From Candidatus Magasanikiibacteriota bacterium (GTDB taxonomy: Bacteria > Patescibacteriota > Patescibacteriia > Magasanikbacterales > GWA2-37-8): a stretch of DNA of 64,000 nucleotides. A model generated the notes under the pieces. The model saw only the letters and a list, made by a program, of their open reading frames with translations. It ran no database searches and had not been told where the DNA came from. The DNA lies in NCBI GenBank assembly GCA_963840935.1, contig CAWJAS010000001.1, forward strand, positions 579,834 through 643,833, in the 5' to 3' direction. The position numbers and the translations under genes were made by a program. Shown here piece by piece: positions 1 through 64,000 of the stretch. Each line of letters begins with the position of its first letter. The stretch's first letter is position 1.

Positions 1-2
1 AT

Positions 3-626
3 AACCCGACAACGCACGCCACAATACACGACCGATTAAAATTATCAACCGGAGAAAAAGTATCCAACAAGGATTTACTTTATTCATTTTTAATCGCTCC
101 GATTAATAATGCCGCCAGAATGATAGCGCAAGCAACCGGACTTAGCGAATCAAAATTTATTTCTTCAATGAACACAAGATTAAGCGATTGGGGGGCTGAC
201 AAAACAAAAATTTTTGACACGACCGGTTTATCCGAAAAAAATATTTCTTCGGCCAGAGATATGCTTAAAATTTTTACCAACGCTTTGGCAAACAAAACAA
301 TCCGCGAATCAATGGGTAAAACGAGTCATACATTTACCGAGCTATTAACTAAGGACGGTATTTCAAATCATAAAATTTCCAACTTTAATGATTTGATGTT
401 TAATCTGAAAAAGAACTATGAAATACTGGCTTCAAACACCGGATATACCGATAAATCAGGCGCGATAATGGCCGTGCTTGTCGAGTCAAAAAAAGCCAAA
501 ACTCAATATATCGTAATAACCATGGGAGACACCAATTACGATAACCGCTTTACCGAACCAAATCGTTTAGCTGAATGGGCCATAAACGCAAATAATACCG
601 CGGGCGTGGCGGGAATTACTAATTAA
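3..626 (+). CDS. D-alanyl-D-alanine carboxypeptidase (serine-type, S11 family), 5'-truncated at window edge
   Basis: The frame is open from nt 3 with no upstream stop. The C-terminal part of a PBP5/DacA-like domain is recognisable (SxN-like 'YSFLIAPINNA', 'KTKIFDTTGL'). Confidence 0.55.
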   Translation, partial: NPTTHATIHDRLKLSTGEKVSNKDLLYSFLIAPINNAARMIAQATGLSESKFISSMNTRLSDWGADKTKIFDTTGLSEKNISSARDMLKIFTNALANKTIRESMGKTSHTFTELLTKDGISNHKISNFNDLMFNLKKNYEILASNTGYTDKSGAIMAVLVESKKAKTQYIVITMGDTNYDNRFTEPNRLAEWAINANNTAGVAGITN

Positions 627-632
627 TTCAAT

Positions 633-1424
633 ATGCCCTTAGTTTTTGCCGCCATCACTCCTCACCCGCCAATACTAATACCTGACGTGGGAAAGGAATC
701 GATAAAAAAAATATCGCGCACGGTCAATTCGATGAATACGCTTGAAGAGCATTTTTATGCCGCTCATCCGGATTCGGTTATAGTAATTTCACCTCACGGA
801 AGTTATTTTTCCGAAGCGTTCACTATTAATTGTTGCTCTGAATTTACCGCCGATATGAAAAATTTCGGGGACTTGTCGGTCAATATGTCATTTAACGGGG
901 ATTTTTATTTGGCGCAACAACTGCGTGATTTAACAAAAAAGAAACACTTGCCTTCGGTTATGATTTCCGAGCCGAAACTTGACCACGGCACAAGCGTACC
1001 AATGTATTACTTCTCAAAACATAATAAAAAAGCCAAGTTATTGCAATTGGGTTTTTGCAATCTGGATTATAAATCACATCTTGATTTTGGTTCTCTGATT
1101 AAAGAAGCGATACATGGCACAAACAAAAGAATAGCCATAGTCGCTTCCGCTGATTTATCACACGCTTTGTCATCGGACGCACCGGCCGGTTTCAACAAAT
1201 ACGGAGCGGAATTTGATGAAAAAATTCGTGAATTATTTATGTCAAATAACCTATCCGGTTTGTCTCAAATAAAACCGTCGTTTGCCGAAAAAGCCGCTGA
1301 GTGCGGTCTGCGCTCTCTTCTGATTTTGGCCGGAATCATCCAAGGCACATCCTTCAATTACAAGGAATACTCATACGAAGACCCTTTTGGAGTCGGTTAT
1401 TTAACCGCTGAATTAGTATTATAA
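633..1424 (+). CDS. class III extradiol dioxygenase / Memo-like (LigB superfamily) protein
   Basis: The N-terminus 'AITPHPPILIP' and the His-rich pattern typical of the LigB/MEMO fold support a family-level call only. Confidence 0.4.
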   Translation: MPLVFAAITPHPPILIPDVGKESIKKISRTVNSMNTLEEHFYAAHPDSVIVISPHGSYFSEAFTINCCSEFTADMKNFGDLSVNMSFNGDFYLAQQLRDLTKKKHLPSVMISEPKLDHGTSVPMYYFSKHNKKAKLLQLGFCNLDYKSHLDFGSLIKEAIHGTNKRIAIVASADLSHALSSDAPAGFNKYGAEFDEKIRELFMSNNLSGLSQIKPSFAEKAAECGLRSLLILAGIIQGTSFNYKEYSYEDPFGVGYLTAELVL

Positions 1425-1428
1425 TTTT

Positions 1429-3291
1429 ATGATAATTCAAGTAATCCCGCTTCGACGGATGCCTTTTGAAATTTTTTGGCTGGATTACTCGGTTCCGGAA
1501 AATTTAATGAAGAATATCTCACCCGGCTCGCTTGTGACAATACCATTCAGAAATCAGATTTCATACGGCATAGTCGCTCACTTAAAACAATCAGAGGAAG
1601 CAAAAAAAATAAAAATTAAAGATATAGACGGTCTTGTTTTTGAAACTCCGCTTATTCCGCAAAATATTATCGACTTTACGGAGGAATTTTCATTATTTTA
1701 TCGTGTTTCACCGGGGGCTATTTTAAAAAATTTAATTTTCAAATTAATCAAAAAAAACTTGGCGCTGACAAAGGATGTGCTAAGGAATTGTGAGGTAGAA
1801 AAATATTCAAAAATCGGGAAAAAACCGATTCTTTTTAATTACAAATCTTCCGAACAAAAATACGCAAAAATTATTGAATTAAACCGCCAACAAGGGCAAA
1901 AATTTATATTAACGCCCTTCGTTGAATTAGCAAATGATATAATGGAAAATCTGCCGGATGATATCAAAGAAAATTGCATATTAATAACCGGCGAAACAAC
2001 TGACAAACAATTTTTTGAATATTGGTTAAGGATCAGAAATAACGAAAGTCTCACCGTAATCGGAACAAGAAGAGCGATTTTTTTGCCATGGATGAGTTTG
2101 GCCCACGTTATAATGGACGACGAAGGCGATTCGGTTCATAAGAGTTGGGATATGGCTCCGCGTTTTCATTCACGAGATGCCCTGCTTTTAATGTCCAAAT
2201 ACATTAATTGTGATATTTATTTATTTAGCCACACCCCTTCAATTGAAAGCTATTTCTTTGCCAAAAAAAATATTTATTCTCTGGAAGGAGAAGTGCAAAC
2301 TTTTACCAACCCTTCACCGATATTTGTAACATATAACAGTAAAAACAAATCCGCCCTTGATGATGAAATAATCGAGTCGCTCTCAAATTCCAAAAAAAAT
2401 TGCTTTATTTACATAAATAGAAAATCCGCTTATTCTTCGGTTGTATGCAAAGATTGCGGTCATGTATTCAGATGCAAAAATTGTGAAAGAGCTCTCAATC
2501 TAGTGCAAAAAAACAGTTTATTAAATTGCCTATTTTGCAACACCAACGAGACTCTACCGTTTGAATGCCCAAAATGTAACGGTTCAAATTTCGTTTTTTT
2601 GGGGCAGGGCGCCAAAAGTATTGTTCTGGACATAAAAAATAAATTTCCGCAAAAAAATGTAATCCTGGTCGACAAAGAATTGCTCGAAACAAAAATTAAT
2701 TTGCATGACATAAATAATTCTATAATTGTCGGTACCGAATTCGCCTGGACGCGAGTAAATTGGAAAAATATCGACGTCTTTGCCATGGTTGACCCGGATT
2801 TTTCGTTGACGTTGCCGGAGTACAGAGCGACCGAAGATCTTTGGCAAAAAATTCGTCAAACGCAATTTTTATTGCCTAAAAATTCATCTTTTTTCATTCA
2901 AACATGCAATCGCGAGCATTACGTTTATTCGGGTGTTTATAAGCCGGATATATTTTATGGAAAAGAGACTTTGGAGCGAAAAAAGTTTAGCTATCCCCCG
3001 TTCAAATACTTAATCAGACTGCTCATAGACTCAAATAATAAAGAGTACGACGAAGCCCTGGTTCTCCAATTCAAAACCAAATTATCAAGCTTGACACAGG
3101 GCAAAAACAGTGTTATCATAAACGGTCCATTAAAAGCTAACCCGCCTTATTATAGAGGCAAATATTGGCATATTGTACTCATAAAGGCGGACTACTCAAA
3201 CTACAAAAATATAACAAAAAACATTGCAAAAATTATTCCGTCAACTTGGAAATTCGACCCTAACCCAATCAGCATTTTATCAATATCATAA
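1429..3291 (+). CDS. priA: primosomal protein N' (PriA-like), Walker A degenerate
   Basis: The N-terminal 3'-DNA-binding region, a DExH-like 'MDDEGDSVHKS' and the PriA Cys-rich zinc-binding region ('CKDCGHVFRCKNCERAL...CLFCN...CPKCN') are present. No GxGKT motif is found. Confidence 0.7.
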   Translation: MIIQVIPLRRMPFEIFWLDYSVPENLMKNISPGSLVTIPFRNQISYGIVAHLKQSEEAKKIKIKDIDGLVFETPLIPQNIIDFTEEFSLFYRVSPGAILKNLIFKLIKKNLALTKDVLRNCEVEKYSKIGKKPILFNYKSSEQKYAKIIELNRQQGQKFILTPFVELANDIMENLPDDIKENCILITGETTDKQFFEYWLRIRNNESLTVIGTRRAIFLPWMSLAHVIMDDEGDSVHKSWDMAPRFHSRDALLLMSKYINCDIYLFSHTPSIESYFFAKKNIYSLEGEVQTFTNPSPIFVTYNSKNKSALDDEIIESLSNSKKNCFIYINRKSAYSSVVCKDCGHVFRCKNCERALNLVQKNSLLNCLFCNTNETLPFECPKCNGSNFVFLGQGAKSIVLDIKNKFPQKNVILVDKELLETKINLHDINNSIIVGTEFAWTRVNWKNIDVFAMVDPDFSLTLPEYRATEDLWQKIRQTQFLLPKNSSFFIQTCNREHYVYSGVYKPDIFYGKETLERKKFSYPPFKYLIRLLIDSNNKEYDEALVLQFKTKLSSLTQGKNSVIINGPLKANPPYYRGKYWHIVLIKADYSNYKNITKNIAKIIPSTWKFDPNPISILSIS

Positions 3292-3297
3292 TTTAAT

Positions 3298-3783
3298 ATG
3301 GTCAGAGAAATAACAACCTACCCCGACCTGATACTATCCAAAGTCGGACGCGAAGTGAATGCGAATGAACTATCAAACTCTGAAATCAAATCATTAATCG
3401 TCGACATGATTGAAACGATGTATTTTTCGGATGGAGTCGGAATAGCAGCGCCACAAATCGGAGAATCAATAAAGATTTGCGTAATCGCAAAAAAATTTGC
3501 CGATGGTTTTGATGATGATTTGGTGCTCATAAATCCCGTTTGGCAAAAAAAATCCATTCTCAAAGAATCCGGAGAAGAAGGGTGTTTGTCGGTGCCAAAT
3601 GTTTACGGAAAAGTAAATCGCTACAAAAAAATTAGTGTAAACGCCATAAACAAGGAAGGAAAAAATATTAATTTTGATGCTTCCGGTTTTTTTGCAAGAA
3701 TTGTTCAGCACGAAATAGACCATTTAAACGGCGTCTTGTTCACAGAAAAAGCAAAGGGTCTTTACCGCGCCAACCAATTATGA
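3298..3783 (+). CDS. def: peptide deformylase
   Basis: All three PDF motifs are present: 'GIAAPQIG', 'EGCLSVP' and 'QHEIDHLNG'. Confidence 0.92.
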   Translation: MVREITTYPDLILSKVGREVNANELSNSEIKSLIVDMIETMYFSDGVGIAAPQIGESIKICVIAKKFADGFDDDLVLINPVWQKKSILKESGEEGCLSVPNVYGKVNRYKKISVNAINKEGKNINFDASGFFARIVQHEIDHLNGVLFTEKAKGLYRANQL

Positions 3784-4700
3784 TAAAAATATTTTTTTAC
3801 GGTACTCATAATTTTGCCTCCGCTGTGCTTGGAAAAATTATCGCTTCCAATATTTTCGATGTTTCCGGGGTTGTAACCGCGCCGGACAAGCAAGTTGGAC
3901 GCGAACAAGCAGTCCAAAAATCGGCCGTAAAAATAATGGCCGAAAAATTTAACATTCCGGTTTACCAGCCGGAATCTTTAAAAGATTTTTTACCGGCTGA
4001 ATTAGCGCTCACTGATTTGGGTGTTGTTGTTGAATATGGAAAAATTATACCGCTTAATATTTTAAGCACGCCAAAACACAAAACAATTAACATACACGGT
4101 TCCCTTCTTCCAAAATATCGCGGAGCTTCACCCATCCAGTCGGCCATACTAAACGGCGAAAAAACCACGGGCATTACTCTGATGCTTATGGACGAAAAAA
4201 TGGATCACGGCCCGATGCTTAAAAAAACGGAAATACAAATATACCCGGATGAAATTAAAGATGATTTATCCGCCCGCCTTTCTCAAACAGCATCCGAATT
4301 ATTAATTTCTGTTGCCCCCGACTATATTGCCGGCAAAATAAAACCAATTGAACAGGAACATGATTCGGCAACTTATTGTAAAATTTTGACTCGTGAAGAC
4401 GGAATAATAAATTTTAGCAAATCAGCTATACAAATTTACAATCAATATCGAGCTCTGACTCCATGGCCGGGTATTTGGTGCCTTGCCGACAGCAAAAGAC
4501 TGAAACTTATTAAAATATCCATTGCCAATAAACCGGTTGAACAAGGTAAAATTATATTTGATAATACAGATATATTAATCGGCTGTGCCCAAAATTCTGC
4601 TATCAAAGCAGAGGTACTGCAATTGGAAGGTAAAAAAGCGCTCTCGGCACGTGATTTTATTAACGGTAACATCGGCCTTAATGGCTCTACGCTGAATTAA
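3780..4700 (+). CDS. fmt: methionyl-tRNA formyltransferase
   Basis: The 'HGSLLPKYRGASPIQ' formyltransferase motif is present. The gene has a 4-nt overlap with def, the classic def-fmt operon arrangement. Confidence 0.9.
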   Translation: MIKIFFYGTHNFASAVLGKIIASNIFDVSGVVTAPDKQVGREQAVQKSAVKIMAEKFNIPVYQPESLKDFLPAELALTDLGVVVEYGKIIPLNILSTPKHKTINIHGSLLPKYRGASPIQSAILNGEKTTGITLMLMDEKMDHGPMLKKTEIQIYPDEIKDDLSARLSQTASELLISVAPDYIAGKIKPIEQEHDSATYCKILTREDGIINFSKSAIQIYNQYRALTPWPGIWCLADSKRLKLIKISIANKPVEQGKIIFDNTDILIGCAQNSAIKAEVLQLEGKKALSARDFINGNIGLNGSTLN

Positions 4701-4702
4701 AT

Positions 4703-6112
4703 ATGGTTAATAAAAAAATAATCTTTTATTCAATACTCGTCTACTTTTTTTTGAGATTATTTTCTTATTTTTTCGGCTCGCCCACCCCGCTTTCAGATGG
4801 GTCCGTTGTGAACACCGCGTTTTCTGTTTTTTTGGTTATTGCGGTTGCTTATTTACTTGCAAAAAAAGATATAAGGGGCTGGCTCATAATTGCCGGGGAA
4901 TTAATGCTTGGCGGAAGCGGAAATATTTTGGCCATTGATTCAATTTCCGTGAGAACCGTGCTGTTAGTTGTTTCATTATTCATTTTTTTCACCCAGACAA
5001 TCCAAGCTAAAAAAATTCGGCAAACTTTTATCGACCCGATCAGCATACCCATTTTGTTTTTATTGCTATGGGCATCTATTTCGGCAATTATCGGCTGGCG
5101 TAATAATAATGAAATTGGCCTCATAATATCCGACTTTATCCCCTACTTATTCTTATTATATTATTATCCTTTAAAAGAACTGATTAAAAAAGATGATTTT
5201 AAAATATTCTGCCTAAATATTCTTATCTCCGCTGTATTGGCAAACGCGTTATTTATTTTGATCACGTTTATTATATTTAATCTGGAAATTACGGCAATGC
5301 AAGACTCGTATTACCATTGGTTCAGAGACATCGCTCAAGGTAAAATAACTTATTTGTCCGACGGATTTTATCGTTTGGTTTTAAACGAGCAACTACTCGT
5401 CGTGCCGATTGCCGTTTATTTTATTTTTCAGCAAATTAAACAATCCAAAAACATTAATCTTGTAATAATATTTGCCTTATCATTTATACTTGCCCTATCT
5501 TTGACCAGAATTTATTACTTGGCATTGGTTGTTTCGCTTTTTTGTTTATTTTCTCGTGAATATTGGAAAAAATGGTTTAAATATTCACTCTTAATATTGA
5601 TTTCAATTTTTATTTTTTTTACCGGCTTTTATTTGTTTGCCAGCCGTGGAATGAGTTTGGGTTGGGAATATTTTGGATTAAGAATCGGTTCAATCGCCTC
5701 GCCAGCAATTGAACAAAGTTCATTATCAAGAATGGTTTTATTACCGGAAATAATCAACAAAATTAAAAATAGCCCCGTTATCGGGTCCGGCCTCGGGTCA
5801 ACTGTCACAATTTTTAGTCCGGTATACAAAGAAACAATCACCACTCCACATTTTGACTGGGGCTATCTTGAAATAATGGCTGAAACCGGAATTATCGGCT
5901 TTATTGCATGGATAGCAATGATTTGCTATATTTTCTACTTAATAAAAAGCGATAAAAACAAAAAATCACCGCTTATTGCAGTAATCGTGGCGCTTCTTGC
6001 AATAAATATCACTTCCCCGGCGATATTTCACGTTCTTGGAGTTGTTTTAATTGTAATTATTTTAGCCCGTGTTTCTCCACAATTATCCGGCGAGCCGATT
6101 CAAAATCCTTGA
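4703..6112 (+). CDS. O-antigen ligase (Wzy_C/WaaL) family polytopic membrane protein
   Basis: The protein has many predicted TM helices, and 'HFDWGYLEIMAETGIIGF' resembles the O-antigen ligase periplasmic loop motif. Confidence 0.5.
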   Translation: MVNKKIIFYSILVYFFLRLFSYFFGSPTPLSDGSVVNTAFSVFLVIAVAYLLAKKDIRGWLIIAGELMLGGSGNILAIDSISVRTVLLVVSLFIFFTQTIQAKKIRQTFIDPISIPILFLLLWASISAIIGWRNNNEIGLIISDFIPYLFLLYYYPLKELIKKDDFKIFCLNILISAVLANALFILITFIIFNLEITAMQDSYYHWFRDIAQGKITYLSDGFYRLVLNEQLLVVPIAVYFIFQQIKQSKNINLVIIFALSFILALSLTRIYYLALVVSLFCLFSREYWKKWFKYSLLILISIFIFFTGFYLFASRGMSLGWEYFGLRIGSIASPAIEQSSLSRMVLLPEIINKIKNSPVIGSGLGSTVTIFSPVYKETITTPHFDWGYLEIMAETGIIGFIAWIAMICYIFYLIKSDKNKKSPLIAVIVALLAINITSPAIFHVLGVVLIVIILARVSPQLSGEPIQNP

Positions 6113-6770
6113 CGGACCTTGTTTTCCATGGTAGTTTAAAAAATATTTTTGGAACCCACTTGCTAATGCCTTTTCTTTTTCCGATTAATTTGGCATAAAG
6201 AGTTTCCGGCAAATAAATGCCGGTTTTATTTTTATTCACCATCGTTAACCATAAATCCCAATCCTGAAATCTTTTTATCGTTTCATCAAACCCGGGGAAA
6301 TCACTTCTTCTGATGAGCGATGTTGTGTCGATATAATTATTAATTTTTAATTTTTCAGCGTCAAATTCATGACTGAATATTGTTTTTAAGCCAAATTTGA
6401 AATCACAGTACGCAAAGGAAGCTGACGAACACGAATCCAAAGTTTGTTTCATTTTCTTGAGCATTTCCGGTTCCGCGATTGTGTCGGCATCCCAAAAAAT
6501 AACAAAATTTCCACTCGATTCTGCAAAGCCGGCATTTCGCGCGGCCGGAGCCCCTTTGTTTTCCTGATTTATAATTCGAATATTAAATTGGCGTAAATCT
6601 GAATCATTCAACAATTCTTTTTCTATTTCATTAAAATTATCGGTACTGCCGTCATTAATAATTATAATTTCTATCGGACGATATGTTTGGCAAACAATTG
6701 ACCGAACAGATTGCCTGATGACCGAGGCGTGATTATAAACCGGAATAATAATACTTATCAAATCATTCAT
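6057..6770 (-). CDS. glycosyltransferase family 2
   Basis: The sequence 'IIIPVYNHASVIRQSVRSIVCQTY...IIINDGSTD' and a 'DAD' motif indicate GT2. Confidence 0.75.
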   Translation of the reverse strand: MNDLISIIIPVYNHASVIRQSVRSIVCQTYRPIEIIIINDGSTDNFNEIEKELLNDSDLRQFNIRIINQENKGAPAARNAGFAESSGNFVIFWDADTIAEPEMLKKMKQTLDSCSSASFAYCDFKFGLKTIFSHEFDAEKLKINNYIDTTSLIRRSDFPGFDETIKRFQDWDLWLTMVNKNKTGIYLPETLYAKLIGKRKGISKWVPKIFFKLPWKTRSVKDFESARRIIVEKHGLK

Positions 6771-6775
6771 AAAAG

Positions 6776-7888
6776 TTATTTATATATTTCGTTCAATAAA
6801 TTATCATAAGCAAACTCTTTTAGAATTCTCTCGCGAGAATATCCTCCCATTTCCAATCTCAAAGCATCGTTCAATAAAAGATTTATAATTGCGTTAGCAG
6901 TATTAATTTCAAAATTCGAGTCCACCAAAACACCGGTTTTATTATCAATAACCGCTTCGCTCACTCCGCCGACATTACCGGCCACCACAGGCAATCCGCA
7001 AACTCCGGCTTCCAAAAATACCATCCCCCACCCTTCTTCGTGATTTTCGTCCTTATGTGACAATAAAACAAATAAATCGGAAATCTGATAATAAATCGGC
7101 AAATCTATGTTGGGCAAGGCGCCAATATAACGAACAACATTTTCTAAATTAAATTTTTTGATTAATTCCAAAATATATTGCTTTTTGGGACCGTCTCCAA
7201 CAAGTAAAAGCACGGCATTGGGTATTTGTTCCGAAACTTTAACCATTGCCTTTAACAATCGGGGGAATCCTTTGCCTTCATCAAAACGACCAACAGATAT
7301 AATTATTTTTTTTCCTTCCAAGGCTAATCTTGATTTTAACGAAATTAAATCACTTTTATTTGGCTCTGTCGCAAAATGCTTTCCGGGCGCGGGCGGGCAA
7401 ATAAAAACATTATTCAAACCCGTGATTTTTGACAGCAATTTATTCTTTAAAAATTCACTACTGACAATTATTTTTTTGGCATATTTGCATACTAATTTGA
7501 GTTTGCCGATTTTCTTCTTCAAAGCCATCTCCAAATCACTACCGTGAAAAATAATTATGTATGGTTTTTTCAAAAACTTTAAAATCAGATAACCAATATA
7601 ACCGCCGGGCAAAGCATGTTGGATTACAAGCAAATCAATTTTTTCATTCTTAACGATTTTTTTAATCTGAAAATACCACTTTAACCATCTTGGCCAAAAT
7701 AATTTTGCATACGGCTTACCACGGTAAACTTTCCATGGATGATTATTATCAAAAACATCATCACCTTTTTGCTTTGGCGCCCAAACAACAATATCGGATG
7801 GCTGAGCCTGCCCTGCCAAATTAAATGTGTGAGTGGCAATTCCGCCTATTTGCGGAGGGTACTCAAGGGTTATTATTAGTATTTTCAT
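6776..7888 (-). CDS. glycosyltransferase family 4 (GT-B)
   Basis: The GT4 signature 'EGWGMVFLEAGVCGLPVVAGNVGGVSE' is present. The start is chosen at the internal 'MKILIITLEYPP'. Confidence 0.7.
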   Translation of the reverse strand: MKILIITLEYPPQIGGIATHTFNLAGQAQPSDIVVWAPKQKGDDVFDNNHPWKVYRGKPYAKLFWPRWLKWYFQIKKIVKNEKIDLLVIQHALPGGYIGYLILKFLKKPYIIIFHGSDLEMALKKKIGKLKLVCKYAKKIIVSSEFLKNKLLSKITGLNNVFICPPAPGKHFATEPNKSDLISLKSRLALEGKKIIISVGRFDEGKGFPRLLKAMVKVSEQIPNAVLLLVGDGPKKQYILELIKKFNLENVVRYIGALPNIDLPIYYQISDLFVLLSHKDENHEEGWGMVFLEAGVCGLPVVAGNVGGVSEAVIDNKTGVLVDSNFEINTANAIINLLLNDALRLEMGGYSRERILKEFAYDNLLNEIYK

Positions 7889-9326
7889 ATAAATTTTTTC
7901 CAAATAATTTATGACGTATTTCAAATATTATCTCCTTGTTAAGCCCACCGGTAATAAACAACAAAATTACGTAAACCGCGACCCCGATTGGAATGGTATA
8001 TATAAAATTAATTTTTAGGCCAAGCCAAAATACCAGCGCTCCCATAATAATCGATGGCACAAAAGAACGAATAAAATAACCGAATATCATCTTGCCGTTT
8101 ACCGCCACATACCTGCGAACAAAAACAAACCCAAGCAACCACAAAACCGAATTACCGATTAAAGCCGAAACTGCCGCCCCGTTAATTCCTATTTTTGGCA
8201 AAAGTATCAAATTAAAAATAACATTAACCACAAGCACAATCGCCATAATCATTGTTTGTTTGCGCTGTTGGCCGATGGCGTTCAAAAAAGTTCCGCTAAG
8301 CAGAGCCAAGTAAGAAAACACAAGGCTAAACGCCAAAATTCTTAATGGAGCGACCGATGGAGCATAATTTTGGCCATATACCATAACAATAAATGGTCCG
8401 GAAATGGCAAATATTCCGGTGGCTAATGGAAATACAATTGTGAATAGATAACGCCATGATTTTTCAAAAAGTTTGGCCAAAGCAGAACGGTCTGATACAA
8501 ACAAAGAACTAAATACCGGATACACGCTTGCCGATAAAGCAAGCGGAATAAACTGAAAAGCAAAAACAATTTTATACGGCACGCTCCACCATCCTAATTC
8601 GCGTTCTGATAAAATTTTTGACATTAGCAAGCTATCGCTATATGAATACAGCCGACCAATAATTCCGGCAAGAGCAAACGGCCAAGCCATGTTAAAAAAT
8701 TCCTTGCATGAAGCCGTATTTATAGATGCTCTGATCTTTATCAAACAAACTTTTACCGCAAAAAAACCGGAATAAAACACATTGAATACACTGGCGCAAG
8801 TATATGCTCCAATCAGCCAAATTAACGGCAGTTTGAAATAAAGGGCCAATGAGCCAACAAAAAGCGTTATGAATTGAGAGGCAACAATGCCGAATGACTC
8901 ATATTTTAAGTTTCTTTTGGCCCTGAAAACGGCGTAAAAAAGCGAGTGCAGATTGTCGAGCCACATTGTGAAACCCGCCAAATAAATCAAATATTTTGTT
9001 GTTTCGGGATAATTCAAAATGTTTACAAAAAATATCACAAGCAAATAAGCCACCGCGCCAAAGATTAATTTGCCTCCAAAAATTGAAGAAAATATGCTTT
9101 GAGTTTTTTCCGGTGATTTTGAAGCTTCGCGAGTAAGGACATTGGCCAAACCAAAATCAGCCACCACGGCAAAAATACTGGTAAATGTTAGGGCAAAAAA
9201 ATACATTCCAGTGTTCTCCACCCCGATTAATCGCGCGATTACCGTAAAATAAACAAAGGAAATTATCTTTTGCCCGATGGACGCAACTGTTAGAAACGAT
9301 GTATTTTTGGCGACAGAGTATGTCAT
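7863..9326 (-). CDS. polysaccharide flippase (Wzx/MOP superfamily)
   Basis: This is a 487-aa protein with about 12-14 TM helices and the typical Wzx layout. Confidence 0.65.
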   Translation of the reverse strand: MTYSVAKNTSFLTVASIGQKIISFVYFTVIARLIGVENTGMYFFALTFTSIFAVVADFGLANVLTREASKSPEKTQSIFSSIFGGKLIFGAVAYLLVIFFVNILNYPETTKYLIYLAGFTMWLDNLHSLFYAVFRAKRNLKYESFGIVASQFITLFVGSLALYFKLPLIWLIGAYTCASVFNVFYSGFFAVKVCLIKIRASINTASCKEFFNMAWPFALAGIIGRLYSYSDSLLMSKILSERELGWWSVPYKIVFAFQFIPLALSASVYPVFSSLFVSDRSALAKLFEKSWRYLFTIVFPLATGIFAISGPFIVMVYGQNYAPSVAPLRILAFSLVFSYLALLSGTFLNAIGQQRKQTMIMAIVLVVNVIFNLILLPKIGINGAAVSALIGNSVLWLLGFVFVRRYVAVNGKMIFGYFIRSFVPSIIMGALVFWLGLKINFIYTIPIGVAVYVILLFITGGLNKEIIFEIRHKLFGKNLYENTNNNP

Positions 9327-9370
9327 ATTTATATGGCTTATTCTATCATCAAAACTTGCTTATTACAAAC

Positions 9371-9395
9371 AAAAAACCGCCGATAAAGGCGGTTT
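9371..9395 (-). terminator. hairpin terminator downstream of rpsI
   Basis: The sequence 'aaaaaccgcc gataa aggcggttttt' forms a stem with A/T runs on both sides. Confidence 0.5.
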
Positions 9396-9404
9396 TTGAT
9401 TGAT

Positions 9405-9914
9405 TTAACGTTTGCTCCACTGTGGCGCTCTGCGGGCTCTTTTTAAACCCGGTTTCTTTCTTTCCTTTTTTCTGGCGTCTCTTGTTAAAAATCCTTGTGA
9501 TTTTAAAGCTTTTTTGAAATCTTCATTCCACAACAAAAGCGCTCTGGAAATTCCGTGCTTTACCGCGTCAGCTTGCCCTTTTTTGCCACCACCGGCAACC
9601 TTAACAGATACATCCAAGTCTTTTTCTTTACCCATGGCTTTTAAAGGAAGCAGAACAATTTCTTGCAAAGTAATATGGGAAAAATATTCTTTAAAATCCT
9701 GACCATTAACGACAATTTTGCCGGTTCCTCGGGAAACCCGCACTCTGGCCGAGGCGGTCTTTCGTCTTCCAACCGAACGACAAAAATCCGCTCCGTTTAC
9801 TTTTTCCGGTTTTTCAGCCTTAACTTCAACAACCGGTTTCTTCGCAACCGCGGTCTTTGTCGCAACAGTCGGGGCTTTTGTTTTTTTGGTTTTTACTGTG
9901 GCAGTTTTTGGCAT
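9405..9914 (-). CDS. rpsI: 30S ribosomal protein S9 with Lys/Ala-rich N-terminal extension
   Basis: The C-terminus matches S9 ('[10 protein letters not shown]...[27 protein letters not shown]'). Confidence 0.85.
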
Positions 9915-9920
9915 AAATGA

Positions 9921-10277
9921 TTATTTAAACTTCAAACGTAACATCCTCGCGGTGCGTAATTTATTTTTGGGTAACATTCTTTCGACCGCGTGGCATAAAA
10001 TTTCTTTTGGATTTTCTTTCATGATTTTTTTGGCCGGCGTTTCTTTTAATCCGCCCGGATGCATTGAATGCCTGCGATAAATTTTTTGCTCAATTTTTTT
10101 ACCGGAAAAACGCAGTTGGTCAACATTAGAAACAATTACTTTGTCGCCGGAATCAATGTGAGCCAAATACCCCACTTTTGTTTTGCCGATTAAAATTGAG
10201 GCGATTTTTGATGCCAATCTTCCCGGTGTTTGGTCGGTGGCGTCAATTTCAACTTTTTTTCTAGATATTTTCATCAT
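9921..10277 (-). CDS. rplM: 50S ribosomal protein L13
   Basis: 'DATDQTPGRLASKIASILIGK...GDKVIVSN' matches L13. Confidence 0.88.
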   Translation of the reverse strand: MMKISRKKVEIDATDQTPGRLASKIASILIGKTKVGYLAHIDSGDKVIVSNVDQLRFSGKKIEQKIYRRHSMHPGGLKETPAKKIMKENPKEILCHAVERMLPKNKLRTARMLRLKFK

Positions 10278-10304
10278 ACTTATTAAACTTATTCACGAAT
10301 ATTA

Positions 10305-10661
10305 TTATTTGATTAGCTCAATAACGGCCTGGTCGGCGCCGTCGCCCACTCGCGTCTTTGTGGTCAATACCAAGCGAGTATAACCGCCTTTTTTATCAAC
10401 ATATCTTAGGGCGATTACGTCCATCAATTTTTTAACCGCGTTTTTGGTATATAATTTTTTAATCAATTCTCGGCGAGCGGATAAATTATTTTTCTTCGCG
10501 GTGGTAATTAACTTTTCCACAAACGACTTAACCGCCCTTGCTTTTGCCGGGGTCGTTTTAATTCTCTCGTGCAATATCAAACTCTCAGCCAAATTGGTGA
10601 TTAATGATTTGCGCGCTCCTTTTTTTCTATCTAATGTGACTTTCTTCTTTAGGTGTCTCAT
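10305..10661 (-). CDS. rplQ: 50S ribosomal protein L17
   Basis: 'MRHLKKKVTLDRKKGARKSL...' matches L17. Confidence 0.88.
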   Translation of the reverse strand: MRHLKKKVTLDRKKGARKSLITNLAESLILHERIKTTPAKARAVKSFVEKLITTAKKNNLSARRELIKKLYTKNAVKKLMDVIALRYVDKKGGYTRLVLTTKTRVGDGADQAVIELIK

Positions 10662-10678
10662 AAGGGAAAATTAGCAAT

Positions 10679-11551
10679 TTATTTCTTTTTTGTCGCTTTA
10701 ACGGCTCTTTTTTTGGTTGTCTTTTTTGGATTAACCACTTCTTCTGTTTCTTCGGCTTCAGCGTCCGACTGTTCATCGACTACTTCCTCCGGTTCTTTTT
10801 CTTCTTCCACAGCTTCCTTCTCTTCCGGTTCAACCGACTTCTTCTTTCCCGCGGAAAGATTACCTTCGGTATTTACGGCAATTATTTCAAAATGGTCCAT
10901 TAAAATTTTATTTGCTTCATATACCGCTTCTTTTGGACTGATTGTGCCGTTGGTTTCAATGGTGACTGAAAGTTTTTCGTAGTTGGTGATATCACCGACA
11001 CGGGTATATTCCACAAAATAACCGACGTCTTTAACCGGAGTATAAATAGAATCAATCACAATCGTGCCCAAATCATAATTACCGCGGTCTTTCTCTTCGG
11101 CGGTAATAAAACCGCGCCCTTTACCGACAATAATTTCCATTTCAAACGGCTTGTCGCTGGTTAAATGACAAATGACCAAATCCGGATTTAGAATATCCAC
11201 GTTGGAATTTGTTTCAATGTCTTTGGCTGTTACCGGGCCTTTGCCTTTTTTGCTCAAATTCAAAACAACATTATCATCGCCGTAAAGCTTAACTATTAAT
11301 TGTTTAACATTAAGCATTATTTCCACCACATCCTCTTTGATGCCTTCAATCGAGGTGAATTCATGTTGAACACCTCTAATCTTGAACGCTTCGACGGCAG
11401 CTCCAGGCAATGAAGACAAAAGAACTCTGCGCAAAGCATTGCCCAATGTCGTGCCATAACCATGGTAGCAAGGAGTTATAATCAATGTCGTCTTGCTCGA
11501 GTCTTCTCCTTCGGAAAACTCTATTTTTGACGGCAAAAGCAAATTCTCCAT
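10679..11551 (-). CDS. rpoA: DNA-directed RNA polymerase alpha subunit, alpha-NTD only with acidic/basic low-complexity tail
   Basis: 'ITPCYHGYGTTLGNALRRVLLSSLPGAAV' is the alpha NTD. No helix-hairpin-helix CTD is recognisable after residue 230. Confidence 0.85.
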   Translation of the reverse strand: MENLLLPSKIEFSEGEDSSKTTLIITPCYHGYGTTLGNALRRVLLSSLPGAAVEAFKIRGVQHEFTSIEGIKEDVVEIMLNVKQLIVKLYGDDNVVLNLSKKGKGPVTAKDIETNSNVDILNPDLVICHLTSDKPFEMEIIVGKGRGFITAEEKDRGNYDLGTIVIDSIYTPVKDVGYFVEYTRVGDITNYEKLSVTIETNGTISPKEAVYEANKILMDHFEIIAVNTEGNLSAGKKKSVEPEEKEAVEEEKEPEEVVDEQSDAEAEETEEVVNPKKTTKKRAVKATKKK

Positions 11552-11563
11552 ATTATATAAATA

Positions 11564-12193
11564 TTATCTTGAATAGAACTCAATAATTGATTGAGTATTA
11601 AAATTAGGATTATCCAAAGAAGGAGGATTTAACACTTTGAAGCTTAAAGATTTTGCGTCCACGCTGATCCAAGACGGGATTTCCGCTTTGGTCAAGTTTT
11701 CCGCAAGATTTTCTAAGCCTTTTTTGCTTTTAGCCGCCTCCTTTATTGTAACGACCATGCCCGGTTTTATTCTAAACGAAGGCACATCGACTTTGCGCCC
11801 GTTTACAGTGATAAAACCGTGCGAAACAAGCTGACGCGCGCCTAATCTTGATTTTGCGAAAGAAGCTCTGTAAACAGTATTGTCCAAGCGCGATTCCAAT
11901 AAATTAATTAAAATTTTTGAAGTATCACCCACTTTTCTTCCCGCCTCTTCAACCAATGTTCTGAATTGGCGTTCCAAAATACCGTAAATTCTTTTTACTT
12001 TTTGCTTTTCTTTTAATTGTTTGCCGTAACCGGATAATTTTTTTACTCTTTTTTTATTCGGTCCGTGCATGCCCGGCGGATAATTTCTGCGCGAAAATGG
12101 ACATTTTGGGCCCAAACATTTTTCGCCTTTAAGCATTAATTTTTCTCCGGCGGTACGGCACTGCGCGCATTTTGAATTGACTTTTACTGACAT
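11564..12193 (-). CDS. rpsD: 30S ribosomal protein S4
   Basis: The N-terminal zinc-finger 'CAQCRTAGEKLMLKGEKCLGPKC' and an S4 domain are present. Confidence 0.9.
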   Translation of the reverse strand: MSVKVNSKCAQCRTAGEKLMLKGEKCLGPKCPFSRRNYPPGMHGPNKKRVKKLSGYGKQLKEKQKVKRIYGILERQFRTLVEEAGRKVGDTSKILINLLESRLDNTVYRASFAKSRLGARQLVSHGFITVNGRKVDVPSFRIKPGMVVTIKEAAKSKKGLENLAENLTKAEIPSWISVDAKSLSFKVLNPPSLDNPNFNTQSIIEFYSR

Positions 12194-12208
12194 AAAAAAA
12201 TTTTATTA

Positions 12209-12619
12209 TTAAACTCGTCTGCGCTTTGGCGGACGACAGCCGTTATGCGGAATCGGCGTAACATCGTTAATTGATAAAACATTAAGACCGTTAGTGTGAA
12301 GGGCTCTGATGGCGCCTTCTCTACCCGCGCCAATACCCTTAACAAAAACATTGACTTCTTTTACCGCGTAATCGGCAATTCTTTCCATAAGTGTTTTTAC
12401 AACCATGGATGCGGCGTATGGTGTGGCTTTTTTTGGCCCCTTAAAACCGGACATTCCGGCGGAAGCCCAGCCCAAAGCGTTCCCATTCGGGTCGGTGATG
12501 GTAATAATGGTATTGTTGTATGAGGCCTGGATATAGGCATTACCGCGAGGCACTTGTTTTAATACTTTCTTTTTTCTTTTGCCTTTATTTTTTGGTGTGG
12601 CCTTATTATCTTGAGTCAT
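12209..12619 (-). CDS. rpsK: 30S ribosomal protein S11
   Basis: 'AYIQASYNNTIITITDPNGNALGWASAG' matches S11. Confidence 0.9.
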   Translation of the reverse strand: MTQDNKATPKNKGKRKKKVLKQVPRGNAYIQASYNNTIITITDPNGNALGWASAGMSGFKGPKKATPYAASMVVKTLMERIADYAVKEVNVFVKGIGAGREGAIRALHTNGLNVLSINDVTPIPHNGCRPPKRRRV

Positions 12620-12636
12620 AATAAAATAATTTTAAC

Positions 12637-13023
12637 TTATGTCTTTATGCCGGACGGCTTACGACCGCTTCCCATTGTTTTTCTGGTATTTCCGCGGACT
12701 GTTCTGGAATTTGTTTTTGTGCGTTGTCCGTGAGCCGGCAAATGTTTTGTGTGGCGAACACCTCGATAGCATTTGATATCTTTGAGGCGTTTAATATTGG
12801 CTCCGACCTCTCGGCGCAAATCACCTTCGGTAAGATGGCTTTTTTCTACCAATGCTCTGAGTTTGTCTTGCTCGGCTTCGGATAAATCCTTGGTGCGAAT
12901 GCTTTCATCGACTTTTGCTTGCTTTAAGATTTTTTGGGCAAGCTTCGGGCCGATACCATGAACATACGTCAAAGACGCAACAATTCTTTTTTCTTTTGGT
13001 ATGATTATTCCTGCGATACGCAT
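12637..13023 (-). CDS. rpsM: 30S ribosomal protein S13
   Basis: 'MRIAGIIIPKEKRIVASLTYVHGIG' matches S13. Confidence 0.9.
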   Translation of the reverse strand: MRIAGIIIPKEKRIVASLTYVHGIGPKLAQKILKQAKVDESIRTKDLSEAEQDKLRALVEKSHLTEGDLRREVGANIKRLKDIKCYRGVRHTKHLPAHGQRTKTNSRTVRGNTRKTMGSGRKPSGIKT

Positions 13024-13039
13024 AAAATTCTATAATAAA

Positions 13040-13153
13040 TTAACCCTGGCGCTGTTTGTGCTTGGGGTTCGCGCAAATAACATAAACACGCCCTTTGCGC
13101 CTAACAACCTTGCATTTTTGACAAATTTTTTTTGCTGATGATCTAACCTTCAT
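13040..13153 (-). CDS. rpmJ: 50S ribosomal protein L36 (not in ORF track)
   Basis: Manual translation of the minus strand gives [37 protein letters not shown], with the Zn-ribbon L36 signature. It lies in the canonical position between infA and rpsM. Confidence 0.85.
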
Positions 13154-13180
13154 AAGTCCAGTTTATTTTTTATTAAGCAA

Positions 13181-13250
13181 AAATATCAATCATTGCCGCG
13201 ATATCAACGCCTCTCATTAAAGAAAAGCTACACCGCAATGATTGATATTT
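13181..13250 (-). promoter_or_regulatory. long inverted repeat (16-bp perfect stem, ~30-nt loop) between infA and rpmJ
   Basis: 'aaatatcaatcattgc' pairs with 'gcaatgattgatattt'. On the transcript the stem is followed by a U-run. Confidence 0.4.
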
Positions 13251-13268
13251 GATATTTGTTTGATTTTT

Positions 13269-13484
13269 TTAATATCGAAAAGTAATCCTCCCTTTAGTCA
13301 GGTCGTACGGAGTCATCACCATTTTTATCTTATCGCCGATGCTCAATCGTATTTTGTGCATACGCATCTTGCCCGATAAGTGGGCGATAACTTCTTGACC
13401 GCTTTCGAGTCTTACTCTAAATGTTCCCGCCGGCAATAATTCTTCAATTTTGCCGTCGATTTCTATGGTGTCTTTGTTTGACAT
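13269..13484 (-). CDS. infA: translation initiation factor IF-1
   Basis: The 71-aa S1-like protein '[35 protein letters not shown]' matches IF-1. Confidence 0.9.
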
Positions 13485-13648
13485 CTTTGTAAATTAGCAA
13501 TTTTGTGAATTAATGATAACCTAAAATGAATTTAAAGTCAAGCATTTTGAACCCTTTTTTTGCCTCTTAGCATGTTTGATATTTTTTGGCTAAAATTAGC
13601 AAAAAATTGAATGGATTAATAAATAATATGGTAAATTTAGCCAATTAT

Positions 13649-14068
13649 TCACATGGTCCGTTTTGGTTGTTTATAAACAAAACCGCGATAAAGTAAAAAA
13701 TTCCAGGATACTGACAGGGCGATATTAGCCAACCGCACAAGCAAATAATTAAAGCCCAGATTTTCGTTAAACAGGTACATCCAACCGATGGCGAACAAAT
13801 AATTCCCTGAAGCTATAATTAAAAATTTTATTACCTGCCGACCGGAATCTCCTTTTGAATCAAATGACCAATATTTGTTTAGAAAAAATATATAACAAAG
13901 AACAATAATCTGATTTATTACAACCGCAAATACCGGTTTCAGTCCAAAATATTCTTTTAAACAATATAGTGTGGCCAAATCTATAAAAACTCCGCTAGTT
14001 CCCGTTACAGCATATTTAAAAAACTGATAACGCATTGGCCAGAATTTTTTTGCCAAACCGATTATCAT
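13649..14068 (-). CDS. GtrA family membrane protein
   Basis: The protein is 139 aa with 4 TM helices, and 'FFKYAVTGTSGVFIDLATLY' is GtrA-like. Confidence 0.55.
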   Translation of the reverse strand: MIIGLAKKFWPMRYQFFKYAVTGTSGVFIDLATLYCLKEYFGLKPVFAVVINQIIVLCYIFFLNKYWSFDSKGDSGRQVIKFLIIASGNYLFAIGWMYLFNENLGFNYLLVRLANIALSVSWNFLLYRGFVYKQPKRTM

Positions 14069-14071
14069 AAT

Positions 14072-15922
14072 TTAATTAAGTACCGCCTTAATTCGCCTCA
14101 CGCCGGCACTCACCGCTTCTTCTTTGATAATTTTGAAAGCGCCTAGTTCACCGGTATTTTTTACATGAGGGCCCCCGCAAATTTCACGACTGAAAGTGAG
14201 TGAATTTTCACTGGCGGAGGGTTTTTGGTCAGGGTCGCCAACAGAATATACTTTGACTTTGTTGCCGTATTTGTCATCAAACAACCCCATCGCCCCCTTT
14301 GCTTTTGCTTCGGCCACGGGAAGCTCTTCGCAAACTATCGGATAATTTTTATTGATAGCGTAATTAACCAATTCTTCAACGCGCTTTTTTTGTTCTTCAG
14401 TTAATTTCTCGGGATGCGAAAAATCAAAACGCAAACGTTCGGCGGTAATATTGCTTCCTTTCTGTTCCACGTGCTCACCCAAAACCGCGCGCAAAGCGCA
14501 TTGAAGCAAATGAGTGGCCGTGTGATATTTGACCGACATTTCACCTTGGTCGCAAAGCCCGCCTTTAAACTTTTTTTCCGCACCGGCGCGCGACAAATCC
14601 TGATGAGCCCGAAAGGCATGCTCAAAACCTTCAACCTCAACCGTCATTCCGTTTTCTTGCGCCAACTCCACGGTCATTTCAAGCGGAAAACCATAGGACT
14701 CATATAATTTAAATGCCTGCATCCCGCTTATCTCATTTATTTTCTCTCCGGTTTCTTCTTCGGCCTTGGCAAAACTCAAAACCAGTTTGTCAAATTCTTT
14801 AAGCCCTTGTTCAATTGTATTTCTGAATTTGCTTTCTTCTTTTGCCATTTCGGTCAAAACAAAATTTTTGTTGCAAACCAGTCCGGAATAAACCAACCCG
14901 AATAAATTAATTACTTCTTCGGCGATAGTACTGCAAAAATTTTCTTTCAAACTAATAATTCGACCATGACGCACTGCCCGACGAATCAAACGGCGAACAA
15001 TATATCCTTGGTCAACATTACTTGGAGCGACTCCCCTGTCGTCCCCCATTATCATCACGGACGCGCGAATGTGGTCCGCGACAATGCGCAATGATTTTGT
15101 GATTTCCGCGCTTTCAGTGTAATTATGGCCGGACAATTCTTCAATTTTTTGAATTATCGGGCGTAGGGTATCAACTTGAAACACATCGCCTAGTCCGTTC
15201 AAGGCAACGAGCGTCCGTTCAAGCCCCATTCCGGTATCAACATTAAATTGTTTAAGAGGAATATATTTTCCATCAGTTGTTTTATTGTATTGCATGAAAA
15301 CATTGTTCCAAATTTCGAGCCAGTTATCCGGGTCTGTTTTTGGGTCGCTTGATTCTGGCGGGAATTCACTTTCACCGCGCCACCAAAAAATTTCCGTATC
15401 CGGTCCGCATGGTCCTGTTTGACCGGCCGGTCCCCACCAATTATCCGCTTTTGATAAATAAGCGATTTTGTTTTCCGGCACTCCGCAATTTTTCCAAATC
15501 TCGGCTGATTCTTCATCTCGTGGCGCGTCATCGTCGCCTTCAAAAACCGTGACAGCGATTTTTTTGGGGTCCAAATTCAGCCAAGCCGGTGAAGTCAAAA
15601 ATTCCCAGCTCCATTCAATTGATTCTTTTTTAAAATAATCCCCAAGCGACCAGTTGCCGAGCATTTCAAAGAATGTGGCATGCCTATTGTCGCCAACATC
15701 ATCAATGTCTCCGGTACGAATGCATTTTTGCGCGCTGACCAATCTCTTGCCATCGGGATGAGATTCACCAAGCAAATATGGAACCAAGGGATGCATTCCG
15801 GCGGTGGTAAAAAGCGCTGTCGGGTCGTTTTCAGGAATCAAAGAAGCCGAAGGAATAATTTTGTGGTCCTTGGAAACAAAAAAATCCAAATATTTTTGTC
15901 TTAATTCAATTGATGAAATCAT
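14072..15922 (-). CDS. alaS: alanine--tRNA ligase lacking the C-terminal C-Ala domain
   Basis: The class II core 'FTTAGMHPLVPY' is present, together with the editing-domain motifs 'HTATHLLQ' and 'CGGPHV'. The gene ends right after the editing domain. The start is set at 'MISSIELRQ' to avoid overlap with mnmA. Confidence 0.82.
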   Translation of the reverse strand: MISSIELRQKYLDFFVSKDHKIIPSASLIPENDPTALFTTAGMHPLVPYLLGESHPDGKRLVSAQKCIRTGDIDDVGDNRHATFFEMLGNWSLGDYFKKESIEWSWEFLTSPAWLNLDPKKIAVTVFEGDDDAPRDEESAEIWKNCGVPENKIAYLSKADNWWGPAGQTGPCGPDTEIFWWRGESEFPPESSDPKTDPDNWLEIWNNVFMQYNKTTDGKYIPLKQFNVDTGMGLERTLVALNGLGDVFQVDTLRPIIQKIEELSGHNYTESAEITKSLRIVADHIRASVMIMGDDRGVAPSNVDQGYIVRRLIRRAVRHGRIISLKENFCSTIAEEVINLFGLVYSGLVCNKNFVLTEMAKEESKFRNTIEQGLKEFDKLVLSFAKAEEETGEKINEISGMQAFKLYESYGFPLEMTVELAQENGMTVEVEGFEHAFRAHQDLSRAGAEKKFKGGLCDQGEMSVKYHTATHLLQCALRAVLGEHVEQKGSNITAERLRFDFSHPEKLTEEQKKRVEELVNYAINKNYPIVCEELPVAEAKAKGAMGLFDDKYGNKVKVYSVGDPDQKPSASENSLTFSREICGGPHVKNTGELGAFKIIKEEAVSAGVRRIKAVLN

Positions 15923-15927
15923 AATAA

Positions 15928-17079
15928 TTATTTTATCTCCCCTCCGCCCAAGCAAACGCCCTTAGAATAAAACACGGCGAATTGCCCCGGTGTTACCGCG
16001 CGTTGCGGTTGCGCGAATTTTACGATTAGATTACCACGTCGGCCTTTGGCCTTCTCGCAATGACATTGTTCAAGAGCCTGTCGGTGTCTAAGCCGTACTT
16101 CACATTTTAGCGGAAATTTGGGCTCTCGTCCAGCAATCCAATTGATATTTTTGACTTCCGCTTCGTTTGAATAAAGCATCGGGTCATTTTCAAATCCAAC
16201 TATCAATTGATTTTTTTTTGTATTTTTACCAACAATATATACCGACCGTTGGCTCTCATTTTTTAAACCAATTCTTTCTCCGATCGTATAAAAAGCCAAA
16301 CCGTCGTGCTCACCCAACACTTCACCCTTGGTTGAAGTGATGACGCCTTTTTTTGGTTTTATGGTTTTCATCAGGAATTTTTTCATCGGCACTTCGCCAA
16401 CAAAACAAATCCCCATGCTTTCTTCTTTTTGAGCCGTGGGCAAGCCGAATTTTTTGGCCAGATCCCTCACCTTCGTTTTTGGATACTCACCGATGGGAAA
16501 AATTATCTTTTTTAATTGCGTTTGATTAAGCTGATGCAAAAAATATGTCTGGTCTTTATTATCATCTTTTGCCGACAATAATTTGATTTTTTCTTTTTGT
16601 TCTTTTTTTGGAAATTTGATATTTGAAATTTGGAATTCCCGGTTTAACCGGGCATAGTGCCCGGTCGCCAAATAATCAAAACCTAATTTTTTTGCCTTTT
16701 GAAGCCAAGCGCCGAATTTAACAAATTTATTACACAGTACATCCGGATTCGGAGTTCTCCCGGCTTTGTATTCGCGGTACATATAGTCAAGCACAAATTT
16801 TTTGTACTCTCGCTTAAAGTCGAAACGCAAAAGAGGAATACCGATTTTTGCTGAAACCCGTAAAGCATCTTGATAATCGCCTCTCCAACAGGGCTTCGCT
16901 TCGCTACGCCCTGCAAGCGCCTCATGGGTGAATTTATCTGTAAAATCTTCATAATTAACCATAAAAGCGCCGGTCACATCATAGCCCAAGCGAACCAAAA
17001 GAGCGGCGGATACTGAAGAATCAACCCCGCCGGACATGGTGCATAATACTTTAATTTTTTTTGGTTTCGCGTTTTTCAT
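15928..17079 (-). CDS. mnmA: tRNA-specific 2-thiouridylase MnmA
   Basis: The PP-loop 'CTMSGGVDSSVSA' and the C-terminal 'AVTPGQFAVFY...CLGGG' are present. Two internal segments share DNA identity with the dispersed repeat family. Confidence 0.85.
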   Translation of the reverse strand: MKNAKPKKIKVLCTMSGGVDSSVSAALLVRLGYDVTGAFMVNYEDFTDKFTHEALAGRSEAKPCWRGDYQDALRVSAKIGIPLLRFDFKREYKKFVLDYMYREYKAGRTPNPDVLCNKFVKFGAWLQKAKKLGFDYLATGHYARLNREFQISNIKFPKKEQKEKIKLLSAKDDNKDQTYFLHQLNQTQLKKIIFPIGEYPKTKVRDLAKKFGLPTAQKEESMGICFVGEVPMKKFLMKTIKPKKGVITSTKGEVLGEHDGLAFYTIGERIGLKNESQRSVYIVGKNTKKNQLIVGFENDPMLYSNEAEVKNINWIAGREPKFPLKCEVRLRHRQALEQCHCEKAKGRRGNLIVKFAQPQRAVTPGQFAVFYSKGVCLGGGEIK

Positions 17080-17126
17080 ACTTAATAATACTTATCATTA
17101 TACCCGAATTCCCATATTTATCAAAC

Positions 17127-17157
17127 AAAAAAACACTCCGGTTGTTTAACCGAAGTG
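17127..17157 (-). terminator. rho-independent terminator for the zinc-ribbon gene
   Basis: On the minus strand the transcript reads CACUUCGG-UUAAACAA-CCGGAGUG followed by UUUUUUUG. Confidence 0.5.
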
Positions 17158-17172
17158 CTTTAATTGGCTTTT

Positions 17173-17505
17173 TTAAGCCGCGCGTTTAGCGCGAAGACAG
17201 TCAACGCACAAAATTGCTTTGTCGCCGGACGGAATAAATGGCAATTTATCTATATGTTTGCCACAATCCGAACAGTTTACATCAACATCATGCATTTGTC
17301 TTGGACCGCGGTTATCGCGGAAACCGCCACGAGGCGCACTGGCTCTTTTTTCTTGCCAAAACGCGCGATTGCAATCGTTACAATAAACTTTGCGATCGCC
17401 AGACGGTTGGAACGGAAGCTGAGAGATATGGGCTCCGCACTTTGCGCATTCTAAGTCCACATCATACATCGGCTTGTCGTCGTTACCAAAAGACATAATT
17501 TTCAC
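17173..17505 (-). CDS. tandem Cys4 zinc-ribbon protein
   Basis: The protein has two copies of 'D(V/L)D..C..CG.HI..LPF.PSGD+.+.C.DC'. Confidence 0.5.
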   Translation of the reverse strand: MKIMSFGNDDKPMYDVDLECAKCGAHISQLPFQPSGDRKVYCNDCNRAFWQEKRASAPRGGFRDNRGPRQMHDVDVNCSDCGKHIDKLPFIPSGDKAILCVDCLRAKRAA

Positions 17506-17649
17506 AGATCTTAATTCCCAAAAATGTGTTTTGAGATTACTTATTTAATCGACCTTCCGCTTTGTTAAGCGGGATATTTGGGAACTACGCTATTCGCGGC
17601 CCAAAAATTACCGTTATATTATACCACAAAAAAAGGAAAAAGTCAATAG

Positions 17650-19524
17650 CTAATCATCGAACTCAACCACCTGCCCGGGCCTGATCGGATTTGATTTTAC
17701 CGGTTCGGTCGGCTTTGCCTGCTCAATCGGTTTTAATACTGGTGCAGACGGCGGATTATCCGGCTCCGCATTTGATTTGACTATCGGTATGGGATTTAAA
17801 ACAATCGGAGCCGAATTTTCTTCTTCTGCTTCGGCGATTATTTGACTCAAAGGGCGCGGAGCCGGATGATTCCTGGGTTTATCTTGCCTGGCGCCACGCG
17901 ATTGATTAAATTGTTTTTTACCTCCTTTATTTTGCTCATGCTGACCGCCGAATTTTTTTGCGGGCGCGGAATGTTGTGCCGGTCTTTCCTTCTTTTTTTC
18001 CGCCCGCTCGGCCTCGGCCGAAAGCTCTTCGTCGGTTTTTTTCTCTAATTGATCTTTAACCAAAAAATCACCTAATTTTTTTGGCGCGGAAGCCGGAGCC
18101 GGAGCGGGCTCATCTTCACCATCATCTTCTAGGCCAATTTCCAAACCGCTCCATCGTTTAATTTTTTCTTCGATTTTATCCCGTGGTGTGCCATACCGTT
18201 CGCGCGTCACTCTGATAACTTTTTCCGTACTGCCTGTCGCAAATCCAATCGGAGGCAAAGTCAAAGATGAAAATGGCCTGGAAGACACACCGTCAATCAT
18301 TAATTTTAAATAAATATTGAACTTCGGCAAATTTACCAAATCTTCTTCAATAAAAGTCGGCGCGAATTCTTTTGCCAAAATATCGGCATCGGTTGAACCG
18401 ACTCTGTATGTGACCAAACTGCCGACGTTACCGATAACCGCCGCCAAAACTTTTTCATCAAGTTGCTCCATATATTGGTGAGCCATAATCAATCCCAAAC
18501 GGTATTTGCGAGCTTCGGATAAAATATTGGCAAAACTTTCGGTGGCAAAATTTTGGAACTCATCAACATAAAGAAAAAAATCTTTACGCTCCTTTTCCGG
18601 AATATCGACTCTCTCCATTGCCGAAAGTTGAATTTTGGTGATAAGCATACCCCCCAATAAGCGCGAATTGTCTTCGCCAATTCTGCCTTTGGATAAATTC
18701 ATGATAAATATTTTTTTCGTGTCCATCATCTCGCGGATATTGATTCTGGATTTTACCTGCGCCACTATATTTCGAATAACCGAGGCCGATAAAAATTGAC
18801 CGATTTTGTTTTGGATAGGCGCCACCGCTTCCTGCTTGTAGCGGTCGTTATAGGCGGCGAATTCAGTTTCCCAAAAAGCCCTGACCACCGGGTCCTTTAA
18901 ACTGCGCACCACTCGCAAACGATAGTCTTCATCCGCCAAAAGACGATTAATACCGAGTAGTGTAGTATCCGGATAATCCAAAAGAGCAAGAATGGTGTTG
19001 TTTAAAATATATTCCATCCTCGCGCTCCAAACATCCGGCCAGATTTTTTTAAACACGCCCATGAGACCGGATGCCACCAAATGTTTGTGGTCGGGATTAA
19101 CTGTTTCCAAAATATTAAAACCGATCGGATAATTAATATCCGCCGGATTAAAGTAAACCACGTCATTGATGCGATTGGCGGGTATATAATCAATTATTTT
19201 TTCGGCAAAATCACCGTGCGGATCAACCAAACCAACTCCGTGCCCGGCATATATATCATTAAGAACCATGTTTTCAAGCATGGTTGTTTTGCCCATTCCG
19301 GTTTTGCCGACCACATACATGTGCCTGCGTCTGTCGTCCAATTTGATGCCGAATTTTCGGTATTGATTCCTGTAATTCGTCATCCCAAAGTAATTCACTT
19401 CAGCATTTGGCTCCACCAGCGGTTTTTTTTCGATTGGATTGTCATCTGCGTCTGTCATAGCAATATTATACACCTTCCCGGCCTTTTCGTTAAGCGAATA
19501 GCTTGGCAATTTCCGCGACATCAA
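17650..19524 (-). CDS. VirD4/TraD/TrwB-like type IV coupling-protein family ATPase, soluble, with disordered Pro/Ala/Lys-rich C-terminal tail
   Basis: Walker A 'VVGKTGMGKTT' and Walker B 'FFLYVDEFQNF' are present, and 'LIMAHQYMEQL' resembles a TraD/TraG C-terminal motif. No N-terminal TM helices are seen. The start is ambiguous; an internal Met at 19458 would avoid overlap with the HIT gene. Confidence 0.55.
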   Translation of the reverse strand: MMSRKLPSYSLNEKAGKVYNIAMTDADDNPIEKKPLVEPNAEVNYFGMTNYRNQYRKFGIKLDDRRRHMYVVGKTGMGKTTMLENMVLNDIYAGHGVGLVDPHGDFAEKIIDYIPANRINDVVYFNPADINYPIGFNILETVNPDHKHLVASGLMGVFKKIWPDVWSARMEYILNNTILALLDYPDTTLLGINRLLADEDYRLRVVRSLKDPVVRAFWETEFAAYNDRYKQEAVAPIQNKIGQFLSASVIRNIVAQVKSRINIREMMDTKKIFIMNLSKGRIGEDNSRLLGGMLITKIQLSAMERVDIPEKERKDFFLYVDEFQNFATESFANILSEARKYRLGLIMAHQYMEQLDEKVLAAVIGNVGSLVTYRVGSTDADILAKEFAPTFIEEDLVNLPKFNIYLKLMIDGVSSRPFSSLTLPPIGFATGSTEKVIRVTRERYGTPRDKIEEKIKRWSGLEIGLEDDGEDEPAPAPASAPKKLGDFLVKDQLEKKTDEELSAEAERAEKKKERPAQHSAPAKKFGGQHEQNKGGKKQFNQSRGARQDKPRNHPAPRPLSQIIAEAEEENSAPIVLNPIPIVKSNAEPDNPPSAPVLKPIEQAKPTEPVKSNPIRPGQVVEFDD

Positions 19525-19891
19525 TTTTTTCTTCCCTCTTTATTATGCTGTGCATTGACCCGCCTCCATCCCCTTCCCACCGCGGGAAAATATGCCAATG
19601 AACATGGGGCACTACTTGACCCGCGACCGGTCTGTCATTCGCGCCCACATTGTATCCTTCGGGCTTCAAAATCTCTTGGACTCTTTGCATGGCGCTGTAA
19701 AGCCCCAAAGAAAAATTAGCCCAATCAATCGAATTGAATTCAGACATGTTTTCAAAATGTTTTTTTGGCACAACCACGGTGTGCCCTTTGGCGTGCGGAT
19801 AAATATCCAAAAAAGCAAGAACGTGTTCGTCTTCATAAACCTTGTGGCACGGAATTTCACCGGCAATAATTTTGCAAAATAAACAATCCAT
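19490..19891 (-). CDS. HIT family hydrolase
   Basis: The histidine triad 'HVHWHIFPR' is present. The start is at 'MDCLFCKII'. Confidence 0.8.
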   Translation of the reverse strand: MDCLFCKIIAGEIPCHKVYEDEHVLAFLDIYPHAKGHTVVVPKKHFENMSEFNSIDWANFSLGLYSAMQRVQEILKPEGYNVGANDRPVAGQVVPHVHWHIFPRWEGDGGGSMHSIIKREEKIDVAEIAKLFA

Positions 19892-19898
19892 AAAAAAA

Positions 19899-22052
19899 TT
19901 AATTAGTAAATTCTTTTGATAAAATTTTATCTTCAATAAGCAAATAGCATTTTTCGGCTCCGGTTAAATCTCGGGCTTGATTCCATAAATTTTCGTCATC
20001 ACTGCTATTTTTTATTTCATTATATAAAACCATGAGTTCGCTTTGTCCAAAATCTTTATCAATCGGGAAACCTCCGCCGATAACTTTTTTTGCCGACAAA
20101 GCTTCCAAAGCTAAAAGCGGATAGGTATCGGCGATAACGCAATAATTTTTCGAACCGTTAATTTCTTCCCAAATAATTCGCGCCGATTGATATTCGGTTT
20201 CACTCATTGATCGACTGGTTGGACCGAGCGAATATGATGACGCAATTCCAATGGAAAATATAAAAATAAAAAGCAAGGGGAAAAATGCTTTTTTTGTGAA
20301 CATTTTTTGAAGCCAGGCAAACATAAAGACAATGCCAAATACAGCGATTATTGGCTCGAGTCTTCGGCTGAGCAAATGACTGCCATCCAAAAAATATCGA
20401 CAAATTAAATAACCGACAATTACCCCGAGCGACAAAATAATAAATAACTTGTCATAACTCTCCCCTCTTTTTTTCATTTGGCGCGCTCCAAAAAAAATGG
20501 CGACAACGGCAAAAATCATCAAAACAACAATCCAGTATCTCCACTCCGTAAAACCGTTTGGCACAAATCCGTAAGTTGGCGCCTGATTAAAAAATATGTT
20601 GCCGGCTTCAATCAGGTGAGGCCTTGGACCATTCGCCAAATAAAAACCGCTAATATTTCCAACCAATTGTTTGGCCGATGAAAACAAGTTAATTTGAGAA
20701 TTTATTTTTGAATATCCGGCTACGATTTCAAGCAATGGGATTGCCAAAACAGAAAATATTAACAAGCCGGCAAGCATCCATTTCTTTAGTTTGTCTGAAT
20801 GATGTTTGTTTGAATACAAAATTTTCTCAACAATAATCCAACCAAGAGCAAATAAAATCAAATATAAACTATAACCAAAAAAAGAAATAAAAAATAATAA
20901 TGCCAAAGCGGGAATTTGAAAATTATTGGGCGATGAAATTCTTTTAATGAGTAACAACAAAATTATTAGGAAAAACAATAAGCCAAAATTAACAGGCAGT
21001 GAAAACGCGCCAGCCGAATGCAAAGCAAACGGCCATAATCCAAGCCATGCCAAAAATAATGACTTTCTTTTTCCAAAATTCAAGACAACACCAAGCTGAT
21101 ACAAAATTATGGGTAATATTATGCCGGCAATAATCGGTTGTAGCCAAGCGATTAATGCAATCAAATCAATACCGGTCGTTTGATTCACTGTGGAAACAAC
21201 TCCCCAGAATTGGCTGTAAGCAAAAAGGCCCGGATTAATCCGCTCAACCCAATTTCCTTCAGCCGAATAGTTCACAATTTCAACCGACCCGCTATTTTTC
21301 ACTTGCTCCAATATGGCCAAGTGCCTCCACCCATCCGCGCCCCAAAACAAATTACTGCTAAGAGGCAAATACGAGAGCATTGCCAAGTAAGCGATAATAA
21401 TTAAAACCAAAATTGATTTTATAGAAATTTTGGAAAAAATCAAAGCGCCCAAAATCAAAGTCGATAAAAAAAATAAATAAATATAATTTCCGGAAATTAT
21501 TTGCCACGGAGTAATAAGCGCGCCGTCAAACAACGATGATTTTGTCAAAAAATACAATCCGGAAATAATTAAAAAAAGAAAAATAACAATATAATATTTT
21601 TTGGGTTCCAAATCAACCGTCTCTTCTTCCATTTCTTTTATTTCTTCATTTTTTTGGCCTTCCACCTTCGGTTTTATTTCACCGGCCAAAACCGAAAATA
21701 ATCCTATCACCAAAAATATTAAGGCAATAATAACCGAATTTAAACGACCGAATAGAATAAATATTCCGGAAAGCGACCCGATAAATGCAAACGACAAAAA
21801 ACCGGCCAAAATTCGAGCGCAAATTTTATCGGTTAAATGGAAAATGCCGGCCAAAAACTTTTCAAATCCGATTGATGAAAAAAATAAAAACAAACCAAGC
21901 ACCATGAGTCCCAACCAGTTCAAATGCCAGAATTCGGCGTTAAAAAAAACCAAAAAAGAAACCAGGCAAAATATAATAATTTTTTTGTATAAGATATTAT
22001 TCATAAACTGAATTATACTGATAATTGACAATTTTGGCAAAGAATCGTACAT
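19899..22052 (-). CDS. large polytopic membrane protein (~14 TM) with C-terminal soluble domain; function unknown (possibly GT-C-like)
   Basis: Hydrophobicity pattern only. It is divergent from the CDP-alcohol phosphatidyltransferase gene. Confidence 0.4.
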   Translation of the reverse strand: MYDSLPKLSIISIIQFMNNILYKKIIIFCLVSFLVFFNAEFWHLNWLGLMVLGLFLFFSSIGFEKFLAGIFHLTDKICARILAGFLSFAFIGSLSGIFILFGRLNSVIIALIFLVIGLFSVLAGEIKPKVEGQKNEEIKEMEEETVDLEPKKYYIVIFLFLIISGLYFLTKSSLFDGALITPWQIISGNYIYLFFLSTLILGALIFSKISIKSILVLIIIAYLAMLSYLPLSSNLFWGADGWRHLAILEQVKNSGSVEIVNYSAEGNWVERINPGLFAYSQFWGVVSTVNQTTGIDLIALIAWLQPIIAGIILPIILYQLGVVLNFGKRKSLFLAWLGLWPFALHSAGAFSLPVNFGLLFFLIILLLLIKRISSPNNFQIPALALLFFISFFGYSLYLILFALGWIIVEKILYSNKHHSDKLKKWMLAGLLIFSVLAIPLLEIVAGYSKINSQINLFSSAKQLVGNISGFYLANGPRPHLIEAGNIFFNQAPTYGFVPNGFTEWRYWIVVLMIFAVVAIFFGARQMKKRGESYDKLFIILSLGVIVGYLICRYFLDGSHLLSRRLEPIIAVFGIVFMFAWLQKMFTKKAFFPLLFIFIFSIGIASSYSLGPTSRSMSETEYQSARIIWEEINGSKNYCVIADTYPLLALEALSAKKVIGGGFPIDKDFGQSELMVLYNEIKNSSDDENLWNQARDLTGAEKCYLLIEDKILSKEFTN

Positions 22053-22075
22053 TAATACAAAAAAAGGAGGGGGTA

Positions 22076-22723
22076 ATGGAAAAGCTCTTTAACAAAATAT
22101 ACAGACAGCTAAACCAATTCTTTGAAAAAAGATTGGCCAAATGGTTGCCCGATTTCATCACACCGAACATGGTCACCGTGTCACGCGTGTTTTTTGTCGG
22201 ACCGATAATTGGATTGCTTTTTGCCGGACAAACCGCATTGTCGGCCACGCTATTTATTTTTGCCTCGTTGCTTGATTATGTTGATGGAGCGCTGGCCAGG
22301 GGTCGCGGGGCCGAATCCGAACTGGGAAAGTTTCTTGACCCGATTTCGGACAAAATATTTTTTTGCGTTATTTCGATGATGGTTTCAGTGGCGATATTTT
22401 CAAACTCTCCCACGACAATCGCCACCATTTGTCTATTGGTGCATGTCAACTGCGCGGTCTGCGTTGAGCTTCTGCTCACTTGTGTCCGGATAATTGACTT
22501 TTGTCACAACCAAAATGAATGCGTAATAAATAACAAAAAGAATCTCAAAGCCGATTGGTCGGGCAAAATCAAATTCAATTTGCAGATGTTCGGCGCCGGC
22601 TTCGCGCTTATCGTCTACCCCGGGGACCCAAGCTCCCCCGTCATTTGGTTTGCTATTGCCTGTATCGCTCTTTCTCTGCCTTTTGCCACAATTTCTCTGG
22701 CGCGCAAAATTCACAGCAGATAA
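22076..22723 (+). CDS. CDP-alcohol phosphatidyltransferase (PgsA-like)
   Basis: The motif 'DYVDGALARGRGAESELGKFLDPISDK' (D-G-x2-A-R...G-x3-D-x3-D) is present. The RBS 'aaggagggg' lies 6 nt before the ATG. Confidence 0.7.
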   Translation: MEKLFNKIYRQLNQFFEKRLAKWLPDFITPNMVTVSRVFFVGPIIGLLFAGQTALSATLFIFASLLDYVDGALARGRGAESELGKFLDPISDKIFFCVISMMVSVAIFSNSPTTIATICLLVHVNCAVCVELLLTCVRIIDFCHNQNECVINNKKNLKADWSGKIKFNLQMFGAGFALIVYPGDPSSPVIWFAIACIALSLPFATISLARKIHSR

Positions 22724-22856
22724 ACACAAAAACCCCGATTTTCATTGGGGTTTTTAATTAACATTTTATTCACAAATTATAACTTGCCCGACTGCTCGGT
22801 ATTCGTTATTATACGGTTGCCTGAAAAGGACCTTTAAACCGCGAATCAAATTTTAT

Positions 22857-24326
22857 ATGTCTGATGATTCCCTAAACAAAGTACCGCCCCAAAGTTTGGA
22901 AGCCGAGATGTCTCTTCTCGGGTGTCTTTTGATTGATAAAGATGCCATTCTAAAAATCGCCGATATTATTATCGCGGAAGATTTTTACAAAATGGCGCAC
23001 GGAAAAATCTTTGAAACAATGATGGAATTGTATTCCAGAAACGAACCGGTTGATTTACTTACTCTAAACAATCGTTTGACTGAAAAAGGCCTGCTCGAAA
23101 ATGTTGGCGGAAAAACCTATTTGGTAAAACTGGCCAATTCCGTGGCCACCGCTTCGAATGTTGTGAATTACGCTCAAATCGTCAGAAGAAAATCTACCCG
23201 TCGACGATTGTTAACGGCCGCTCAAGAAATCAGCCGGCTCGGCTTTGAAGAAGAAGGCGAAATCGACAGCGTGCTTGATGAAGCGCAACGCCACCTCTTC
23301 GGCGTATCGCAAAATTACTTCAAACAATCATTCACGCCTATCCGCGGTGTTTTGGCTGAAGCGTTTGACAGAATCGATGAACTGCACAAGAACAAAGGAC
23401 AGCTTCGCGGATTGGCCAGCGGTTTTTCGGAACTCGACAGATTGCTAACCGGATTTCAAAAATCGGACTTAATAATTCTCGCCGCCCGTCCTTCGGTCGG
23501 TAAAACTTCATTGGCTCTTGATTTTGTCCGTCACGCCGGTTCAAAAATGAAAGTGCCGGTCGGTTTGTTTTCATTGGAAATGAGCAAAGAGCAGTTGGTT
23601 GACCGCCTGCTTTGCGCCGAAGCAAATATTGATTTGTGGCGCTTGCGCAGTGGTCGGCTTTCCGAAAGACCGGAAGACGGAGATTTTTCTCGCATCGGTC
23701 ATGCTATTGGTTCGCTTTCCGAAGCGCCAATTTTTATCGACGACACGCCAAATATAAATATCTTACAACTTCGCACCAAAGCTCGCCGACTTCAAATTGA
23801 ACACGGCCTGGGACTTATTGTGGTTGATTATTTGCAGTTAATGGACTCGCGACGAAGTTCCGAGAATCGCGTGCAAGAAGTGGCGGAAATCACCCGCGGG
23901 CTCAAAGGTATCGCCCGCGAATTGAATGTGCCGGTTATCGCCTTATCCCAGCTATCAAGAGTCGTCGAGCAATCCAAACCGGCCATCCCCAAACTTTCGC
24001 ATTTGCGTGAATCCGGTTCAATCGAGCAGGACGCTGATGTGGTTATGTTTATCTACCGCAAATCCCGCGATACAAATTACCGCGCCGAAGATATTCCGCC
24101 GGATGAAAAATACATTGCCGAATTGCGCATCGAAAAACACAGAAACGGCCCAACGGGTATGGTCAAATTATTTTTTCATGAAGCCTCGACTTCTTTCAGA
24201 AATTTGGACTCGCAAATGCGCCCGATTTCTTCACCGAATGTTTCGGAACCACAAAAATTGCGTCCAAAATCGGATTTTGAAAAAAAGCCCGATATAGCAA
24301 CAACACCGCCCACTCCGCCAATGTAG
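22857..24326 (+). CDS. dnaB: replicative DNA helicase DnaB
   Basis: The N-terminal 'PPQSLEAEMSLLGCLL' is followed by the Walker A 'GKTSLALD' and RecA-like motifs. Confidence 0.9.
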   Translation: MSDDSLNKVPPQSLEAEMSLLGCLLIDKDAILKIADIIIAEDFYKMAHGKIFETMMELYSRNEPVDLLTLNNRLTEKGLLENVGGKTYLVKLANSVATASNVVNYAQIVRRKSTRRRLLTAAQEISRLGFEEEGEIDSVLDEAQRHLFGVSQNYFKQSFTPIRGVLAEAFDRIDELHKNKGQLRGLASGFSELDRLLTGFQKSDLIILAARPSVGKTSLALDFVRHAGSKMKVPVGLFSLEMSKEQLVDRLLCAEANIDLWRLRSGRLSERPEDGDFSRIGHAIGSLSEAPIFIDDTPNINILQLRTKARRLQIEHGLGLIVVDYLQLMDSRRSSENRVQEVAEITRGLKGIARELNVPVIALSQLSRVVEQSKPAIPKLSHLRESGSIEQDADVVMFIYRKSRDTNYRAEDIPPDEKYIAELRIEKHRNGPTGMVKLFFHEASTSFRNLDSQMRPISSPNVSEPQKLRPKSDFEKKPDIATTPPTPPM

Positions 24327-24404
24327 GGAGTTGAAAATACTCGGTTGTTTTGATATAATCACTATTGTTCAAATCGTAAATTATCAGTTTGACATTTCCG
24401 GTTA

Positions 24405-24535
24405 TCATTACCTTTCGCAAACAGCGTCGGTCGGCTCCTGCGGCCGACCGCGCTTCTCGCTCACCACACGGCTCCTTCGGAGACCGAGCCCGTGTGGCTC
24501 CGCGACGTTGCTCAAGATAATAATAACCGGAAAAA
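24405..24535. other. GC-rich structured element (nested hairpins incl. cUUCGg loop) in AT-rich spacer; candidate small ncRNA or REP-like repeat
   Basis: Two hairpins are visible: 'ggtcggctcctgcggccgacc' and 'ccacacggctccttcggagaccgagcccgtgtgg'. The element lies just upstream of ybaB-recR. Confidence 0.3.
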
Positions 24536-24584
24536 AATCACACTAATTTGACATTTGACATTTTTATTTTTTAATTTTTATTAT

Positions 24585-24887
24585 ATGTCTGTTTTCTCAA
24601 AACTCAAACAATTCAAAGACCTACGCGAACAAGGCAAGCAATTGCAAAGCACTTTGAGCAAAGAATCGACCACAGCCGAATCGGCTTTTGGCAAAGTAAA
24701 AGTTACCATGGACGGCACGCTCAGTATAAAAAATGTCGAGATTGACAAAGAACTTTTAAGTCCTGACAAAAAAGAAAAACTTCAAGACGCAATCAGAGAC
24801 GCGCAAAATGACGCGCTCAAAAAAATGCAAAGAATAGCCGCCACAAAAATGCAGGAAAGCGGTTATGAACTTCCGGGTTTAAAATAA
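24585..24887 (+). CDS. ybaB: YbaB/EbfC nucleoid-associated protein
   Basis: 'MSVFSKLKQFKDLREQGKQLQ...' is YbaB-like, and the gene is followed by recR. Confidence 0.82.
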   Translation: MSVFSKLKQFKDLREQGKQLQSTLSKESTTAESAFGKVKVTMDGTLSIKNVEIDKELLSPDKKEKLQDAIRDAQNDALKKMQRIAATKMQESGYELPGLK

Positions 24888-24937
24888 TTTATGTATAACG
24901 CGCCAATTAATCCCGATGAATAATCGGGACGCAGGCC

Positions 24938-25543
24938 ATGTGGGCTATGTACGCAAATCCGATTAATAACCTTATAACGAATCTCAAAAAACTGCCCTCA
25001 GTCGGTCAAAAAACGGCTGAGCGTTTTGTTTTTCATTGGCTGGCTTCCGGAAAAAAGGAAGTCAACGATTTAAAAAACGCGCTTGATGAACTTTTGACCA
25101 AGGTCAAAAGCTGTGAAATCTGCTGGAACTTCGCTACCAACTCCCCGTGCCCCATTTGCGCGAACCCGGCGCGCGATAAAACGCTTGTTTGCGTTGTGGC
25201 TGAAGTGGCCGACATCGCTTCCATAGAAAAAACTGATGAGTTCAAAGGGGTCTATCATGTTCTGCGCGGTTTGATTGATTTTGCCGATGAAGAACCTGAT
25301 TTTGAAAAAATAAAAGTAAATGATTTATTATCCCGCGTTAAAAAATCAAAAATTGAGGAAATTATCTTGGCGCTTAATCCTGATTTGGCCGGCGAAACAA
25401 TGGCCATGTATCTTGAAAAAGAAATAAAAAATATCTCGCCAAAAATAAAAATCACACGGCTGGCGCGCGGACTGCCTTTGGGCTCGGACTTGCAATACGC
25501 CGATGAGATGACTCTTGGCAGTGCCATAAAGAATAGAAAATAA
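24938..25543 (+). CDS. recR: recombination protein RecR
   Basis: The HhH 'LKKLPSVGQKTAERF', a C4 zinc finger 'CEICWN...CPIC' and a Toprim domain are present. Confidence 0.9.
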   Translation: MWAMYANPINNLITNLKKLPSVGQKTAERFVFHWLASGKKEVNDLKNALDELLTKVKSCEICWNFATNSPCPICANPARDKTLVCVVAEVADIASIEKTDEFKGVYHVLRGLIDFADEEPDFEKIKVNDLLSRVKKSKIEEIILALNPDLAGETMAMYLEKEIKNISPKIKITRLARGLPLGSDLQYADEMTLGSAIKNRK

Positions 25544-25587
25544 AACCCGTCAGTTACTACTGGCGGGTTATTTATTTTGGCGTTATT

Positions 25588-25899
25588 TTATTTTTCGGAA
25601 ATTTTCACTTTGGTAAATTTTTGTCTGTGTCCGTGCACTTTGTGATATCTTACTTTTCTTTTGAATTTCTCCACCATTATCTTTTTACTTCTTCCTTGTT
25701 TAATCACGCTCGCCTCAATCGTGACTCCATCCAAATACGGCGCGCCGATTTTAACGTTTGTGCCGTCATCGCTCGCCGTGAGTAACACTTTGTCAAAAAC
25801 AACTTTGTCGCCTTCATTAAAAGCCAATTTCTCAATTTTGAGAGATTCATTATTTTTTACCAGATACTGTTTGCCTCCGGTCTCGATAACTGCGTACAT
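25588..25899 (-). CDS. rplU: 50S ribosomal protein L21
   Basis: 'MYAVIETGGKQYLVKNNESL' matches L21. The start is at an internal ATG; the ORF-track start is TTG. Confidence 0.85.
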   Translation of the reverse strand: MYAVIETGGKQYLVKNNESLKIEKLAFNEGDKVVFDKVLLTASDDGTNVKIGAPYLDGVTIEASVIKQGRSKKIMVEKFKRKVRYHKVHGHRQKFTKVKISEK

Positions 25900-25967
25900 A
25901 AAGTTTATGTTTAATATTAATTTCGCACTATATTTTAACAAAAATTACTAAATTAGTCAAGCGCCGG

Positions 25968-26441
25968 CTACAATTTAACCGTGTCCCCTATTTTTACATT
26001 ATGTTTTTCGACAAAACCGGCCGGTAATTCAATAACATGCGTGGCGGACATTCTTGGGCGATAACGAGTTAATTCCGCCTCCGGAACACCTTTTTCCGGC
26101 GCCAAATTGGGCGCTATTTCAACAATCTCGCCATTCTTTACCCAAATAATATCAATCGGGTAATCCATGTCGCGCATGACAAAAGTGTAATAATCAGGGG
26201 TTGCAAAAACAAATAGCATGCCTTGTTTCTTGTCGGTCAAATTCGTTCCGCTCAGCCCCTTGAATCTTAACGCCGGAGTATCAGCCACCATCACGGTTAG
26301 AACTTCACCAGCAATTTCAATATTTTGCATCGGCCGAACAAGCCAACCGTAAATTTTTAAACACAAAAAAAGTAAAATAATTATTCCAAAAGCAATCAAG
26401 TGCCATTTTTTTAATTTTGTTTTTTGTTTTTTTTCAAACAT
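25968..26441 (-). CDS. DUF192 domain protein with N-terminal TM anchor
   Basis: 'GLSGTNLTDKKQGMLFVF...YPIDIIWV' is DUF192-like. Confidence 0.55.
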   Translation of the reverse strand: MFEKKQKTKLKKWHLIAFGIIILLFLCLKIYGWLVRPMQNIEIAGEVLTVMVADTPALRFKGLSGTNLTDKKQGMLFVFATPDYYTFVMRDMDYPIDIIWVKNGEIVEIAPNLAPEKGVPEAELTRYRPRMSATHVIELPAGFVEKHNVKIGDTVKL

Positions 26442-26444
26442 ATT

Positions 26445-27506
26445 TTATGTTTTTTCTTCGCGACGGCCAAGCCAAAAACCAAAAATTATCATAGCCATGG
26501 TTAAAAAAATCAGGGCAATGAGCTTGCCGTTGCTTTTTAAATAAAGAGTGGTTATGCCAAACAAAAAAGCGATCAAATACAGCAATACTACCGCCTGAAC
26601 ATGAGTCATTCCCAAATCAAGCAATCGATAATGCAAATGCCTTCGGTCGCCGGAAAAGACGGGCTGGCCGGTTCTGACGCGCAAATAAATAACGCGCGCC
26701 AAATCCAAAATGGGCACGGCCAAAACCAAAAGGGCGGTGGCGATTTTTCCTCCGGCAATTATGGCCAAAACGCCAAGCATAAAACCAACAAATAATCCGC
26801 CGGCTTCTCCCAAAAAAATTCTGGCCGGATAAAAATTCAAAACCAAAAAACCGGCGCAGACTCCGGCCAAAACCAGTGATATTGTGGAAATGTCCGCTTG
26901 ATAAAACTGCCCTGATGAAGTTAAAAAATAAATCATGAGGGCGCCAATAAGCACAATCCCCGTGGCAAGCCCATCCAAACCATCCAAAATTTTTACAGTA
27001 TAGGTCATGCCAAAAATCCAGAAAAAAACAAAAATATTGGCAAGTACCAAAAAATTACCGATGACTATGGCGTCCAAGGGAATTACTCCACCAAAAGGAT
27101 TGGTGATAGCCGTCAATTGAGTTCCCCCGATAATTACACAAAGTGCCGAGAGCGCTGTGGCAAAAAGACGCCAAAAAGGAGAAATTTTATATTTATCATC
27201 AATGAGTCCGGTAACAAGCAAAATTAAACTGCCAAAAAAAACACCGATCAAGCTGGCGTTTGGCAAATGCTTGTGATTGATTTGGGCTACAAAAATCAAA
27301 AAAAACACCATTATCCAAAATGCCAAAAAAATACCCAAACCGCCCAAAAGCGGAACCGGTCCGTTGTGACGTTTACGGCTATTATCCGGAATGTCAAGAA
27401 TTGTATTTTTTATAGCCAATCGCCTGACGAGTAGTGTCAGAATGAGAGAAATTGTGGCTGAAGCCAAGAAAATAAGCATATTGTGCCTAAATTTTATCAA
27501 ATCCAA
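26445..27506 (-). CDS. MraY/WecA-family polyprenyl-phosphate sugar-1-phosphate transferase
   Basis: The protein has about 10 TM helices, and 'DDKYKISPFWRLF...GLDGLA' is an MraY/WecA-like motif. Confidence 0.7.
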   Translation of the reverse strand: MDLIKFRHNMLIFLASATISLILTLLVRRLAIKNTILDIPDNSRKRHNGPVPLLGGLGIFLAFWIMVFFLIFVAQINHKHLPNASLIGVFFGSLILLVTGLIDDKYKISPFWRLFATALSALCVIIGGTQLTAITNPFGGVIPLDAIVIGNFLVLANIFVFFWIFGMTYTVKILDGLDGLATGIVLIGALMIYFLTSSGQFYQADISTISLVLAGVCAGFLVLNFYPARIFLGEAGGLFVGFMLGVLAIIAGGKIATALLVLAVPILDLARVIYLRVRTGQPVFSGDRRHLHYRLLDLGMTHVQAVVLLYLIAFLFGITTLYLKSNGKLIALIFLTMAMIIFGFWLGRREEKT

Positions 27507-27512
27507 ACCCTC

Positions 27513-27541
27513 TTGACAAGACAGTAAAATTATAATATCAT
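27513..27541 (+). promoter_or_regulatory. sigma70-like promoter for rpmA (TTGACA-17-TATCAT)
   Basis: The -35 box is at 27513-27518 and the -10 box at 27536-27541. Confidence 0.4.
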
Positions 27542-27578
27542 ATTACCACCTAACTTTTATTAGAAATTATTATCCAAT

Positions 27579-27857
27579 ATGTCACATAAGAAAGCCGGCG
27601 GCTCCACACGGCTCGGCCGAGATTCACAATCCAAACGATTGGGTGTCAAAAAACACGATGGTGAAACCGTTAAACCGGGCATGATTATTATTAAGCAACG
27701 GGGCACCAGAGTCCACCCGGGCAAAAATGTTAAGCGCGGAAATGACGATACTCTTTTTTCCATTGCCGATGGCAAAGTAAAGTTCGAAAGCAAAAAAAGA
27801 AAACGCTTTGACGGCACTCTAAAAATGGCAAAATTTGTCAGCGTAGTGAACGCCTAA
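27579..27857 (+). CDS. rpmA: 50S ribosomal protein L27
   Basis: '[29 protein letters not shown]' matches L27. Confidence 0.9.
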
Positions 27858-27870
27858 AAAATCAATTCAA

Positions 27871-27900
27871 AAAACGCCGGTAAAAAACGGCGTTTTTTTA
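27871..27900 (+). terminator. rho-independent terminator after rpmA
   Basis: 'aaaacgccg-gtaaaaaa-cggcgtttt' is followed by a T-run. Confidence 0.65.
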
Positions 27901-27901
27901 T

Positions 27902-27945
27902 ACTCCCTCCTCTTGATAAGAGGAGGGCTGGGGTGGAGTCAGTGG
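27902..27945 (+). repeat. palindromic repeat copy A (cc(c)tcttgataagagg hairpin + ...ggagtc)
   Basis: The sequence is 'actccctcctcttgataagaggagggctggggtggagtcagtgg'. It is a direct copy of repeat B and is inverted relative to repeat C. Confidence 0.8.
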
Positions 27946-27951
27946 TAAACA

Positions 27952-27980
27952 TTGACAATTCCTACCAAAAATGATACTCT
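27952..27980 (+). promoter_or_regulatory. sigma70-like promoter with extended -10 (TTGACA-17-TGaTACTCT) for the HD gene
   Basis: The -35 box is at 27952-27957, with a TG at 27972-27973. Confidence 0.4.
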
Positions 27981-28026
27981 AATCAATCAGGTTCTTTAAC
28001 AAGCAACAACCAAAAAGGAGGGATTT

Positions 28027-28779
28027 GTGAACATACACGAGGTGCGTTCGACACGCGAAGTCGAGCAGTTTGTGACCGATGAATTTACGGCTCACAATTT
28101 TGACGTTGATTTGATTCACGGACTCAGGCATCTCCGTCGCGTTCGGGCCGAGTATGAAAATATTCGCCTGATGTGCGCGGACATGCTGGAACCCGAGCTG
28201 GTCAAGTGCTTGGGTGTGGCGGTGGCTGTCCATGACCTGGGCAGGATTCGCGAAGGCAACCACGCGGAAAATTCCGCGGAAATGTTTCGCTCCATGCCAA
28301 TCGAGGACCTGACGGCGGATGAAATCGAGGCAATCTACTACGCCGTCAAATACCACAATCGCGGGCTGGAATCACTCGGCATCGATAAGGCCGAAACATT
28401 CCAAGACAAGCTTTTGGGACTTTTGTGCCTTTGCGACCATGCCGACGCCGCGAGTACCGAAGGAGCGGCTCGTGCCGCTCTGCACATGGCGAACGTCAAG
28501 GCGCCGATCCTGTCCACTCGATTCTCGGCCGACCACCTGCGCGCCATAATGGTTCAAGGCGCTTCCCCGAGCATGATGAACGACTACAAGAACGACAGCT
28601 TGGTGGCGCACTGGGCGTACAACTACTTCGCCGACTTCTCCATCTGTTGCCCAATATTGCACCTTTTGAACACGCGATATTACGACGAGTGCCACGCCCC
28701 AAACGTGGTCATGTACCGCGCCCTCATCGAACCGCTTCTGATACTGCAAGAAGCGACCGATGAAGTCGCTTCCTTGTAA
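28027..28779 (+). CDS. HD-domain phosphohydrolase-like protein, GC-rich (compositionally foreign)
   Basis: It has a GTG start with the RBS 'aaggaggg', and the H...HD motif 'IHGLRHL...VAVAVHDLGRI'. The codon usage is strikingly GC-rich compared with its neighbours. Confidence 0.6.
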   Translation: MNIHEVRSTREVEQFVTDEFTAHNFDVDLIHGLRHLRRVRAEYENIRLMCADMLEPELVKCLGVAVAVHDLGRIREGNHAENSAEMFRSMPIEDLTADEIEAIYYAVKYHNRGLESLGIDKAETFQDKLLGLLCLCDHADAASTEGAARAALHMANVKAPILSTRFSADHLRAIMVQGASPSMMNDYKNDSLVAHWAYNYFADFSICCPILHLLNTRYYDECHAPNVVMYRALIEPLLILQEATDEVASL

Positions 28780-28806
28780 ATCGCACCTTGGTTGTTTCTT
28801 ATTATG

Positions 28807-28838
28807 CCCCGCGCCAAAAACGCGGGGCTTTTCTTTTG
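28807..28838 (+). terminator. rho-independent terminator after HD gene
   Basis: 'ccccgcg-ccaaaaa-cgcgggg' is followed by 'cttttcttttg'. Confidence 0.6.
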
Positions 28839-28869
28839 TCATTGCGAGGATGTTTTGGAGAGTCAACGT

Positions 28870-28910
28870 TTTCCCCCTCTTGATAAGAGGGGGCTGAGGG
28901 GGAGTCTACA
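28870..28910 (+). repeat. palindromic repeat copy B
   Basis: The sequence is 'ttccccctcttgataagagggggctgagggggagtctacac'. It overlaps the stop of the galE-like gene. Confidence 0.8.
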
Positions 28911-29817
28911 CACCAAATTCTTTTTTCAACTCACGAATCCCCTGTTCCAAACTAACTTCCGGTTTCCAATCAAGTAATTTTTTGGCAAGCGATATGTCGG
29001 CTTCCGTTTTTCTCGGGTCGCCGGCGCGCGGGTCAATATTCACCGTCGGACCGCCAATTAATTTCGCGAGTTCATTAACCGAACAACTCTCCCCACTCCC
29101 GATATTTATTACCTCGCCCTTACCTGCGGATTTACCCACCATGGCCATCAAATTTGCTTTGGCAATATCCGCCACATGCACGTAGTCCCTGTAATATTCC
29201 CCATCTCCGCAAATGGTCATTGGCTGATTGTTTTTTCTTTGGTCAATGAATTTACCCACAACAAGAGCATATGCCCCTTCAGGGTCAAAATATGGGCCAT
29301 AGACGTTAAAATAGCGCAGGCTGACAGTTTGCAACCCATAAGCTGAACTAAACAAGGCGCAGTATTGTTCGCCAATCTGCTTATGAAGCCCATAAGGACT
29401 CATTGGGTTTGGCAAAAAGGATTCTTTGACCGGAAATTTTTCTTGGTCGCCGTAAACCGCGGCCGATGAAGAAAACACCACGCGCTTAATATTATTTTCT
29501 TTGGCACAAACCAAAACATTCAAAGTACCGTTAACATTCGTATTGTGCGTTTCAATCGGTTGTTCCATTGAATACGAAACTCTGGGCAATGCCGCCAAAT
29601 GAAAAATACCATCAAAACCGCCGGCGCAAACTTTGTTTAATTTTTCAAAATCACAAATATCCAAATCAATATATTCGGCTTTTTCGTGCAAGCGTTCTTC
29701 TTTGCGCCCGCCCGCGTAATTATCCACCACCACAACTTCATGATTTTCACGAAGAAGTAATTTTACCAAATTAGCGCCGATAAAACCGGCTCCGCCGGTA
29801 ACTAAATATTTGCTCAT
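28906..29817 (-). CDS. NAD-dependent epimerase/dehydratase (UDP-sugar 4-epimerase-like)
   Basis: The Rossmann 'VTGGAGFIGANL' and a YxxxK catalytic motif are present. Confidence 0.75.
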   Translation of the reverse strand: MSKYLVTGGAGFIGANLVKLLLRENHEVVVVDNYAGGRKEERLHEKAEYIDLDICDFEKLNKVCAGGFDGIFHLAALPRVSYSMEQPIETHNTNVNGTLNVLVCAKENNIKRVVFSSSAAVYGDQEKFPVKESFLPNPMSPYGLHKQIGEQYCALFSSAYGLQTVSLRYFNVYGPYFDPEGAYALVVGKFIDQRKNNQPMTICGDGEYYRDYVHVADIAKANLMAMVGKSAGKGEVINIGSGESCSVNELAKLIGGPTVNIDPRAGDPRKTEADISLAKKLLDWKPEVSLEQGIRELKKEFGV

Positions 29818-29822
29818 AAAAA

Positions 29823-31214
29823 TTATTTATTACCTTTAATAAAAGGACCGCCGACAGCTAAAATATCGTAACCGCGTTTCTGCAAATCCGTATACGCGTG
29901 TTGCGCCATGCGCCGACCATCGGCGATTAAATAAGGAGTCTGACAAACACTAATAATGATTTGATCGACCGTGCTGAATTGAGGCCAGTCGGTTAGAATA
30001 AAAGCCGCGTCTGAATCGCACAAGGCCTCTTTTTCATTTTTGCAGTAAATAATCCGTTTATCATTTTTTTCCGGCCAATATTTTTTTAAAAGATCCAACG
30101 CCACCGGATCAAAAACTCTCAATTCATCAACATTGTCATCTAATAATTTTTCCGCAATATGCACTGCTCCGGAATTACGCACATCGTTAGTATCTCTTTT
30201 GAACGACAATCCTAAAACGGCAATTTTCTTTCCTTTAACATCAAAGTCGGCATCATTTTTAACTCGTTGATAAAAATGTTCTCGTTGATAAATATTACCG
30301 GATAAAACCTGTTTAATTTGTTGTGAGTTGCTTCCGGCTTTTTCTAATTGAAAAGACAACGCGGCGGCGTCTTTTGTTAAACAACTTCCGCCGGCATATA
30401 TATTGTTATAAAATCCATAACTGCCAATTCTTTTGTCGGCCGTCACTATTTTTCTGATTTTTTCAAAATTTATTCCTTGAAACGACTCGCTTACCCTTCC
30501 AACCACATCAAAAGAAGTAACTAGCCGGCTCAATAATATAAAATTAGCCAATAATTTTCCGGCGGCCGCTTCTCTGGGGCCGGCTTCAATATAACTACCA
30601 CCGGATGAATAATAAAAACGCTGATAAACTTGCTTCATCACTGAAAAATCTTCTTCTCTCAGCGCACCTATCACTGTTCTGTCGGGACTAAAGGAGTCGT
30701 GAATAGCCTGTCCTTCAACCAAAAATTCCGGATTTGAAACAACGCCAAAATTCGTCACTCCGGCCTCAGACAATTTTTGCTCCGCGACCTCCGCCATCTC
30801 AATCGGTACGGTGCTTTTATTGACGACAACGATACGTTTCTCTTGCTTGCCATTGTTCCTCTTGACCAGTCCGGTTGCCAAAGAGTTCAACGCTTCAAAA
30901 TAAATATCCAATTTGTAATTTCCATCTTCTCCAATCGGAGTAGGCACGCAAATAAACACGACATCAGCATCATCAAATGCTTTTTCAACTGTTTGATAAT
31001 CTGCGGTAAAGCTGATATTCTCTCTATTTTGCACCACTAAACTGCCCAAATCTTGTTCAAATAATTCTTGCTCTATTAAGTCGCGATTATAGGTATTAAA
31101 TATATTGATTCTTTTTTCATTTACATCGTATACCAAAACATCGTGACCGAATTTCGCCATCACCGCCGATGAACATGCCCCTACAAAACCGGCACCTATA
31201 TATATAAGCTTCAT
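29823..31214 (-). CDS. nucleotide-sugar dehydrogenase (UDP-glucose/GDP-mannose dehydrogenase family)
   Basis: The N-terminal 'IGAGFVGA' is followed by the central catalytic Cys region 'GGSCLTKD'. Confidence 0.75.
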   Translation of the reverse strand: MKLIYIGAGFVGACSSAVMAKFGHDVLVYDVNEKRINIFNTYNRDLIEQELFEQDLGSLVVQNRENISFTADYQTVEKAFDDADVVFICVPTPIGEDGNYKLDIYFEALNSLATGLVKRNNGKQEKRIVVVNKSTVPIEMAEVAEQKLSEAGVTNFGVVSNPEFLVEGQAIHDSFSPDRTVIGALREEDFSVMKQVYQRFYYSSGGSYIEAGPREAAAGKLLANFILLSRLVTSFDVVGRVSESFQGINFEKIRKIVTADKRIGSYGFYNNIYAGGSCLTKDAAALSFQLEKAGSNSQQIKQVLSGNIYQREHFYQRVKNDADFDVKGKKIAVLGLSFKRDTNDVRNSGAVHIAEKLLDDNVDELRVFDPVALDLLKKYWPEKNDKRIIYCKNEKEALCDSDAAFILTDWPQFSTVDQIIISVCQTPYLIADGRRMAQHAYTDLQKRGYDILAVGGPFIKGNK

Positions 31215-31486
31215 ATTTTAGATATTTTATACAGTTCTTCGACTGAGACAAGCATCTATTGGCCAGCGAAAATTTTGTGATAATTTGGCGCGCCCCATTC
31301 TCACCCAAACGAAGCCGTAAACTATTATCTTGAACTTATAATATCAAAGACGTTTGAAAATAGACCAATAAACCAGCCCCACCGGTCACTAATATTTTTT
31401 TCATATATTTTTATAAATATTTTCTATTTGATTTAACATTTTTTCCAAAGAAAATTTTTCAACAACATCGTCTTCCGTTCCCCATT

Positions 31487-32491
31487 TCAATCGTATTTTC
31501 GCAATTTTAATACAGCTTCTTTAATTTGTCCAACCTGATTTTTAACCAAAATTCCGTTTTGTTCATTCACCGCTTCACTAACTCCCCCGACATCACTGGC
31601 TATTATCGGCAAACCAGCGGACATGGCTTCCAAAATTGTATATGGGAAACCTTCCCAAGCGGAAATGAAAACAAAAATATCTGCTAATCTTAGTTGGGCC
31701 ATGGCTTCGACTTTTGGCAATGCGCCCAAAAATTCAACATCAATATTTTTTTCTTTGGCTAAATTTTCTAAACCGGTCTTCTTTGGTCCATCACCAACAA
31801 TTGTGAACTTTGTTTTATTTTTTATTTCTTCTGGCAAACCGGCAATGGCCTCAATCGTTAATTCCGGTTTTTTCGGTTCGGCCAATCGGCCAATAAATAC
31901 CAAACCGATTTTTGATTTTTGTCCGCCGGCTGGCGGATTAATTTTAGAATCATCCATAACCGATACCGTCGAAACGCCATTATAAATTACTTTAAACTTA
32001 TTTTCTGGCGCCAAACCATATTTTAATCCCAATTTTTTTACAAACTCTGCCACGCAAATATATGTGTCGGTATATTTGGCGCAAAGCTTTTCCAGCCACA
32101 AAACCGGATATTTTACCCACGGCTTCATTCCAATATTGAATCCCCAACCATGCGCGGTGTAAATTGTGCGGAATTTTCCTTTAATCGCAAGACGTCCCAA
32201 AATTCCGGCAGATGAACTATGACAATGCACAATGTCCGGTGCGAATTCATCGGCGAGTTTCCTGGTTTCTTTTATGGCGTTGGACAATCTCCGCGGGCAT
32301 GGTTTATTAGAAAAATATTTATTATCAACAAAAGCAACACCGATTTTTTCACATTCGTTTTTGAGCCAGCCATCGCCCGAACTCATCACAATAATCTCGT
32401 TTCCTTTTTCTTTAAAATAACGGCAAAGATCGGCAACATGCGTTTGCGCGCCTCCGGCTTCCGATTTGGTAATAAGATAGAGAATTTTCAT
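31487..32491 (-). CDS. glycosyltransferase family 4, apparently frameshifted near 3' end (true end probably 31401)
   Basis: 'EGFPYTILEAMSAGLPIIASDVGGVSE' is a GT4 signature. The -1 frame continues 'LKWGTEDDVVEKFSLEKMLNQIENIYKNI*', a typical GT4 C-terminus. Confidence 0.7.
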   Translation of the reverse strand: MKILYLITKSEAGGAQTHVADLCRYFKEKGNEIIVMSSGDGWLKNECEKIGVAFVDNKYFSNKPCPRRLSNAIKETRKLADEFAPDIVHCHSSSAGILGRLAIKGKFRTIYTAHGWGFNIGMKPWVKYPVLWLEKLCAKYTDTYICVAEFVKKLGLKYGLAPENKFKVIYNGVSTVSVMDDSKINPPAGGQKSKIGLVFIGRLAEPKKPELTIEAIAGLPEEIKNKTKFTIVGDGPKKTGLENLAKEKNIDVEFLGALPKVEAMAQLRLADIFVFISAWEGFPYTILEAMSAGLPIIASDVGGVSEAVNEQNGILVKNQVGQIKEAVLKLRKYD

Positions 32492-32494
32492 TTG

Positions 32495-33262
32495 TTAAAT
32501 TAATCGTAAATAGGCAAACATAATTCTAAAATATGCTTTTATAATTGCCAAACAATAATTGGGATAAGAGCCGTCATTGTATTGCCTTATTATTCTCAAA
32601 TGCTCTTTGGCGGAAAATGCCCTGTTTTTCCAAGTGGCGCTTGATAAATGCTTGCGGTAATTGATTAACACATCAGAAAAATTCATCAATTTACCCTTTT
32701 TCCCCATTCGCAAAATCAAGTCATAATCTTCTCCCAATTTATACTCTTTATAACCATCAATTTCAAGAACCGCTTTTCTCCTATACATTATTGAGGAATG
32801 AACAAATTGATTGCTGAATAATAATTTATTTCTGATTCTCTCGTCTGTTTGTTCAAAATTTATCTTTCCAATAACAGAGCCCGCCTGGTCTATTACCCCC
32901 GCCATACCGCCGACTAAAACATAATCTTTATTATTATCAAGAAAATCAACTTGTTTTTTTATTTTATCTTTATCAGTCCAAACATCATCACTATCAAGCA
33001 CGGCCATGTATTCACCTTCGCACAAAGATAGGGCGATTTTCCTGCTCTCGGCTATTCCTTTATTCCGGATTTGCGAGGAATATTTTATTGGCAAATTTTG
33101 ACCTGTATATTTTTTTATAATTTTATCGGTATTGTCCGTTGAGCCGTCATTCACAACAACAAGTTCCCAATCTGAAAAACTTTGAAACAAAACACTTTCA
33201 ATCGCTTGCGCGATGAATTTGTCTCTATTATAGGCAACCATTATTATACTTACTTTTGGCAT
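32495..33262 (-). CDS. glycosyltransferase family 2
   Basis: 'VSIIMVAYNRDKFIAQAIESVLFQ...VVNDGSTDNT' indicates GT2. Confidence 0.75.
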   Translation of the reverse strand: MPKVSIIMVAYNRDKFIAQAIESVLFQSFSDWELVVVNDGSTDNTDKIIKKYTGQNLPIKYSSQIRNKGIAESRKIALSLCEGEYMAVLDSDDVWTDKDKIKKQVDFLDNNKDYVLVGGMAGVIDQAGSVIGKINFEQTDERIRNKLLFSNQFVHSSIMYRRKAVLEIDGYKEYKLGEDYDLILRMGKKGKLMNFSDVLINYRKHLSSATWKNRAFSAKEHLRIIRQYNDGSYPNYCLAIIKAYFRIMFAYLRLI

Positions 33263-33263
33263 A

Positions 33264-34058
33264 TTATATTCTTAACCAATTTGATGGCACAATATCCATT
33301 TGTTTGGCTTTTTTATCATTGAACCATTTTTTTGGCGCAATCACAATTTTTTCGGAATTATCATTCAACCACGCCCCCCACCAACTAAAACTGCTATTGG
33401 CAATAATATTGTGTTTGCATTTGCTCATCAAAATTAATTCTTCAATATCTTCGATTTCAGGGCAAGAAACAAAAACAAATTCATTGCCTTTCAAATTTTC
33501 TTTCGCCCAGTGAATATCATCCGAAAAAACAAAAAAAATCGGATTATTTATTTTTTCTTTAATTATTCTCGTTGCTTCATTGTAATAATCCAAACCGCAA
33601 ACACCATGATAGGCGTTAATTTTTTTATTCGCCACATAATCCCCCCGCCTTATGTGCAACGAAACAGAATCGCTATTTTCTATTCTTTGCAAATATTCTT
33701 TTGCTGGCGCCGAAAAATCATTTTTTAAAGTAAATTCTTTTCTAATTTTATCGGCAATACCAATAAAATATTTTTCATTCTGATAATATTCATCAACAAA
33801 AAAACCCAACCGTCTTTTTATTTTATTCAAATAATTAATAAATAAATCTTTTTTGGTGATAAATTTACCAAACCTTGTTTTTGTTTGAATATTAAATTTA
33901 TTCAATTTAAAAATCCTGGCCGTATCAACAACGGGCTTCGCGCCGTCAAAAAAAGAAATATCAAAAGCAATTCGCTTCCCTGCAATTTCCAAATTTCTGC
34001 CATAGGCATATTGAAACATCTGGTTTCCGAGACCGCCTTTGATTTTGATAGCACGCAT
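33264..34058 (-). CDS. alpha-1,2-fucosyltransferase (GT11 family)
   Basis: 'IKGGLGNQMFQYAYG' is the GT11 motif I. Confidence 0.7.
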   Translation of the reverse strand: MRAIKIKGGLGNQMFQYAYGRNLEIAGKRIAFDISFFDGAKPVVDTARIFKLNKFNIQTKTRFGKFITKKDLFINYLNKIKRRLGFFVDEYYQNEKYFIGIADKIRKEFTLKNDFSAPAKEYLQRIENSDSVSLHIRRGDYVANKKINAYHGVCGLDYYNEATRIIKEKINNPIFFVFSDDIHWAKENLKGNEFVFVSCPEIEDIEELILMSKCKHNIIANSSFSWWGAWLNDNSEKIVIAPKKWFNDKKAKQMDIVPSNWLRI

Positions 34059-34107
34059 AATATTATTTTATAAAAAATAAATAATATCTGTTTGCAAAAT
34101 TATAAAT

Positions 34108-34875
34108 TTACTTACAGTAATCATCGCTAATAATCAAATAATTGCAATACTGGAAATTTTCCAAATCTTGTATATATTTAACCTTTACCAACTTATCCGG
34201 TAATATCTTGAAAAATGAGAATGAATAATTGTTAAAATAATCAAATATATCCTTTAAAAATATTCCGGCATCGATGTATGTACCGCCATATTCCAACTGA
34301 ATTATATTAATATTTTTTTCTTTTAACATTCTTTCCGCGCCCTTCAATACTTCCATTTCATTGCCTTCAACATCGATTTTTAGAAAATCTATTTTTTCAA
34401 TTTTATTATCAAAACAATAATCATCTAATTTGTTTATTGCGACTTTTTCCGTAACAACTTTATTTTTATCAACCAATTCATCTCTCAAATACAAAGAATT
34501 AACCGTTGAATCATTGTCAAAAATATAAAATACCTTTTCCTCGTTCGCAGAGCCTAACCCAAAATTATTAAGCACAACATTTTTAGAATCAATATTTTGT
34601 TCCAATTTGCTAAAAGTTGAATGCCCGGGCTCAAAACAATGCACATGCGCATTCGGCACTATACCCAAAACCGTTTTTGTCCAATCACCCACATTTGCTC
34701 CAACGTCAAAAATTACATCATTTTCATTTAAATATTTTTTTAAGACAAACATCTCTCCGTTGGTGTCAATCTCGCAATTATTCTCTCCGCGGTGATCAAA
34801 AACCAAACGCTTTGCCACTCGATAAATAGAATTATTGCTGGATATTAAATAAAATAATTTTCTTAATATTTTCAT
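34108..34875 (-). CDS. FkbM-family methyltransferase
   Basis: 'VIFDVGANVGDWT...HCFEP' is FkbM-like. Confidence 0.7.
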   Translation of the reverse strand: MKILRKLFYLISSNNSIYRVAKRLVFDHRGENNCEIDTNGEMFVLKKYLNENDVIFDVGANVGDWTKTVLGIVPNAHVHCFEPGHSTFSKLEQNIDSKNVVLNNFGLGSANEEKVFYIFDNDSTVNSLYLRDELVDKNKVVTEKVAINKLDDYCFDNKIEKIDFLKIDVEGNEMEVLKGAERMLKEKNINIIQLEYGGTYIDAGIFLKDIFDYFNNYSFSFFKILPDKLVKVKYIQDLENFQYCNYLIISDDYCK

Positions 34876-35801
34876 AACTTAATTAAATTGACAAAATTTT
34901 CGGCTACGCGACGATGTGAAAAATTTTCTATCACATATTGTCGAGGATTAAATTTTTCCAGATGTTCACTCATAAATAACCAATTATTTTGGAATTCATT
35001 AATGTCTTTAAAAAATATTCCGCAATCTTTCGTCAAATACGGCGCGCTAATTTTTTCATCTTTCCAAGAGATGCCATTATATTGCCAATAACCCCTATTC
35101 CAGACCAGCGTTGGAACATTTTTTTCCCACGCCTCCGCCAAAGCGAGGCCCTGGCTTTCAGACGGAGAAAAATAAATCATAAATTTTGCCTCGTCTAGCA
35201 AATCAAGATAAGTATCATGCCGATAATATCCATATTTTATTAAATCAACAGATACTTTTTTTTGAGCCAAAAAATGCCTAACATCTGATAATAATTTCTC
35301 ATCGCAATTTTTTGCATAGATTATGACTCGTTCTTTAGTTAATTTTTTTTGAGTTGTTTCATCTATGCCTGCCGGCCAAATCACAATTCTGTCGGATAAT
35401 TCCGGGTTCATATTAACCCATAGATTTTTTACCCAAAGAGACGGTACAATAATTACATCAATCGCTTTACCCATAATTATCCCATTTTTTTCGCTTGGAA
35501 CCACAACCATTACCGGGCCAACAATTAATTTTTTAATTTTTCCTTTCTTTTTTGCCTCTATCGCCCACTTCAAAGCTTCCAAGCTTCCATTGATATACAC
35601 AATATCATCGGGTTTAATTTCGTTCGCGCTAATATTAAATTTAAAATCAAAATTTAACTCTTTCAGTCCTTTTAATAAACTATCAACTACCACATCCGGT
35701 CCGCGCTTTTGCCCAAGCAAAAATTTGATAAAAGATTTAATATGTCTAATAAAATCTTTAAAATTTAATACAGGTGATTTTGTTAGAATTACTAAAGACA
35801 T
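34872..35801 (-). CDS. putative glycosyltransferase (GT-B C-terminal half-like)
   Basis: The call rests only on 'SPSESQGLALAEAW', which resembles the GT-B donor-binding motif. Confidence 0.35.
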   Translation of the reverse strand: MSLVILTKSPVLNFKDFIRHIKSFIKFLLGQKRGPDVVVDSLLKGLKELNFDFKFNISANEIKPDDIVYINGSLEALKWAIEAKKKGKIKKLIVGPVMVVVPSEKNGIIMGKAIDVIIVPSLWVKNLWVNMNPELSDRIVIWPAGIDETTQKKLTKERVIIYAKNCDEKLLSDVRHFLAQKKVSVDLIKYGYYRHDTYLDLLDEAKFMIYFSPSESQGLALAEAWEKNVPTLVWNRGYWQYNGISWKDEKISAPYLTKDCGIFFKDINEFQNNWLFMSEHLEKFNPRQYVIENFSHRRVAENFVNLIKL

Positions 35802-35802
35802 A

Positions 35803-37038
35803 TCAATTTAATGCTTCATCAATCCATTTTTCAAATTTACCCATGTTGTTTTGAATTATAAACAACTCATCACCTTTTTCTTTTGCATGTTTGCCCATTT
35901 CAACAATTTTACCGTTATTTTTAGCTTCAATAAATTCTTTCATAAATTCCGCATATTGATTTAAATCATCAATTTTCGCGACGCGCGAGAAGGAATTATC
36001 CAAATATTCCAAATGAGCATTCCAAACGACAGATTTGTGCGAAATAATCGGCTTTCCGCACAACATTGATTCGGCAATATTTAAACCGCATGTTTCGCCA
36101 TCTTTGCGAAAGTGCCCCAAAACATCAATGGCATTATGGAAAGCCCATACATCTTTTTCCTCGGCAATCAAAGGTAAAAAATGCACATTCGGAATATTTT
36201 CTTCGCGCACAATTTGCTCTAATTTTGGCGATGGCGCCACAATCAAATAATGGGCGTTGGAATATTTTTTAACAACTTCTTTGAAGGCGTTTATGCCAAT
36301 CGGGTCAAAAATATTATCATCAGGCCGGCCAATACGACCAAAGATAAACTCATTTTCGTTAATACCCAACTTAATACGTAAATTACGACCGCGATTCAAC
36401 GGAATTTCCGATGGGCCTTCGCTTGGTACATACATAACTTCAACTTTATCACTTGTAATACATGGTCTAATCGTATTAGCCGTCAAACTTGAATTACATA
36501 CATGCTTAACGATGTTTTTCTGCACGGATACAGAGCCAAAAACATTAATAAATATTATCGGTAATTTAATAATATTTGCCGTTGGAAATTCCGGATAACC
36601 GGAACCCGCCGTGACAAATAAATCAATATTATAATCTTTTATCACATCAAAAATATGCGGTTTCATTCCGGTAATATAAAACGGTAATTTGTTTTCAACA
36701 CTTTCATAGTCAAAATCAATCAAATGAATGCCGGAATTTTCCAAATATCCCTTTCGTTCGCTATGATTTTTGGAAGAATACATGAAAAAAACTTCATATT
36801 TTTTCTTATCAAGATATTTAGCTAAAATTTGCAAATTTTTTTGTGTGCCAGCGTATGACAAGCCATTAATTTCGTAAAATAAAATTATTTTTTTATTATC
36901 ATTTGATAAATTATTATTATATTCACAGATTCCGCCACGACGGCGAGAAATATACAATCGATAAAAAGACAATAAAATCTTCGCTTTATTTAAAAAACAT
37001 GATGGAAATATTTTTTTTGCCAAACTTATTAAAGACAT
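35803..37038 (-). CDS. glycosyltransferase (GT-B / GT4-like)
   Basis: 'ETCGLNIAESMLCGKPIISH' resembles an E-x7-E region. Confidence 0.5.
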   Translation of the reverse strand: MSLISLAKKIFPSCFLNKAKILLSFYRLYISRRRGGICEYNNNLSNDNKKIILFYEINGLSYAGTQKNLQILAKYLDKKKYEVFFMYSSKNHSERKGYLENSGIHLIDFDYESVENKLPFYITGMKPHIFDVIKDYNIDLFVTAGSGYPEFPTANIIKLPIIFINVFGSVSVQKNIVKHVCNSSLTANTIRPCITSDKVEVMYVPSEGPSEIPLNRGRNLRIKLGINENEFIFGRIGRPDDNIFDPIGINAFKEVVKKYSNAHYLIVAPSPKLEQIVREENIPNVHFLPLIAEEKDVWAFHNAIDVLGHFRKDGETCGLNIAESMLCGKPIISHKSVVWNAHLEYLDNSFSRVAKIDDLNQYAEFMKEFIEAKNNGKIVEMGKHAKEKGDELFIIQNNMGKFEKWIDEALN

Positions 37039-37946
37039 AATCTATTAATTAATTGCATGTGTTTAGCCGGATCCAAACATAAATACATTTTTGCGCCTTC
37101 AATATCCCAATTTAAATCAACTTTTTTTAATTTATCATCAACTAAACAAAAAACCGCGTATCCAAGATCATTTCTTAACAAATTCAAAGTCGCGGAACTA
37201 TGAGCATTATTAAATACCTGCTTTCCATTTTGAGCATGGGCGATTATCTCCACAAATATTATTGGGCGCGACTTAGCTATAACTTCTTTACTCCCGCAAA
37301 GCATACTATATTCGGCCCCTTCAATATCAATTTTTATGAAATCCGGCAAATCCATATTATTCGCCATAATCAGACCATCCAATTTTTTGACAGCAACGTT
37401 TCTTTGGTTATCCACCGCAACATTCATAAATCCTTTCACTATTGTTGAACCGGTGCCGGATAGAAATATACTACTTTCGCCATCCTCATTGCTCAAAGCC
37501 ACGGGGATAACAGTGATCTTGTTTTCTAAATTATTTAATTTTAAACTTTCGCGCAATATATCAACGTGTTCTTTAACGGGTTCAAAGGAAAAAACTTTAA
37601 CTCTGCCACCACCAACCGTGGCTGTGAGTATTCCATAATAACCCGTGTTAGCACCAATATCATAAACCACGATATCATCTATATTTTCAAGCAAATAATT
37701 GATGATTTTAATTACCAATTCAGTTTCATTTTTTTCCACATAACCATTATTGGCAATGCCATTTGAAATATCGGCTTCGTTATAGATATCTCCAACATAC
37801 CAATAACCAAGGTCGGCCTTAACAGCAAAACGTGGCACACCACCATCCAACCTGTTAGAAACTATAACAAATTTCTTTCCAAATTTATTCAAAAATGAAT
37901 TGATTAATTTAACAAATAAATTTTTTATAATATTTTTAATATTCAT
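37029..37946 (-). CDS. FkbM-family methyltransferase
   Basis: 'VYDIGANTGYYG...FSFEP' is FkbM-like. Confidence 0.7.
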   Translation of the reverse strand: MNIKNIIKNLFVKLINSFLNKFGKKFVIVSNRLDGGVPRFAVKADLGYWYVGDIYNEADISNGIANNGYVEKNETELVIKIINYLLENIDDIVVYDIGANTGYYGILTATVGGGRVKVFSFEPVKEHVDILRESLKLNNLENKITVIPVALSNEDGESSIFLSGTGSTIVKGFMNVAVDNQRNVAVKKLDGLIMANNMDLPDFIKIDIEGAEYSMLCGSKEVIAKSRPIIFVEIIAHAQNGKQVFNNAHSSATLNLLRNDLGYAVFCLVDDKLKKVDLNWDIEGAKMYLCLDPAKHMQLINRLCL

Positions 37947-37973
37947 ATCCTTATTATTAATAGCACGTCATTA

Positions 37974-38720
37974 CTAGCGAAAAAAATTAAGTAACAATCT
38001 CATCCCATACTTGATGCGAGAAGGCACCCCACTTATTATCCATTGAATTTTTTTAACTCGCGTCATTTTGTAATCATTTTTTACTGCACTTTGACCAACG
38101 CATTCGCCAATTACACCATAACAATAATTATCTGCTAACACATCGTTAAATCTCAATTCCCAATTTGGTAAATGATACGCCCACCACTCTTTACTTCGAA
38201 TATGCCACAAATATTGCTGACGGTTTTTTCCATACGGTTCCCCAAAATATAATACAGAACCAAGTGGCGCATTGTTAATTAGTTTTAGGAATTGTAATAC
38301 AATTTTATCTGGAATGTGGGAAAGCACAGTTGCCGTAGTAAAAAAAACCGGCTTATCAATATTCACATTATTAAGCGCTTCAATCATGCCTGCATTAATG
38401 TGGGAAATATTATGGAATTGTTGAGTAATTTTTTTTGAGACATCCACACCGGCTTTTGAAGGTTCAACACCTATCACCTTTTCAAAAAGAGGCGCCGTCT
38501 TCAGCAATAACCAGCCACCACCAGATCCGATATCAATATGAGTTTTTACAGCCGCAGTGACTTCATTTGCTATTTTTTCAAAACCTAAATGTATAAATTG
38601 ATTGCGCCGATCATATTCAGCAAAACAATCTTGATGCCGTTCTAATGCGCCTTCTTTTTCAAATTCGAAATTATGCGCAAGATAGCTTTCATTATCATCT
38701 ATTAATTTAAATTTATTCAT
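37974..38720 (-). CDS. class I SAM-dependent methyltransferase
   Basis: 'IDIGSGGGWLL' is SAM-binding motif I. Confidence 0.6.
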   Translation of the reverse strand: MNKFKLIDDNESYLAHNFEFEKEGALERHQDCFAEYDRRNQFIHLGFEKIANEVTAAVKTHIDIGSGGGWLLLKTAPLFEKVIGVEPSKAGVDVSKKITQQFHNISHINAGMIEALNNVNIDKPVFFTTATVLSHIPDKIVLQFLKLINNAPLGSVLYFGEPYGKNRQQYLWHIRSKEWWAYHLPNWELRFNDVLADNYCYGVIGECVGQSAVKNDYKMTRVKKIQWIISGVPSRIKYGMRLLLNFFR

Positions 38721-38833
38721 AATTAGCAGTCTATTTTTTAAAAAATTTAAATATTTTATATATAATTGAATTATCAGAAATAAATCTCTGCATTGTAGAA
38801 TGATAAAATTTTTGAAAGATATTTCTCGGGTCT

Positions 38834-39094
38834 TTAATTTCTAAAATCCGGGATTTCTAATTTATGTCCTTTTTCAATTGCTGTTTGTCTTTTTTCTTCC
38901 CAATCAATATCCCAAATATCTAGCCATTTAAATTTATTCACGCCGTATTCTTTAAATTTTTTAAGACATTCCAAATCATACCAAAAAAAATTTTCTTTTT
39001 TAATTTGAAAGTTTTTAACTAAATTTCCATATTTATCCAAGCCATTCTTTTGATAATTTTGTTGTTTCAGGTTGCGATATGTTTTTTGTCTCAA
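38834..39094 (-). CDS. small hypothetical ORF overlapping GT2 3' end (possible frameshifted extension)
   Basis: This is an ORF only. It has a 62-nt overlap with the upstream GT2 gene. Confidence 0.2.
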   Translation of the reverse strand: MRQKTYRNLKQQNYQKNGLDKYGNLVKNFQIKKENFFWYDLECLKKFKEYGVNKFKWLDIWDIDWEEKRQTAIEKGHKLEIPDFRN

Positions 39095-39755
39095 AATACA
39101 TTCTATTAATTTTTATCGCTTTTTTAAGAGTACTTTGTTCCAAAAAATCAAATATTCTATATCTTCTTTGCTTGGAAAGCATCCTTTCAAAATCTAAAAA
39201 ATGAAAATGCAGTACTTTTATCTCATTATTTTTAACACTTTTTCGCATGTAGTCTTCCGGCATTCTTGGTTCGGAAGTTTTTTTATTTGAAAAATTTAAT
39301 TTGCCGTCATCGCGAAAAATAAAATGTTTGAAATTTGCCGACCATATGGAATTTTTTTCAACAATATGCGAATGGATGTCTTTTGATAGCATTATCCATT
39401 GTAAAATCATTGATTCGCCGGGCAATAAATTACAAACTTGACTATCAAAATTGATATTATTTAATACGTTTGCAGACAATATTTCATCTGCATCTAGCGC
39501 AATAATTATATTATCGGTTCCAAATAATTCTCTGGCTTTATTGAGCAGTATTTGCCGTGCATGAGATTGGTCTAGATTACTAAGTTCGTTTTTTACACAA
39601 ATGACTTTGTCAAATTTATTACAAATCATAGGCGTCGTGTCAGTCGAATTTTGATCGGCAACAATAATATTGTCCACCCATAAAGAAGCGCACTGCAAAG
39701 AAAATTCCAAAATCCAATCTTCGTTTTTAACCGGCATTACCAATATCTTTTTCAT
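39033..39755 (-). CDS. glycosyltransferase family 2
   Basis: 'ILVMPVKNEDWILEFSLQ...IALDADE' indicates GT2. Confidence 0.6.
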   Translation of the reverse strand: MKKILVMPVKNEDWILEFSLQCASLWVDNIIVADQNSTDTTPMICNKFDKVICVKNELSNLDQSHARQILLNKARELFGTDNIIIALDADEILSANVLNNINFDSQVCNLLPGESMILQWIMLSKDIHSHIVEKNSIWSANFKHFIFRDDGKLNFSNKKTSEPRMPEDYMRKSVKNNEIKVLHFHFLDFERMLSKQRRYRIFDFLEQSTLKKAIKINRMYFETKNISQPETTKLSKEWLG

Positions 39756-40503
39756 GTTTTATTTTTTTATAGATATCAAATACAAATTTATTGGTATTTT
39801 TTAAGTACTTAATAAAATTTACTATGCCACCGCCTTGAATTTTACTAAAATATTTCCACATTTCTCTATCAGAAATTTTTTTATCTAAATAATATTCCAT
39901 TATTTCTCTACCGGAATTCAACCAATTTTCGAAAAAATTAAAATTATCTTGCCAAGAAAATTTATATACCCATGAATTATCTTGTGGATTCTGGTACTTT
40001 GCCTTATTCAAATTCAAATACTTTAAATGAACGTGAAAATATTTGTATGTAAAACGTAATTTATTTTCAGATAAATCTACTATCCAACGATGATGGCTAG
40101 CGCCCGCCAATTTTTTTGCTTCAAGGCCAAAAGTTGTTTCGTATTTCTTTGAGGGAACCTCAATGTACCCCGCTTTGCTAACTCTTATCAATTCAGAACA
40201 AACCCAAAGTGGATCTCTGACGTCTTCCAAAACGTGCGAACAAATGCTAAAATCAAAAAATTTATCTTGAAAAGGCCAAGGTTCTCGAGAGCAAATATCA
40301 TGCTGAGTATAATTTTCTTTGGGCAACAATTTTCTTTGGCCGGGGCCTTTGCTGTTTTCAAATTTTACTTTATCGTACGATACAATGTCTATCAGATGAC
40401 TAGCCTGATTATGTGGGGCTGAGGCACCGCCAACATCTAAAATTCTAGAATTTGAAGGAAGGTTTTTTAGTAAGTCAGTATTATTTTTTTCGATTTGAAT
40501 CAT
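39727..40503 (-). CDS. class I SAM-dependent methyltransferase
   Basis: 'RILDVGGASAP' is SAM-binding motif I. Confidence 0.5.
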   Translation of the reverse strand: MIQIEKNNTDLLKNLPSNSRILDVGGASAPHNQASHLIDIVSYDKVKFENSKGPGQRKLLPKENYTQHDICSREPWPFQDKFFDFSICSHVLEDVRDPLWVCSELIRVSKAGYIEVPSKKYETTFGLEAKKLAGASHHRWIVDLSENKLRFTYKYFHVHLKYLNLNKAKYQNPQDNSWVYKFSWQDNFNFFENWLNSGREIMEYYLDKKISDREMWKYFSKIQGGGIVNFIKYLKNTNKFVFDIYKKIKHEKDIGNAG

Positions 40504-41449
40504 ATTTTATACCAATTTTTTTAATTAACCAAACAGGGTTTTTGAATAAATATTTAATGCCCAATTTAATTCTTTCTATCTTAGTCGGGTCAATCAAATT
40601 GCGCCTAATCCCCTTTTTAAAATATTTTCTGTATCTTTCCTCCATCATTTCTTTATAATTCGGAACCAATTCGCTAATATGCTTTTTTTGACCACCATGG
40701 TAAACATGAAAAATATCATATTCCAAAGCTTTCGGCAGATATTTATAATTTATTTTGTCATAAATTCCATAGCGCAATTCAATAACCGTGCGTTCAATTT
40801 GTTGCAATTCATTACTACTGGCGCTCCCACTCCCCTCGTAGCGTGTGTAATACAATAACGGTTCACCAATAATTTTTTTGAAATCAGTATTAAACGCGGC
40901 GCGAATTTGAAAATCAAAATCGCCACCCGACTTGAATTGTTCATCCCAGTAGCCGCATTTATCCAATAATTTTTTTCTAAAAAAATGATTGGGCCCAACA
41001 ATTGAACCGCGAGTAGCAACTTCTCTTGAAAATTCCGGCGCTTTAATGCGCAATCCATTAAAAATACCTTGGCCCGTTACCATAATAATATCGCCGTATG
41101 TAAAACCTTTGTCCGGATTATCCTCCAGGGTTTTTAACTGGCGACTGTAACAATCTATTTTTTTGTAGTCATCAACATCCGCATAAGTGACATATTCGGT
41201 GGTCGTCAGCGCAAAACCGCGATTAGTGGACGCGCCGATGCTTTCTCGCGGAACTTGTTCAATGCGAATATTGTCAGGATATTTATTTTTGAAATAATCT
41301 GCGATTTCTTTTTCTTTTTCGTTTGGGTCATTGAGAATTAAAATAATTACAAAATCATTAAAACCTTCAAGCCCTGTAATATTTTTGAAGTATGTTTCAA
41401 GATATTTTTCACTTTTATACGCCGATGTGACAATACTTAATTTTTTCAT
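40481..41449 (-). CDS. glycosyltransferase family 2
   Basis: 'LSIVTSAYKSEKYL...YADVDD' indicates GT2. Confidence 0.65.
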   Translation of the reverse strand: MKKLSIVTSAYKSEKYLETYFKNITGLEGFNDFVIILILNDPNEKEKEIADYFKNKYPDNIRIEQVPRESIGASTNRGFALTTTEYVTYADVDDYKKIDCYSRQLKTLEDNPDKGFTYGDIIMVTGQGIFNGLRIKAPEFSREVATRGSIVGPNHFFRKKLLDKCGYWDEQFKSGGDFDFQIRAAFNTDFKKIIGEPLLYYTRYEGSGSASSNELQQIERTVIELRYGIYDKINYKYLPKALEYDIFHVYHGGQKKHISELVPNYKEMMEERYRKYFKKGIRRNLIDPTKIERIKLGIKYLFKNPVWLIKKIGIKYDSNRKK

Positions 41450-41454
41450 GATTA

Positions 41455-42399
41455 TTATGCGTTATAATAATGATTTTTTACGTTGATTAATTCGCATACT
41501 TTAATAAGCTCATCAATTCCATCTTCCATACTAACTGTATTTTGGTATCCCAACTCATGTATTTTGTCGTAAGAAACCATATAGTCACGTTGATCAAAAT
41601 CATGGCCGACATCAGCAAAATGTAAATAATAATCAATCTTATTTTTTATCATTAAACACAGGTCTTCTTTGCTGTAATTCATCTTATTGTCGCCAACATT
41701 ATATACTTGACCCTTCATTTTTTCATAATTTTCTAAAGCAAATAAAAACGAACGTGCCATGTCACGCACATGAATAAAAGTACGCATAAAATGCTTTTCA
41801 TAAACAATCAGTGTTTTTTCATTTACTGCCCGATACACAAAATCATTCGGCATAAGGTCCAAGCGCATTCTTGGCGAAACACCAAAAGCAGTAGCAAAAC
41901 GATAAATTACATATTCGCCATTTTTTTCAATAATTTTTTCGCCTTCGGCTTTATGTTCACCATAATTTGTCAAAGGATTTAGAGGCGATGTCTCGGTGCA
42001 TAATTTTTCAATCATTTTTCCATAAGTACTTCCAGACGAAGCAAATAAAATTGGTTTTTGTCCATTTACCAAATCCACTAATAATTTTGTGGCATCAACA
42101 TTTATCTCTTTTGATTCGACCGGATATTTGCGACAAGCCGGATATCCGACAATACCAGCAAGATGAATAACAACATCAATATCGTCCAATGCGTTTTTTA
42201 TAATATCTTGATTACGGATATCGCCTTTGATAAATTCATAATTTGGATTCGAAAAAAATTGTATAATTGGATCTACGCCGAAATCCAATCTGTCTAAAAC
42301 TCGCACTTTATAATTTGATTCCAATAATAACTTTGTTAAGATACTGCCGATGTAACCCGCGCCACCTGTTACCAAAACTTTATTAAATTTATTTACCAT
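41455..42399 (-). CDS. NAD-dependent epimerase/dehydratase
   Basis: 'VLVTGGAGYIGS' is the Rossmann motif. Confidence 0.7.
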   Translation of the reverse strand: MVNKFNKVLVTGGAGYIGSILTKLLLESNYKVRVLDRLDFGVDPIIQFFSNPNYEFIKGDIRNQDIIKNALDDIDVVIHLAGIVGYPACRKYPVESKEINVDATKLLVDLVNGQKPILFASSGSTYGKMIEKLCTETSPLNPLTNYGEHKAEGEKIIEKNGEYVIYRFATAFGVSPRMRLDLMPNDFVYRAVNEKTLIVYEKHFMRTFIHVRDMARSFLFALENYEKMKGQVYNVGDNKMNYSKEDLCLMIKNKIDYYLHFADVGHDFDQRDYMVSYDKIHELGYQNTVSMEDGIDELIKVCELINVKNHYYNA

Positions 42400-42400
42400 A

Positions 42401-43198
42401 TTATTTATTAATAATAGTATTTAAATAATCATCTAAATATTCAGATGAATTTTTTAATTTTATTATTCTATTAATTTTTTCCACATTCATCTCATAAATT
42501 TGAGTTTCCGCATCATTGTTGACTTCGATTTTTTTATTAGAAAAATATTGCGCGATACAATCTTGCATATTCACCGTTGCAATTCCGCCAATATTATAAA
42601 CTTCATTAACCACTTTCTGATTAATTAAATTTTTTACTATTTTTGCAATTTCATTAGCGGTTATCATTTGAATTCTTGAATTTAATGTAACAAAAATAGG
42701 TTGACCGTTTATGACATCGAAAAGTGGACCTTTTTTTAAATTACTGCCCAATATCATGCTAGAACGTAATATTATATACGACTTGCAATACTTGCGTACT
42801 AGTATTTCACTTAAAAATTTATGCATACCATAGGGGCACAACTTCTTATAATCAATGTTAGTTATCTCGTCTGTTGTTTGTGGCGAGGAATGGTCAACAT
42901 AAACATCGCTCGATGATATATATATATATTTTCTATATTTAAAATCGAACAATGTTTTATAAACAGACTCAGTTGAAGCAATAAAGTCTTCAACAGGGTT
43001 TTGATTCGCCCAAAATCGACGACTGTTGCCGTTGGCATTTATTAAAATATCAAATTCATTGCCAACACAATCCAAATAGTTATCTTTATCAATTTTGGTA
43101 ACAATATATTCATCACTTAAATATGCCGCCAGATCTGACCCCAACACGCCCTGAGCGCCAATTACTGCGACTGTTTTTAATTTATTTGCGCTGGTCAT
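42401..43198 (-). CDS. SDR-type sugar-nucleotide reductase (RmlD-like)
   Basis: 'VAVIGAQGVLGSDL' is present. The start is set at 'MTSANKLK'. Confidence 0.45.
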   Translation of the reverse strand: MTSANKLKTVAVIGAQGVLGSDLAAYLSDEYIVTKIDKDNYLDCVGNEFDILINANGNSRRFWANQNPVEDFIASTESVYKTLFDFKYRKYIYISSSDVYVDHSSPQTTDEITNIDYKKLCPYGMHKFLSEILVRKYCKSYIILRSSMILGSNLKKGPLFDVINGQPIFVTLNSRIQMITANEIAKIVKNLINQKVVNEVYNIGGIATVNMQDCIAQYFSNKKIEVNNDAETQIYEMNVEKINRIIKLKNSSEYLDDYLNTIINK

Positions 43199-43952
43199 AT
43201 TCAAAAAATTTCTTTGAATAAATATATACATACGACGGCAAACCGCAAAGAGGAAACAATTGCAACTGCCCAAAACCAAGATTGTTAAATTCGTTTATTG
43301 CCTTTAGTTCACCATAATCAGGATGCCCATGATATGCCCAAATATCGTCGAAACGGAAAATCGCACCACTACTCAACAACGGCATAAGCCATTTTAAGGC
43401 CATAATGGTCGATGAATAATAATCGCAATCAATATTAATAATCGCCGGAGCAAATGTTACAAATTTATCTCTCAAATCGGTAGTTAATGTCGTATCATAA
43501 AAACCATCGACAGAATGAAAATTATCAATCGGAAATTTAGTTTCTCGAATAACTCCCAGAACCTGTTCCTTCGGATGTACCATCTGCGACTGACCCCAAA
43601 TTACATGATTATCACCGACCCCCTCCTTCGGCAAACCCTGAAAACTATCAAAAGCAAAAATGTGAAAATCATTAATATTCTTCTTGTAATCTTTGCAGAA
43701 TTTCTTCAATGCTAATATATATATTTTAATAGAACCGCCGCTAGCTACACCAAATTCATAATAATTCTTCGTTGGTGAATAATCATGACAAACAACATTT
43801 TGATATACTAAAGAGTCGTAAAAAAAAGAAAATAGGTTATCCTTTCTCTTGTACTGAAAAAGAAACAAGCCAATAGTTGCATTTAAAAACCTTTCCACAC
43901 TCAAACGTATTTGATAAATTTTTGAACTTTTTAATCGATCAATAAATTTCAT
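43182..43952 (-). CDS. TylF/MycF-family (macrocin-type) sugar O-methyltransferase
   Basis: 'INIDCDYYSST' and the overall TylF pattern are present. Confidence 0.55.
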   Translation of the reverse strand: MKFIDRLKSSKIYQIRLSVERFLNATIGLFLFQYKRKDNLFSFFYDSLVYQNVVCHDYSPTKNYYEFGVASGGSIKIYILALKKFCKDYKKNINDFHIFAFDSFQGLPKEGVGDNHVIWGQSQMVHPKEQVLGVIRETKFPIDNFHSVDGFYDTTLTTDLRDKFVTFAPAIINIDCDYYSSTIMALKWLMPLLSSGAIFRFDDIWAYHGHPDYGELKAINEFNNLGFGQLQLFPLCGLPSYVYIYSKKFFEYDQRK

Positions 43953-43962
43953 AATTTAATAT

Positions 43963-44922
43963 TTAATGCATAATAGCAAATGAATAATTATTTTTAAACC
44001 AATCAACGGTTTCTTGGATACCTTTTTCAAGCGAAGTTTCCGGTTGCCAACCCAAAGTTTCTTTCATTTTTTTGATTCCAAATGTTTTTTTCAGAGCACC
44101 ATCAGGCTTATCCGTATTAAAAGTAAAATCACCTTCATAGCCAATTACCTTCTTTATTGTTTCCGCCAAATCAATTACGGAAATTCCCACACCGGAAGCG
44201 ATGTTAATCGGCGCAACATCATCATAAAGTTCAGTCGCTTTCAAAATACCTTCCGCGCCATCTTTCACATACAACCAATCACGAATCGGTTTGCCCGAAC
44301 CCCAAATTTCAACAGTCGGCGCATTGTTCATTTTAGCTTCATAAATTTTTTTAATCAATCCCGCAAGAGCCTTGCTTTGTTCCGGGTTAAAGTGCTCACC
44401 CGGTCCATACATATTTGCCATTATCAAATGGATGGAATTAAAATTATGCTGTTTTTTGAGAGCCAACCCATAAACAGCCGTTGTTTTTCTTGAAAATCCA
44501 TAACTAAAAATTAATTCATGCACTTCACCATTCCAATAATCATTTTCATTTAATTCATCCTTTTCCAGGTAGCCGGGATAGGAACAGCCGGCAATAATAT
44601 TTACAAATTTTTCCACGCCATTTTGTTGCGCTGCTTTCATTAAAAAGGTTCCCATCATTAAATTATCAAAATACAAATCCGCTTGTTTGCCACTATGAAA
44701 CCCAATTCCTCCCTGCCATGCCGCACAATTTATCGCGACATCTGGCTTATGCGTGCTAAAAAAACGCTCACAATTCGCGAGAAGGCGAAAATCCCATCCA
44801 TCCGCGGTTCTGGGTATTATTATTTTACAATTGGCGCGTTTTTTTATGGACTCAATAATATGCTTGCCAAAAAAACCCCCACCCCCAAGCACGGCCACTT
44901 TTTTTTGATTGAGATTTAACAT
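43963..44922 (-). CDS. GDP-L-fucose synthase-like NAD-dependent epimerase/reductase (intact Fcl paralogue)
   Basis: 'VAVLGGGGFFG' is followed by 'AGCSYPGY...YGFSRK' and '...IWGSGKPIRDWLYVKD', which run parallel to the GMER motifs. Confidence 0.5.
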   Translation of the reverse strand: MLNLNQKKVAVLGGGGFFGKHIIESIKKRANCKIIIPRTADGWDFRLLANCERFFSTHKPDVAINCAAWQGGIGFHSGKQADLYFDNLMMGTFLMKAAQQNGVEKFVNIIAGCSYPGYLEKDELNENDYWNGEVHELIFSYGFSRKTTAVYGLALKKQHNFNSIHLIMANMYGPGEHFNPEQSKALAGLIKKIYEAKMNNAPTVEIWGSGKPIRDWLYVKDGAEGILKATELYDDVAPINIASGVGISVIDLAETIKKVIGYEGDFTFNTDKPDGALKKTFGIKKMKETLGWQPETSLEKGIQETVDWFKNNYSFAIMH

Positions 44923-44924
44923 AT

Positions 44925-46235
44925 TTAACTATTTACATTACTTAACAACAATTTTTTATTGCCAATTAGAATCGCGAGAGCGCCCACTGAATATGAAATC
45001 ATTGTTGCCCAGGCGGCGCCGGTAATGCCAAAATTGGAGATTAGGATAAAATTAAGCGCGATGTTTAACACCATCAAAAATAAATAAAAATAAAAAATTG
45101 TTTTCAAACGATTTTCCGCCAAAAAATATTGGTAAAATCCGGCGTTTAAAAAGAATCCTACTCCCGACCAAACATATATTCGTAAAATTCCGATTGATTC
45201 AAAATAGGCGTTGCCAAATAAAAAGTTCACTATTATTGGGGCGAATGCAGACAAGAGCAAGGCGATTACAACCGCCATTCCGCCAAGCAAAAAATATAAT
45301 TTTCGTAACCGGCTGAAAAATTTTTCTTGGCTTACTTTTCTTGCGTTTATTATGGCCGGAAGTAATGAACCGCAAATTATACCCGGAATAAAATACCAAA
45401 TTTCCACTAATTTTATAGCGGCAGAGTACAACCCGACTGCTGTTTCATCCAAAAAATGCCTGATCATCACTTGGTCAACACGCAAGAATATATATCCGGC
45501 GGCGGCGGCCAAAGCCAGAAGCCAAGCGCCTGATAAAATTTGTTTTGCCAGACGAACATCAAATCTCCAAGTGCTGAATTTGTAGCCACTTTTTAAATAA
45601 TTGAAAATGTACAATGCGAGAAGGGTTAATGATTCAACAACAAAAATTGCCATTAACCAAATAATCCCCTGTCCGGTCAAAATCAAAATTACTTTCAAAA
45701 CCGAAGCAACCAGCGCGGAAATAACTGTCGCCTGGACATTCTTTTTTGCCTGAACAGTTGATTGAAAATAAACGCTTATCACCCCAAATGCTGACCATAA
45801 AAAAGTTGAAGCGTATAAAATAATCAATCCTCGAACAAAATTTGATGATTCGAACAAAAGAGCGGAAATGAGAATTAATATAAAAGCGGTGATACTCCCA
45901 GCAAGCAATAATCCAAAACCGGTCCCCATTAGCTCGTCTTTTTTTTCGGGATTCTTTGCCAAATCTCGAAGTAAAATATTATGGATGCCCAAATAAGCAA
46001 TGAAAGTAAAAAGTCCGACAAACGCGACCGAGTAGCTTATGATTCCGTAATTTTCAGGGCCCAAATAACGCGCCAACCAAGCGCCGATAAAAAAAGAAAC
46101 AACAAGCGAAAACATTTGCCCAATAAACATCCAGCCGGTATTGGCAAAATATTTTTTGAACCCGGCGTGTTCCAAAATCCACTTCCAGCGCTCGGGTACA
46201 ATTTTGTTAATTTTTTGAAATAGAATGTCTATCAT
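44925..46235 (-). CDS. polysaccharide flippase (Wzx/MOP)
   Basis: The protein has about 12 TM helices with Wzx-like architecture. The start is at an internal Met to avoid overlap. Confidence 0.65.
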   Translation of the reverse strand: MIDILFQKINKIVPERWKWILEHAGFKKYFANTGWMFIGQMFSLVVSFFIGAWLARYLGPENYGIISYSVAFVGLFTFIAYLGIHNILLRDLAKNPEKKDELMGTGFGLLLAGSITAFILILISALLFESSNFVRGLIILYASTFLWSAFGVISVYFQSTVQAKKNVQATVISALVASVLKVILILTGQGIIWLMAIFVVESLTLLALYIFNYLKSGYKFSTWRFDVRLAKQILSGAWLLALAAAAGYIFLRVDQVMIRHFLDETAVGLYSAAIKLVEIWYFIPGIICGSLLPAIINARKVSQEKFFSRLRKLYFLLGGMAVVIALLLSAFAPIIVNFLFGNAYFESIGILRIYVWSGVGFFLNAGFYQYFLAENRLKTIFYFYLFLMVLNIALNFILISNFGITGAAWATMISYSVGALAILIGNKKLLLSNVNS

Positions 46236-46237
46236 AA

Positions 46238-47191
46238 TTAAATTGCTGAGTTTTGGTACCATTTGTAGGTAGATTCCAATCCTTCTTTCAATTCAAATTT
46301 TGGTTGCCAACCAAGATTATTGACTTTTGAACTGTCCATCAATCTTCCGGGGGTTCCGTCGGGCTTGGTTGTATCCCAAACAATATTTCCTTTGTATCCC
46401 GTAATTTCTTGAATCAAGTTTGCCAAATCTTTGATGTTTATATCTTTTCCAGCGCCCAAATTTACAAATATATCCCCTTTTTCATTTTGCTCTTTGGTCG
46501 GATTCAAATTATTCATGAGAAATATACAACCCTCTGCCATATCATCCACGTGCAAAAATTCACGACGAGGATTGCCTGTGCCCCAAAGTATTACTTCTTT
46601 ATCACCTTTAATTTTCGCTTCATGGAATTTGCGAATCATTGCCGGAATTACATGTGATTTTTCCAAATCAAAGTTATCATTAGGGCCATATAAATTAGCA
46701 GGCATTACGGAAATAAAATTTGTGCCATATTGACGATTGTAACTCTGACACATTTTTATGCCGGCGATTTTTGCCAAGGCGTACGGCTCATTGGTTGGCT
46801 CCAAAGTTCCGGTTAATAAATATTCTTCTTTGACGGGCTCTGGGGCAAATTTTGGATAAATGCAAACCGAACCCAAAAATAAAAGTTTTTTTACTCCGTT
46901 TACGTATGACTGGTGAATAATATTATTTTGAATTTGCAAATTTTCGTATATAAATTGTGCCGGGTATGTATTGTTTGCTTAAATCCCGCCGACTTTGGCG
47001 GCGGCCAAAATTACATACTCCGGTTTTTCTTGCGCGAAAAATTCGGCAGTTGCCTGTTGGTTTGTTAAATCAAGTTCTTCGATAGTGCGATAAACCAGAT
47101 TGTTGTAACCTTGGGCTTGCAAATTGCGGACCAAGGATGAACCGACAAGGCCGGTGTGGCCGGCGATGTAAATTTTGGATGTTTTTTGCAT
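46238..47191 (-). pseudogene. fcl: GDP-L-fucose synthase (fcl) interrupted by an in-frame TAA at 46979-46981
   Basis: The N-terminal part '[19 protein letters not shown]...AAKVGGI*' is followed in the same frame by '[22 protein letters not shown]...[13 protein letters not shown]'. The alignment to E. coli Fcl is collinear across the stop. Confidence 0.6.
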
Positions 47192-47203
47192 AATTTTTAA
47201 ATA

Positions 47204-47437
47204 AAATTCTTCGCTTCGCTCAGAATGACAGGTAACTGGATTCCCGCCTACGCGGGAATGACAGTGTGCGAATAAGATTGCTTCGGCGTCCCTTTGGGAC
47301 TTCTCGCAATGACAGGGCTTCGCTTCGCTACGCCCTGTAAACGCCAGGTTCACTTATTAACTACGCCCTGTAAACGCCAGATTCGCTTCGCTCAGAATGA
47401 CAACGAACTGGATTCCCGATCAAGTCGGGAATGACAA
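47204..47437. repeat. cluster of short GC-rich hairpin repeats (units ending ...cgc(t/a)(cag)aatgaca, and cagggcttcgcttcgctacgccctg) filling gmd-fcl spacer
   Basis: There are at least five sub-elements, and the same units recur at 16043, 16889, 28838, 50921 and 51226. Confidence 0.8.
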
Positions 47438-48448
47438 TTAGGATTCGCACATTATGGCTACGAGCTCTTTGAATTTAACTTTCGGTTCCCAACCAAGAAT
47501 ATTTTTTGCCTTGGTGGCATCGCCCAAAAGCAAATCCACTTCAGCCGGTCGAAAATATCGCTCATCAATTTCAATAATTGTTTTACCGGTATTTTTATCA
47601 ATTCCTTTTTCATCTTTTCCACTGCCTTGCCAAACAATATCAAAACCAAAAAAATTTCCCGCAGTTTCCGCGAATTCCCGCACAGTATGCGTTTCACCTG
47701 TGGCTATCACATAATCATCCGGTTTATCTTGCTGGAGCATCAGCCACATCGCTTCTACATAATCCTTGGCATATCCCCAATCGCGTTTGGCATCAAGATT
47801 ACCCAGATAAAGTTTTTCTTGTTTTCCTTCTTTGATATTTTTGAGCGCGTCGGTAATTTTTTTGGTGACAAAAGTTCCACCCCTGCGTGGCGATTCATGA
47901 TTAAACAAAATTCCATTGCAGGCAAACAAACCGTATGACTCGCGATAATTAACGGTTAAATAATGCGAATAAACCTTGGCGCACCCGTATGGACTGCGAG
48001 GATAAAACGGGGTGGTTTCTTTTTGCGGAGTTTCTTGAACTTTGCCAAACATTTCTGATGAGCCGGCTTGATAAAATTTTGTTTTTATACCCGATTCTTT
48101 GATCGCGTCAAGCAAGCGCAAAGTGCCGAGCCCAACGGTGTTACCGGTGTAAACCGGCATGTCAAAACTGACCTTCACATGACTTTGCGCGCCCAGATTA
48201 TATATTTCATCCGGCTTAATTTGCTCCAATAGTCGAGAAATATTACTGCCGTCAGTCAAGTCGCCATAATGCAAAAACAATTTTACTCCATTTACATGCG
48301 GGTCCTCATAAAGATGGTCTATACGCGAAGTATTAAAAGTACTGCTCCGGCGAATGAGGCCGTGGACTTCATAACCTTTTTCCAAAAGCAGTTCCGCCAA
48401 ATATGAACCGTCTTGACCGGTAATGCCGGTGATTAAAGCTTTTTTCAT
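47438..48448 (-). CDS. gmd: GDP-mannose 4,6-dehydratase
   Basis: '[19 protein letters not shown]' is present, and the C-terminal '...VAIMCES' resembles E. coli Gmd '...VAIALES'. Confidence 0.9.
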
Positions 48449-48450
48449 AA

Positions 48451-50463
48451 TTATTCTGTTGTTACTGTCCCCGTGGTTGAAGACACATACGGCGCGAATA
48501 TTTGGTCAATCGCCGTTTGATCATTGGCTGTTATGTTTGCGCCATTTTCCTCCGCCCAATCCATCATCTCAAAAGCTTTTTCAATTTCATTCATAGAAAG
48601 ATATGTATAAGCCAAACGCCAATAGCTCTCGCCCACTTTTTTATTTTCTTCCACCGCTTGCAAAAGAAGCTCGATTGATTTATCGGGTTGTCCCATTTGC
48701 ATGTGAAGTGTGGCGAGCGAGAAAATAAGCTGTTGACGCTTTGGCGAATATTTGAGCGCGGAGTTCAAACAATTCAATGAATCACTCAAATGCAAAGGGT
48801 TATTTTCCAAATAGGCTTTCATTTGCGCCAATTGCGCCAAACTAATAAAGTTTCGCACGTCATAAGGGTGCAATAACGTATTTTTCTCCAGTTCCGAATA
48901 CGATAAATCAAGAATATTTTTTGCCAAATTTGAATCAATCTGTTGGCCATAGGCGGAGATAAGCTGAGTTGCCGTTCTGCTAATATCGCTTCTAATGTCA
49001 TCAATATGCGGAGATTTATTATCAAAAGCAACGCGCATTTTTTCCAGCCCCAAAACAGGGTCGGTTGAAAGCGCCTTGATAGCGTCAAGGGTTTTCATAT
49101 TGGCTGATGCTGATTGAATGTTATAGGCGTTAATTGACAAAATAACTATTAAACCGGTGATGATAAGCGCTGGTGGACCGATTTTTTTATCATCTTTTCT
49201 TAATATCTCTTCTTCGTGGCGAATCGCTTCCACATCGGTTGTTTTATTAAGAGTCAGCCGATTAATCATCGCGAGCCAGAACATAAAATACAAATATGAT
49301 GTGATATTTTCAAATACCGTGATATTGCCAATAAAATGCGCTACCAAAAATCCACTTCCAATGGCAAGCAAATGAATGTCTATTTCTTTTTTGCGATAAC
49401 CCATTACGAGCGCCCAAAAAGCGACAAAAAATACGCCAAAATATGTGATAATGCCAAGCGCGCCCTGAACCGAAAGCGTGTTCATTACAATATTATGGGC
49501 GTTATCAAACCATGTTTCTCCATAGCCAAAATCAAGCGAACGCGGATTATAGTGCTGATTAAAAGCGTAAAAATAATTATTCGGGCCCCAGCCAAAAGCG
49601 GGTCGTTCAAGAAAGCTGTCCCAAGCGATTTCCCAGGCAATCCATCGGGGCGATGCTTTAATATCGGCAAGCGATGTGTTAACCGCTCTGCCAACCGCGG
49701 GAATATCTTTTACAAAATCAGTTTGACGATTGGCATACAAAACTCCGACAAAAATAATCATCAAGGCGATGGCACTGCCAATTACAATTCTTGTTTTTTT
49801 GTATCCGCGAAGAGCAATGGCATAAATTAAAAGCGTGGCGCCAATTCCGGCCACAAGTCCAAGCATGGCTCCGCGAGTTCCGCTAAAAAATAATCCTAGT
49901 ATGATAAAAATAAGCATTATGGCATAGGTATATTTCCAAATGCGATTTTTATCTTTCAAAATTAAAAGTACGGCCATGAAAGCCAAAAACAAAGCATAAC
50001 CGCCGACATAAATCGGATTGCCAAGGGTGCTCGCAATTCGTTCGGCGCCTTGATTCAAAAGTAATTGAGGGTTGCCGACCTGCAAAAGCCCAATAAACAT
50101 GACCGCGAGTCCGGCAAACAAAAAGATTCTCATGGCCCATTTCCATGAAGTCCAATTTTTTAGGAACTTTGAACACATCAAATAAAAAATAAAATAATGT
50201 ATGATGGTGAAAAAACCAAGCATTCTTTCGTGGTTATCCCAAAAACTGTGGTATGTGTCTGTGCCAAAAAAAGTGGATAAACCAAAACTCAAAATATAGA
50301 AACAAAAAACCGCGATGGTGAGCGGAGTAAAAGTCGGCTTGTATTCTTTCCAGTTGATTATCAAAAGCAAAACATACACGCCAAGCATTATCTCGATGAT
50401 GGTTCTAAAAATTACAATTTTTGGAACAATAAAACGGAAAAATGAATGAACCGGGCAAAACAA
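48451..50463 (-). CDS. O-antigen ligase/polymerase-like membrane protein with C-terminal TPR domain
   Basis: The N-terminal ~420 aa are polytopic, and the C-terminus has TPR-like repeats ('[33 protein letters not shown]'). Confidence 0.5.
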
Positions 50464-50657
50464 TGAGTGGAATAAAAAATGCCGTGTAAATAAGAATTTT
50501 GATAAGAAGCTCTAATTTTTGGCGATACATAAATTATGCTAAAAATCCGGACTTGCCGGTTGAATAATATTCATATATTTTATGGCAAAATGGAAGCAAT
50601 GTCAAACGAATTAATCTTGATTATTTGGGGAATTAATGATATTTTATTTTAATAATA

Positions 50658-50699
50658 GACTCCCCCTTAATCCCCCTCTTAATAAGAGGGGGGAAACTG
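50658..50699 (-). repeat. palindromic repeat copy C (inverted relative to A/B)
   Basis: The sequence is 'gactcccccttaatccccctcttaataagaggggggaaactg'. Confidence 0.8.
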
Positions 50700-50707
50700 C
50701 AAGAAAT

Positions 50708-51226
50708 ATGAAATATATTGCCAAAAATGAAGCGGAAACCGTTAAAATAGGCGAAAAAATCTCTGCCAAGCTTAAAGGCGGAGATATTTTGTGTTTGTAC
50801 GGGGATTTGGGCGCCGGAAAGACTACTTTGGTAAAAGGGTTGGCGAAAGGGTTTGGGATAACAAAAGAGGTGGTTAGTCCGTCGTTTGCGATTATGAATG
50901 TTTATGAAATTGGTGATTGCCGAAGGGATTCTTCGACTTCGCTCAGAATGACAGGGCTTCGCTTCGCTACGCCCTGTAAACGCCAAGCTAACTTAACTAT
51001 GCCCTGTAAACGAAAAAGCACAGTAAAACAGTTGGCGCATTTTGATTTGTATCGTTTAAAAGATGTTGAAGAATTTTTGGATACGGGTGGAGCGGATTAC
51101 TTGGGCGCGCCGGACACGATTTGTGTTATTGAATGGCCGGAAAAAATTGAGGAGCTTTTGAAAAATAAAAAAACGATTGACATAGCAATCGAGCATTTAA
51201 AAAATGGGAGAGAAATTAAATTTTAG
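50708..51226 (+). CDS. tsaE: tRNA t6A biosynthesis ATPase TsaE with ~30-aa in-frame repeat-derived insertion
   Basis: The P-loop 'GDLGAGKTT', 'SPSFAIMNVYE' and 'HFDLYRL' are present. A repeat-encoded segment lies between the last two motifs. Confidence 0.75.
   Translation: MKYIAKNEAETVKIGEKISAKLKGGDILCLYGDLGAGKTTLVKGLAKGFGITKEVVSPSFAIMNVYEIGDCRRDSSTSLRMTGLRFATPCKRQANLTMPCKRKSTVKQLAHFDLYRLKDVEEFLDTGGADYLGAPDTICVIEWPEKIEELLKNKKTIDIAIEHLKNGREIKF
50921..51012. repeat. dispersed hairpin repeat copy inside tsaE ORF
   Basis: 'cttcgacttcgctcagaatgacagggcttcgcttcgctacgccctgtaaacgcca...' is near-identical to 47381-47345. Confidence 0.8.
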
Positions 51227-51848
51227 GAGATTGCTTCGTCGACCCTTTGGGGCTCCTCGCAATGACAAGACGAACGTGGGATTGCTTCGGCGTCCCTTTG
51301 GGACTTCTCGCAATGACAGATAAGGAAAATTCGCAACCGCAATAATTTTGCCTATATATCCCCCGCTCTGATGTTAATTTTTGCCCTTTTTCTTGCCTGC
51401 CTTTGCTTTTCCAATTTTCATCCAAAAATTCCAAACCGAACTCATCCGCCAAGCGCTTTCCAATTCCGCCGATTATATCGGCGTTTTTGTTTCTGCCACT
51501 GGTCAAACTTGAGGCAAATATTTTAATATTATTTTCTTTGGCGTACTCCGCGGTTCGTTTTAGGCGCGATGCAAAACATACGGCGCATCTTTTGCCGGAT
51601 TCAGGCTCACCCTCCATTCCAGCAATCGCTTTTTTCCAGCTTTCGTGTTCATAATCAAGGTCGATGAATGGCACGCTCCATTCATCGCACACGCGGATAA
51701 CTTCGGCTTTGCGCTTTTCGTATTCATTTTTTGGAAAAATATTGGGATTATAAAACAAAACCGTTAAATCATATTGATTTTTCAGTTCATCAATAATTGC
51801 GATACTGCATGGAGCACAGCAAGCATGAAGCAAAAGCTGTTTTGCCAT
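51216..51848 (-). CDS. queH: epoxyqueuosine reductase QueH (DUF208) with repeat-derived C-terminal tail
   Basis: 'LLLHACCAPCS' and '...YCGCEFS' are present, followed by a 34-aa tail '[35 protein letters not shown]'. Confidence 0.75.
   Translation of the reverse strand: MAKQLLLHACCAPCSIAIIDELKNQYDLTVLFYNPNIFPKNEYEKRKAEVIRVCDEWSVPFIDLDYEHESWKKAIAGMEGEPESGKRCAVCFASRLKRTAEYAKENNIKIFASSLTSGRNKNADIIGGIGKRLADEFGLEFLDENWKSKGRQEKGQKLTSERGIYRQNYCGCEFSLSVIARSPKGTPKQSHVRLVIARSPKGSTKQSPKI
51226..51320. repeat. two tandem copies of the 'gattgcttcg(g/t)cg(t/a)ccctttggg(a/g)ct(t/c)ctcgcaatgaca' unit
   Basis: Direct sequence comparison with 47270-47313. Confidence 0.8.
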
Positions 51849-51851
51849 AAA

Positions 51852-53873
51852 TTATTTTTCAAACTTACCGGAAACAAGGGCAATCGCCTGACCGATCCAA
51901 TTTTCCACTTCTTTAATATCCAGTTCGCCAATTCCTCCTTTTTCCAAACGGCAAATAACTTTTAATTTGCCGGACGAGTCTTCGGTCACGGCAATGTTTT
52001 TGAAATGTTTTATTTCCATTCGCGATAACTCTTCATTCAATCGTGCCTCGTCGGATGCAGGTATTCCTTTCATTTGTTCAAGAATTAATTCCGCCAAACG
52101 CATCTTTTTTTCAATCTTCTTGCACATTTCACTGCCGTTTTCGGCTCTTTTGATGGCCGTCAAATGGTCGCTCAATAATTCATCGCTCTTTGCATCTTTA
52201 CTGTGGCGCTCGGAACCGCCGACCACTGTTTTTACCACTCTGGTGCCGGTTTCATTCTGAAGCGCAAGCATAAATTCTTCAAATACTTTCTGGTCACCCT
52301 TGTCTTCAATGGCCAAAGCGATTTCATCTCCGCCCACTCTGTCAATCGGGTCGGCGTCAGGAAAATATTTTTTGAACACCTCAAGCGCTTTTGCTCTGAT
52401 AGCGCGCATATTTTCCGTGATTTTATCACCGGCGACAATTGAGGCCTCGCGTAATTTTGTTTCGTCCTCACCCACTTCCTGAATCAATTGTTCATATTCC
52501 AAAAGCAAATCAACGCCCAAATCCAAAACATCGATATTTATATAAACACAATCTTTTAATTCAGATGCTTTTTTGTGAAAAAACTCCGGCGCGTCATAAG
52601 TTCCGTCTTTTTGGTCGGTTTTTAATTCGGCGGATAATTGTTCTCTGTCCGTTTGCGACAAATCGGCTTTCAAAACATATTTGCCTTCTTCGTTTTTTTC
52701 CACAAACTTTGACATTCTGTCAATTCGCGCGCTGATTTCACCGCCGACCGCTTCTTTGGCGGTAAACGGCTTTACCAAGTCAACAAGATTGATACGACGG
52801 ACATATTGCTGAACCATTCTGAATGTGTCAGCGTCGGAATCTTCCGGCTTGAATTGTCCTTTTCTTGTCAATCGCAACAAATCTCTATTCATGATTCTTT
52901 TACCATCTTTTTCTGTGAATACTTTATATTTAATTCCCATTTCATCGGTAATGGTTTTATCCAATAATTTATCGCCCAATTCATTGATGCCGTGTTCTCC
53001 TTTTATTTCATTAACCACGTTTTCGCGGTCATAGGCGCCACCATATGAATCTTTTGATAAACGACGCGACAACTGCGCTGTTTGAGCGCATTCGGCCAAA
53101 GCTTGAATAATATTTGATTTATCTGTTTCGTTTTGCGACTGGTCAACAACGCTTGTGCCAAAATTTATGCGATAACCCTCACCATCAGAGCCAAGCAAAT
53201 CACGCATTCTTGCGTATTTGCCCACATCCGCATCCCCGTCTTCGGCCAAGCGCGAATCAATCGCGGAATTAATCACTTCTTTCATTCGATTGTTGAGCGC
53301 GGATGAAATCGCGTTCATATCTTCTTCCGGCAGGGCTTCACCTGTTTTTGACAACTTGAACGACGCGCTTCGATAATCTTGCGATAACAACTCGTGCCCA
53401 GACTCGGCCATTAATTCATTCAAAATCTTTTTTCTGCTGTCGATTATGGAATCGGTTACTTGTTCGCCAAAAAGAGTATTCAAATTTTTAACCGAAAATT
53501 CACCACCCGGAGACGAAAAATATGCCATGGAATCCCCGGCTTTTAATTCTTTAAACATCGCGAACCAGCCCCGTTCTTTTATCATTCCGCCCAGTCGTTC
53601 GCGGTCGCTTTCTGAAAGTTCAGCGCCATTTTCAAGCGCTTCAACCAAGCTAGCCCTATCCAAATAATTTTTGACGCGCTCAATTGCCGACCGGTCTATC
53701 TTTGATTCGGATTCCGCTCCCAATTCGGCGGAAATACCATGAAGTATCGCATCGGCATCTCTTGGAAGAATTTCTCCAATATATTTGGGCAATTTTTCGC
53801 TCGACTCCGGGGCTTTTTTTGGTTCTGCTGACATATTATGTTCATTTATATTTTTTGCTCTTTCTGCTTCCAT
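51852..53873 (-). CDS. large acidic hypothetical protein with C-terminal GGDEF-like palm motif ('RVGGDEIALAI')
   Basis: Near the C-terminus the order IDVLDLGVD ... AGDKI ... RVGGDEI matches D-x-D / GD / GGDEF. Confidence 0.45.
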   Translation of the reverse strand: MEAERAKNINEHNMSAEPKKAPESSEKLPKYIGEILPRDADAILHGISAELGAESESKIDRSAIERVKNYLDRASLVEALENGAELSESDRERLGGMIKERGWFAMFKELKAGDSMAYFSSPGGEFSVKNLNTLFGEQVTDSIIDSRKKILNELMAESGHELLSQDYRSASFKLSKTGEALPEEDMNAISSALNNRMKEVINSAIDSRLAEDGDADVGKYARMRDLLGSDGEGYRINFGTSVVDQSQNETDKSNIIQALAECAQTAQLSRRLSKDSYGGAYDRENVVNEIKGEHGINELGDKLLDKTITDEMGIKYKVFTEKDGKRIMNRDLLRLTRKGQFKPEDSDADTFRMVQQYVRRINLVDLVKPFTAKEAVGGEISARIDRMSKFVEKNEEGKYVLKADLSQTDREQLSAELKTDQKDGTYDAPEFFHKKASELKDCVYINIDVLDLGVDLLLEYEQLIQEVGEDETKLREASIVAGDKITENMRAIRAKALEVFKKYFPDADPIDRVGGDEIALAIEDKGDQKVFEEFMLALQNETGTRVVKTVVGGSERHSKDAKSDELLSDHLTAIKRAENGSEMCKKIEKKMRLAELILEQMKGIPASDEARLNEELSRMEIKHFKNIAVTEDSSGKLKVICRLEKGGIGELDIKEVENWIGQAIALVSGKFEK

Positions 53874-53964
53874 ATTCTGCGATGATTTAATTTTTATGTA
53901 ATAATTTTATAATCTTTAACCGCTTCTGTCAAAAAATCCCGACTTAAAATCGGGATTTTTGTTT

Positions 53965-55902
53965 TTATAATTGTACTCGGAATAACCGCCAGTCGGACCA
54001 AGAAGTGTATGTGCCGTCCGTAAACTTTGCGCGGACGCGCACTCTGTATTCATTTGAATATTTGAGGTCCAAACCGACGCTGGTTAAAACTGAAGTGTAC
54101 AATCCTTCTTCAAGCCAGCCGGTGCCCGATTTGTAATTAACATTAATTTCGTATGACACGGCGCCGGTAATGGTATACCAAGTCGGAAAAACATATCGTG
54201 AATATAATGTTTGATTTTCTGTTGGCGTGGAAATGACAGGCGAGGTGTAGCTGTATGATGAGCCGATGTTATAATTGAAATATCTATAATCAGACCAATT
54301 GGTGTAATTGCCGTCACTAAAATTCGCTCTTACTTGAACGCGATATTCATTTGTATAATATAAATATTTAGTCAAATAAAGCGAAGTTACATTTGTGTTT
54401 GATTCAATAAGCCAGTTGCTTCCTGATTTGTATTCAACACGGACATTGTATGAAGTCGCGCTAGGAACTGAATTCCAACGAACAGTCACGGATTGGCTGG
54501 ATGAAAAATATTGGTTCGCATATGGATCGGTGATTGTCGGCGGAGATTGCGGGTTATAATAACTGTCGCTTTGACCAATATTAAAATATCTCCAATCGGA
54601 ATAATTGGTAGTAACGCCATCAACAAAGACACCACGAACACTTACGCGATATTCATTTGTGTATGGAAAGTATTTGGTTAAATAAAGAGAAGTGACATTT
54701 GTGTTTGACTCACTATACCAATTTCCATTTGATTCATATTCGATTCGAACATCATAAGCCGTCGCATTTGTGACCGAATTCCATCTCACGGTTACATTTG
54801 AGCCGGTAGAATAATATTGGTTGGCGTATGGTTCGGTGATGGTCGGGGCAGTGTAGGAATAATTGTTATTACTTTGTCCGACATTGAAATATCTCCAATC
54901 GGAATAATTGGTAGTAACGCCATCAACAAATACACCGCGAACGCTCACTCGATATTCATTTGTGTAGGAAAAATATTTGGTTAAATAAAGAGAAGTGACA
55001 TTTGTGTTAGACTCACTATACCAATTTCCATTTGATTCATATTCAATTCGGACATCATAAGCCGTCGCATTTGTGACCGAATTCCATCTCACGGTTACAT
55101 TTGAGCCGGTAGAATAATATTGGTTGGCGTATGGTTCGGTGATGGTCGGAGCAGTGTAGGAATAATTGTTATTATTGTTGTTGTTTGTGGAATAAGTATT
55201 ATAAAAATATCTCCAAGAAGACCATTCACTTTTGTTACCCAAATTGTCTCCGGCATAAACACGATAGCGGAATTGTCCATCACCCCAATTTGATATGTTG
55301 TAATTAACAGCACTCACGCCGGAAGAAATAATTTGAGAATCCTTGCTTTCCCATTGGCTCAAAGAAGTATTCCATTTATGAACTTCGTAGCCGTATTTGG
55401 TGGCGGAATTCACATCAGACCAATCAAAATATATTGAGGATTGATTATATTGTTCCCCATTGTTTGGAAGATTAATACTTGGTGTGCTTAATTTTGTTTG
55501 ATTTTTGGTATTGAAAGTAAAATATCTATATTCAGACCATTGGCCGACTTGGTTGTTCCACATATTGCCGACCGCGCGCACACGCCAGCGAAATTGATTG
55601 TCGGCTCCGGGAACTGTAACGCTAAAAGTATTGCCGACGACATTATATGTTCTGGCATTTTGCCATTTAATTGTTTTGCTAACGCAAGTGTCGCAAGCGA
55701 TTTCCACTTGATAATTATTGGCTCCATAAATGGAAGTCCAACTGAAATTAGCCATCCTCGGATAATTGGTCAAAACCTGATTATTTGTGGGATAGCTGAG
55801 CGACGGCGCGTTGTAGGCGGCCTTTGCCGGATATGATATGCCAAAAGCCGTAAAAATAACGGCAAAAACTAAAACCCAGTTAAAAATGCGATTCATTTTC
55901 AT
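53965..55902 (-). CDS. secreted/cell-surface protein with four ~100-aa tandem beta-rich (FN3/Ig-like) repeats
   Basis: A signal peptide 'MKMNRIFNWVLVFAVIFTAFGISYPAKA' is present. Repeats 2 and 3 are nearly identical at the DNA level. Confidence 0.6.
   Translation of the reverse strand: MKMNRIFNWVLVFAVIFTAFGISYPAKAAYNAPSLSYPTNNQVLTNYPRMANFSWTSIYGANNYQVEIACDTCVSKTIKWQNARTYNVVGNTFSVTVPGADNQFRWRVRAVGNMWNNQVGQWSEYRYFTFNTKNQTKLSTPSINLPNNGEQYNQSSIYFDWSDVNSATKYGYEVHKWNTSLSQWESKDSQIISSGVSAVNYNISNWGDGQFRYRVYAGDNLGNKSEWSSWRYFYNTYSTNNNNNNNYSYTAPTITEPYANQYYSTGSNVTVRWNSVTNATAYDVRIEYESNGNWYSESNTNVTSLYLTKYFSYTNEYRVSVRGVFVDGVTTNYSDWRYFNVGQSNNNYSYTAPTITEPYANQYYSTGSNVTVRWNSVTNATAYDVRIEYESNGNWYSESNTNVTSLYLTKYFPYTNEYRVSVRGVFVDGVTTNYSDWRYFNIGQSDSYYNPQSPPTITDPYANQYFSSSQSVTVRWNSVPSATSYNVRVEYKSGSNWLIESNTNVTSLYLTKYLYYTNEYRVQVRANFSDGNYTNWSDYRYFNYNIGSSYSYTSPVISTPTENQTLYSRYVFPTWYTITGAVSYEINVNYKSGTGWLEEGLYTSVLTSVGLDLKYSNEYRVRVRAKFTDGTYTSWSDWRLFRVQL
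54584..55190. repeat. 2 x 303-bp near-perfect tandem repeat inside surface-protein gene
   Basis: 'aaatatctccaatcggaataattggtagtaacgccatcaacaaa...' recurs at 54584 and 54887. Confidence 0.8.
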
Positions 55903-56130
55903 ATAAATTATGCGTTATATTAGATAAATTATTAGCTTAATTATAACACTAAATAATAGCATATTTTGAGAGTTTTGTCAATTCCGTTAAATATGGCGAT
56001 TATTTAATGGGGTTAATTATTTTCGACCGTGTAAGTAATTTTTTGGCATTGACAGATAATTAATTTTATGCCAACATATCTAGTTGAAGTAGCCGTACAT
56101 TCCACAACAAACCCAAAGGAGGGGAAAATA

Positions 56131-56361
56131 ATGGGTAATTTGAACAAGACGATAATTTGTGAGGCGGAAGGGTCCAAAAACATTCTTATGAGTGGTCAAA
56201 GAATTTTTCGAGTGATTATCAACAAATCTCGCATCGGAGAAAAACGTAGCGGTCATTTTACAACGGTTAGAGAAGTCTCTGATTGGGTTTTGAAATGTGA
56301 CTGGCTCGAAACTTCCGAGCGGGCTGATATCGTTGAGCGCGCGCGCAAACACTTCGGTTGA
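56131..56361 (+). CDS. small hypothetical protein (76 aa)
   Basis: The RBS 'aaggagggg' lies 5 nt upstream of the ATG, and a terminator follows. Confidence 0.35.
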   Translation: MGNLNKTIICEAEGSKNILMSGQRIFRVIINKSRIGEKRSGHFTTVREVSDWVLKCDWLETSERADIVERARKHFG

Positions 56362-56409
56362 TGAAAAACGTTTCTTTTTGCACTTTTCTGTTCTATTCTG
56401 CTAATTCTT

Positions 56410-56436
56410 GCCGGTTTCACACCGGCTTTTTTCTTT
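56410..56436 (+). terminator. rho-independent terminator
   Basis: 'gccggt-ttcaca-ccggc' is followed by 'ttttttctt'. Confidence 0.55.
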
Positions 56437-56443
56437 GCAAATA

Positions 56444-56472
56444 TTGACTTTTTGGCTAAAATGTGATATAAT
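56444..56472 (+). promoter_or_regulatory. consensus sigma70 promoter with extended -10 (TTGACT-17-TGaTATAAT) driving tRNA-Glu
   Basis: The -35 box is at 56444-56449 and the -10 box at 56467-56472, with a TG at 56463-56464. Confidence 0.6.
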
Positions 56473-56496
56473 ATATGCATTATTTTTCAAAAACAT

Positions 56497-56568
56497 GGCC
56501 CGTTCGTCTATCAGTTAGGACACGGCCCTCTCAAGGCTGAAAGACGGGTGCGATTCCCGTACGGGCTA
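56497..56568 (+). tRNA. tRNA-Glu (anticodon CUC), no encoded CCA
   Basis: It was folded manually. The 7-bp acceptor stem has G1-U72. The D-stem is gtct/ggac. The anticodon stem is cggcc/ggctg and the loop 'cuCUCaa' has U33 and A37. The T-arm is acggg-TGCGATT-cccgt, and the discriminator is A. Confidence 0.55.
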
Positions 56569-56579
56569 CAAATAATAAT

Positions 56580-56606
56580 ATCGGCTTTATGCCGATTTTA
56601 TTATTT
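56580..56606 (+). terminator. terminator after tRNA-Glu
   Basis: 'atcggc-tttat-gccgat' is followed by 'tttattatttg'. Confidence 0.55.
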
Positions 56607-56619
56607 GTATTCTGACCAG

Positions 56620-56782
56620 GGAGTCGCACGGGCAGGAAGTGAGACGTGAAGTTTTTGCGGAAGCAAAAACGAAACGCTTGAACGTCGTCAGACTGCCAGT
56701 GGCAGTCTGACGCTGCCCAGGACAAAGGAGTCGAGCCGATTGTGGTCGGCTCGGCGACGCGGAATTCCCGTACGGGCTACAA
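56620..56782 (+). other. GC-rich structured segment ending with duplicate of tRNA-Glu T-arm/acceptor 3' end; candidate ncRNA or att-site remnant
   Basis: There are perfect hairpins 'cagactgccagtggcagtctg' and 'gagccgattgtggtcggctc'. The 3' 21-mer 'attcccgtacgggctacaaat' is identical to the tRNA 3' end. Confidence 0.3.
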
Positions 56783-56820
56783 ATCCCGCCACTCACGAGT
56801 GGCGGGATTGTTATTTATAT
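56783..56820 (+). terminator. rho-independent terminator
   Basis: 'atcccgccactc-ac-gagtggcgggat' is followed by 'tgttatttatat'. Confidence 0.6.
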
Positions 56821-56860
56821 ATTTAAGTGATAAAATCTATAATGATTAATCATATTTAAT

Positions 56861-58135
56861 ATGCTTAAAAAAATATTATTTTTTATATTTGTAATTTCTT
56901 TGCTGGTAATACCGGGGCGAAGTGTTTTTGCGCAAGAAAAAAATGATGATGTAAATATTTATTTCTTTTGGGGCGACGGATGCCCGCATTGCGCCAATGA
57001 AAAAATTTATTTGGAATATCTCACAAATAAATATCCTTTTGTCACTCTTTATGATTACGAAGTATATAACAACGGTGAAAATAAAGAATTATTGAAAGAA
57101 ATCGGTTCGGCCATGGATGTTAATATCGCCGGAGTGCCTTTCACTGTTATCGGAGAAAAATATTTCATCGGTTGGAGTGATAATACTGACCTGAAACTAA
57201 GCATGGAGGAAACAATTAAATGTGTGCAAGAAGACAGGTGCGCCGATGTGATAGACAAAATTGCGGGTGTTGCCGACCCTGTAAAAAATGATTTGATTTT
57301 AAGTTATGAGGATTATACTGAATCACAAAACGAGGAACAGTCTGAACAATTAGCTGAGTATGAATTGGAACCGGTATCACTAATTCCCGAAAAAATTAAA
57401 GTGCCGATTATTGGCGAAATCAACATAAAAAATTTGTCATTGCCCATAATCACCATAATATTTGGCGCGCTTGATGGCTTTAATCCCTGCGCCATGTGGG
57501 TACTTTTGTTTTTGATTTCTATGCTTATGGGTATGGAAAACAAAAAACGAATGTGGATTTTGGGAAGCGTGTTTTTGGTGGCCTCGGCTTCTGTCTATTA
57601 TATTTTTATGGCTGCCTGGCTTAATTTGCTTTTGTTTATCGGTTTTATTTTTTGGATAAGAGCGGGCATTGGTATTGTCGCCCTTTTGGGCGGTGGATTT
57701 AATTTGAAAGAATATTTCAAGAATCCCGAAGGCGCCTGCAAAGTGACCGGCACAGAAAAAAGGCAAAAAGTTTTTCAAAGATTAAAAGAAATAACTCAGC
57801 AAAAAAGTTTTTGGTTGGCGCTTGGCGGAATAATAATTCTTGCTTTTGCCGTTAATTTGGTTGAGTTAATTTGCTCGGCAGGATTACCGGCGGTGTACAC
57901 TCAAATTCTCGCCATGAGCAATTTGAGCACATGGCAATATTACGCCTATATCGGTTTATATATTTTGGTATTTTTGCTTGATGACTTAATCGTGTTTTTT
58001 GTGGCCATGACCACGCTTCATATTACCGGCGCGACCACCAAATATTCCCGCTTCTCGCATTTAATCGGCGGAATTCTTATGATTATTATCGGTTTATTAT
58101 TGATTTTTAAACCGGGCTGGTTGATGTTTGGTTAA
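56861..58135 (+). CDS. thioredoxin-like domain fused to CcdA/DsbD-family transmembrane thiol-disulfide transporter
   Basis: A signal peptide is followed by 'WGDGCPHC'. The C-terminal TM domain has 'FNPCAMWVLL' and 'ELICSAGLPAV' Cys pairs. Confidence 0.6.
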   Translation: MLKKILFFIFVISLLVIPGRSVFAQEKNDDVNIYFFWGDGCPHCANEKIYLEYLTNKYPFVTLYDYEVYNNGENKELLKEIGSAMDVNIAGVPFTVIGEKYFIGWSDNTDLKLSMEETIKCVQEDRCADVIDKIAGVADPVKNDLILSYEDYTESQNEEQSEQLAEYELEPVSLIPEKIKVPIIGEINIKNLSLPIITIIFGALDGFNPCAMWVLLFLISMLMGMENKKRMWILGSVFLVASASVYYIFMAAWLNLLLFIGFIFWIRAGIGIVALLGGGFNLKEYFKNPEGACKVTGTEKRQKVFQRLKEITQQKSFWLALGGIIILAFAVNLVELICSAGLPAVYTQILAMSNLSTWQYYAYIGLYILVFLLDDLIVFFVAMTTLHITGATTKYSRFSHLIGGILMIIIGLLLIFKPGWLMFG

Positions 58136-58210
58136 AATTTCTTCACTTGTGTTTAGATAAACAATATGGTATAAAATGGGTAGTTTTAATTATTAATTTC
58201 AAATAATAAT

Positions 58211-58906
58211 ATGAGCGAAAGATATTTCAGACCACCCGGGGTTCCGGAATGCGCAGTCAGAATTCCACTCGAAAATAAATCAACACCCGAATCAAACAAA
58301 TACGACAAAACCATTCCCATGACTGAATGGGAAGATAGAATAAAAAAAGATAAAAAATTTATATTTAAAGGATTTATTGAGGCAGAAAAAGAAGGACCTA
58401 ATAAGCCGGCAAATTTTTATGTTGAAACAGTCGCGCTGAACGAAATAGGAGAAACTGAAAATGATCATGGCGCGCATGTTGGCGCCGAGGCAATAGGCGG
58501 ACGTTTTGAATTTATTAATTCTCCTGAAGAAGTGAATAATTATAGAATGTTTTTGGAATTCCCAAAAACATGGTTAAAGGATGAGGGATTAATCGCAATA
58601 AATGGTGAGTTAATGACCATTGAAAAAGCCGAGGACAATTTTGAAAAAGAAGCAAAAACGGCAATGAAAGAAGCAAAAATAAAATTAAATTTCTTAACAG
58701 GATTAAATCCTGAAAAAGATAAAGAATTTTTTCAAAAAATCCAAATAGCTTGCGAAGCTTTGAAGGAATACATCAAAAATAAAGGAAGAGTTGAATACGC
58801 GCAAGCTTTTTTAAGAGGGGTAATCGAGGAGTTGAAAGAAGCTGATTCGCCTCTTGAAATCTCTGATATAGAAGATAAATACGTTCCGGAAAAAAGAAAT
58901 CAATAA
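58211..58906 (+). CDS. hypothetical protein
   Basis: This is an ORF only, with no recognisable motifs. Confidence 0.35.
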   Translation: MSERYFRPPGVPECAVRIPLENKSTPESNKYDKTIPMTEWEDRIKKDKKFIFKGFIEAEKEGPNKPANFYVETVALNEIGETENDHGAHVGAEAIGGRFEFINSPEEVNNYRMFLEFPKTWLKDEGLIAINGELMTIEKAEDNFEKEAKTAMKEAKIKLNFLTGLNPEKDKEFFQKIQIACEALKEYIKNKGRVEYAQAFLRGVIEELKEADSPLEISDIEDKYVPEKRNQ

Positions 58907-58943
58907 ATGAGTAAAACTTTTTTTAGCCAAAGAGAGCAGTCTC

Positions 58944-60236
58944 TTATCTTCCCTCCCACTCCCCTGTTTGCCTGACCAAAAGTTCTTTGGCACGCAATGG
59001 TTCGGCCATTAATTCTTTGGCTATTTTTTCTGTTCTGATACTTTGTGAACCTTTAATCAAAATCACATCGCCTTTTTTTATTGCATCTTGCAAAAATCTT
59101 CCGGCAGTTTCACTGTCGGCAAATGACAATACCCTGTGTTCATCCATCCCCGCTTCCCTGGCCGAATTCGCTGTGTGCTTGCCAGCTTCTCCAATTGTCA
59201 CAAGCATGTCAATTCCAAGTTCGGCTGTTCTTAGTCCGATTTCGCGATGAGCGTTCTCTGTTTCCGGTCCAAGTTCGAGCATGTCGCCCAAAACCGCGTA
59301 GCGTTCCGCGCCTTCTCTCACTTGAATTCCGGCCAATGTTTTTAAAGCCGATTTGGTCGGTTCAGGCGATGAATTGTATGAATCATCAATTATAAGAGTT
59401 CCTTTAATGCCGGGTAAAATTCTCATGTGTCCGGCAAGCGGTTTTAATTCGCGCAATGCTTTGGCGGCATCAACCAAATTTATGCCAAAAATATGCCCGA
59501 CTGCCATGGCAGACAGCGCGGACGGAATCAAATGTTCTGCCACTGCACCCGGTAAAAGCACAGGAACAAAACTACCTTTAAAATTAACTTTAAAATTCAA
59601 GCCCGCCGGCCATCCGGTTTCCAAATCAGTAATGATATTTACATCGGTTGCCAAAAAATCCGCGCCTTCTTTAAAACCAAAAGTGAAAACCTCGGCACGC
59701 GTTTTTGTATTTTGCATTACCAAGTCGCTGTCAAAATTCACCACCGCGTAATTATCTTCGTTCAAATGCGAAACAATAATCCGTTTTTCTTGGGCGATTT
59801 TTTTTATTGTTTTGAAATATTCGGTGTGAGCGTGAGCAATGTGCGTTAAAACTCCGACTTTGCAAGGGGCAATGTCTGTCAAATAGGCAATGTCGCCGGG
59901 CTTGTCAGCGCCCATTTCCAAAACCATTATCTCCGGATAATCTTTTTGTCTGACGGCGAGCAAATGAATCGCTCGGCAAAATACTTTACACCAACCAAAA
60001 AAAGATTTACCGGGCGTATTTTCAATTCCAATAATCGTTAATGGCAAGCCGATTTCATTGTTGTAATTGTGCGCGTTTGAACGAATATTAAATTTTGTGG
60101 AAAGTACGGCCGACGTCGCTTCTTTGGTGGATGTTTTGCCAATTGAACCGGTAATACCGACCACATCGGGACGATATTTTTTTATTATTTTTTTGGACAA
60201 TTTGCGCAATATCCAGATAACAAATGTTTTTAACAT
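58944..60236 (-). CDS. murF: UDP-MurNAc-tripeptide--D-Ala-D-Ala ligase MurF
   Basis: 'VGITGSIGKTSTKE' and 'IDDSYNSSPEPTKSALKTL' are present. Confidence 0.8.
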   Translation of the reverse strand: MLKTFVIWILRKLSKKIIKKYRPDVVGITGSIGKTSTKEATSAVLSTKFNIRSNAHNYNNEIGLPLTIIGIENTPGKSFFGWCKVFCRAIHLLAVRQKDYPEIMVLEMGADKPGDIAYLTDIAPCKVGVLTHIAHAHTEYFKTIKKIAQEKRIIVSHLNEDNYAVVNFDSDLVMQNTKTRAEVFTFGFKEGADFLATDVNIITDLETGWPAGLNFKVNFKGSFVPVLLPGAVAEHLIPSALSAMAVGHIFGINLVDAAKALRELKPLAGHMRILPGIKGTLIIDDSYNSSPEPTKSALKTLAGIQVREGAERYAVLGDMLELGPETENAHREIGLRTAELGIDMLVTIGEAGKHTANSAREAGMDEHRVLSFADSETAGRFLQDAIKKGDVILIKGSQSIRTEKIAKELMAEPLRAKELLVRQTGEWEGR

Positions 60237-60250
60237 AAATAAAATTATTA

Positions 60251-61990
60251 TTAATTATTTTTATCTTTTTCCGCGCCCAGATAATCCATGGCGAATTCGG
60301 CCACGTCTTTAAATATTACCGCGGCGGTCGCTTCGGCCCATTGCCTTTCGGGCATCTCATAGTGCACTACCATTACCACGCGCGGATTACCGGCGGGCAC
60401 ATAACCGGCAAAAGTGTGGTTGGTTACATTTTCCAAATAACCGCCCGGACCGGCAATCTGCGCCGTACCTGTTTTTCCGGCGACGTAATAATTATTCATT
60501 CGCACGGAATTCACGTAGGATTTTTCAACCACCGAAGTAAGCATGCCGGAAACTAATTTAGCGGAGCGAGGCGTTATCGCTTGCGCCGTGACTTGCGGTT
60601 CAAATTTTTCTATCTTTCCATTGGCGTACTTAATTTCTTTTATCAGATACGGTTGAGGTACTTTTCCTTCATAAGCCAGAGCGCTGTATGCCAAGGCCAA
60701 CTGCAAAGTTGTCGCGGTAATACCTTGGCCAAAAGAGGCTTGCGCCGTGTAAATTGGGGATTTTTTTTGGAGCGAAGATATGTCACCGGCCAATTCCATA
60801 TCGAGTGGTATGCCGGTTTTTTGGCCAAAACCGAATTTTTCAAGATAAGTTCGCAGTCTACTTGTGCCGATTCTTTCCGCAACCCAAATCATACCCGTAT
60901 TTATGGAATTTTCCAATACTTCGGTCATAGTCACATTATTACCATAGCATTTTTTTAGGGCGTTCCTTATTGTGTATTTATCAAACTGACGCTCACACGG
61001 GTCGTTAAAGGTGGTTTGCGGGCCAACCAACCCCAAATCAATGGCCACAGACATTACAATCGGTTTAAATACCGAACCGATTTCGTAAGCGTTAAATATT
61101 GCGTTGTTATTGAATAATTTTATTGATTCGGTTTCAGAAAAATTATTCGGGTCATAATCCGGCAAACTGCACATGGCGAGCACGGCGCCGGTCGTGGGTT
61201 CAAGCATAATAAGCGACGCACTTTTGGCATTAAACGCTTTCATTCCTTCAGCCAATCTGGCGCAAGCCTTGTATTGCAAAGCACGGTCAACGGTGAGAAT
61301 TATATCCGCTCCGTTTTCCGCTTCGATATTTGTCATTCCGGCCAAAGAAATCCAACCTCCTTGAGCCGCTTTTTCTCCCATAAAAAAACCGGGTTTTCCA
61401 GCCAACACTTTGTTCCAATAGCCTTCCGCGCCGTATTGACCGGATAAATTTTGGTCTTCGTCAAAAGAGCAAAAACCAAGAATGGCGGACGATAAATTTT
61501 CTTCCGGATAATAGCGATATGTTTCCGGACTGCCATAAATTCCTTTCAAACCGGCTTCCTTAATTTTATCCAACGTTTCTTCGGGAATTTTTACGGCTAA
61601 CGGTTCGTACGGGTCGTTCTCTTTTGACAATCTTTCTTTCCATGGCGATGTTGCTTCTTCGGTCAACCCGGTTATTTCAATTAATTTTTCTATTGTTTTA
61701 TCAACTTCATCTTGGGGTATTTCAAGCGGTACACCATATAGCCGATAATATATACGATTAACCGCGGCCGGAAAAATCGCGCCTTTTTGATCTGAAAAAA
61801 ATATCTCACCTCGTTTGGGGTGTAATTTTTGATATATTTCATGCGACGACATGGCCAAAGTGGAATAATAATCATGCTGTAAAATTTGCAAACGAAACAA
61901 CTGGATTCCGGTGATTACGGCAATAATAAGAAACACAAAAGATAATGCTTTTATTTCTTTGTATTCGGAATTTTTATTTTTTTGAAACAT
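60251..61990 (-). CDS. class B penicillin-binding protein (FtsI/PBP2-type transpeptidase)
   Basis: An N-terminal TM anchor, the SxxK motif 'GSVFKP' and a 'KTGT' motif are present. Confidence 0.8.
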   Translation of the reverse strand: MFQKNKNSEYKEIKALSFVFLIIAVITGIQLFRLQILQHDYYSTLAMSSHEIYQKLHPKRGEIFFSDQKGAIFPAAVNRIYYRLYGVPLEIPQDEVDKTIEKLIEITGLTEEATSPWKERLSKENDPYEPLAVKIPEETLDKIKEAGLKGIYGSPETYRYYPEENLSSAILGFCSFDEDQNLSGQYGAEGYWNKVLAGKPGFFMGEKAAQGGWISLAGMTNIEAENGADIILTVDRALQYKACARLAEGMKAFNAKSASLIMLEPTTGAVLAMCSLPDYDPNNFSETESIKLFNNNAIFNAYEIGSVFKPIVMSVAIDLGLVGPQTTFNDPCERQFDKYTIRNALKKCYGNNVTMTEVLENSINTGMIWVAERIGTSRLRTYLEKFGFGQKTGIPLDMELAGDISSLQKKSPIYTAQASFGQGITATTLQLALAYSALAYEGKVPQPYLIKEIKYANGKIEKFEPQVTAQAITPRSAKLVSGMLTSVVEKSYVNSVRMNNYYVAGKTGTAQIAGPGGYLENVTNHTFAGYVPAGNPRVVMVVHYEMPERQWAEATAAVIFKDVAEFAMDYLGAEKDKNN

Positions 61991-63020
61991 AGTCGCTTTT
62001 TAATTGTCCGCAAGCCGCTTTAATGTCTGTTCCCTGAGACAAACGGATGGTGGTGGCAAAACCGGATGCCATTAATTTTTTTTGCCATTTTTTTATAACC
62101 TCGTCGCTTGTCGCCAAAAAATCGCTCCCCCCGATATTTAATGGAATTAAATTAATTCTTACGCGCCCGAGTTTTGACGCCAATTTAATTAATTCTTTTA
62201 GTTCCTTATCGGAATCGTTAATATTGCCAATCAAAACATATTCCAATCCGATAAAATGAGTCCTACTTGGAAAACTTTCGTGGTATTTTTTTGACCACTT
62301 GACCAAAAATTCAAAAAAATCAGCGGTGTGCGAAGGAATTATTTTTTTTCTGGTGGCGGACACAGCCGAATGAAGGGAGAGTGCAAATCTAACCGGTGGA
62401 AAATCCGCGTCTTCAACCAACTTTTCCATAGCGGATTTTATTCCGACCGTGGAGATGGTAATTTTTGTTTCGCCGATTGAAGTATATTTTAAAATCAGAT
62501 TTATCGCTTTTTTCACTTCATCATAATTAAGAAGCGGTTCGCCTTGGCCCATAAAAACCAAATTATCAATCTTGCCGTTATTTTTTTGACTGATAAGATT
62601 ATTCCAAAATCTGTATTGGGCTATAATTTCTTCCGCCGTTAAATTTCTTGAAAATTTGAGCGAACCGGTGGCGCAAAACAGGCAACCCATCGGGCACCCG
62701 ACCTGAGAAGACAAACAAACGGTATGGCGATGCTCCGTGTCACCCGATATTTTTTTTGATTGGCGAGGCATTAAGACGGTTTCTACCGCGCTCTTATCAT
62801 CAAAAACAAGCAATGCTTTTTGGGTATTATCAATTTTACTGGTTTGAAGAACTTCTTGTTTTGCCGGCATCCATTTTACGGCCTTTAATTTTTCGCGCAA
62901 GTCTTTGGGCAAATCGCTCATGTCATTAAAACTTTTTATTTGCGGATTAAACCAAGCGCGATAAATTTGCTCGCGTCGATATTTTGGTTGACTAATTAAA
63001 ATATTTTCAATTTCTTCCAT
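61974..63020 (-). CDS. rlmN: 23S rRNA/tRNA m2A methyltransferase RlmN (radical SAM)
   Basis: 'CLSSQVGCPMGCLFCATG' is a radical SAM CxxxCxxC motif. Confidence 0.85.
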   Translation of the reverse strand: MEEIENILISQPKYRREQIYRAWFNPQIKSFNDMSDLPKDLREKLKAVKWMPAKQEVLQTSKIDNTQKALLVFDDKSAVETVLMPRQSKKISGDTEHRHTVCLSSQVGCPMGCLFCATGSLKFSRNLTAEEIIAQYRFWNNLISQKNNGKIDNLVFMGQGEPLLNYDEVKKAINLILKYTSIGETKITISTVGIKSAMEKLVEDADFPPVRFALSLHSAVSATRKKIIPSHTADFFEFLVKWSKKYHESFPSRTHFIGLEYVLIGNINDSDKELKELIKLASKLGRVRINLIPLNIGGSDFLATSDEVIKKWQKKLMASGFATTIRLSQGTDIKAACGQLKSDYVSKK

Positions 63021-64000
63021 AATCGTGCTTATTGCCGGCTCGTAATAATAAAACCGTTAAACCCATCACAATAAACGAAATGGCATAAACGGATAAATAT
63101 ATGGCCAGTGAAATTTGGGGTAAATGAAACAAGCTTTGAGTAGGCGGTAAAAACACAATAAATGATAGGGCGACATACGTGATTAAACCAATGGCAATCA
63201 AAACAAAATTATTTTTAACTTGGTACCATTCACGAGACAAAAAGATAAGCATAATCTGCGAGACGATTAAGGCGACAAAAGCCAAGCCTCGCCCCATTTC
63301 ATGGTCGTTTTTAAAAATCGAATAGTAAAGATAAAAGCCGATGCTTACCAAAAAAATCGCCACTGCTTGCGCGGAGATTCTACAAAGTAAACTTTTGGGA
63401 ATTAAAGATTCGTCTGTCGGACGTGGTTTTTGACTCATAATATTTTTTGGCGCTTTCTCGCGTTCAAAACCAAGCACTGACGCCGGGTCGCAAATCAATT
63501 CCAAAAACACGACATGAATGGGCAAAAAAATTAAAGGGTCTCCAAAAAATAACGGAAAAATCGCCAATCCGACAATCGGCAAATGAAATGAAATCAAATA
63601 GGAAAATGATTGTTGTAAATTGCGGTAAATTTTTCGCCCTTCCCTGACCGCATTCGCGATTGTAAAAAAATCATCATCAAGTAAAATCATATCCGATGCT
63701 TCTCTGGCCACCTCTGTTCCGCGTATTCCCATAGCAACGCCGATATCGGCTTTTTTGAGCGCCGGCGCGTCGTTAACGCCGTCGCCGGTCATGGCGACAA
63801 TTTCTTTATTTTGTTGAAGCGCATCAACGATTAAAAATTTTTGTTCCGGTTTTACTCGGGCATAAATGTTATATTCGGTCACCGCTTTTCGCAAAGCGGC
63901 CGGTGACATTTTTTCCAAATCATCGCCATATATTACTTTTTTATGATTTTTTATTCCGACGCGCTCAGCAATGGCGGACGCGGTCAATTGGCTGTCTCCG
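63007..64000 (-). CDS. P-type cation-transporting ATPase, C-terminal part (5' end beyond window)
   Basis: The hinge 'MTGDGVNDAPALKKADIGVAMG' and C-terminal TM helices are present. The frame stays open to the window end. Confidence 0.75.
   Translation of the reverse strand, partial: GDSQLTASAIAERVGIKNHKKVIYGDDLEKMSPAALRKAVTEYNIYARVKPEQKFLIVDALQQNKEIVAMTGDGVNDAPALKKADIGVAMGIRGTEVAREASDMILLDDDFFTIANAVREGRKIYRNLQQSFSYLISFHLPIVGLAIFPLFFGDPLIFLPIHVVFLELICDPASVLGFEREKAPKNIMSQKPRPTDESLIPKSLLCRISAQAVAIFLVSIGFYLYYSIFKNDHEMGRGLAFVALIVSQIMLIFLSREWYQVKNNFVLIAIGLITYVALSFIVFLPPTQSLFHLPQISLAIYLSVYAISFIVMGLTVLLLRAGNKHDYGRN

Follow-up and report, generated by a model that had tools for sequence, protein, structure and literature searches.

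How an essential gene comes to carry a hairpin repeat in the middle of its reading frame, and what becomes of the protein, is the question raised by tsaE in the 64-kb stretch of Parcubacteria/Patescibacteria-type DNA analyzed here (below, the window). An earlier note on this DNA had described a dispersed hairpin repeat inserted in frame at 50921-51012 and had likened it to the palindromic elements of Rickettsia (RPEs). We consider it probable that this block is a three-module hairpin array in a functional tsaE, that it is tolerated within a loop of the protein, and that such repeats would spread with the help of an Ssn-type nuclease. The boundaries given in the earlier note delimit the block well, and its parts, with the gene that holds them, are as follows.

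50708-51226, plus strand: coding sequence of tsaE (172 aa, starting with the ATG at 50708).
50921-51012, plus strand: in-frame repeat block, 92 nt, three modules, net gain of 30 codons relative to an orthologue with an empty site.
50921-50953, minus strand: module A, a TGTC-tagged palindrome found by hairpin scan, TGTC ATTCT GAGCGAAGTCGA AGAAT C CCTTCG.
50954-50985: module G, an untagged hairpin CAGGGC-N13-GCCCTG followed by the tail TAAACGCCA.
50986-51012: a spacer and an incomplete second copy of module G's 3' half (ACTATGCCCTGTAAACG), an arrangement repeated at 47347-47380.

The ORF was identified as TsaE by its match to Pfam PF02367 (E 1e-36), which falls into two matched stretches with an insert between them, and in an alignment of homologues the P-loop GDLGAGKT and the SPSF and HFDLYR motifs are conserved. 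The public annotation starts the gene at an ATG at 50636 (196 aa), but homologues begin at MKY, and the ATG at 50708 (MKYIAKNE) is probably the true start. The frame through the block is open, with zero stops, just as had been claimed. The insertion itself is apparent from the closest orthologue (L001/P0002), which has a core nucleotide identity of 0.906, lacks the block, and is exactly 30 codons shorter; its loop is an ordinary one of 14 residues, and the site is also empty in a second relative (P0004). The GATTGC at 50915-50920, immediately before the block, may also be repeat-derived. When the protein is aligned with B. subtilis TsaE (5np9), residues 2-69 pair with chain positions 5-72 and residues 106-164 with chain positions 73-127, so that residues 70-105 fall between adjacent positions of 5np9; these 36 residues without a B. 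subtilis counterpart bear out the statement that about 30 aa were added between the SPSF and HFDLYR motifs. An example peptide across the block junction in the predicted TsaE translation is YEIGDCRRDSSTSLR.

Against three relatives, the dN/dS of the tsaE core of the window was 0.11 (L001), 0.09 (L002), and 0.12 (L003), and since L002 and L003 also carry inserts, the gene has been kept under purifying selection while interrupted. The intact ORF, the low dN/dS, and a confident AF2 core together point to a gene that remains functional with the block in place. In the AF2 model the core has the TsaE fold and a pLDDT above 90, and its best Foldseek matches are 5np9, 1htw, and 6n9a_E, with target-normalised TM scores of 0.70-0.77. 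Residues ~68-107, by comparison, have a pLDDT of ~50 and no secondary structure, and are flanked by strands at 63-67 and 108-113. The insert site is thus a β-hairpin turn, whose strands begin at the SPSF motif and finish at the HxDxYR motif, and the insert is shown by the model as an unstructured excursion from a TsaE loop. The block would be translated as a disordered surface loop of ~30 extra residues. The published contacts of TsaE with TsaB and TsaD involve the SPTFT peptide, Tyr82, helix α3, and the β5-β6 link (PMC6009658), a list in which the insert-bearing turn is absent. Read from that contact text, the loop probably lies at the far side of the sheet, remote from where ATP and TsaD are contacted, and we infer that the insert is tolerated because of this distance.

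The modules have copies elsewhere in the window, namely between gmd and fcl, beyond tsaE, and within mnmA (15928-17079, minus strand), so the description of the repeat as dispersed holds. At least nine modules tagged with TGTC are present, five of them in the gmd-fcl spacer, two after tsaE, one in tsaE, and one in mnmA. Apart from the repeats, fcl, which lies near tsaE, contains an in-frame TAA.

47205-47436, minus strand: seven modules arrayed between gmd and fcl, all in one orientation, made up of the next seven entries.
47205-47230: module A.
47236-47263: module B, TGTCATTCCCGCGTAGGCGGGAATCCAG, which on the minus strand reads TGTC ATTCCCGC GTAG GCGGGAAT CCAG.
47276-47314: module C.
47315-47346: module G.
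47358-47380: half-copy of module G.
47381-47402: module A.
47408-47436: module B'.
51229-51318, minus strand: between tsaE and queH, two modules of C type, at 51229-51267 and at 51280-51318.
16029-16065, minus strand: C-like TGTC-tagged module in mnmA, predicted translation CHCEKAKGRRGNL, at a C-terminal hairpin turn.
16889-16913: third exact copy of the 25-mer, inside mnmA, in frame, predicted translation AGRSEAKPC.

The two C-type modules beyond tsaE, in their minus-strand reading, make up a C-terminal tail of ~34 aa on the queH ORF (51216-51848), and the Pfam QueH match stops at residue 176 of 210. In mnmA, the C-like module is missing from three homologues (P0125, P0126, and P0127), in which the turn is 7 residues shorter, and the closest MnmA homologue (P0122/L239, 93% aligned identity) has no copy of the 25-mer. 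Another homologue (P0123) has three tandem ALAGRSEAK units at the 25-mer site, and A- and B-type modules occur at a third site of mnmA in other relatives.

The 25-mer, cagggcttcgcttcgctacgccctg, by which the block had been tied to the gmd-fcl spacer, occurs exactly three times in the window (at 16889, 47313, and 50952), with none expected in shuffled sequence. Its sharing with the spacer, flanks included, was borne out by the exact copy there, by 91% identity over 54 nt (50942-50995 against 47303-47356), and by a composite unit of ~66 nt common to both places, with the 32-mer of module G recurring unchanged at 47315-47346. As the signature of a repeat family, the 25-mer fared less well. It belongs to the untagged part of the block, its copy at 50952-50976 taking its CA from the preceding GACA, and a scan with its 21-nt core (GGGCTTCGCTTCGCTNCGCCC) of a genome collection that lacks the source genome returned 110 stretches from many phyla, mostly at the apex of hairpins tagged with …CTAC. 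Since unrelated hairpin repeats from many phyla share this core at their apex, it is not specific to this family. A scan of viral contigs for the 25-mer gave no match, and a literature search with the motif and peptide strings returned primer coincidences only.

Module G and its half-copy join directly onto the GACA end of module A, as they do in two intergenic arrays. The same order, [X-AATGACA][G], is seen again at 47308-47346 and after the tsaE of the closest orthologue, with a different tagged module each time. The minus strand of module G includes GCGAAGC, and sequences of the form GCGNAGC are described as extraordinarily stable DNA mini-hairpins (PMC13037366). With RNA parameters, the folds of the block and of the arrays were not clearly more stable than those of shuffled sequence (z of −0.9 to −1.7 overall; −0.9 and −1.7 for the block). 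At gathering score, Rfam found one tRNA only in the whole window, and the modules matched no RNA family, ribozyme, or intron.

What identifies the family is the tagged module. An unpaired terminal TGTC is present on module A of tsaE and on eight further copies in the window, module G being untagged. In module A the tag is followed by a palindrome that opens with ATT and then by a C, although its stem in tsaE has only five Watson-Crick pairs (ATTCT/AGAAT) around a 12-nt center. The CGTC-tagged REPs, in which the tag is often TGTC, have stems of 8-9 bp starting from AT, loops of 4-5 nt, and a tail near CCA (PMC3733652). Two window copies have exactly such a stem and loop (47236-47263, with 8 bp and a 4-nt loop, and 47408-47436, with 8 bp and a 5-nt loop), the first of them fitting the definition throughout, and the unpaired tail is CCAG on both B copies and CCC on the tsaE copy. 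These REPs have been equated with the Neisseria dRS3 and with Rickettsia RPE-6 and RPE-4, such that RPE-4/-6 correspond to CGTC-4/-1 (Di Nocera et al. 2013, PMC3733652). Judged by its layout, module A is of the CGTC/TGTC-tagged REP type, members of which are now called Ssn-related motifs, or SRMs (Neisseria NTS/dRS3, Rickettsia RPE-4/-6).

Comparison with the Neisseria sequences points the same way, the shared features being a (C/T)GTC tag, a palindrome starting from ATT, and a C after the palindrome. The published SRM pattern, HGTCWYN(0-2)YYVSBRHN(0-5)WNVSBRGN(0-2)RNCYNB, matches once in the window (47236-47263), as against 0.05 matches in shuffled sequence, and this copy differs from the Neisseria NTS consensus at 2 of 28 positions. 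The pattern also matches in two related loci, L003 and L115, and in the latter a canonical SRM lies inside the TsaE loop itself. Module A of the window tsaE does not match the published pattern, but its TGTC, its opening AT, and its trailing C are all retained. The tsaE module thus has a GTC ahead of its palindrome and a C behind it, and such a C is on eight of the nine window copies. One difference from NTS/SRM lies in the host, which, to judge from the names given to its homologues, is of Parcubacteria/Patescibacteria type, a group that is not named in the main text of PMC11893778; the word "intragenic" is also absent from that main text. The tagged REPs of PMC3733652 are mostly from Alphaproteobacteria and mostly head-to-head dimers, whereas the window arrays are head-to-tail and their modules A and C have long irregular centers. 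Inverted module pairs do occur among the metagenome copies described below.

The likeness to RPEs was therefore broadly right and, because module A has the layout of the superfamily that includes RPE-4/-6, goes beyond analogy where the tagged module is concerned, the link being made through the equation in PMC3733652. The claim that such an insert is not an expected feature of these genes was too strong, as REP copies, single or grouped, have been documented inside ORFs of several bacteria, where they span 20-82 residues and where tRNA-modification genes are among the hosts (PMC3733652). The tsaE block also behaves as RPEs do, in that it is in frame in a conserved ORF, free of stops, and missing from orthologues. 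RPE-1 is a selfish palindromic repeat that sits, and is tolerated, within the reading frames of conserved genes in a reduced genome; by its description it is one longer element of ~100-150 bp, whereas tsaE has a mosaic of 25-40-nt modules. The REP/BIME repeats and REPINs of E. coli and Pseudomonas likewise consist of short hairpins that bear a tag, form mosaic arrays close to the ends of genes, and are believed to be processed as ssDNA, but they pair a GTAG tag with a Y1 transposase (RAYT), and the window modules lack such a tag. Nor did a Y1 transposase turn up in the window, where the ten small ORFs scanned are all housekeeping genes or have domains unrelated to transposition, or in the related loci.

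The same loop is occupied in several relatives. In most of 120 homologues, SPxF and HxDxYR are 14-20 residues apart, but in 25 the distance reaches 26 or more. The DNA was read for six occupied tsaE genes (the window, L002, L003, L115, L116, and L117), and these six lineages fill the one TsaE loop with different sets of modules, all sharing a codon phase. Three of them (the window, L003, and L117) have module A with an identical CGAAGG|GATTC junction and reading frame; a module B of the ATTCCCGC type is in L115, L116, and L002; and in L116, L002, and L117 a hairpin is nested in the loop of a resident hairpin. The insert would have lost its standing as a repeat had relatives carried an equivalent segment of unrelated sequence; the closest relative has no segment at all, and the longer loops of distant ones belong to the same repeat family. 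Between the window and L003, module A is identical at 31 of 33 positions even though the surrounding third-codon identity is 0.56 and dS is saturated, and the two differences form a compensatory stem pair. Such identity despite saturated dS implies constraint on the nucleic acid or refreshment from other copies.

Whether this distribution reflects repeated arrival is less clear. A single ancient insertion into the TsaE loop, inherited vertically and reshaped by gene conversion, local duplication, and clean loss with no ongoing transposition, is the sole rival explanation that is still substantial, and we regard it as a possibility to be taken seriously, if a doubtful one. It would account for the approximate position, orientation, and codon phase that all six occupied lineages share; L001, L002, and L003 also have modules, albeit in different sets, in the gmd-fcl and tsaE-queH spacers, and module G with its half-copy resembles a local duplication. 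It fits poorly with the closest relative and P0004, which are empty and have the ordinary 14-residue loop, and with L117, which has module A in a distant clade while its sister (P0028) is empty. Empty and occupied tsaE genes are interleaved in a neighbor-joining tree, but with ~140 residues the resolution is weak and the tree cannot tell gains from losses. Moreover, high module identity at saturated dS would need repeated conversion anyway, and because repeated conversion is required either way, the distinction between conversion and re-insertion becomes blurred.

Three other explanations would remove the block from the protein or from the biology altogether. A hairpin-rich block within an essential gene might be left untranslated, either through excision from the mRNA or because the ribosome skips it, and the gap of T4 gene 60 and the GC-rich "byp" inserts of yeast mitochondria offer parallels for bypass. 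We consider this very unlikely, as the Rfam search revealed no ribozyme or intron in the window and every in-ORF copy is in frame and stop-free, in tsaE of six lineages as well as at two mnmA sites in the window and a third in relatives. Such retention of frame is predicted by selection on translation and would not be required under bypass, with the qualification that the in-ORF copies came from full-length homologues, a retrieval that frame-broken genes would escape. That tsaE is a decaying pseudogene, with the insert as one lesion, is harder still to credit: the in-frame TAA in the neighboring fcl does indicate that some genes may be decaying, but tsaE has a dN/dS of ~0.1, intact GAGKT, SPSF, HFDLYR, and EWPE motifs, and a confidently modeled core. 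Least credible of all is an assembly artifact in the form of a repeat-induced chimera in a metagenome-assembled genome. Dispersed repeats can indeed cause misjoins, and several matches to the 21-nt core elsewhere lie at contig ends; the flanks, on the other hand, are two halves of one gene in the same frame, independent assemblies of other samples, made by other pipelines (JGI, ENA, and Logan), have the same kind of insert in the same loop, and the identical protein is in the public record on a contig of 770,905 bp.

If the tsaE block is a mobile-repeat array, as we favor, a candidate for its handling is available in the small GIY-YIG nucleases (SsnA, cd10448), which bind the NTS (CGTCATTCCCGCGMAVGCGGGAATCYRG) and SRMs as ssDNA (Chenal et al. 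2025, PMC11893778). SsnA cleaves a few bases upstream, for which the GTC is important, as the trailing C is for binding, and ssn genes are flanked by the motif in the manner of an insertion sequence, NTS-ssnA-NTS (PMC11893778). The activities shown for Ssn in that work are cutting of ssDNA and modulation of transformation, not transposition of repeats (PMC11893778).

A scan of metagenomes with TTCGCTCRGAATGACA returned at least 120 stretches, on contigs of 31 to 70% GC. The module A stem pair covaries perfectly among 87 of these copies (T..A in 52, C..G in 33, T..G in 2, and C..A in 0), the left arm having been unconstrained by the search motif. By ORF clustering, a gene of ~100 aa encoding a GIY-YIG protein, assigned through Pfam GIY-YIG, lies beside module A in 6 of the 120 metagenome loci listed, and in three loci (L153, L169, and L224) a tagged module is on both sides of the gene. 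Of the best-scoring 120 homologues of the L153 protein, 50 have …DSSLRSE as their C-terminus, a peptide that results from in-frame reading of the module and is terminated by a stop codon within AATGACA. NCBIfam and PDB sequence searches with the GIY-YIG proteins gave nothing informative. An ABC-transporter cluster near metagenome modules was also considered and set aside, being a common family with no positional pattern. The flanking of GIY-YIG genes by the tsaE type of module in metagenomes agrees with the published NTS-ssnA-NTS architecture. A GIY-YIG HMM run against all six-frame ORFs of the 64-kb window and related loci had no match, and because the window holds no GIY-YIG gene, the means by which the repeats spread in this genome is something we infer. 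An Ssn-type nuclease would handle single-stranded hairpin intermediates of the repeats; repeats could be added or exchanged at cut sites, placing new modules beside or inside existing hairpins; and selection would retain those copies that are in frame, stop-free, and within permissive loops. Addition and exchange at cut sites, combined with such selection, would explain why relatives have different module combinations at the same TsaE loop.

A more specific version, which we think unlikely, would make the TsaE turn and similar MnmA turns a preferred landing site in Parcubacteria-like bacteria, where an Ssn-type nuclease would cut resident tagged hairpins in their exposed single strand, repair would add or nest further ones, and the translated arrays would grow within essential genes. 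Compatible with it is the abutment of new modules on the GACA end, which is the side of an Ssn cut on the other strand, as are the three nestings of hairpin within hairpin at the TsaE loop. Also compatible is the location of the tag on the minus, G-rich strand in 9 of 10 tagged copies, a bias that is a hint rather than a result, as the copies come from only ~5 loci. If this reading were true, the arrays could also offer Ssn targets within the gene and thereby restrict the recombination or uptake of DNA that carries tsaE. Parcubacteria-like organisms are thought to be dependent on DNA uptake.

The broader reading, that of a hairpin array tolerated in a functional tsaE, does not depend on the turn being preferred. 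Tagged palindromes within ORFs, and the connection of such repeats with Ssn nucleases, are already published. What is new is the host, of Parcubacteria/Patescibacteria type, the targets TsaE and MnmA, and the natural series at one loop; in the literature searched, we found no paper that brings Parcubacteria or Patescibacteria together with REP, MITE, or REPIN repeats. One practical consequence is that annotation pipelines misread the repeats as protein, yielding an N-terminus extended in error, a QueH tail of 34 aa, and odd loops, and masking of the repeat family would improve gene models in these genomes. With empty, single, multiple, and nested states all represented at a single loop, the natural series could serve in studies of the gain, exchange, and tolerance of such repeats. 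The module AGATTCYTCGCTTCGCTCRGAATGACA, which is very widespread and is tied to small GIY-YIG genes, is a candidate additional recognition sequence, consistent with the Ssn family. The in-frame colonization of essential genes by tagged palindromes, known in Rickettsia and a few other bacteria, is thereby extended to a Parcubacteria/Patescibacteria-type contig of ~0.77 Mb.

The translated repeat modules of the window extend to mnmA and queH, and we list these two genes together with the other features considered here.

Features of the window, with coordinates and strand
15928-17079, minus strand: mnmA, with two further translated repeat modules, at 16029-16065 and 16889-16913
51216-51848, minus strand: queH ORF, whose tail (51229-51318) consists of two C-type modules read through
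50672-50692 and 28873-28893: second hairpin type, CCCCCTCTTRATAAGAGGGGG, two copies versus none expected
46979-46981, minus strand: in-frame TAA in fcl (GDP-fucose synthase; 46238-47190)
53965-55902, minus strand: 645-aa ORF with tandem repeats at 54250-55158
28027-28779, plus strand: ORF with a weak HD-domain match

Of the two mnmA modules, the one at 16029-16065 is translated as CHCEKAKGRRGNL and the one at 16889-16913 as AGRSEAKPC. Comparison with homologues showed that the latter is absent from the closest MnmA homologue and present as three tandem copies in one relative, and that a third site within mnmA is occupied in other relatives by modules of the A/B type (TGTC-tagged palindromic hairpins, as are those of the C type). 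The queH tail runs ∼34 aa past the QueH Pfam match, which ends at residue 176 of 210, and is probably either an artefact of reading through the repeats or an extension that is tolerated.

Of the second hairpin type, the copy at 50672-50692 lies just upstream of tsaE, its end 15 nt from the start of the gene, and an over-long annotated tsaE ORF reads it as PLNPPLNKRGE. The copy at 28873-28893 lies next to a remnant, ...CTCGCAATGACA (28831-28843, minus strand). The ORF with the weak HD-domain match is possibly a foreign gene, as judged by its GC content (55%, versus 39% for the whole window). The 645-aa ORF contains a ∼100-aa unit in three tandem copies (300-nt units, 65-93% identity to the reference copy), and its hydrophobic N-terminus makes it look secreted. 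In fcl, the TAA comes immediately after ...AAAKVGGI, at a position that in E. coli Fcl is occupied by Val, and the gene is thereby split into ORFs of 124 and 233 aa; the codon could be a nonsense mutation or the mark of a pseudogene, or else be read through in translation or stem from an error in sequencing.

In nine of the ten TGTC-tagged modules (within 47205-51318 and at 16029-16065), the tag is on the minus strand, which is both the G-rich strand of the window (plus-strand GC skew, -0.10) and the one on which most genes are encoded. A strand-specific process acting on ssDNA would fit this bias, which is drawn from only about five loci.

Among loci from other genomes (L005-L114), hairpin repeats that are otherwise unlike one another have the 21-nt core GGGCTTCGCTTCGCTNCGCCC at their apex, and many of these repeats terminate in CTAC (GTAG on the opposite strand). 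Their hosts include Planctomycetota, Acidobacteriota, Verrucomicrobiota, Chloroflexota, and Bacteroidota, and the shared core may represent convergent use of the GCGAAGC mini-hairpin.

In metagenome loci L126, L153, L169, L170, L195, and L224, small GIY-YIG nuclease genes carry the widespread module AGATTCYTCGCTTCGCTCRGAATGACA at the 3′ end, and frequently at the other end as well. Fifty of the 120 best-scoring GIY-YIG homologues have the C-terminus DSSLRSE, the module providing their stop codon. This group looks like a subfamily of Ssn (the small GIY-YIG ssDNA nucleases) that recognizes a motif not captured by the published Ssn-related motif (SRM) pattern.

Follow-up and report, generated by a model that had tools for sequence, protein, structure and literature searches.

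The queH gene in the 64,000-nucleotide stretch analysed here (hereafter the window) continues for some distance beyond the conserved end of its protein family, through DNA that recurs elsewhere in the same stretch. This raises the question of how the gene came by its present terminus, and whether the extension is of any use to the enzyme. We consider it likely that REP-like units overwrote the end of queH and that the resulting tail is a tolerated by-product. The event is of a known kind (a repeat overwriting a gene end), seen here in a new lineage.

The conserved part of the enzyme is retained. Residues 5-176 match the Pfam family PF02677 (E = 1.4e-61, profile positions 1-173 of 175), and the T. 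maritima QueH structure (PDB 7lc5) aligns with the window protein up to residue 177 (E = 1.1e-33). In an alignment of 59 sequences the window protein retains each of the 48 invariant columns, including C10, C11, C14, C88, C91, C170 and C172, and both the C-terminal CGC motif and the conserved cysteines of the QueH family are present. AlphaFold2 models the core with a pLDDT above 90. The catalytic core of QueH is intact despite the tail. Coordinates of the gene, the repeat units and related features are provided in Table 1.

Table 1. The queH locus and related repeat copies, in window positions.
Feature	Position	Strand	Description
queH coding sequence	51216-51848	minus	210 aa; ORF list, Pfam, PDB alignment
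queH conserved epoxyqueuosine reductase core	51324-51848	minus	residues 1-175
queH added tail		minus	residues 176-210, 35 aa, after ...CGCEFS
Proximal unit (unit 2)	51280-51318	minus	reads TGTCATTGCGAGAAGTCCCAAAGGGACGCCGAAGCAATC; encodes roughly S177-Q189
Inter-unit spacer	51268-51279	minus	12 nt, CCACGTTCGTCT; contributes residues S-H-V-R-L
Distal unit (unit 1)	51229-51267	minus	TGTCATTGCGAGGAGCCCCAAAGGGTCGACGAAGCAATC; encodes 12 tail residues
AT-rich flank	51216-51228	minus	TCCTAAAATTTAA; holds queH stop TAA (51216-51218)
tsaE	50708-51226	plus	stop TAG 51224-51226; convergent with queH; Pfam TsaE 9.8e-37 in two stretches
Intergenic unit copy	47276-47314	minus	inside 230-nt mosaic 47205-47436
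Divergent copy of same unit type	16029-16065	minus	TGTCATTGCGAGAAGGCCAAAGGCCGACGTGGTAATC; in frame within mnmA

Beyond the core, the gene runs through two copies of a 39-nt unit, GATTGCTTCGNCGNCCCTTTGGGNCTNCTCGCAATGACA, and a third copy lies between genes about 4 kb away (three copies found against none expected in 100 shuffles). The intergenic copy is 100% identical to unit 2, in which a TGTC tag precedes an ATTGC/GCAAT outer stem; further inward come an internal loop and an inner stem (GTCCC/GGGAC) with an AAA loop. Unit 1 differs from unit 2 at 4 of the 39 positions and one of these mismatches breaks an inner-stem pair, for which reason it is probably the older copy. A preliminary description of this DNA had spoken of two tandem units. 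Two copies are indeed translated in frame, but they are direct repeats that lie 12 nt apart and do not abut, and a tandem array was rejected because Tandem Repeats Finder, run on 50000-52500, reports nothing there. The period is 51 nt (17 codons) and both units are therefore read in the same frame. Beside the intergenic copy the 12-nt spacer is absent; the next 12 bases read TTATTCGCACAC. A CRISPR-like array, for which three or more repeats at regular distances and unique spacers 25-50 nt long would be expected, was rejected as well: the site has two units 12 nt apart, and further copies are scattered elsewhere.

The same description had the repeat supply the stop codon, and here the sequence reads differently: the TAA is found outside both units, 10 nt beyond the distal one. 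All three minus-strand frames stay open across the two units and meet stops only in the flank; since the GC-rich units hold no stop in any frame of this strand, translation must cross both of them to the first stop of the flank. The tail so produced counts 35 residues and not the 34 first given. The reported overlap with the convergent tsaE holds for the reading frames (51216-51226, 11 nt), but only the flank takes part in it, as 2 nt separate the tsaE stop from the first repeat position, 51229.

Relatives that carry none or one unit at the same junction, with queH/tsaE synteny conserved, bear out the proposed rewriting of the queH 3' end by a repeat. P0003 (84% identity, locus L001), the closest of the relatives with no repeat at the junction, ends in CGCEYSI, directly followed by its stop and by 138 nt of AT-rich spacer. 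A second relative (P0002, 83% identity, locus L004) has a single 37-nt unit, which corresponds in position to unit 1 and follows an identical junction (TTATC, then TGTCATTGCGAG...), and it shares the flank CTCCTAAAAT downstream. Up to the stop, the QueH tail of this relative is LSVIARRPKADEAIS; because the unit counts 37 nt and not 39 nt, a different TAA of the common flank is used. In all five orthologous loci DNA similarity is lost right after the Ser175 codon. The expectation that orthologues free of the repeat have no homologous tail is also confirmed: among 118 further near homologues with an identified CGCx[F/Y] motif, 1-22 residues follow CGCx[F/Y]S, which are variable and unrelated to the window tail, the longest in that comparison. 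Sister repeats have entered queH of other relatives at other places (CHSE-type inserts in P0004 and P0005), and in P0005 the tail and stop derive from a CCCTCTCC...GGAGAGGG hairpin. Overall, about 12 of the 120 nearest QueH proteins contain repeat-derived segments. Examples of such protein segments in CPR bacteria are VIARSPKG..., CHSE..., CHCE... and ...RND/AMT.

The history we propose would be set in a Candidatus Magasanikbacteria-like member of the Patescibacteria (CPR), whose genome would be peppered with short GC-rich CGTC/TGTC-tagged hairpins. In the short interval that separates the convergent queH and tsaE, one unit would have landed at the native queH terminus or taken its place, with loss of the original stop. 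A second unit and 12 nt may have been gained later, or one unit may have been lost in the relative (either order would serve). Having read both units, the ribosome would then meet its first stop codon within the AT-rich flank, at a place now covered by the last codons of tsaE, and the outcome would be an intact QueH core with a basic, probably disordered tail of 35 residues.

The tail holds eight Lys/Arg and one His, and no acidic residue. Disorder, raised earlier as something to look for, is what AlphaFold2 predicts: residues 181-210 have a pLDDT of 54-63 and no secondary structure. Unit 2 is without coding-specific change, being identical to an intergenic copy. Given the predicted disorder and this identity, the tail is most likely a tolerated by-product of the spread of a selfish or neutral repeat and not an adapted domain. 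We infer this neutrality, as we do the order and direction of events and the mode of unit movement. Two lineages keep an extended queH, with only 83% identity between their QueH proteins; this fits tolerance and also usefulness.

The queH end is one of several places where units are found. A census of the 64 kb counts three close copies and one divergent copy of the queH unit type, and TGTC-tagged units of every type together number about 10, with a TGTC tag, an ATTxx arm, an xxAAT arm and a short tail as the form of the superfamily in the window. The intergenic mosaic alone contains five TGTC-tagged hairpins and two other modules. An in-frame insert of 36 residues in tsaE (residues 70-105, nt 50915-51022) consists of repeat modules of the same TGTC-tagged superfamily: in the alignment with PDB 5np9, query residues 69 and 106 are paired with the adjacent chain residues 72 and 73, and the insert was also aligned against the two relatives described above (L001 and L004). 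In mnmA the unit is read as CHCEKAKGRRGNL, in a frame that differs from that of queH. Nine of the 10 window units have the same chromosomal orientation, whatever the direction of the host gene; queH and mnmA carry them in sense orientation, tsaE in antisense. In-frame units are present in the tRNA-related genes queH, tsaE and mnmA and in neither fmt nor alaS, an apparent bias that rests on too few genes.

It might be argued that the units serve the host as RNA or DNA elements, a role proposed for classical REPs, with hairpins at the 3' end that stabilise or terminate the queH and tsaE transcripts and a translation that is incidental. The units fill the entire gap between the two convergent genes, which is a favoured location of REPs (PMC3733652), and each of them folds as RNA (-10.5 to -12.3 kcal/mol), with the ATTGC/GCAAT outer stem predicted in every fold of the queH units. 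Moreover, the conservation of outer stem and internal loop across phyla, with variable inner stems, suggests a recognised structure. Nonetheless, a terminator and promoter scan yields no site at 51229-51318 and no U-tract (the nearest calls are at 51467 and 51191), the 141-nt region as a whole folds no better as RNA than shuffled sequences do (z = +0.47), and a scan of 46900-51600 against Rfam 15 at permissive E-values gives three chance-level matches (E = 0.2-1, far below the gathering score), none at the units. Many copies also lie in coding regions, where a terminator would be harmful, and the orientation common to nine of the 10 window units regardless of host-gene direction favours a property of the DNA strand over one of the transcript. 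Taken together, we regard such a role as rather unlikely.

We give still less credit to the idea that the tail has been co-opted, that is, that a Lys/Arg-rich disordered extension aids tRNA binding or the localisation of the protein and is kept by selection. Its basic and predicted flexible character would suit such a role, as would the retention of a unit-derived extension at the same junction in the 83% identical relative and the in-frame units in two more tRNA-modification genes of the window, tsaE and mnmA. However, unit 2 matches its intergenic copy base for base, so nothing in it has been shaped by coding, and with all frames open the persistence of the reading frame needs no selection. 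The relative's tail (RRPKADEAIS) ends in a different frame and is less basic, native QueH tails are short and unconserved, and mnmA reads the same unit type in another frame. An assembly artefact, in which the second or both units come from a mis-assembled short repeat in this metagenome-assembled genome and the real queH ends earlier, is very improbable: unit 2 does equal a copy 4 kb away and the contigs of two relatives do break at repeats downstream of queH, but synteny on both sides (queH, tsaE and a Wzy_C gene) matches independently assembled relatives, a unit occupies this junction in one independent assembly too, the match to the other copy ends precisely at the limits of the 39-nt unit and no rearrangement is seen, and the junction without units would still have no stop codon.

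To which family do the units belong? The queH unit, a REP-like hairpin with a TGTC tag, belongs to the CGTC/TGTC superfamily, which includes dRS3 of Neisseria and RPE-4 and RPE-6 of Rickettsia (Di Nocera, De Gregorio & Rocco 2013, BMC Genomics 14:522, PMC3733652). Both have an unpaired tetranucleotide tag beside a short palindrome (CGTC, or TGTC/CCTC, are the accepted tags, and the TGTC variant is described there), A-T as first and second stem pairs, a site between convergent genes near ORF ends, and, for the units of the window, no transposase gene found adjoining. Some of the published repeats are intragenic, and about 10% of those lie at ORF 3' ends (PMC3733652). The build of the units differs: the published CGTC families have a single stem of 8-9 bp and a loop of 4-5 nt (with other loop lengths in some families), whereas the queH unit counts 39 nt and has an outer stem of 5 bp, a purine-rich internal loop (5-6 by 6-7 nt), a variable inner stem of 4-5 bp and a 3-nt loop. 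Folded as DNA, single units are moreover only weak hairpins (MFE -3.2 to -5.7 kcal/mol, z-scores -0.2 to -2.2), a point against the reading preferred here. Dimers are mostly head-to-head in the 2013 survey, head-to-tail ones being negligible, whereas the queH pair and the cluster at 47.2 kb are head-to-tail in orientation. The consensus tail there is CCA, short, unpaired and C-rich; here the bases next to the units are C-CCA (unit 2), CTCC (unit 1) and CTTA (intergenic copy). The unit at 47236-47263, which reads TGTC ATTCCCGC GTAG GCGGGAAT CCA, is an exact fit to CGTC-1 (8-bp stem, 4-nt loop, CCA tail).

The pattern TGTCATTGCGAG-N13-23-GAAGCAATC occurs in at least 120 genome stretches from more than 20 phyla, with inner stems that form hairpins of differing sequence. 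The Patescibacteria and most of these phyla are outside the five phyla reported in 2013 (PMC3733652). Within one limited literature collection no link of CPR bacteria to REPs was found, and a literature search with the repeat-encoded peptides returned nothing relevant.

A related precedent is provided by the Rickettsia palindromic elements, reportedly selfish palindromes that lie in frame within housekeeping genes of a small genome. As in the window, the added peptides are tolerated and one gene can be struck at different sites in related lineages. In contrast, RPE-1 is about 100-150 bp long and specific to Rickettsia, where the window units count 25-40 nt and are of a pan-bacterial type; and RPEs insert internally, whereas in queH the gene terminus and stop codon are replaced. 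Another comparison concerns the GTAG REPs, which can supply the TAG stop of a flanking ORF (PMC3733652). Like the queH units they abut a gene end and help to define the ORF terminus, but they give the stop, whereas the queH units give coding sequence and the stop comes from the flank beyond.

The CGTC repeats were reported in 2013 to lack a dedicated transposase (PMC3733652). In REPIN/RAYT systems and REPtrons, inverted copies of tagged hairpin repeats bracket the gene of a dedicated enzyme (Nunvar et al. 2010, PMC2817692; Bertels & Rainey 2011, PMC3116915), and we observe the same layout in GIY-YIG cassettes of other genomes. There the tag is GTAG and the enzyme an IS200-like Y1 (HUH) transposase, here the tag is TGTC/CGTC and the enzyme a GIY-YIG nuclease of about 95 aa (PF01541); the inverted pairs of REPIN/RAYT are also not seen for the window units. 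We tentatively suggest, with somewhat more doubt than conviction, that the CGTC/TGTC hairpins might be non-autonomous partners of this widespread stand-alone nuclease, now remodelling CPR coding sequences including queH, tsaE and mnmA. The arrangement would be REPtron-like, with the nuclease gene between outward-tagged inverted units and the GIY-YIG enzyme in the place of RAYT.

The nuclease is the only small protein family that recurs beside units in the 120 repeat-selected loci (present in four, from four phyla, at 52-60% mutual identity). An ABC-ATPase cluster in 15 of these loci was dismissed as a generic abundant family. In 80 metagenome loci picked by the GIY-YIG protein alone, the 250 nt upstream of the gene contain GTCATTGC in 51 of 74 loci and the 250 nt downstream contain GCAATGAC in 60 of 76, against a background of about 0.17 per kb in these loci. 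The association is seen in isolate genomes too. Outer arms of the flanking units co-vary (ACTGC/GCAGT, ATCGC/GCGAT, ATTCT/AGAAT), and the TGA stop of the nuclease gene often adjoins the GATTGC that opens the downstream unit. True terminal inverted repeats were rejected, since the variable inner parts are about as similar within cassettes (0.60) as between them (0.55), with 3 of 34 cassettes at 0.9 or more; common to both units of a cassette are only the tag, the outer stem and the internal loop. Causality could also run the other way, with the GIY-YIG gene homing into repeats. A tblastn search with four GIY-YIG proteins detects no such gene in the window, Pfam finds no transposase (including RAYT/Y1) or nuclease among about 40 of its ORFs, and one limited literature collection contained no link of GIY-YIG to REPs or MITEs.

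As far as queH is concerned, the yield is modest: a clean, dated case in which three related lineages have zero, one and two units. It shows a REP-type repeat that erases a stop codon and lengthens an enzyme of an essential pathway, in a genome of about 0.8 Mb where tolerance of selfish DNA is unexpected. For annotation it is a warning that odd C-termini and inserts in CPR proteins may be repeat-derived. The wider value lies in a repeat family of more than 20 phyla that in other genomes brackets the gene of a tiny GIY-YIG nuclease, by which the question of the mobiliser in the 2013 survey (PMC3733652) becomes testable with one small protein and an oligonucleotide of 35-40 nt.

The enzyme core of QueH is intact, since residues 5-176 match nearly the full Pfam QueH profile (E = 1.4e-61), the protein aligns with the solved structure of T. 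maritima QueH as far as residue 177, and 48 of the 48 invariant columns in a 59-sequence alignment are kept, including the seven conserved cysteines. After the terminal ...YCGCEFS (the Ser175 codon ends at 51324) translation continues for 35 more residues, not 34 as counted in the preliminary description. AlphaFold2 (59-sequence alignment) models the core confidently, with pLDDT above 90, and predicts a short helix (173-181) followed by coil at pLDDT 54-63 over residues 181-210.

The tail is read through two repeat units of 39 nt, and a pair of units had been described, but they are not tandem: they are direct repeats separated by a 12-nt spacer. The resulting period of 51 nt equals 17 codons, so that both units share one reading frame. 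Since the two direct repeats do not abut, Tandem Repeats Finder did not call the pair. In the window the 39-nt unit has three matches, against none expected (100 shuffles). The stop codon had been ascribed to the repeat as well; it lies outside any unit. All three frames of the queH strand are open across both units and meet stops only in the AT-rich flank, after 32-41 codons, so the repeat provides coding sequence and the flank provides the stop; a stop within the unit occurs in just one of six frames, on the opposite strand. The reported convergent overlap with the end of tsaE does exist, but is confined to 11 nt of flank and excludes the units, which start 2 nt past the tsaE stop. The observation is thus real, with four corrections (tail length, spacer, stop-codon source and overlap extent).

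Positions of the repeat units, their host genes and other features
Feature	Position	Strand	Remarks
queH (ORF list)	51216-51848	minus	210 residues
queH stop TAA	51216-51218	minus	AT-rich flank, 10 nt beyond distal unit
Distal 39-nt unit	51229-51267	read on minus	differs from proximal unit at 4 positions
Proximal 39-nt unit	51280-51318	read on minus	
Third unit copy	47276-47314		identical to proximal unit
tsaE	50708-51226	plus	convergent; Pfam TsaE 9.8e-37; stop TAG 51224-51226
TsaE insert	50915-51022		36 residues, in frame, between two conserved TsaE halves (PDB 5np9 alignment)
mnmA (tRNA 2-thiouridylase)	15928-17079	minus	
mnmA segments	16029-16065, 16879-16932		repeat-derived, in frame
Unit with same frame, TGTCATTCCCGCGTAGGCGGGAATCCA	47236-47263		
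Mosaic	47205-47436		230 nt, intergenic; five TGTC-tagged hairpins of three types and two TGGCGTTTACAGGGCGTAG modules, single orientation
GDP-mannose dehydratase gene	47438-48448		
fcl-like epimerase gene	46238-47191	minus	in-frame TAA 46979-46981
Second hairpin type, CCCCCTCTT(A/G)ATAAGAGGGGG	28868-28902, 50663-50697		both intergenic
ORF	51852-53873	minus	673 aa, no Pfam match
ORF	53965-55902	minus	645 aa, no Pfam match; three ~300-nt tandem repeats 54250-55158 (65-93% identity)
Low-GC island	32000-44000		GC 0.32-0.33 against ~0.40 elsewhere
GIY-YIG gene (PF01541) with bracketing TGTC/CGTC units	loci L031, L083, L096, L123; L127-L206; L207-L209		other genomes, many phyla

The main interpretation of the preliminary description, that the repeat rewrote the 3' end of queH, is supported by the best 120 QueH homologues (mostly Candidatus Magasanikbacteria and other Patescibacteria). 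Most of these measure 175-185 residues. In the 118 others where the motif CGCx[F/Y]S was found it is followed by 1-22 unconserved residues, most commonly 3-8, which makes the tail in the window the longest. The three nearest relatives form a series. P0003 (84% identity) has no unit and ends in CGCEYSI*, with 138 nt of AT-rich spacer between this end and tsaE; P0002 (83% identity) has a single 37-nt unit at the identical queH junction (TTATC|TGTCATTGCGAG), the same downstream flank as the window (CTCCTAAAAT) and the C-terminus LSVIARRPKADEAIS*; the window has two units. P0002 uses another TAA within the shared flank, because its unit is 2 nt shorter. In five orthologous loci the DNA similarity ends directly after the Ser175 codon. 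A homologous tail on QueH orthologues of repeat-free relatives had been named beforehand as the refuting finding: given the short, unconserved tails and the series of zero, one and two units the test came out in favour of rewriting, as such relatives have no homologous tail.

About 12 of the best 120 homologues contain recognisable repeat-derived segments. In P0004 an internal CHSE insert occurs together with a TGTCATTCTGAGCG... unit that lies 12 nt beyond the queH stop, and P0005 carries three to four CHSE units inside QueH and a C-terminus (LPSPF and stop) derived from a CCCTCTCC-TTTTTAA-GGAGAGGG hairpin with the stop in its loop (locus L126, 2160-2186). At three other QueH positions, the CPR proteins P0070, P0086, P0088, P0111, P0024, P0107 and P0040 contain in-frame stretches (GRPTSA...ATAGKQES, DPSTG(L/Q)RTS, PSSPPPTRGR) of a kind typical for additional GC-rich repeat families; invasion of queH by repeats is recurrent in this phylum. 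In two relatives the contigs (L125 and L126) stop within repeat units, 41 nt and 8 nt past queH. Short-read assemblies break at these repeats, which are therefore probably more abundant in CPR MAGs than they seem.

A putative role of the tail in tRNA binding is possible: it holds eight Lys/Arg and one His and no acidic residue at all. Most likely, however, the extension is not an adaptation but a by-product that the protein tolerates, because the proximal unit matches a non-coding copy at every base, mnmA reads the unit type in another frame, and QueH proteins natively have short tails of variable sequence. The event is most likely neutral for QueH. Entry of REP/RPE-type palindromic repeats into coding sequence is a known phenomenon, to which the queH event belongs; new here are the Patescibacteria lineage and the variant unit.

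Similar events are found elsewhere in the window. In the alignment of TsaE to PDB 5np9 the query moves from residue 69 to 106 while the chain moves from 72 to 73; the insert consists of TGTCATTCTGAGCGAAG- and TGGCGTTTACAGGGCGTAG-type modules, and other modules occupy that site in the loci of P0003 (L001) and P0002 (L004). MnmA carries CHCEKAKGRRGNL near its C-terminus and AGRSEAKPC near its N-terminus. Relative to PDB 2hma the C-terminal segment adds only ~3 residues, so it largely takes the place of native sequence. Of ten TGTC units between 16 and 51 kb, nine point the same way along the chromosome, independently of how the host gene is oriented. Over 1-56 kb the plus strand has negative GC skew, which would place the TGTC reading on the lagging-strand template; in this small sample the bias fits better with a DNA-strand or replication-linked property than with a transcript-level one.

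Some other features of the window deserve mention. The in-frame TAA in the fcl-like gene interrupts a conserved motif (AAKVGGI*ANNTYP), leaving two ORFs; the gene may be a pseudogene or be recoded, or the TAA may be a sequencing error. Relatives keep the 673-aa ORF in synteny, upstream of queH, and there too it lacks a Pfam match. The low-GC island has a strongly negative GC skew, is rich in glycosyltransferase, methyltransferase and flippase genes, and may be a surface-polysaccharide cluster gained by horizontal transfer.

The 39-nt unit reads, on the minus strand, TGTC-ATTGC-GAGAA-GTCCC-AAA-GGGAC-GCCGAA-GCAAT-C. A four-nucleotide tag precedes an outer stem of 5 bp whose first pairs are A-T; this stem encloses a purine-rich internal loop and a short inner stem-loop, and a C-rich tail follows. 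The unit TGTCATTCTGAGCGAAGCGAAGAAT, with the same frame, has several copies in the window. The mosaic, between the GDP-mannose dehydratase and fcl-like genes, begins 1 nt past the upstream stop codon. The L126 hairpin is a sister form of the second hairpin type. No Rfam family matched the units and a terminator scan found no terminator-like feature at them. Di Nocera et al. 2013 (PMC3733652) described the CGTC-tagged REP superfamily, to which Neisseria dRS3 and Rickettsia RPE-4 and RPE-6 belong: TGTC is a frequent form of the tag, A-T pairs start the stems, tails are CCA-like, gaps between convergent or co-directional genes near ORF ends are favoured, and a dedicated transposase is not known. 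The window units match this superfamily in tag and stem start, and the queH pair also in its place near ORF ends, but the queH unit differs in its longer, two-tiered stem and its spaced head-to-tail arrangement, and is therefore filed as a putative variant subfamily outside the four named CGTC families. Scanning one genome per species for TGTCATTGCGAG-N13-23-GAAGCAATC gave at least 120 stretches, and the matches listed cover more than 20 phyla, among them Chloroflexota, Alpha- and Gammaproteobacteria, Patescibacteria, Cyanobacteria, Bacteroidota, Planctomycetota, Nitrospirota and Rickettsiales. The 141 distinct units among them differ in inner sequence yet form hairpins: the perfect inner stem averages 3.66 bp, whereas shuffled sequences reach 2.54 bp. 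The structure has a conserved base and a free tip.

No transposase, RAYT (REP-associated Y1 transposase) or GIY-YIG gene was found in the 64-kb window by Pfam scans of about 40 ORFs and tblastn with GIY-YIG proteins. Among the 120 repeat-selected loci listed, generic ABC ATPases set aside, the sole small protein family recurring near units is a stand-alone GIY-YIG nuclease of ~95 aa (PF01541, E = 2.7e-15). It is present at four of these loci, each from a different phylum, and the four proteins are 52-60% identical to one another. Three of these genes have a TGTC...GCAATC-type unit closely upstream of the ATG, three have an inverted GATTGC...GCAATGAC unit directly past the stop, and more units flank the gene on both sides in all four. 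Free of repeat bias, 80 metagenome loci picked by the GIY-YIG protein only have GTCATTGC within 250 nt upstream in 51/74 cases, GCAATGAC within 250 nt downstream in 60/76 and both in 43/70. About 4% would be expected for the upstream and downstream counts; elsewhere in these loci the motif has a background density of 0.16-0.18 per kb per orientation. The TGA stop often adjoins the GATTGC that opens the downstream unit, and loci lacking the exact motif show compensatory arm variants (ACTGC/GCAGT, ATCGC/GCGAT, ATTCT/AGAAT). Nucleotide similarity across cassettes is limited to the gene and its units; in its inner part, neither flanking unit is a copy of the other. The family is large (7,999 of the 8,000 best candidates at E <=1e-10), and the candidates listed are mostly 95-97 aa, many on very short contigs. 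The association extends to isolate genomes: Thermodesulfovibrio aggregans holds the gene within a directly repeated unit mosaic, and Calothrix has units only downstream.

The association of gene and units is solid. The cassette resembles in layout a REPtron, in which a RAYT gene lies between inverted REPs, but the nuclease fold differs. Within the limited literature searched we found no paper connecting GIY-YIG genes with REPs. It is possible that the gene homes into the units instead of mobilising them. The nuclease may be the dedicated enzyme of the TGTC/CGTC superfamily, and it is this candidate for a pan-bacterial repeat superfamily that we regard as the most interesting outcome.

Follow-up and report, generated by a model that had tools for sequence, protein, structure and literature searches.

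The tRNA-Glu(CUC) gene in the window (the whole stretch of DNA analyzed here, 64,000 nucleotides of a Candidatus Magasanikiibacteriota contig) is followed by a 211-bp module that contains no protein gene. The module is an insertion/deletion polymorphism, bounded on both sides by direct repeats of the tRNA 3' end. By sequence criteria it is a conserved structured non-coding RNA, with compensated helices and an asymmetry between the strands. The explanation given a modest preference here is that this RNA is coupled to tRNA-Glu(CUC) in some Patescibacteria-like bacteria, where it would be made by transcriptional read-through, would act on or as tRNA-Glu, and would be spread by recombination between the repeats. 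The module is neither a tmRNA nor a decaying prophage scar, because distant relatives keep it and the closest one has a clean empty site.

If the RNA is real, it provides a candidate non-coding RNA family for the Patescibacteria, a very large and poorly understood bacterial group with reduced genomes. The design would be unusual, with an RNA tied to a single tRNA, borrowing the 3' end of that tRNA and carrying an antisense copy of its T-arm. The locus is also a clean natural case of a protein-free segment that is gained, lost and duplicated through tRNA-derived repeats. For annotation, the combination of a tRNA and a partial tRNA repeat is normally taken as a prophage scar; the element is relevant to assembly as well, because Logan contigs from three samples break within it.

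The tRNA-Glu(CUC) locus and its insertion

The first-pass annotation had pointed to a tRNA-Glu(CUC) gene with a consensus promoter and its own terminator, and to a GC-rich, hairpin-containing segment that ends in a 21-mer of the tRNA and is followed by a second strong terminator. All of these features were recovered at the same positions (Table 1). The promoter, which is identical in the sister species L053, is the sole promoter-like site 5' of the module, and no promoter-like site was found between the first hairpin and the core. The tRNA, whose sequence is present in 34 metagenome loci, does not encode CCA and has an unusual D-loop (AUCAGUUA, which lacks GG) and an unusual T-loop (UGCGAUU, with G at position 55). 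The first terminator, called hairpin E, begins within the tRNA trailer, and its arms form a 19-nt inverted repeat (56567-56585 and 56591-56609; folding energy -18.6 kcal/mol, z = -7.7). In the strong second terminator, the stem at 56782-56809 is followed by GTTATTTAT. Perfect hairpins occur at 56686-56698/56700-56712 and at 56782-56794/56797-56809.

Table 1. Features of the tRNA-Glu(CUC) locus and of the module, in window coordinates
Feature	Position	Strand	Remarks
Sigma-70-type promoter of tRNA-Glu(CUC)	56444-56472	+	TTGACT, 17-nt spacer, TG-extended TATAAT; 11/12 matches
tRNA-Glu(CUC)	56497-56569	+	ARAGORN; Rfam tRNA, 50.9 bits at 56497-56568
21-nt direct repeat, proximal copy	56553-56573	+	tRNA A58 to A73 plus trailer CAAAT
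First terminator, element-borne (hairpin E)	56567-56609	+	19-bp arms; core stem 56580-56596, then T-run
Insertion relative to the L043 empty site, 211 bp	56574-56784	+	From L043 alignment; equivalently 56553-56763
Anti-T motif GGGAGUCGCAC, also 5' strand of closing helix P1	56619-56629	+	Reverse complement of tRNA G53-C63 (GUGCGAUUCCC)
P2 domain	56630-56718	+	Closing helix GGGCAG/CUGCCC, 56630-56635 with 56713-56718
Hairpin P2a, GGAA tetraloop	56651-56670	+	Inside P2; 1 compensatory pair
Hairpin P2b, perfect 12 bp	56686-56712	+	Inside P2; 4 compensatory pairs
Purine-rich junction AGGACAAAGGA, conserved	56719-56729	+	Predicted unpaired
Hairpin P3, GUCGAGCCGAU / GUCGGCUCGGC, loop UGUG	56730-56755	+	Contains U-G pairs
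P1 3' strand	56759-56769	+	GCG, GA bulge, AUUCCC; overlaps start of distal repeat
21-nt direct repeat, distal copy (spare tRNA 3' end)	56764-56784	+	A58 to A73 plus CAAAT
Native tRNA terminator, now 3' of the module	56782-56819	+	12-bp GC-rich stem and U-rich tail; directly after tRNA in L043

The 21-mer ATTCCCGTACGGGCTACAAAT occurs exactly twice in the 64 kb, and none would be expected in shuffled sequence even with 3 mismatches allowed. The GC-rich segment had been placed about 190 bp downstream of the tRNA, a figure that is right for the distance between the two copies but not for that between their starts, which is 211 bp. The two sets of insert coordinates in Table 1 are equivalent, as the repeat leaves the exact junction ambiguous. 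Ahead of the distal copy lies GACGCGG, a degenerate version of the T-stem 5' strand. The segment between the repeats is 55-63% GC, as against about 16-45% in the surroundings, with a GC-rich stretch of about 150 nt.

The closest relative, L043, with flanks 98.5% and 95.7% identical to those of the window, has a precise empty site in which the tRNA is joined directly to the second terminator and hairpin E is missing. The sister species L053 has a homologous module at the same tRNA, with five small differences; its promoter and tRNA are 100% identical to those of the window over 148 nt, and its downstream flank is 90.5% identical. Two distant Patescibacteria-like lineages also carry a module at the same tRNA. 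In L038 (L058 and L059 are this same organism, recovered in two samples), the repeat spans 55 nt with the hairpin included, as against the repeat of the window, which ends at CAAAT where the native terminator starts. The contig L023 has a diverged, shorter module, and a truncated second copy lies 3' of its distal repeat. In L036, only the first ~17 nt of the module remain. Overall, the distribution is sporadic, with the module present in 4 of about 14 distinct CCA-less loci. The anti-T motif (GGAATCGCAC, with at most one mismatch) lies 49-54 nt 3' of the tRNA in the window, L053, L038/L058, L023 (twice) and L036, and is absent from all other tRNA-Glu(CUC) loci whose downstream sequence is long enough for a judgment. 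The trees conflict, in that the flanks group the window with L043, whereas the block of tRNA and module groups it with L053.

Several other searches for relatives gave negative results. Three loci with a thioredoxin-like neighbor 81-84% identical to that of the window (L001-L003) have no tRNA at that place, and among the relatives with this neighbor P0002 (from L053) alone is informative. Relatives of the L038 neighbor protein are not syntenic and have tRNA-Glu(UUC) or no tRNA. A scan of genome contigs with a 20-mer produced 10 single matches without a Patescibacteria label (8 of them labeled Bacteroidota), and the covariance model found the element in none of the 10.

The repeats had been read as an att-site duplication left by an element that has since decayed. 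The first part of this reading stands, since the insertion is indeed bounded by the duplicated tRNA 3' end and is cleanly missing from the empty site of L043. The notion of a decayed remnant does not fit, because a core of ~170 nt is kept behind the same tRNA in the sister species and two distant lineages, and because its helices are compensated, its identity is ~87% where flanking proteins are 32-35% identical, and no mobility gene is nearby. It had further been proposed that relatives with a single tRNA followed at once by the second terminator would mark the module as an ancient remnant; the closest relative has just this arrangement, but the element persists in other relatives, apparently under purifying selection.

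A more elaborate version of the att-site model deserves consideration, even though it is judged unlikely. The module could descend, by miniaturization or deletion, from a tyrosine-integrase element with the tRNA-Glu T-loop as its target, making it an att-only, cis-mobilizable unit served in trans by the integrase of (for example) a phage or integrative element. Only attP arms would then lie between attL and attR, and the hairpins would be arm or regulatory features of the element family. Such an element would account for a direct repeat of the tRNA 3' part that begins in the T-loop, for the restoration of an intact tRNA, and for the precise empty site in a relative. The GACGCGG before the distal copy creates an imperfect dyad, as expected of a core-type site, and a minimal attP of the lambda type has a size close to 211 bp. 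The tandem remnant in L023 is consistent with a regenerated target being used again, and there are IMG/VR proviral contigs that have a tRNA-Glu gene of the same 3' end at one of their termini. However, integrase, excisionase and other mobility genes are absent from the insert and from the 64 kb (no recombinase, transposase or reverse transcriptase in any reading frame of at least 100 aa), no recombinase genes were found beside the module copies of L038, L058, L023 and L053, and no locus carries a larger version of the element. The same compact architecture in four lineages is unlike the outcome of independent internal deletions, and the repeat length varies (21 versus 55 nt) as homologous exchange predicts. 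Furthermore, the compensatory changes and the G-U pairs on one strand point to an RNA rather than to protein-binding sites in double-stranded DNA.

Searches of mobile DNA were likewise negative. BLAST of the module region matched only the tRNA part in phages and nothing in plasmids, and viral contigs yielded no relative of the element with an integrase. Pattern scans of viral contigs for the junctions and motifs gave no real match (the fixed 30-nt spacer of one pattern was mis-set); the sole match was a chance one inside a GC-rich coding region.

The insert has no conserved open reading frame, the open frames differing between the window, L038 and L023, and a six-frame chimera of the module, of the "spurious ORF" kind, had no match in a collection of 5.8 billion proteins. 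The purine-rich junction together with G56730, the first base of P3, creates a Shine-Dalgarno-like AAGGAG; a small reading frame behind it was rejected, as the frames are not conserved among the window, L038 and L023. Also rejected were a conserved partner among the small reading frames upstream of the tRNA (those of the window and L058 are not homologous), internal hairpins as terminators of lost genes (U-tracts are absent on either strand), and a REP or MITE-type repeat (the module is single copy in the 64 kb, where the covariance model found no second one).

Conservation of the module as a structured RNA

The ~170-nt core has a plan common to the four lineages, in which P1 encloses the P2 domain and P3 and is followed by the single-stranded acceptor 3' strand of the tRNA. 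The segment 56606-56812 folds at -106.4 kcal/mol (z = -8.9), and in the three lineages tested the predicted fold of the plus strand is more stable than that of the minus strand by 9-13 kcal/mol. Between the window and L038, the mean column identity of the core is 87%, compared to 32-35% identity for the syntenic upstream proteins. Over the 46 predicted pairs, 98.5% of the cells are paired, in a shallow alignment of 3 distinct rows. Double compensatory changes affect 5 pairs, versus 0 in all six slid controls, and 4 of 500 shuffles reach the observed value; this covariation comes mainly from the comparison of the window and L053 with L038, within a set of four lineages of which two are close. 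No substitution breaks a pair in P2a or P2b, the G-U pairs are found on the tRNA strand only, and hairpin E is homologous to the hairpin of L038, with compensatory changes. P1 is 100% paired over its 9 pairs, with an A-U to G-U change in the window, and P3 has 93.9% of its cells paired, with a tandem G-A/A-G mismatch in L038. P1, the closing helix of P2 and the anti-T motif are invariant, and covariation neither supports nor contradicts them. The L023 module scores 17.6 bits with the covariance model, a helix-by-helix alignment to the model not having been achieved.

These comparisons indicate that selection, apparently purifying, acts on the RNA of the tRNA-sense strand. High identity between distant hosts could instead reflect recent horizontal transfer. 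In the most extreme form of this argument, which appears very improbable, the module would be a neutral by-product, with a quasi-palindrome and a tandem duplication generated by template switching or slippage at the tRNA terminator and then spread by recombination, its conservation being due to recent transfer. Template switching and slippage are known to concentrate at palindromes and direct repeats, and a long interrupted palindrome is made up here of the tRNA 3' part, hairpin E and the anti-T motif. The block-wise pattern of identity also points to recombinational exchange. A neutral origin would have to contend with the five double compensatory substitutions and the intact pairing of P2a and P2b, and with the fact that 5 of the 5 differences between the window and L053 fall at unpaired or G-U-tolerant positions. 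It would also have to explain why L023 retains the topology of the module with wholly different helix sequences, and why GC-rich perfect helices persist in an AT-rich genome. The module is dispensable in L043 and decaying in L036, and with its sporadic occurrence this pattern is as compatible with a selfish or neutral element as with a useful one.

Proposed read-through and predicted alternative folds

From the two terminators and the lack of an internal promoter, we infer that the module is cotranscribed with the tRNA. RNA polymerase starting at the strong tRNA promoter would read through the element-borne first terminator and end transcription at the second. The module RNA may be rare if the first terminator is efficient. 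The read-through RNA would be able to adopt two mutually exclusive folds. In fold A, the tRNA cloverleaf would form and P1 would close the module. In fold B, the anti-T motif would pair with the upstream T-arm, the first hairpin would be extended, and the 5' acceptor strand of the tRNA would be passed to the distal, spare 3' end. The strand that forms the 5' side of P1, GGGAAUCGCAC, is antisense over 11 nt to the T-loop and T-stem of the tRNA itself, one pair in the window being G-U, and modeling indicates that it can either close the module or base-pair instead with the tRNA upstream.

In each of the four lineages, the global minimum of free energy is fold B, 8-21 kcal/mol below the cloverleaf plus an independent module (fold A energies being obtained by explicit evaluation), as judged by a nearest-neighbor prediction that leaves aside tRNA tertiary structure, modification, co-transcriptional folding and rapid processing by RNases P and Z. 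Because the two folds exclude each other, the module would act by mimicking or remodeling tRNA-Glu and not through a protein product; it might serve as a processing or decoy substrate, or as part of an "expanded" tRNA-Glu. The module would be gained, precisely lost and duplicated in tandem when the tRNA-derived repeats recombine, homologously or unequally. Exchange of alleles across the tRNA, which is nearly invariant, would offer a further route, and a dedicated integrase would be unnecessary. The predicted switch between a normal tRNA and a remodeled, extended one is directly testable.

The first-pass annotation had offered a tRNA-like non-coding RNA as the alternative to an att-site duplication. 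The description is loosely right, in that the module has a tRNA 3' strand and a T-arm antisense, but forms neither a cloverleaf nor an acceptor stem by itself: the partner [AG]G[CU][CU][CU]GU is absent outside the upstream tRNA, and the distal "T-arm" has a stem of 4 bp and a loop of 5 nt. The two readings did not hold up as alternatives.

One proposal, considered highly unlikely, takes the read-through transcript itself as the product, an "expanded tRNA-Glu" or tmRNA-like RNA. It would combine the 5' acceptor strand, D-arm and anticodon arm of the tRNA with the distal mini T-arm and 3' strand, and would carry a ~215-nt structured domain on the variable-region side; such an RNA could be processed, CCA-tailed and perhaps glutamylated. 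The position of fold B as predicted ground state in four lineages agrees with this proposal, as do the intact D-arm and anticodon arm of that fold in L058 and L023 and, in the window, L053 and L058, the 4-bp hairpin (GCGG-AAUUC-CCGU) that abuts the acceptor stem. So does the conserved CGCAC of the anti-T motif, which is required for pairing with the T-loop and only partly for P1 (in L023 hardly at all). On the other hand, the mini T-arm lacks the T-loop motif, so that a canonical tRNA elbow is impossible, and co-transcriptional folding and fast RNase P/Z processing favor the normal tRNA. There is also no tag reading frame, the frames after AAGGAG not being conserved, and neither ARAGORN nor the Rfam tmRNA models found a match.

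A bolder proposal, to which little credence is given, is that the locus encodes a new kind of tRNA-coupled RNA device, consisting of an 11-nt guide to the T-loop junction and a spare 3' end. Read-through would strip the T-arm and reclose the acceptor stem, yielding a ~280-nt, processable and perhaps charged tRNA-Glu with a structured cargo; or the guide and spare end would direct homing, at the level of RNA or of recombination, into naive tRNA-Glu(CUC) genes.

Comparison with known systems

The favored explanation, a conserved RNA coupled to tRNA-Glu(CUC), can be compared with several known systems. In Rfam 15, the window outside the tRNA has no match at the gathering threshold (for tmRNA, none up to E = 10), and L023, L053 and L059 have none up to E = 0.1; the families covered include the group I intron, T-box, SRP, 6S, YrlA and small ribozymes. 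Chance matches were driven by the terminators and scored far below gathering. SRP RNA and 6S RNA were rejected for want of an Rfam match, the GGAA hairpin being without the SRP internal loops. A guide RNA of the TnpB/IscB type was rejected as well, as TnpB, IscB and transposase domains are absent from the window; since an occupied locus has the 21-nt "guide" sequence in its proximal copy as well, such a guide could not tell an empty site from an occupied one.

The module resembles tmRNA (SsrA, including the two-piece forms) in that a larger structured RNA terminates in a tRNA-type acceptor 3' strand with its discriminator, and in the predicted alternative fold an acceptor stem closes off a large domain. 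It differs in having no acceptor 5' strand, T-loop, conserved tag frame or G3-U70 of its own, and the tRNA part is a Glu tRNA. The earlier judgment that a standalone tmRNA is unsupported was borne out: ARAGORN in tmRNA mode detects only the tRNA, Rfam is negative, and there is no 5' acceptor complement. One-piece and permuted tmRNA were rejected on these grounds and on the lack of a shared, stop-ended tag peptide.

Like tyrosine-integrase elements that target tRNA 3' ends, and their cis-mobilizable derivatives, the module has a repeat that starts in the T-loop, an intact tRNA supplied by the element copy, an empty attB (in L043) and tandem remnants. Unlike them, it has only ~190 bp between the repeats, no cargo, no integrase next to the att site, an interior that evolves as RNA on the tRNA strand, and a repeat length that varies as in homologous exchange. 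Group I introns in bacterial tRNA and tmRNA genes are likewise compact, GC-rich structured inserts of ~200 nt, and the module has a sequence complementary to both sides of the junction (GUGCG|AUUCCC), much like an internal guide sequence. Yet there is no group I match in Rfam and no junction U-G, the site is in the T-loop and trailer instead of the anticodon loop, and no splicing is needed for a complete tRNA, since a 3' end comes with the insert.

The tRNA mimics (bacterial YrlA/Y RNAs, viral tRNA-like 3' structures and mascRNA) also have tRNA-derived sequence at an RNA end, where it possibly recruits processing enzymes. Their acceptor/T-arm is autonomous, while the module has the 3' strand only and relies on the upstream tRNA for the 5' strand, with no Rfam match. 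Functional RNAs are also known from tRNA 3' trailers, for example the leuZ 3' external transcribed spacer of E. coli. In comparison with that RNA, the module is much larger and multi-helical, lies beyond the first terminator, duplicates the tRNA 3' end, carries a T-arm antisense, and has no known sponge targets. The two nonetheless share the same strand, the trailer position, the lack of a separate promoter, and intrinsic terminators as boundaries.

A duplicated tRNA end around a structured segment

The window belongs to a Patescibacteria-like organism, as the named homologues of an adjoining gene indicate. The sole tRNA called in the window by both ARAGORN and Rfam is a tRNA-Glu(CUC), and the strong promoter and own terminator that the first-pass annotation had assigned to it are both present (see the table). 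The terminator hairpin sits in the middle of a 19-nt inverted repeat whose start already lies in the tRNA trailer. The D-loop of the tRNA (AUCAGUUA) lacks the usual GG and its T-loop, UGCGAUU, has G in place of U55, here and in comparison loci L018-L051.

The same annotation had described a GC-rich hairpin segment that ends in a duplicate of the tRNA 3' end and is followed by a second terminator, a description that we can confirm. Exactly two copies of the 21-mer ATTCCCGTACGGGCTACAAAT are present, their starts 211 bp apart, where chance predicts no repeat even at three mismatches. Between the copies, in a window mostly below 45% GC, GC content is 55-63%; the segment includes perfect hairpins and, as a whole, folds far better than shuffles (z = -8.9). 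Directly 5' of the distal copy lies GACGCGG, a degenerate T-stem 5' strand, so that the duplication really covers about 30 nt of the tRNA, with the 5' half of the T-loop rewritten. Integration at a tRNA gene classically leaves such a duplication pattern, and the segment (below, the module) could be a miniature of an integrase element reduced to its attachment sites. The window's ORFs of at least 100 aa contain no integrase, transposase, reverse transcriptase or TnpB-like domain, the rest of the window consists of housekeeping genes and a polysaccharide biosynthesis cluster, and GenBank phages and plasmids hold nothing similar except the tRNA itself; we consider this origin unlikely. In other lineages, three viral or proviral IMG/VR contigs (L004, L005, L007) begin or end at tRNA-Glu genes with the common 3' end GATTCCCGTACGGGCTA, the start of L005 falling inside the tRNA, consistent with tRNA-Glu serving there as a prophage attachment site.

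A tmRNA, which had already been judged unsupported, was also rejected here: neither ARAGORN nor Rfam calls one, and the module lacks its own acceptor 5' strand, a T-loop and a conserved tag frame. It contains no conserved ORF. No Rfam family matches its structured core in any of the four lineages that carry it, no promoter-like site was found 5' of the core, and a covariance-model search of the window and of the other tRNA-Glu loci turned up no further copy. No description of such a module was found in Rfam 15 or in the literature searched.

Features of the tRNA-Glu(CUC) locus and of other genes in the window
Feature	Position	Strand	Remarks
Promoter	upstream of tRNA	+	TTGACT-17-TATAAT, TG extension; 11/12 consensus positions
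tRNA-Glu(CUC)	56497-56569	+	
Proximal 21-mer	56553-56573		3' end of tRNA and trailer
First terminator	56580-56596		hairpin and T-run, 3' of tRNA
Anti-T motif	56619-56629		5' strand of helix P1
P2 domain	56630-56718		inside P1; GGAA-tetraloop hairpin and perfect hairpin P2b
Purine-rich junction			inside P1; conserved, contains AAGGAG
Hairpin P3	56730-56755		inside P1
Distal 21-mer	56764-56784		end of module
Second terminator	56782-56809		12-bp, GC-rich
Change cluster	56436-56443		just 5' of -35 hexamer
Small ORF	56068-56361	+	5' of tRNA; likeliest start ATG 56131, behind AAAGGAGGGG
Secreted protein	53965-55902	-	645 aa
Epimerase ORFs	46238-46939, 46979-47353	-	
Coupling-protein homologue	17173-19524	-	TrwB-like, type IV

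Elsewhere in the window, the secreted protein has two near-identical tandem repeats, each about 105 aa long, and a weak Ig-like match; locus L058 has a larger homologue at the same position (830 aa, about 33% identical). The two epimerase ORFs match the N- and C-terminal parts of one NAD-dependent epimerase Pfam model, and this apparent split could reflect a frameshift, a pseudogene or a sequencing error. The coupling-protein homologue adjoins a treble-clef zinc-finger protein; the surrounding genes are otherwise housekeeping ones. The small ORF is 100% conserved in L043 and only 32% identical in L053, and L058 has an unrelated 69-aa ORF in its place.

Empty, occupied and remnant sites

A scan of JGI metagenomes for the tRNA's unusual T-arm and acceptor strand yielded 34 loci. 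In the closest relative (L043; 98.5% identity in the upstream flank, 95.7% downstream), the second terminator and a thioredoxin-like gene are joined directly to the tRNA, making it a precise empty site. A sister species (L053; neighbouring protein 86% identical) has the module at the same place, with only five small differences from the window's, all at unpaired or G-U-tolerant positions. Homologous segments follow this tRNA, with other genes further downstream, in one organism found in two samples (L038, L058 and L059) and in a further lineage (L023). With the window and L053, these make up the four lineages of the comparative case. L058 and the window have a common upstream gene order; the RNA cores of this lineage and the window show 87% mean column identity despite upstream proteins that are only 32-35% identical. 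A remnant (L036) has the first ~17 nt of the core only, and L023 carries a truncated second copy 3' of its distal repeat. Of about 14 distinct loci that encode no CCA, 4 have a full copy, as against none of about 19 GC-rich CCA-encoding loci.

The tRNA is near base-for-base identical between AT-rich, CCA-less, Patescibacteria-like contigs and CCA-encoding contigs of 52-59% GC, which may reflect unusually strong conservation or horizontal spread. About 30-130 nt behind it, GC-rich contigs (L020, L021, L025, L026, L028, L030, L034, L035, L041, L042, L045, L048, L049) have a conserved ORF beginning ...PFQIIFNPTSAAELA(K/R)MPKELQL.ILGEFRGLP, a conserved tRNA-gene pairing. In L032 (579-652), a 73-nt spacer between tRNA-Glu(CUC) and tRNA-Met folds as a three-way junction (z = -5.7) and contains GCGAUUCCCCGUGG, similar to the T-arm 3' half of tRNA-Glu. 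The spacer may be related to the module in reduced form, or be a processing structure with no connection to it. Three Logan contigs of the L053 species from different samples (L054, L055, L056) begin within the element (model positions 42, 50 and 94), which suggests population heterogeneity or repeat-induced assembly breaks.

The repeat of L038 is 55 nt long and includes the whole hairpin; that of the window loses identity at CAAAT, exactly at the start of the native terminator known from L043. The first hairpins of the two are homologous, with compensatory changes. Between the window and L053 the promoter and tRNA are identical, the module nearly so and the flanks about 90% identical; L043 is nearer to the window in its flanks, yet it has no module and its sequence diverges close to the promoter. 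These patterns, and the tandem remnant of L023, could be explained by homologous recombination that exchanges alleles across the practically invariant tRNA, together with unequal crossing-over and slippage between the repeats; either of the latter two would delete the module precisely from one product and duplicate it in tandem in the other. An integrase acting in trans is still conceivable as the driver of gain and loss. Just 5' of the -35 hexamer, the sequence is GCAAATA in the window and L053 but GTTTATG in L043 (462-468), a change cluster that coincides with module presence or absence although L043 is otherwise closer to the window.

The core and its predicted pairing with the tRNA

Downstream of the element-borne hairpin lies the anti-T motif GGGAAUCGCAC (window form GGGAGUCGCAC), the exact reverse complement of tRNA G53-C63 (GUGCGAUUCCC) and always 49-54 nt from the tRNA. 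With the distal copy it forms the closing helix P1 (GGGAGU/AUUCCC, and CGC/GCG across a GA bulge). The acceptor 3' strand and discriminator (GUACGGGCUA) follow P1, predicted to be unpaired, and the native terminator comes next.

Aligning the window, L053 and L038 as three distinct rows, we found a 46-pair structure to be 98.5% paired, with double-sided changes at five pairs, four of them in the 12-bp hairpin P2b. Slid controls gave no double changes (0 in all six), and 4 of 500 shuffles reached the observed value. P1 and the P2 closing helix are invariant in these rows. Because of G-U pairs, the fold of the plus strand is more stable than that of the minus strand by 9-13 kcal/mol (window, L038, L023). 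The layout recurs in L023 with unrelated helix sequences, P1 closing a junction in which two long hairpins flank a purine-rich GGAG stretch. These results, thin evidence with three aligned rows, indicate that the module is under selection as an RNA of the tRNA strand. A neutral by-product of palindrome formation and duplication, carried between genomes by recombination, seems improbable.

When the read-through transcript was folded over its full length, tRNA through second terminator, for the four lineages, the minimum-free-energy structure in every one paired the proximal T-arm with the anti-T motif, lengthening the first hairpin into an irregular ~35-bp helix. This leaves the 5' acceptor strand of the tRNA to pair with the distal 3' strand, beside a 4-bp mini hairpin. 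This fold lies 8-21 kcal/mol below a cloverleaf plus independently folded module, as a nearest-neighbour prediction that takes no account of tRNA tertiary structure or of folding kinetics. Within the anti-T motif CGCAC is conserved, yet P1 involves only some of these bases, and in L023 almost none; this argues that pairing with the tRNA T-loop matters. That the read-through RNA is itself an expanded tRNA-Glu or tmRNA-like molecule, with the distal strand completing the acceptor stem, has little probability in our estimation.

We lean slightly towards a conserved, tRNA-coupled structured RNA with a putative role, which would be produced through read-through of the first terminator and act via its tRNA-derived ends, the repeats mediating its gain and loss. 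Set against classic tRNA integration, the module is unusual in its tiny interior without a protein gene, in the conservation of its RNA structure and in its built-in T-arm antisense.
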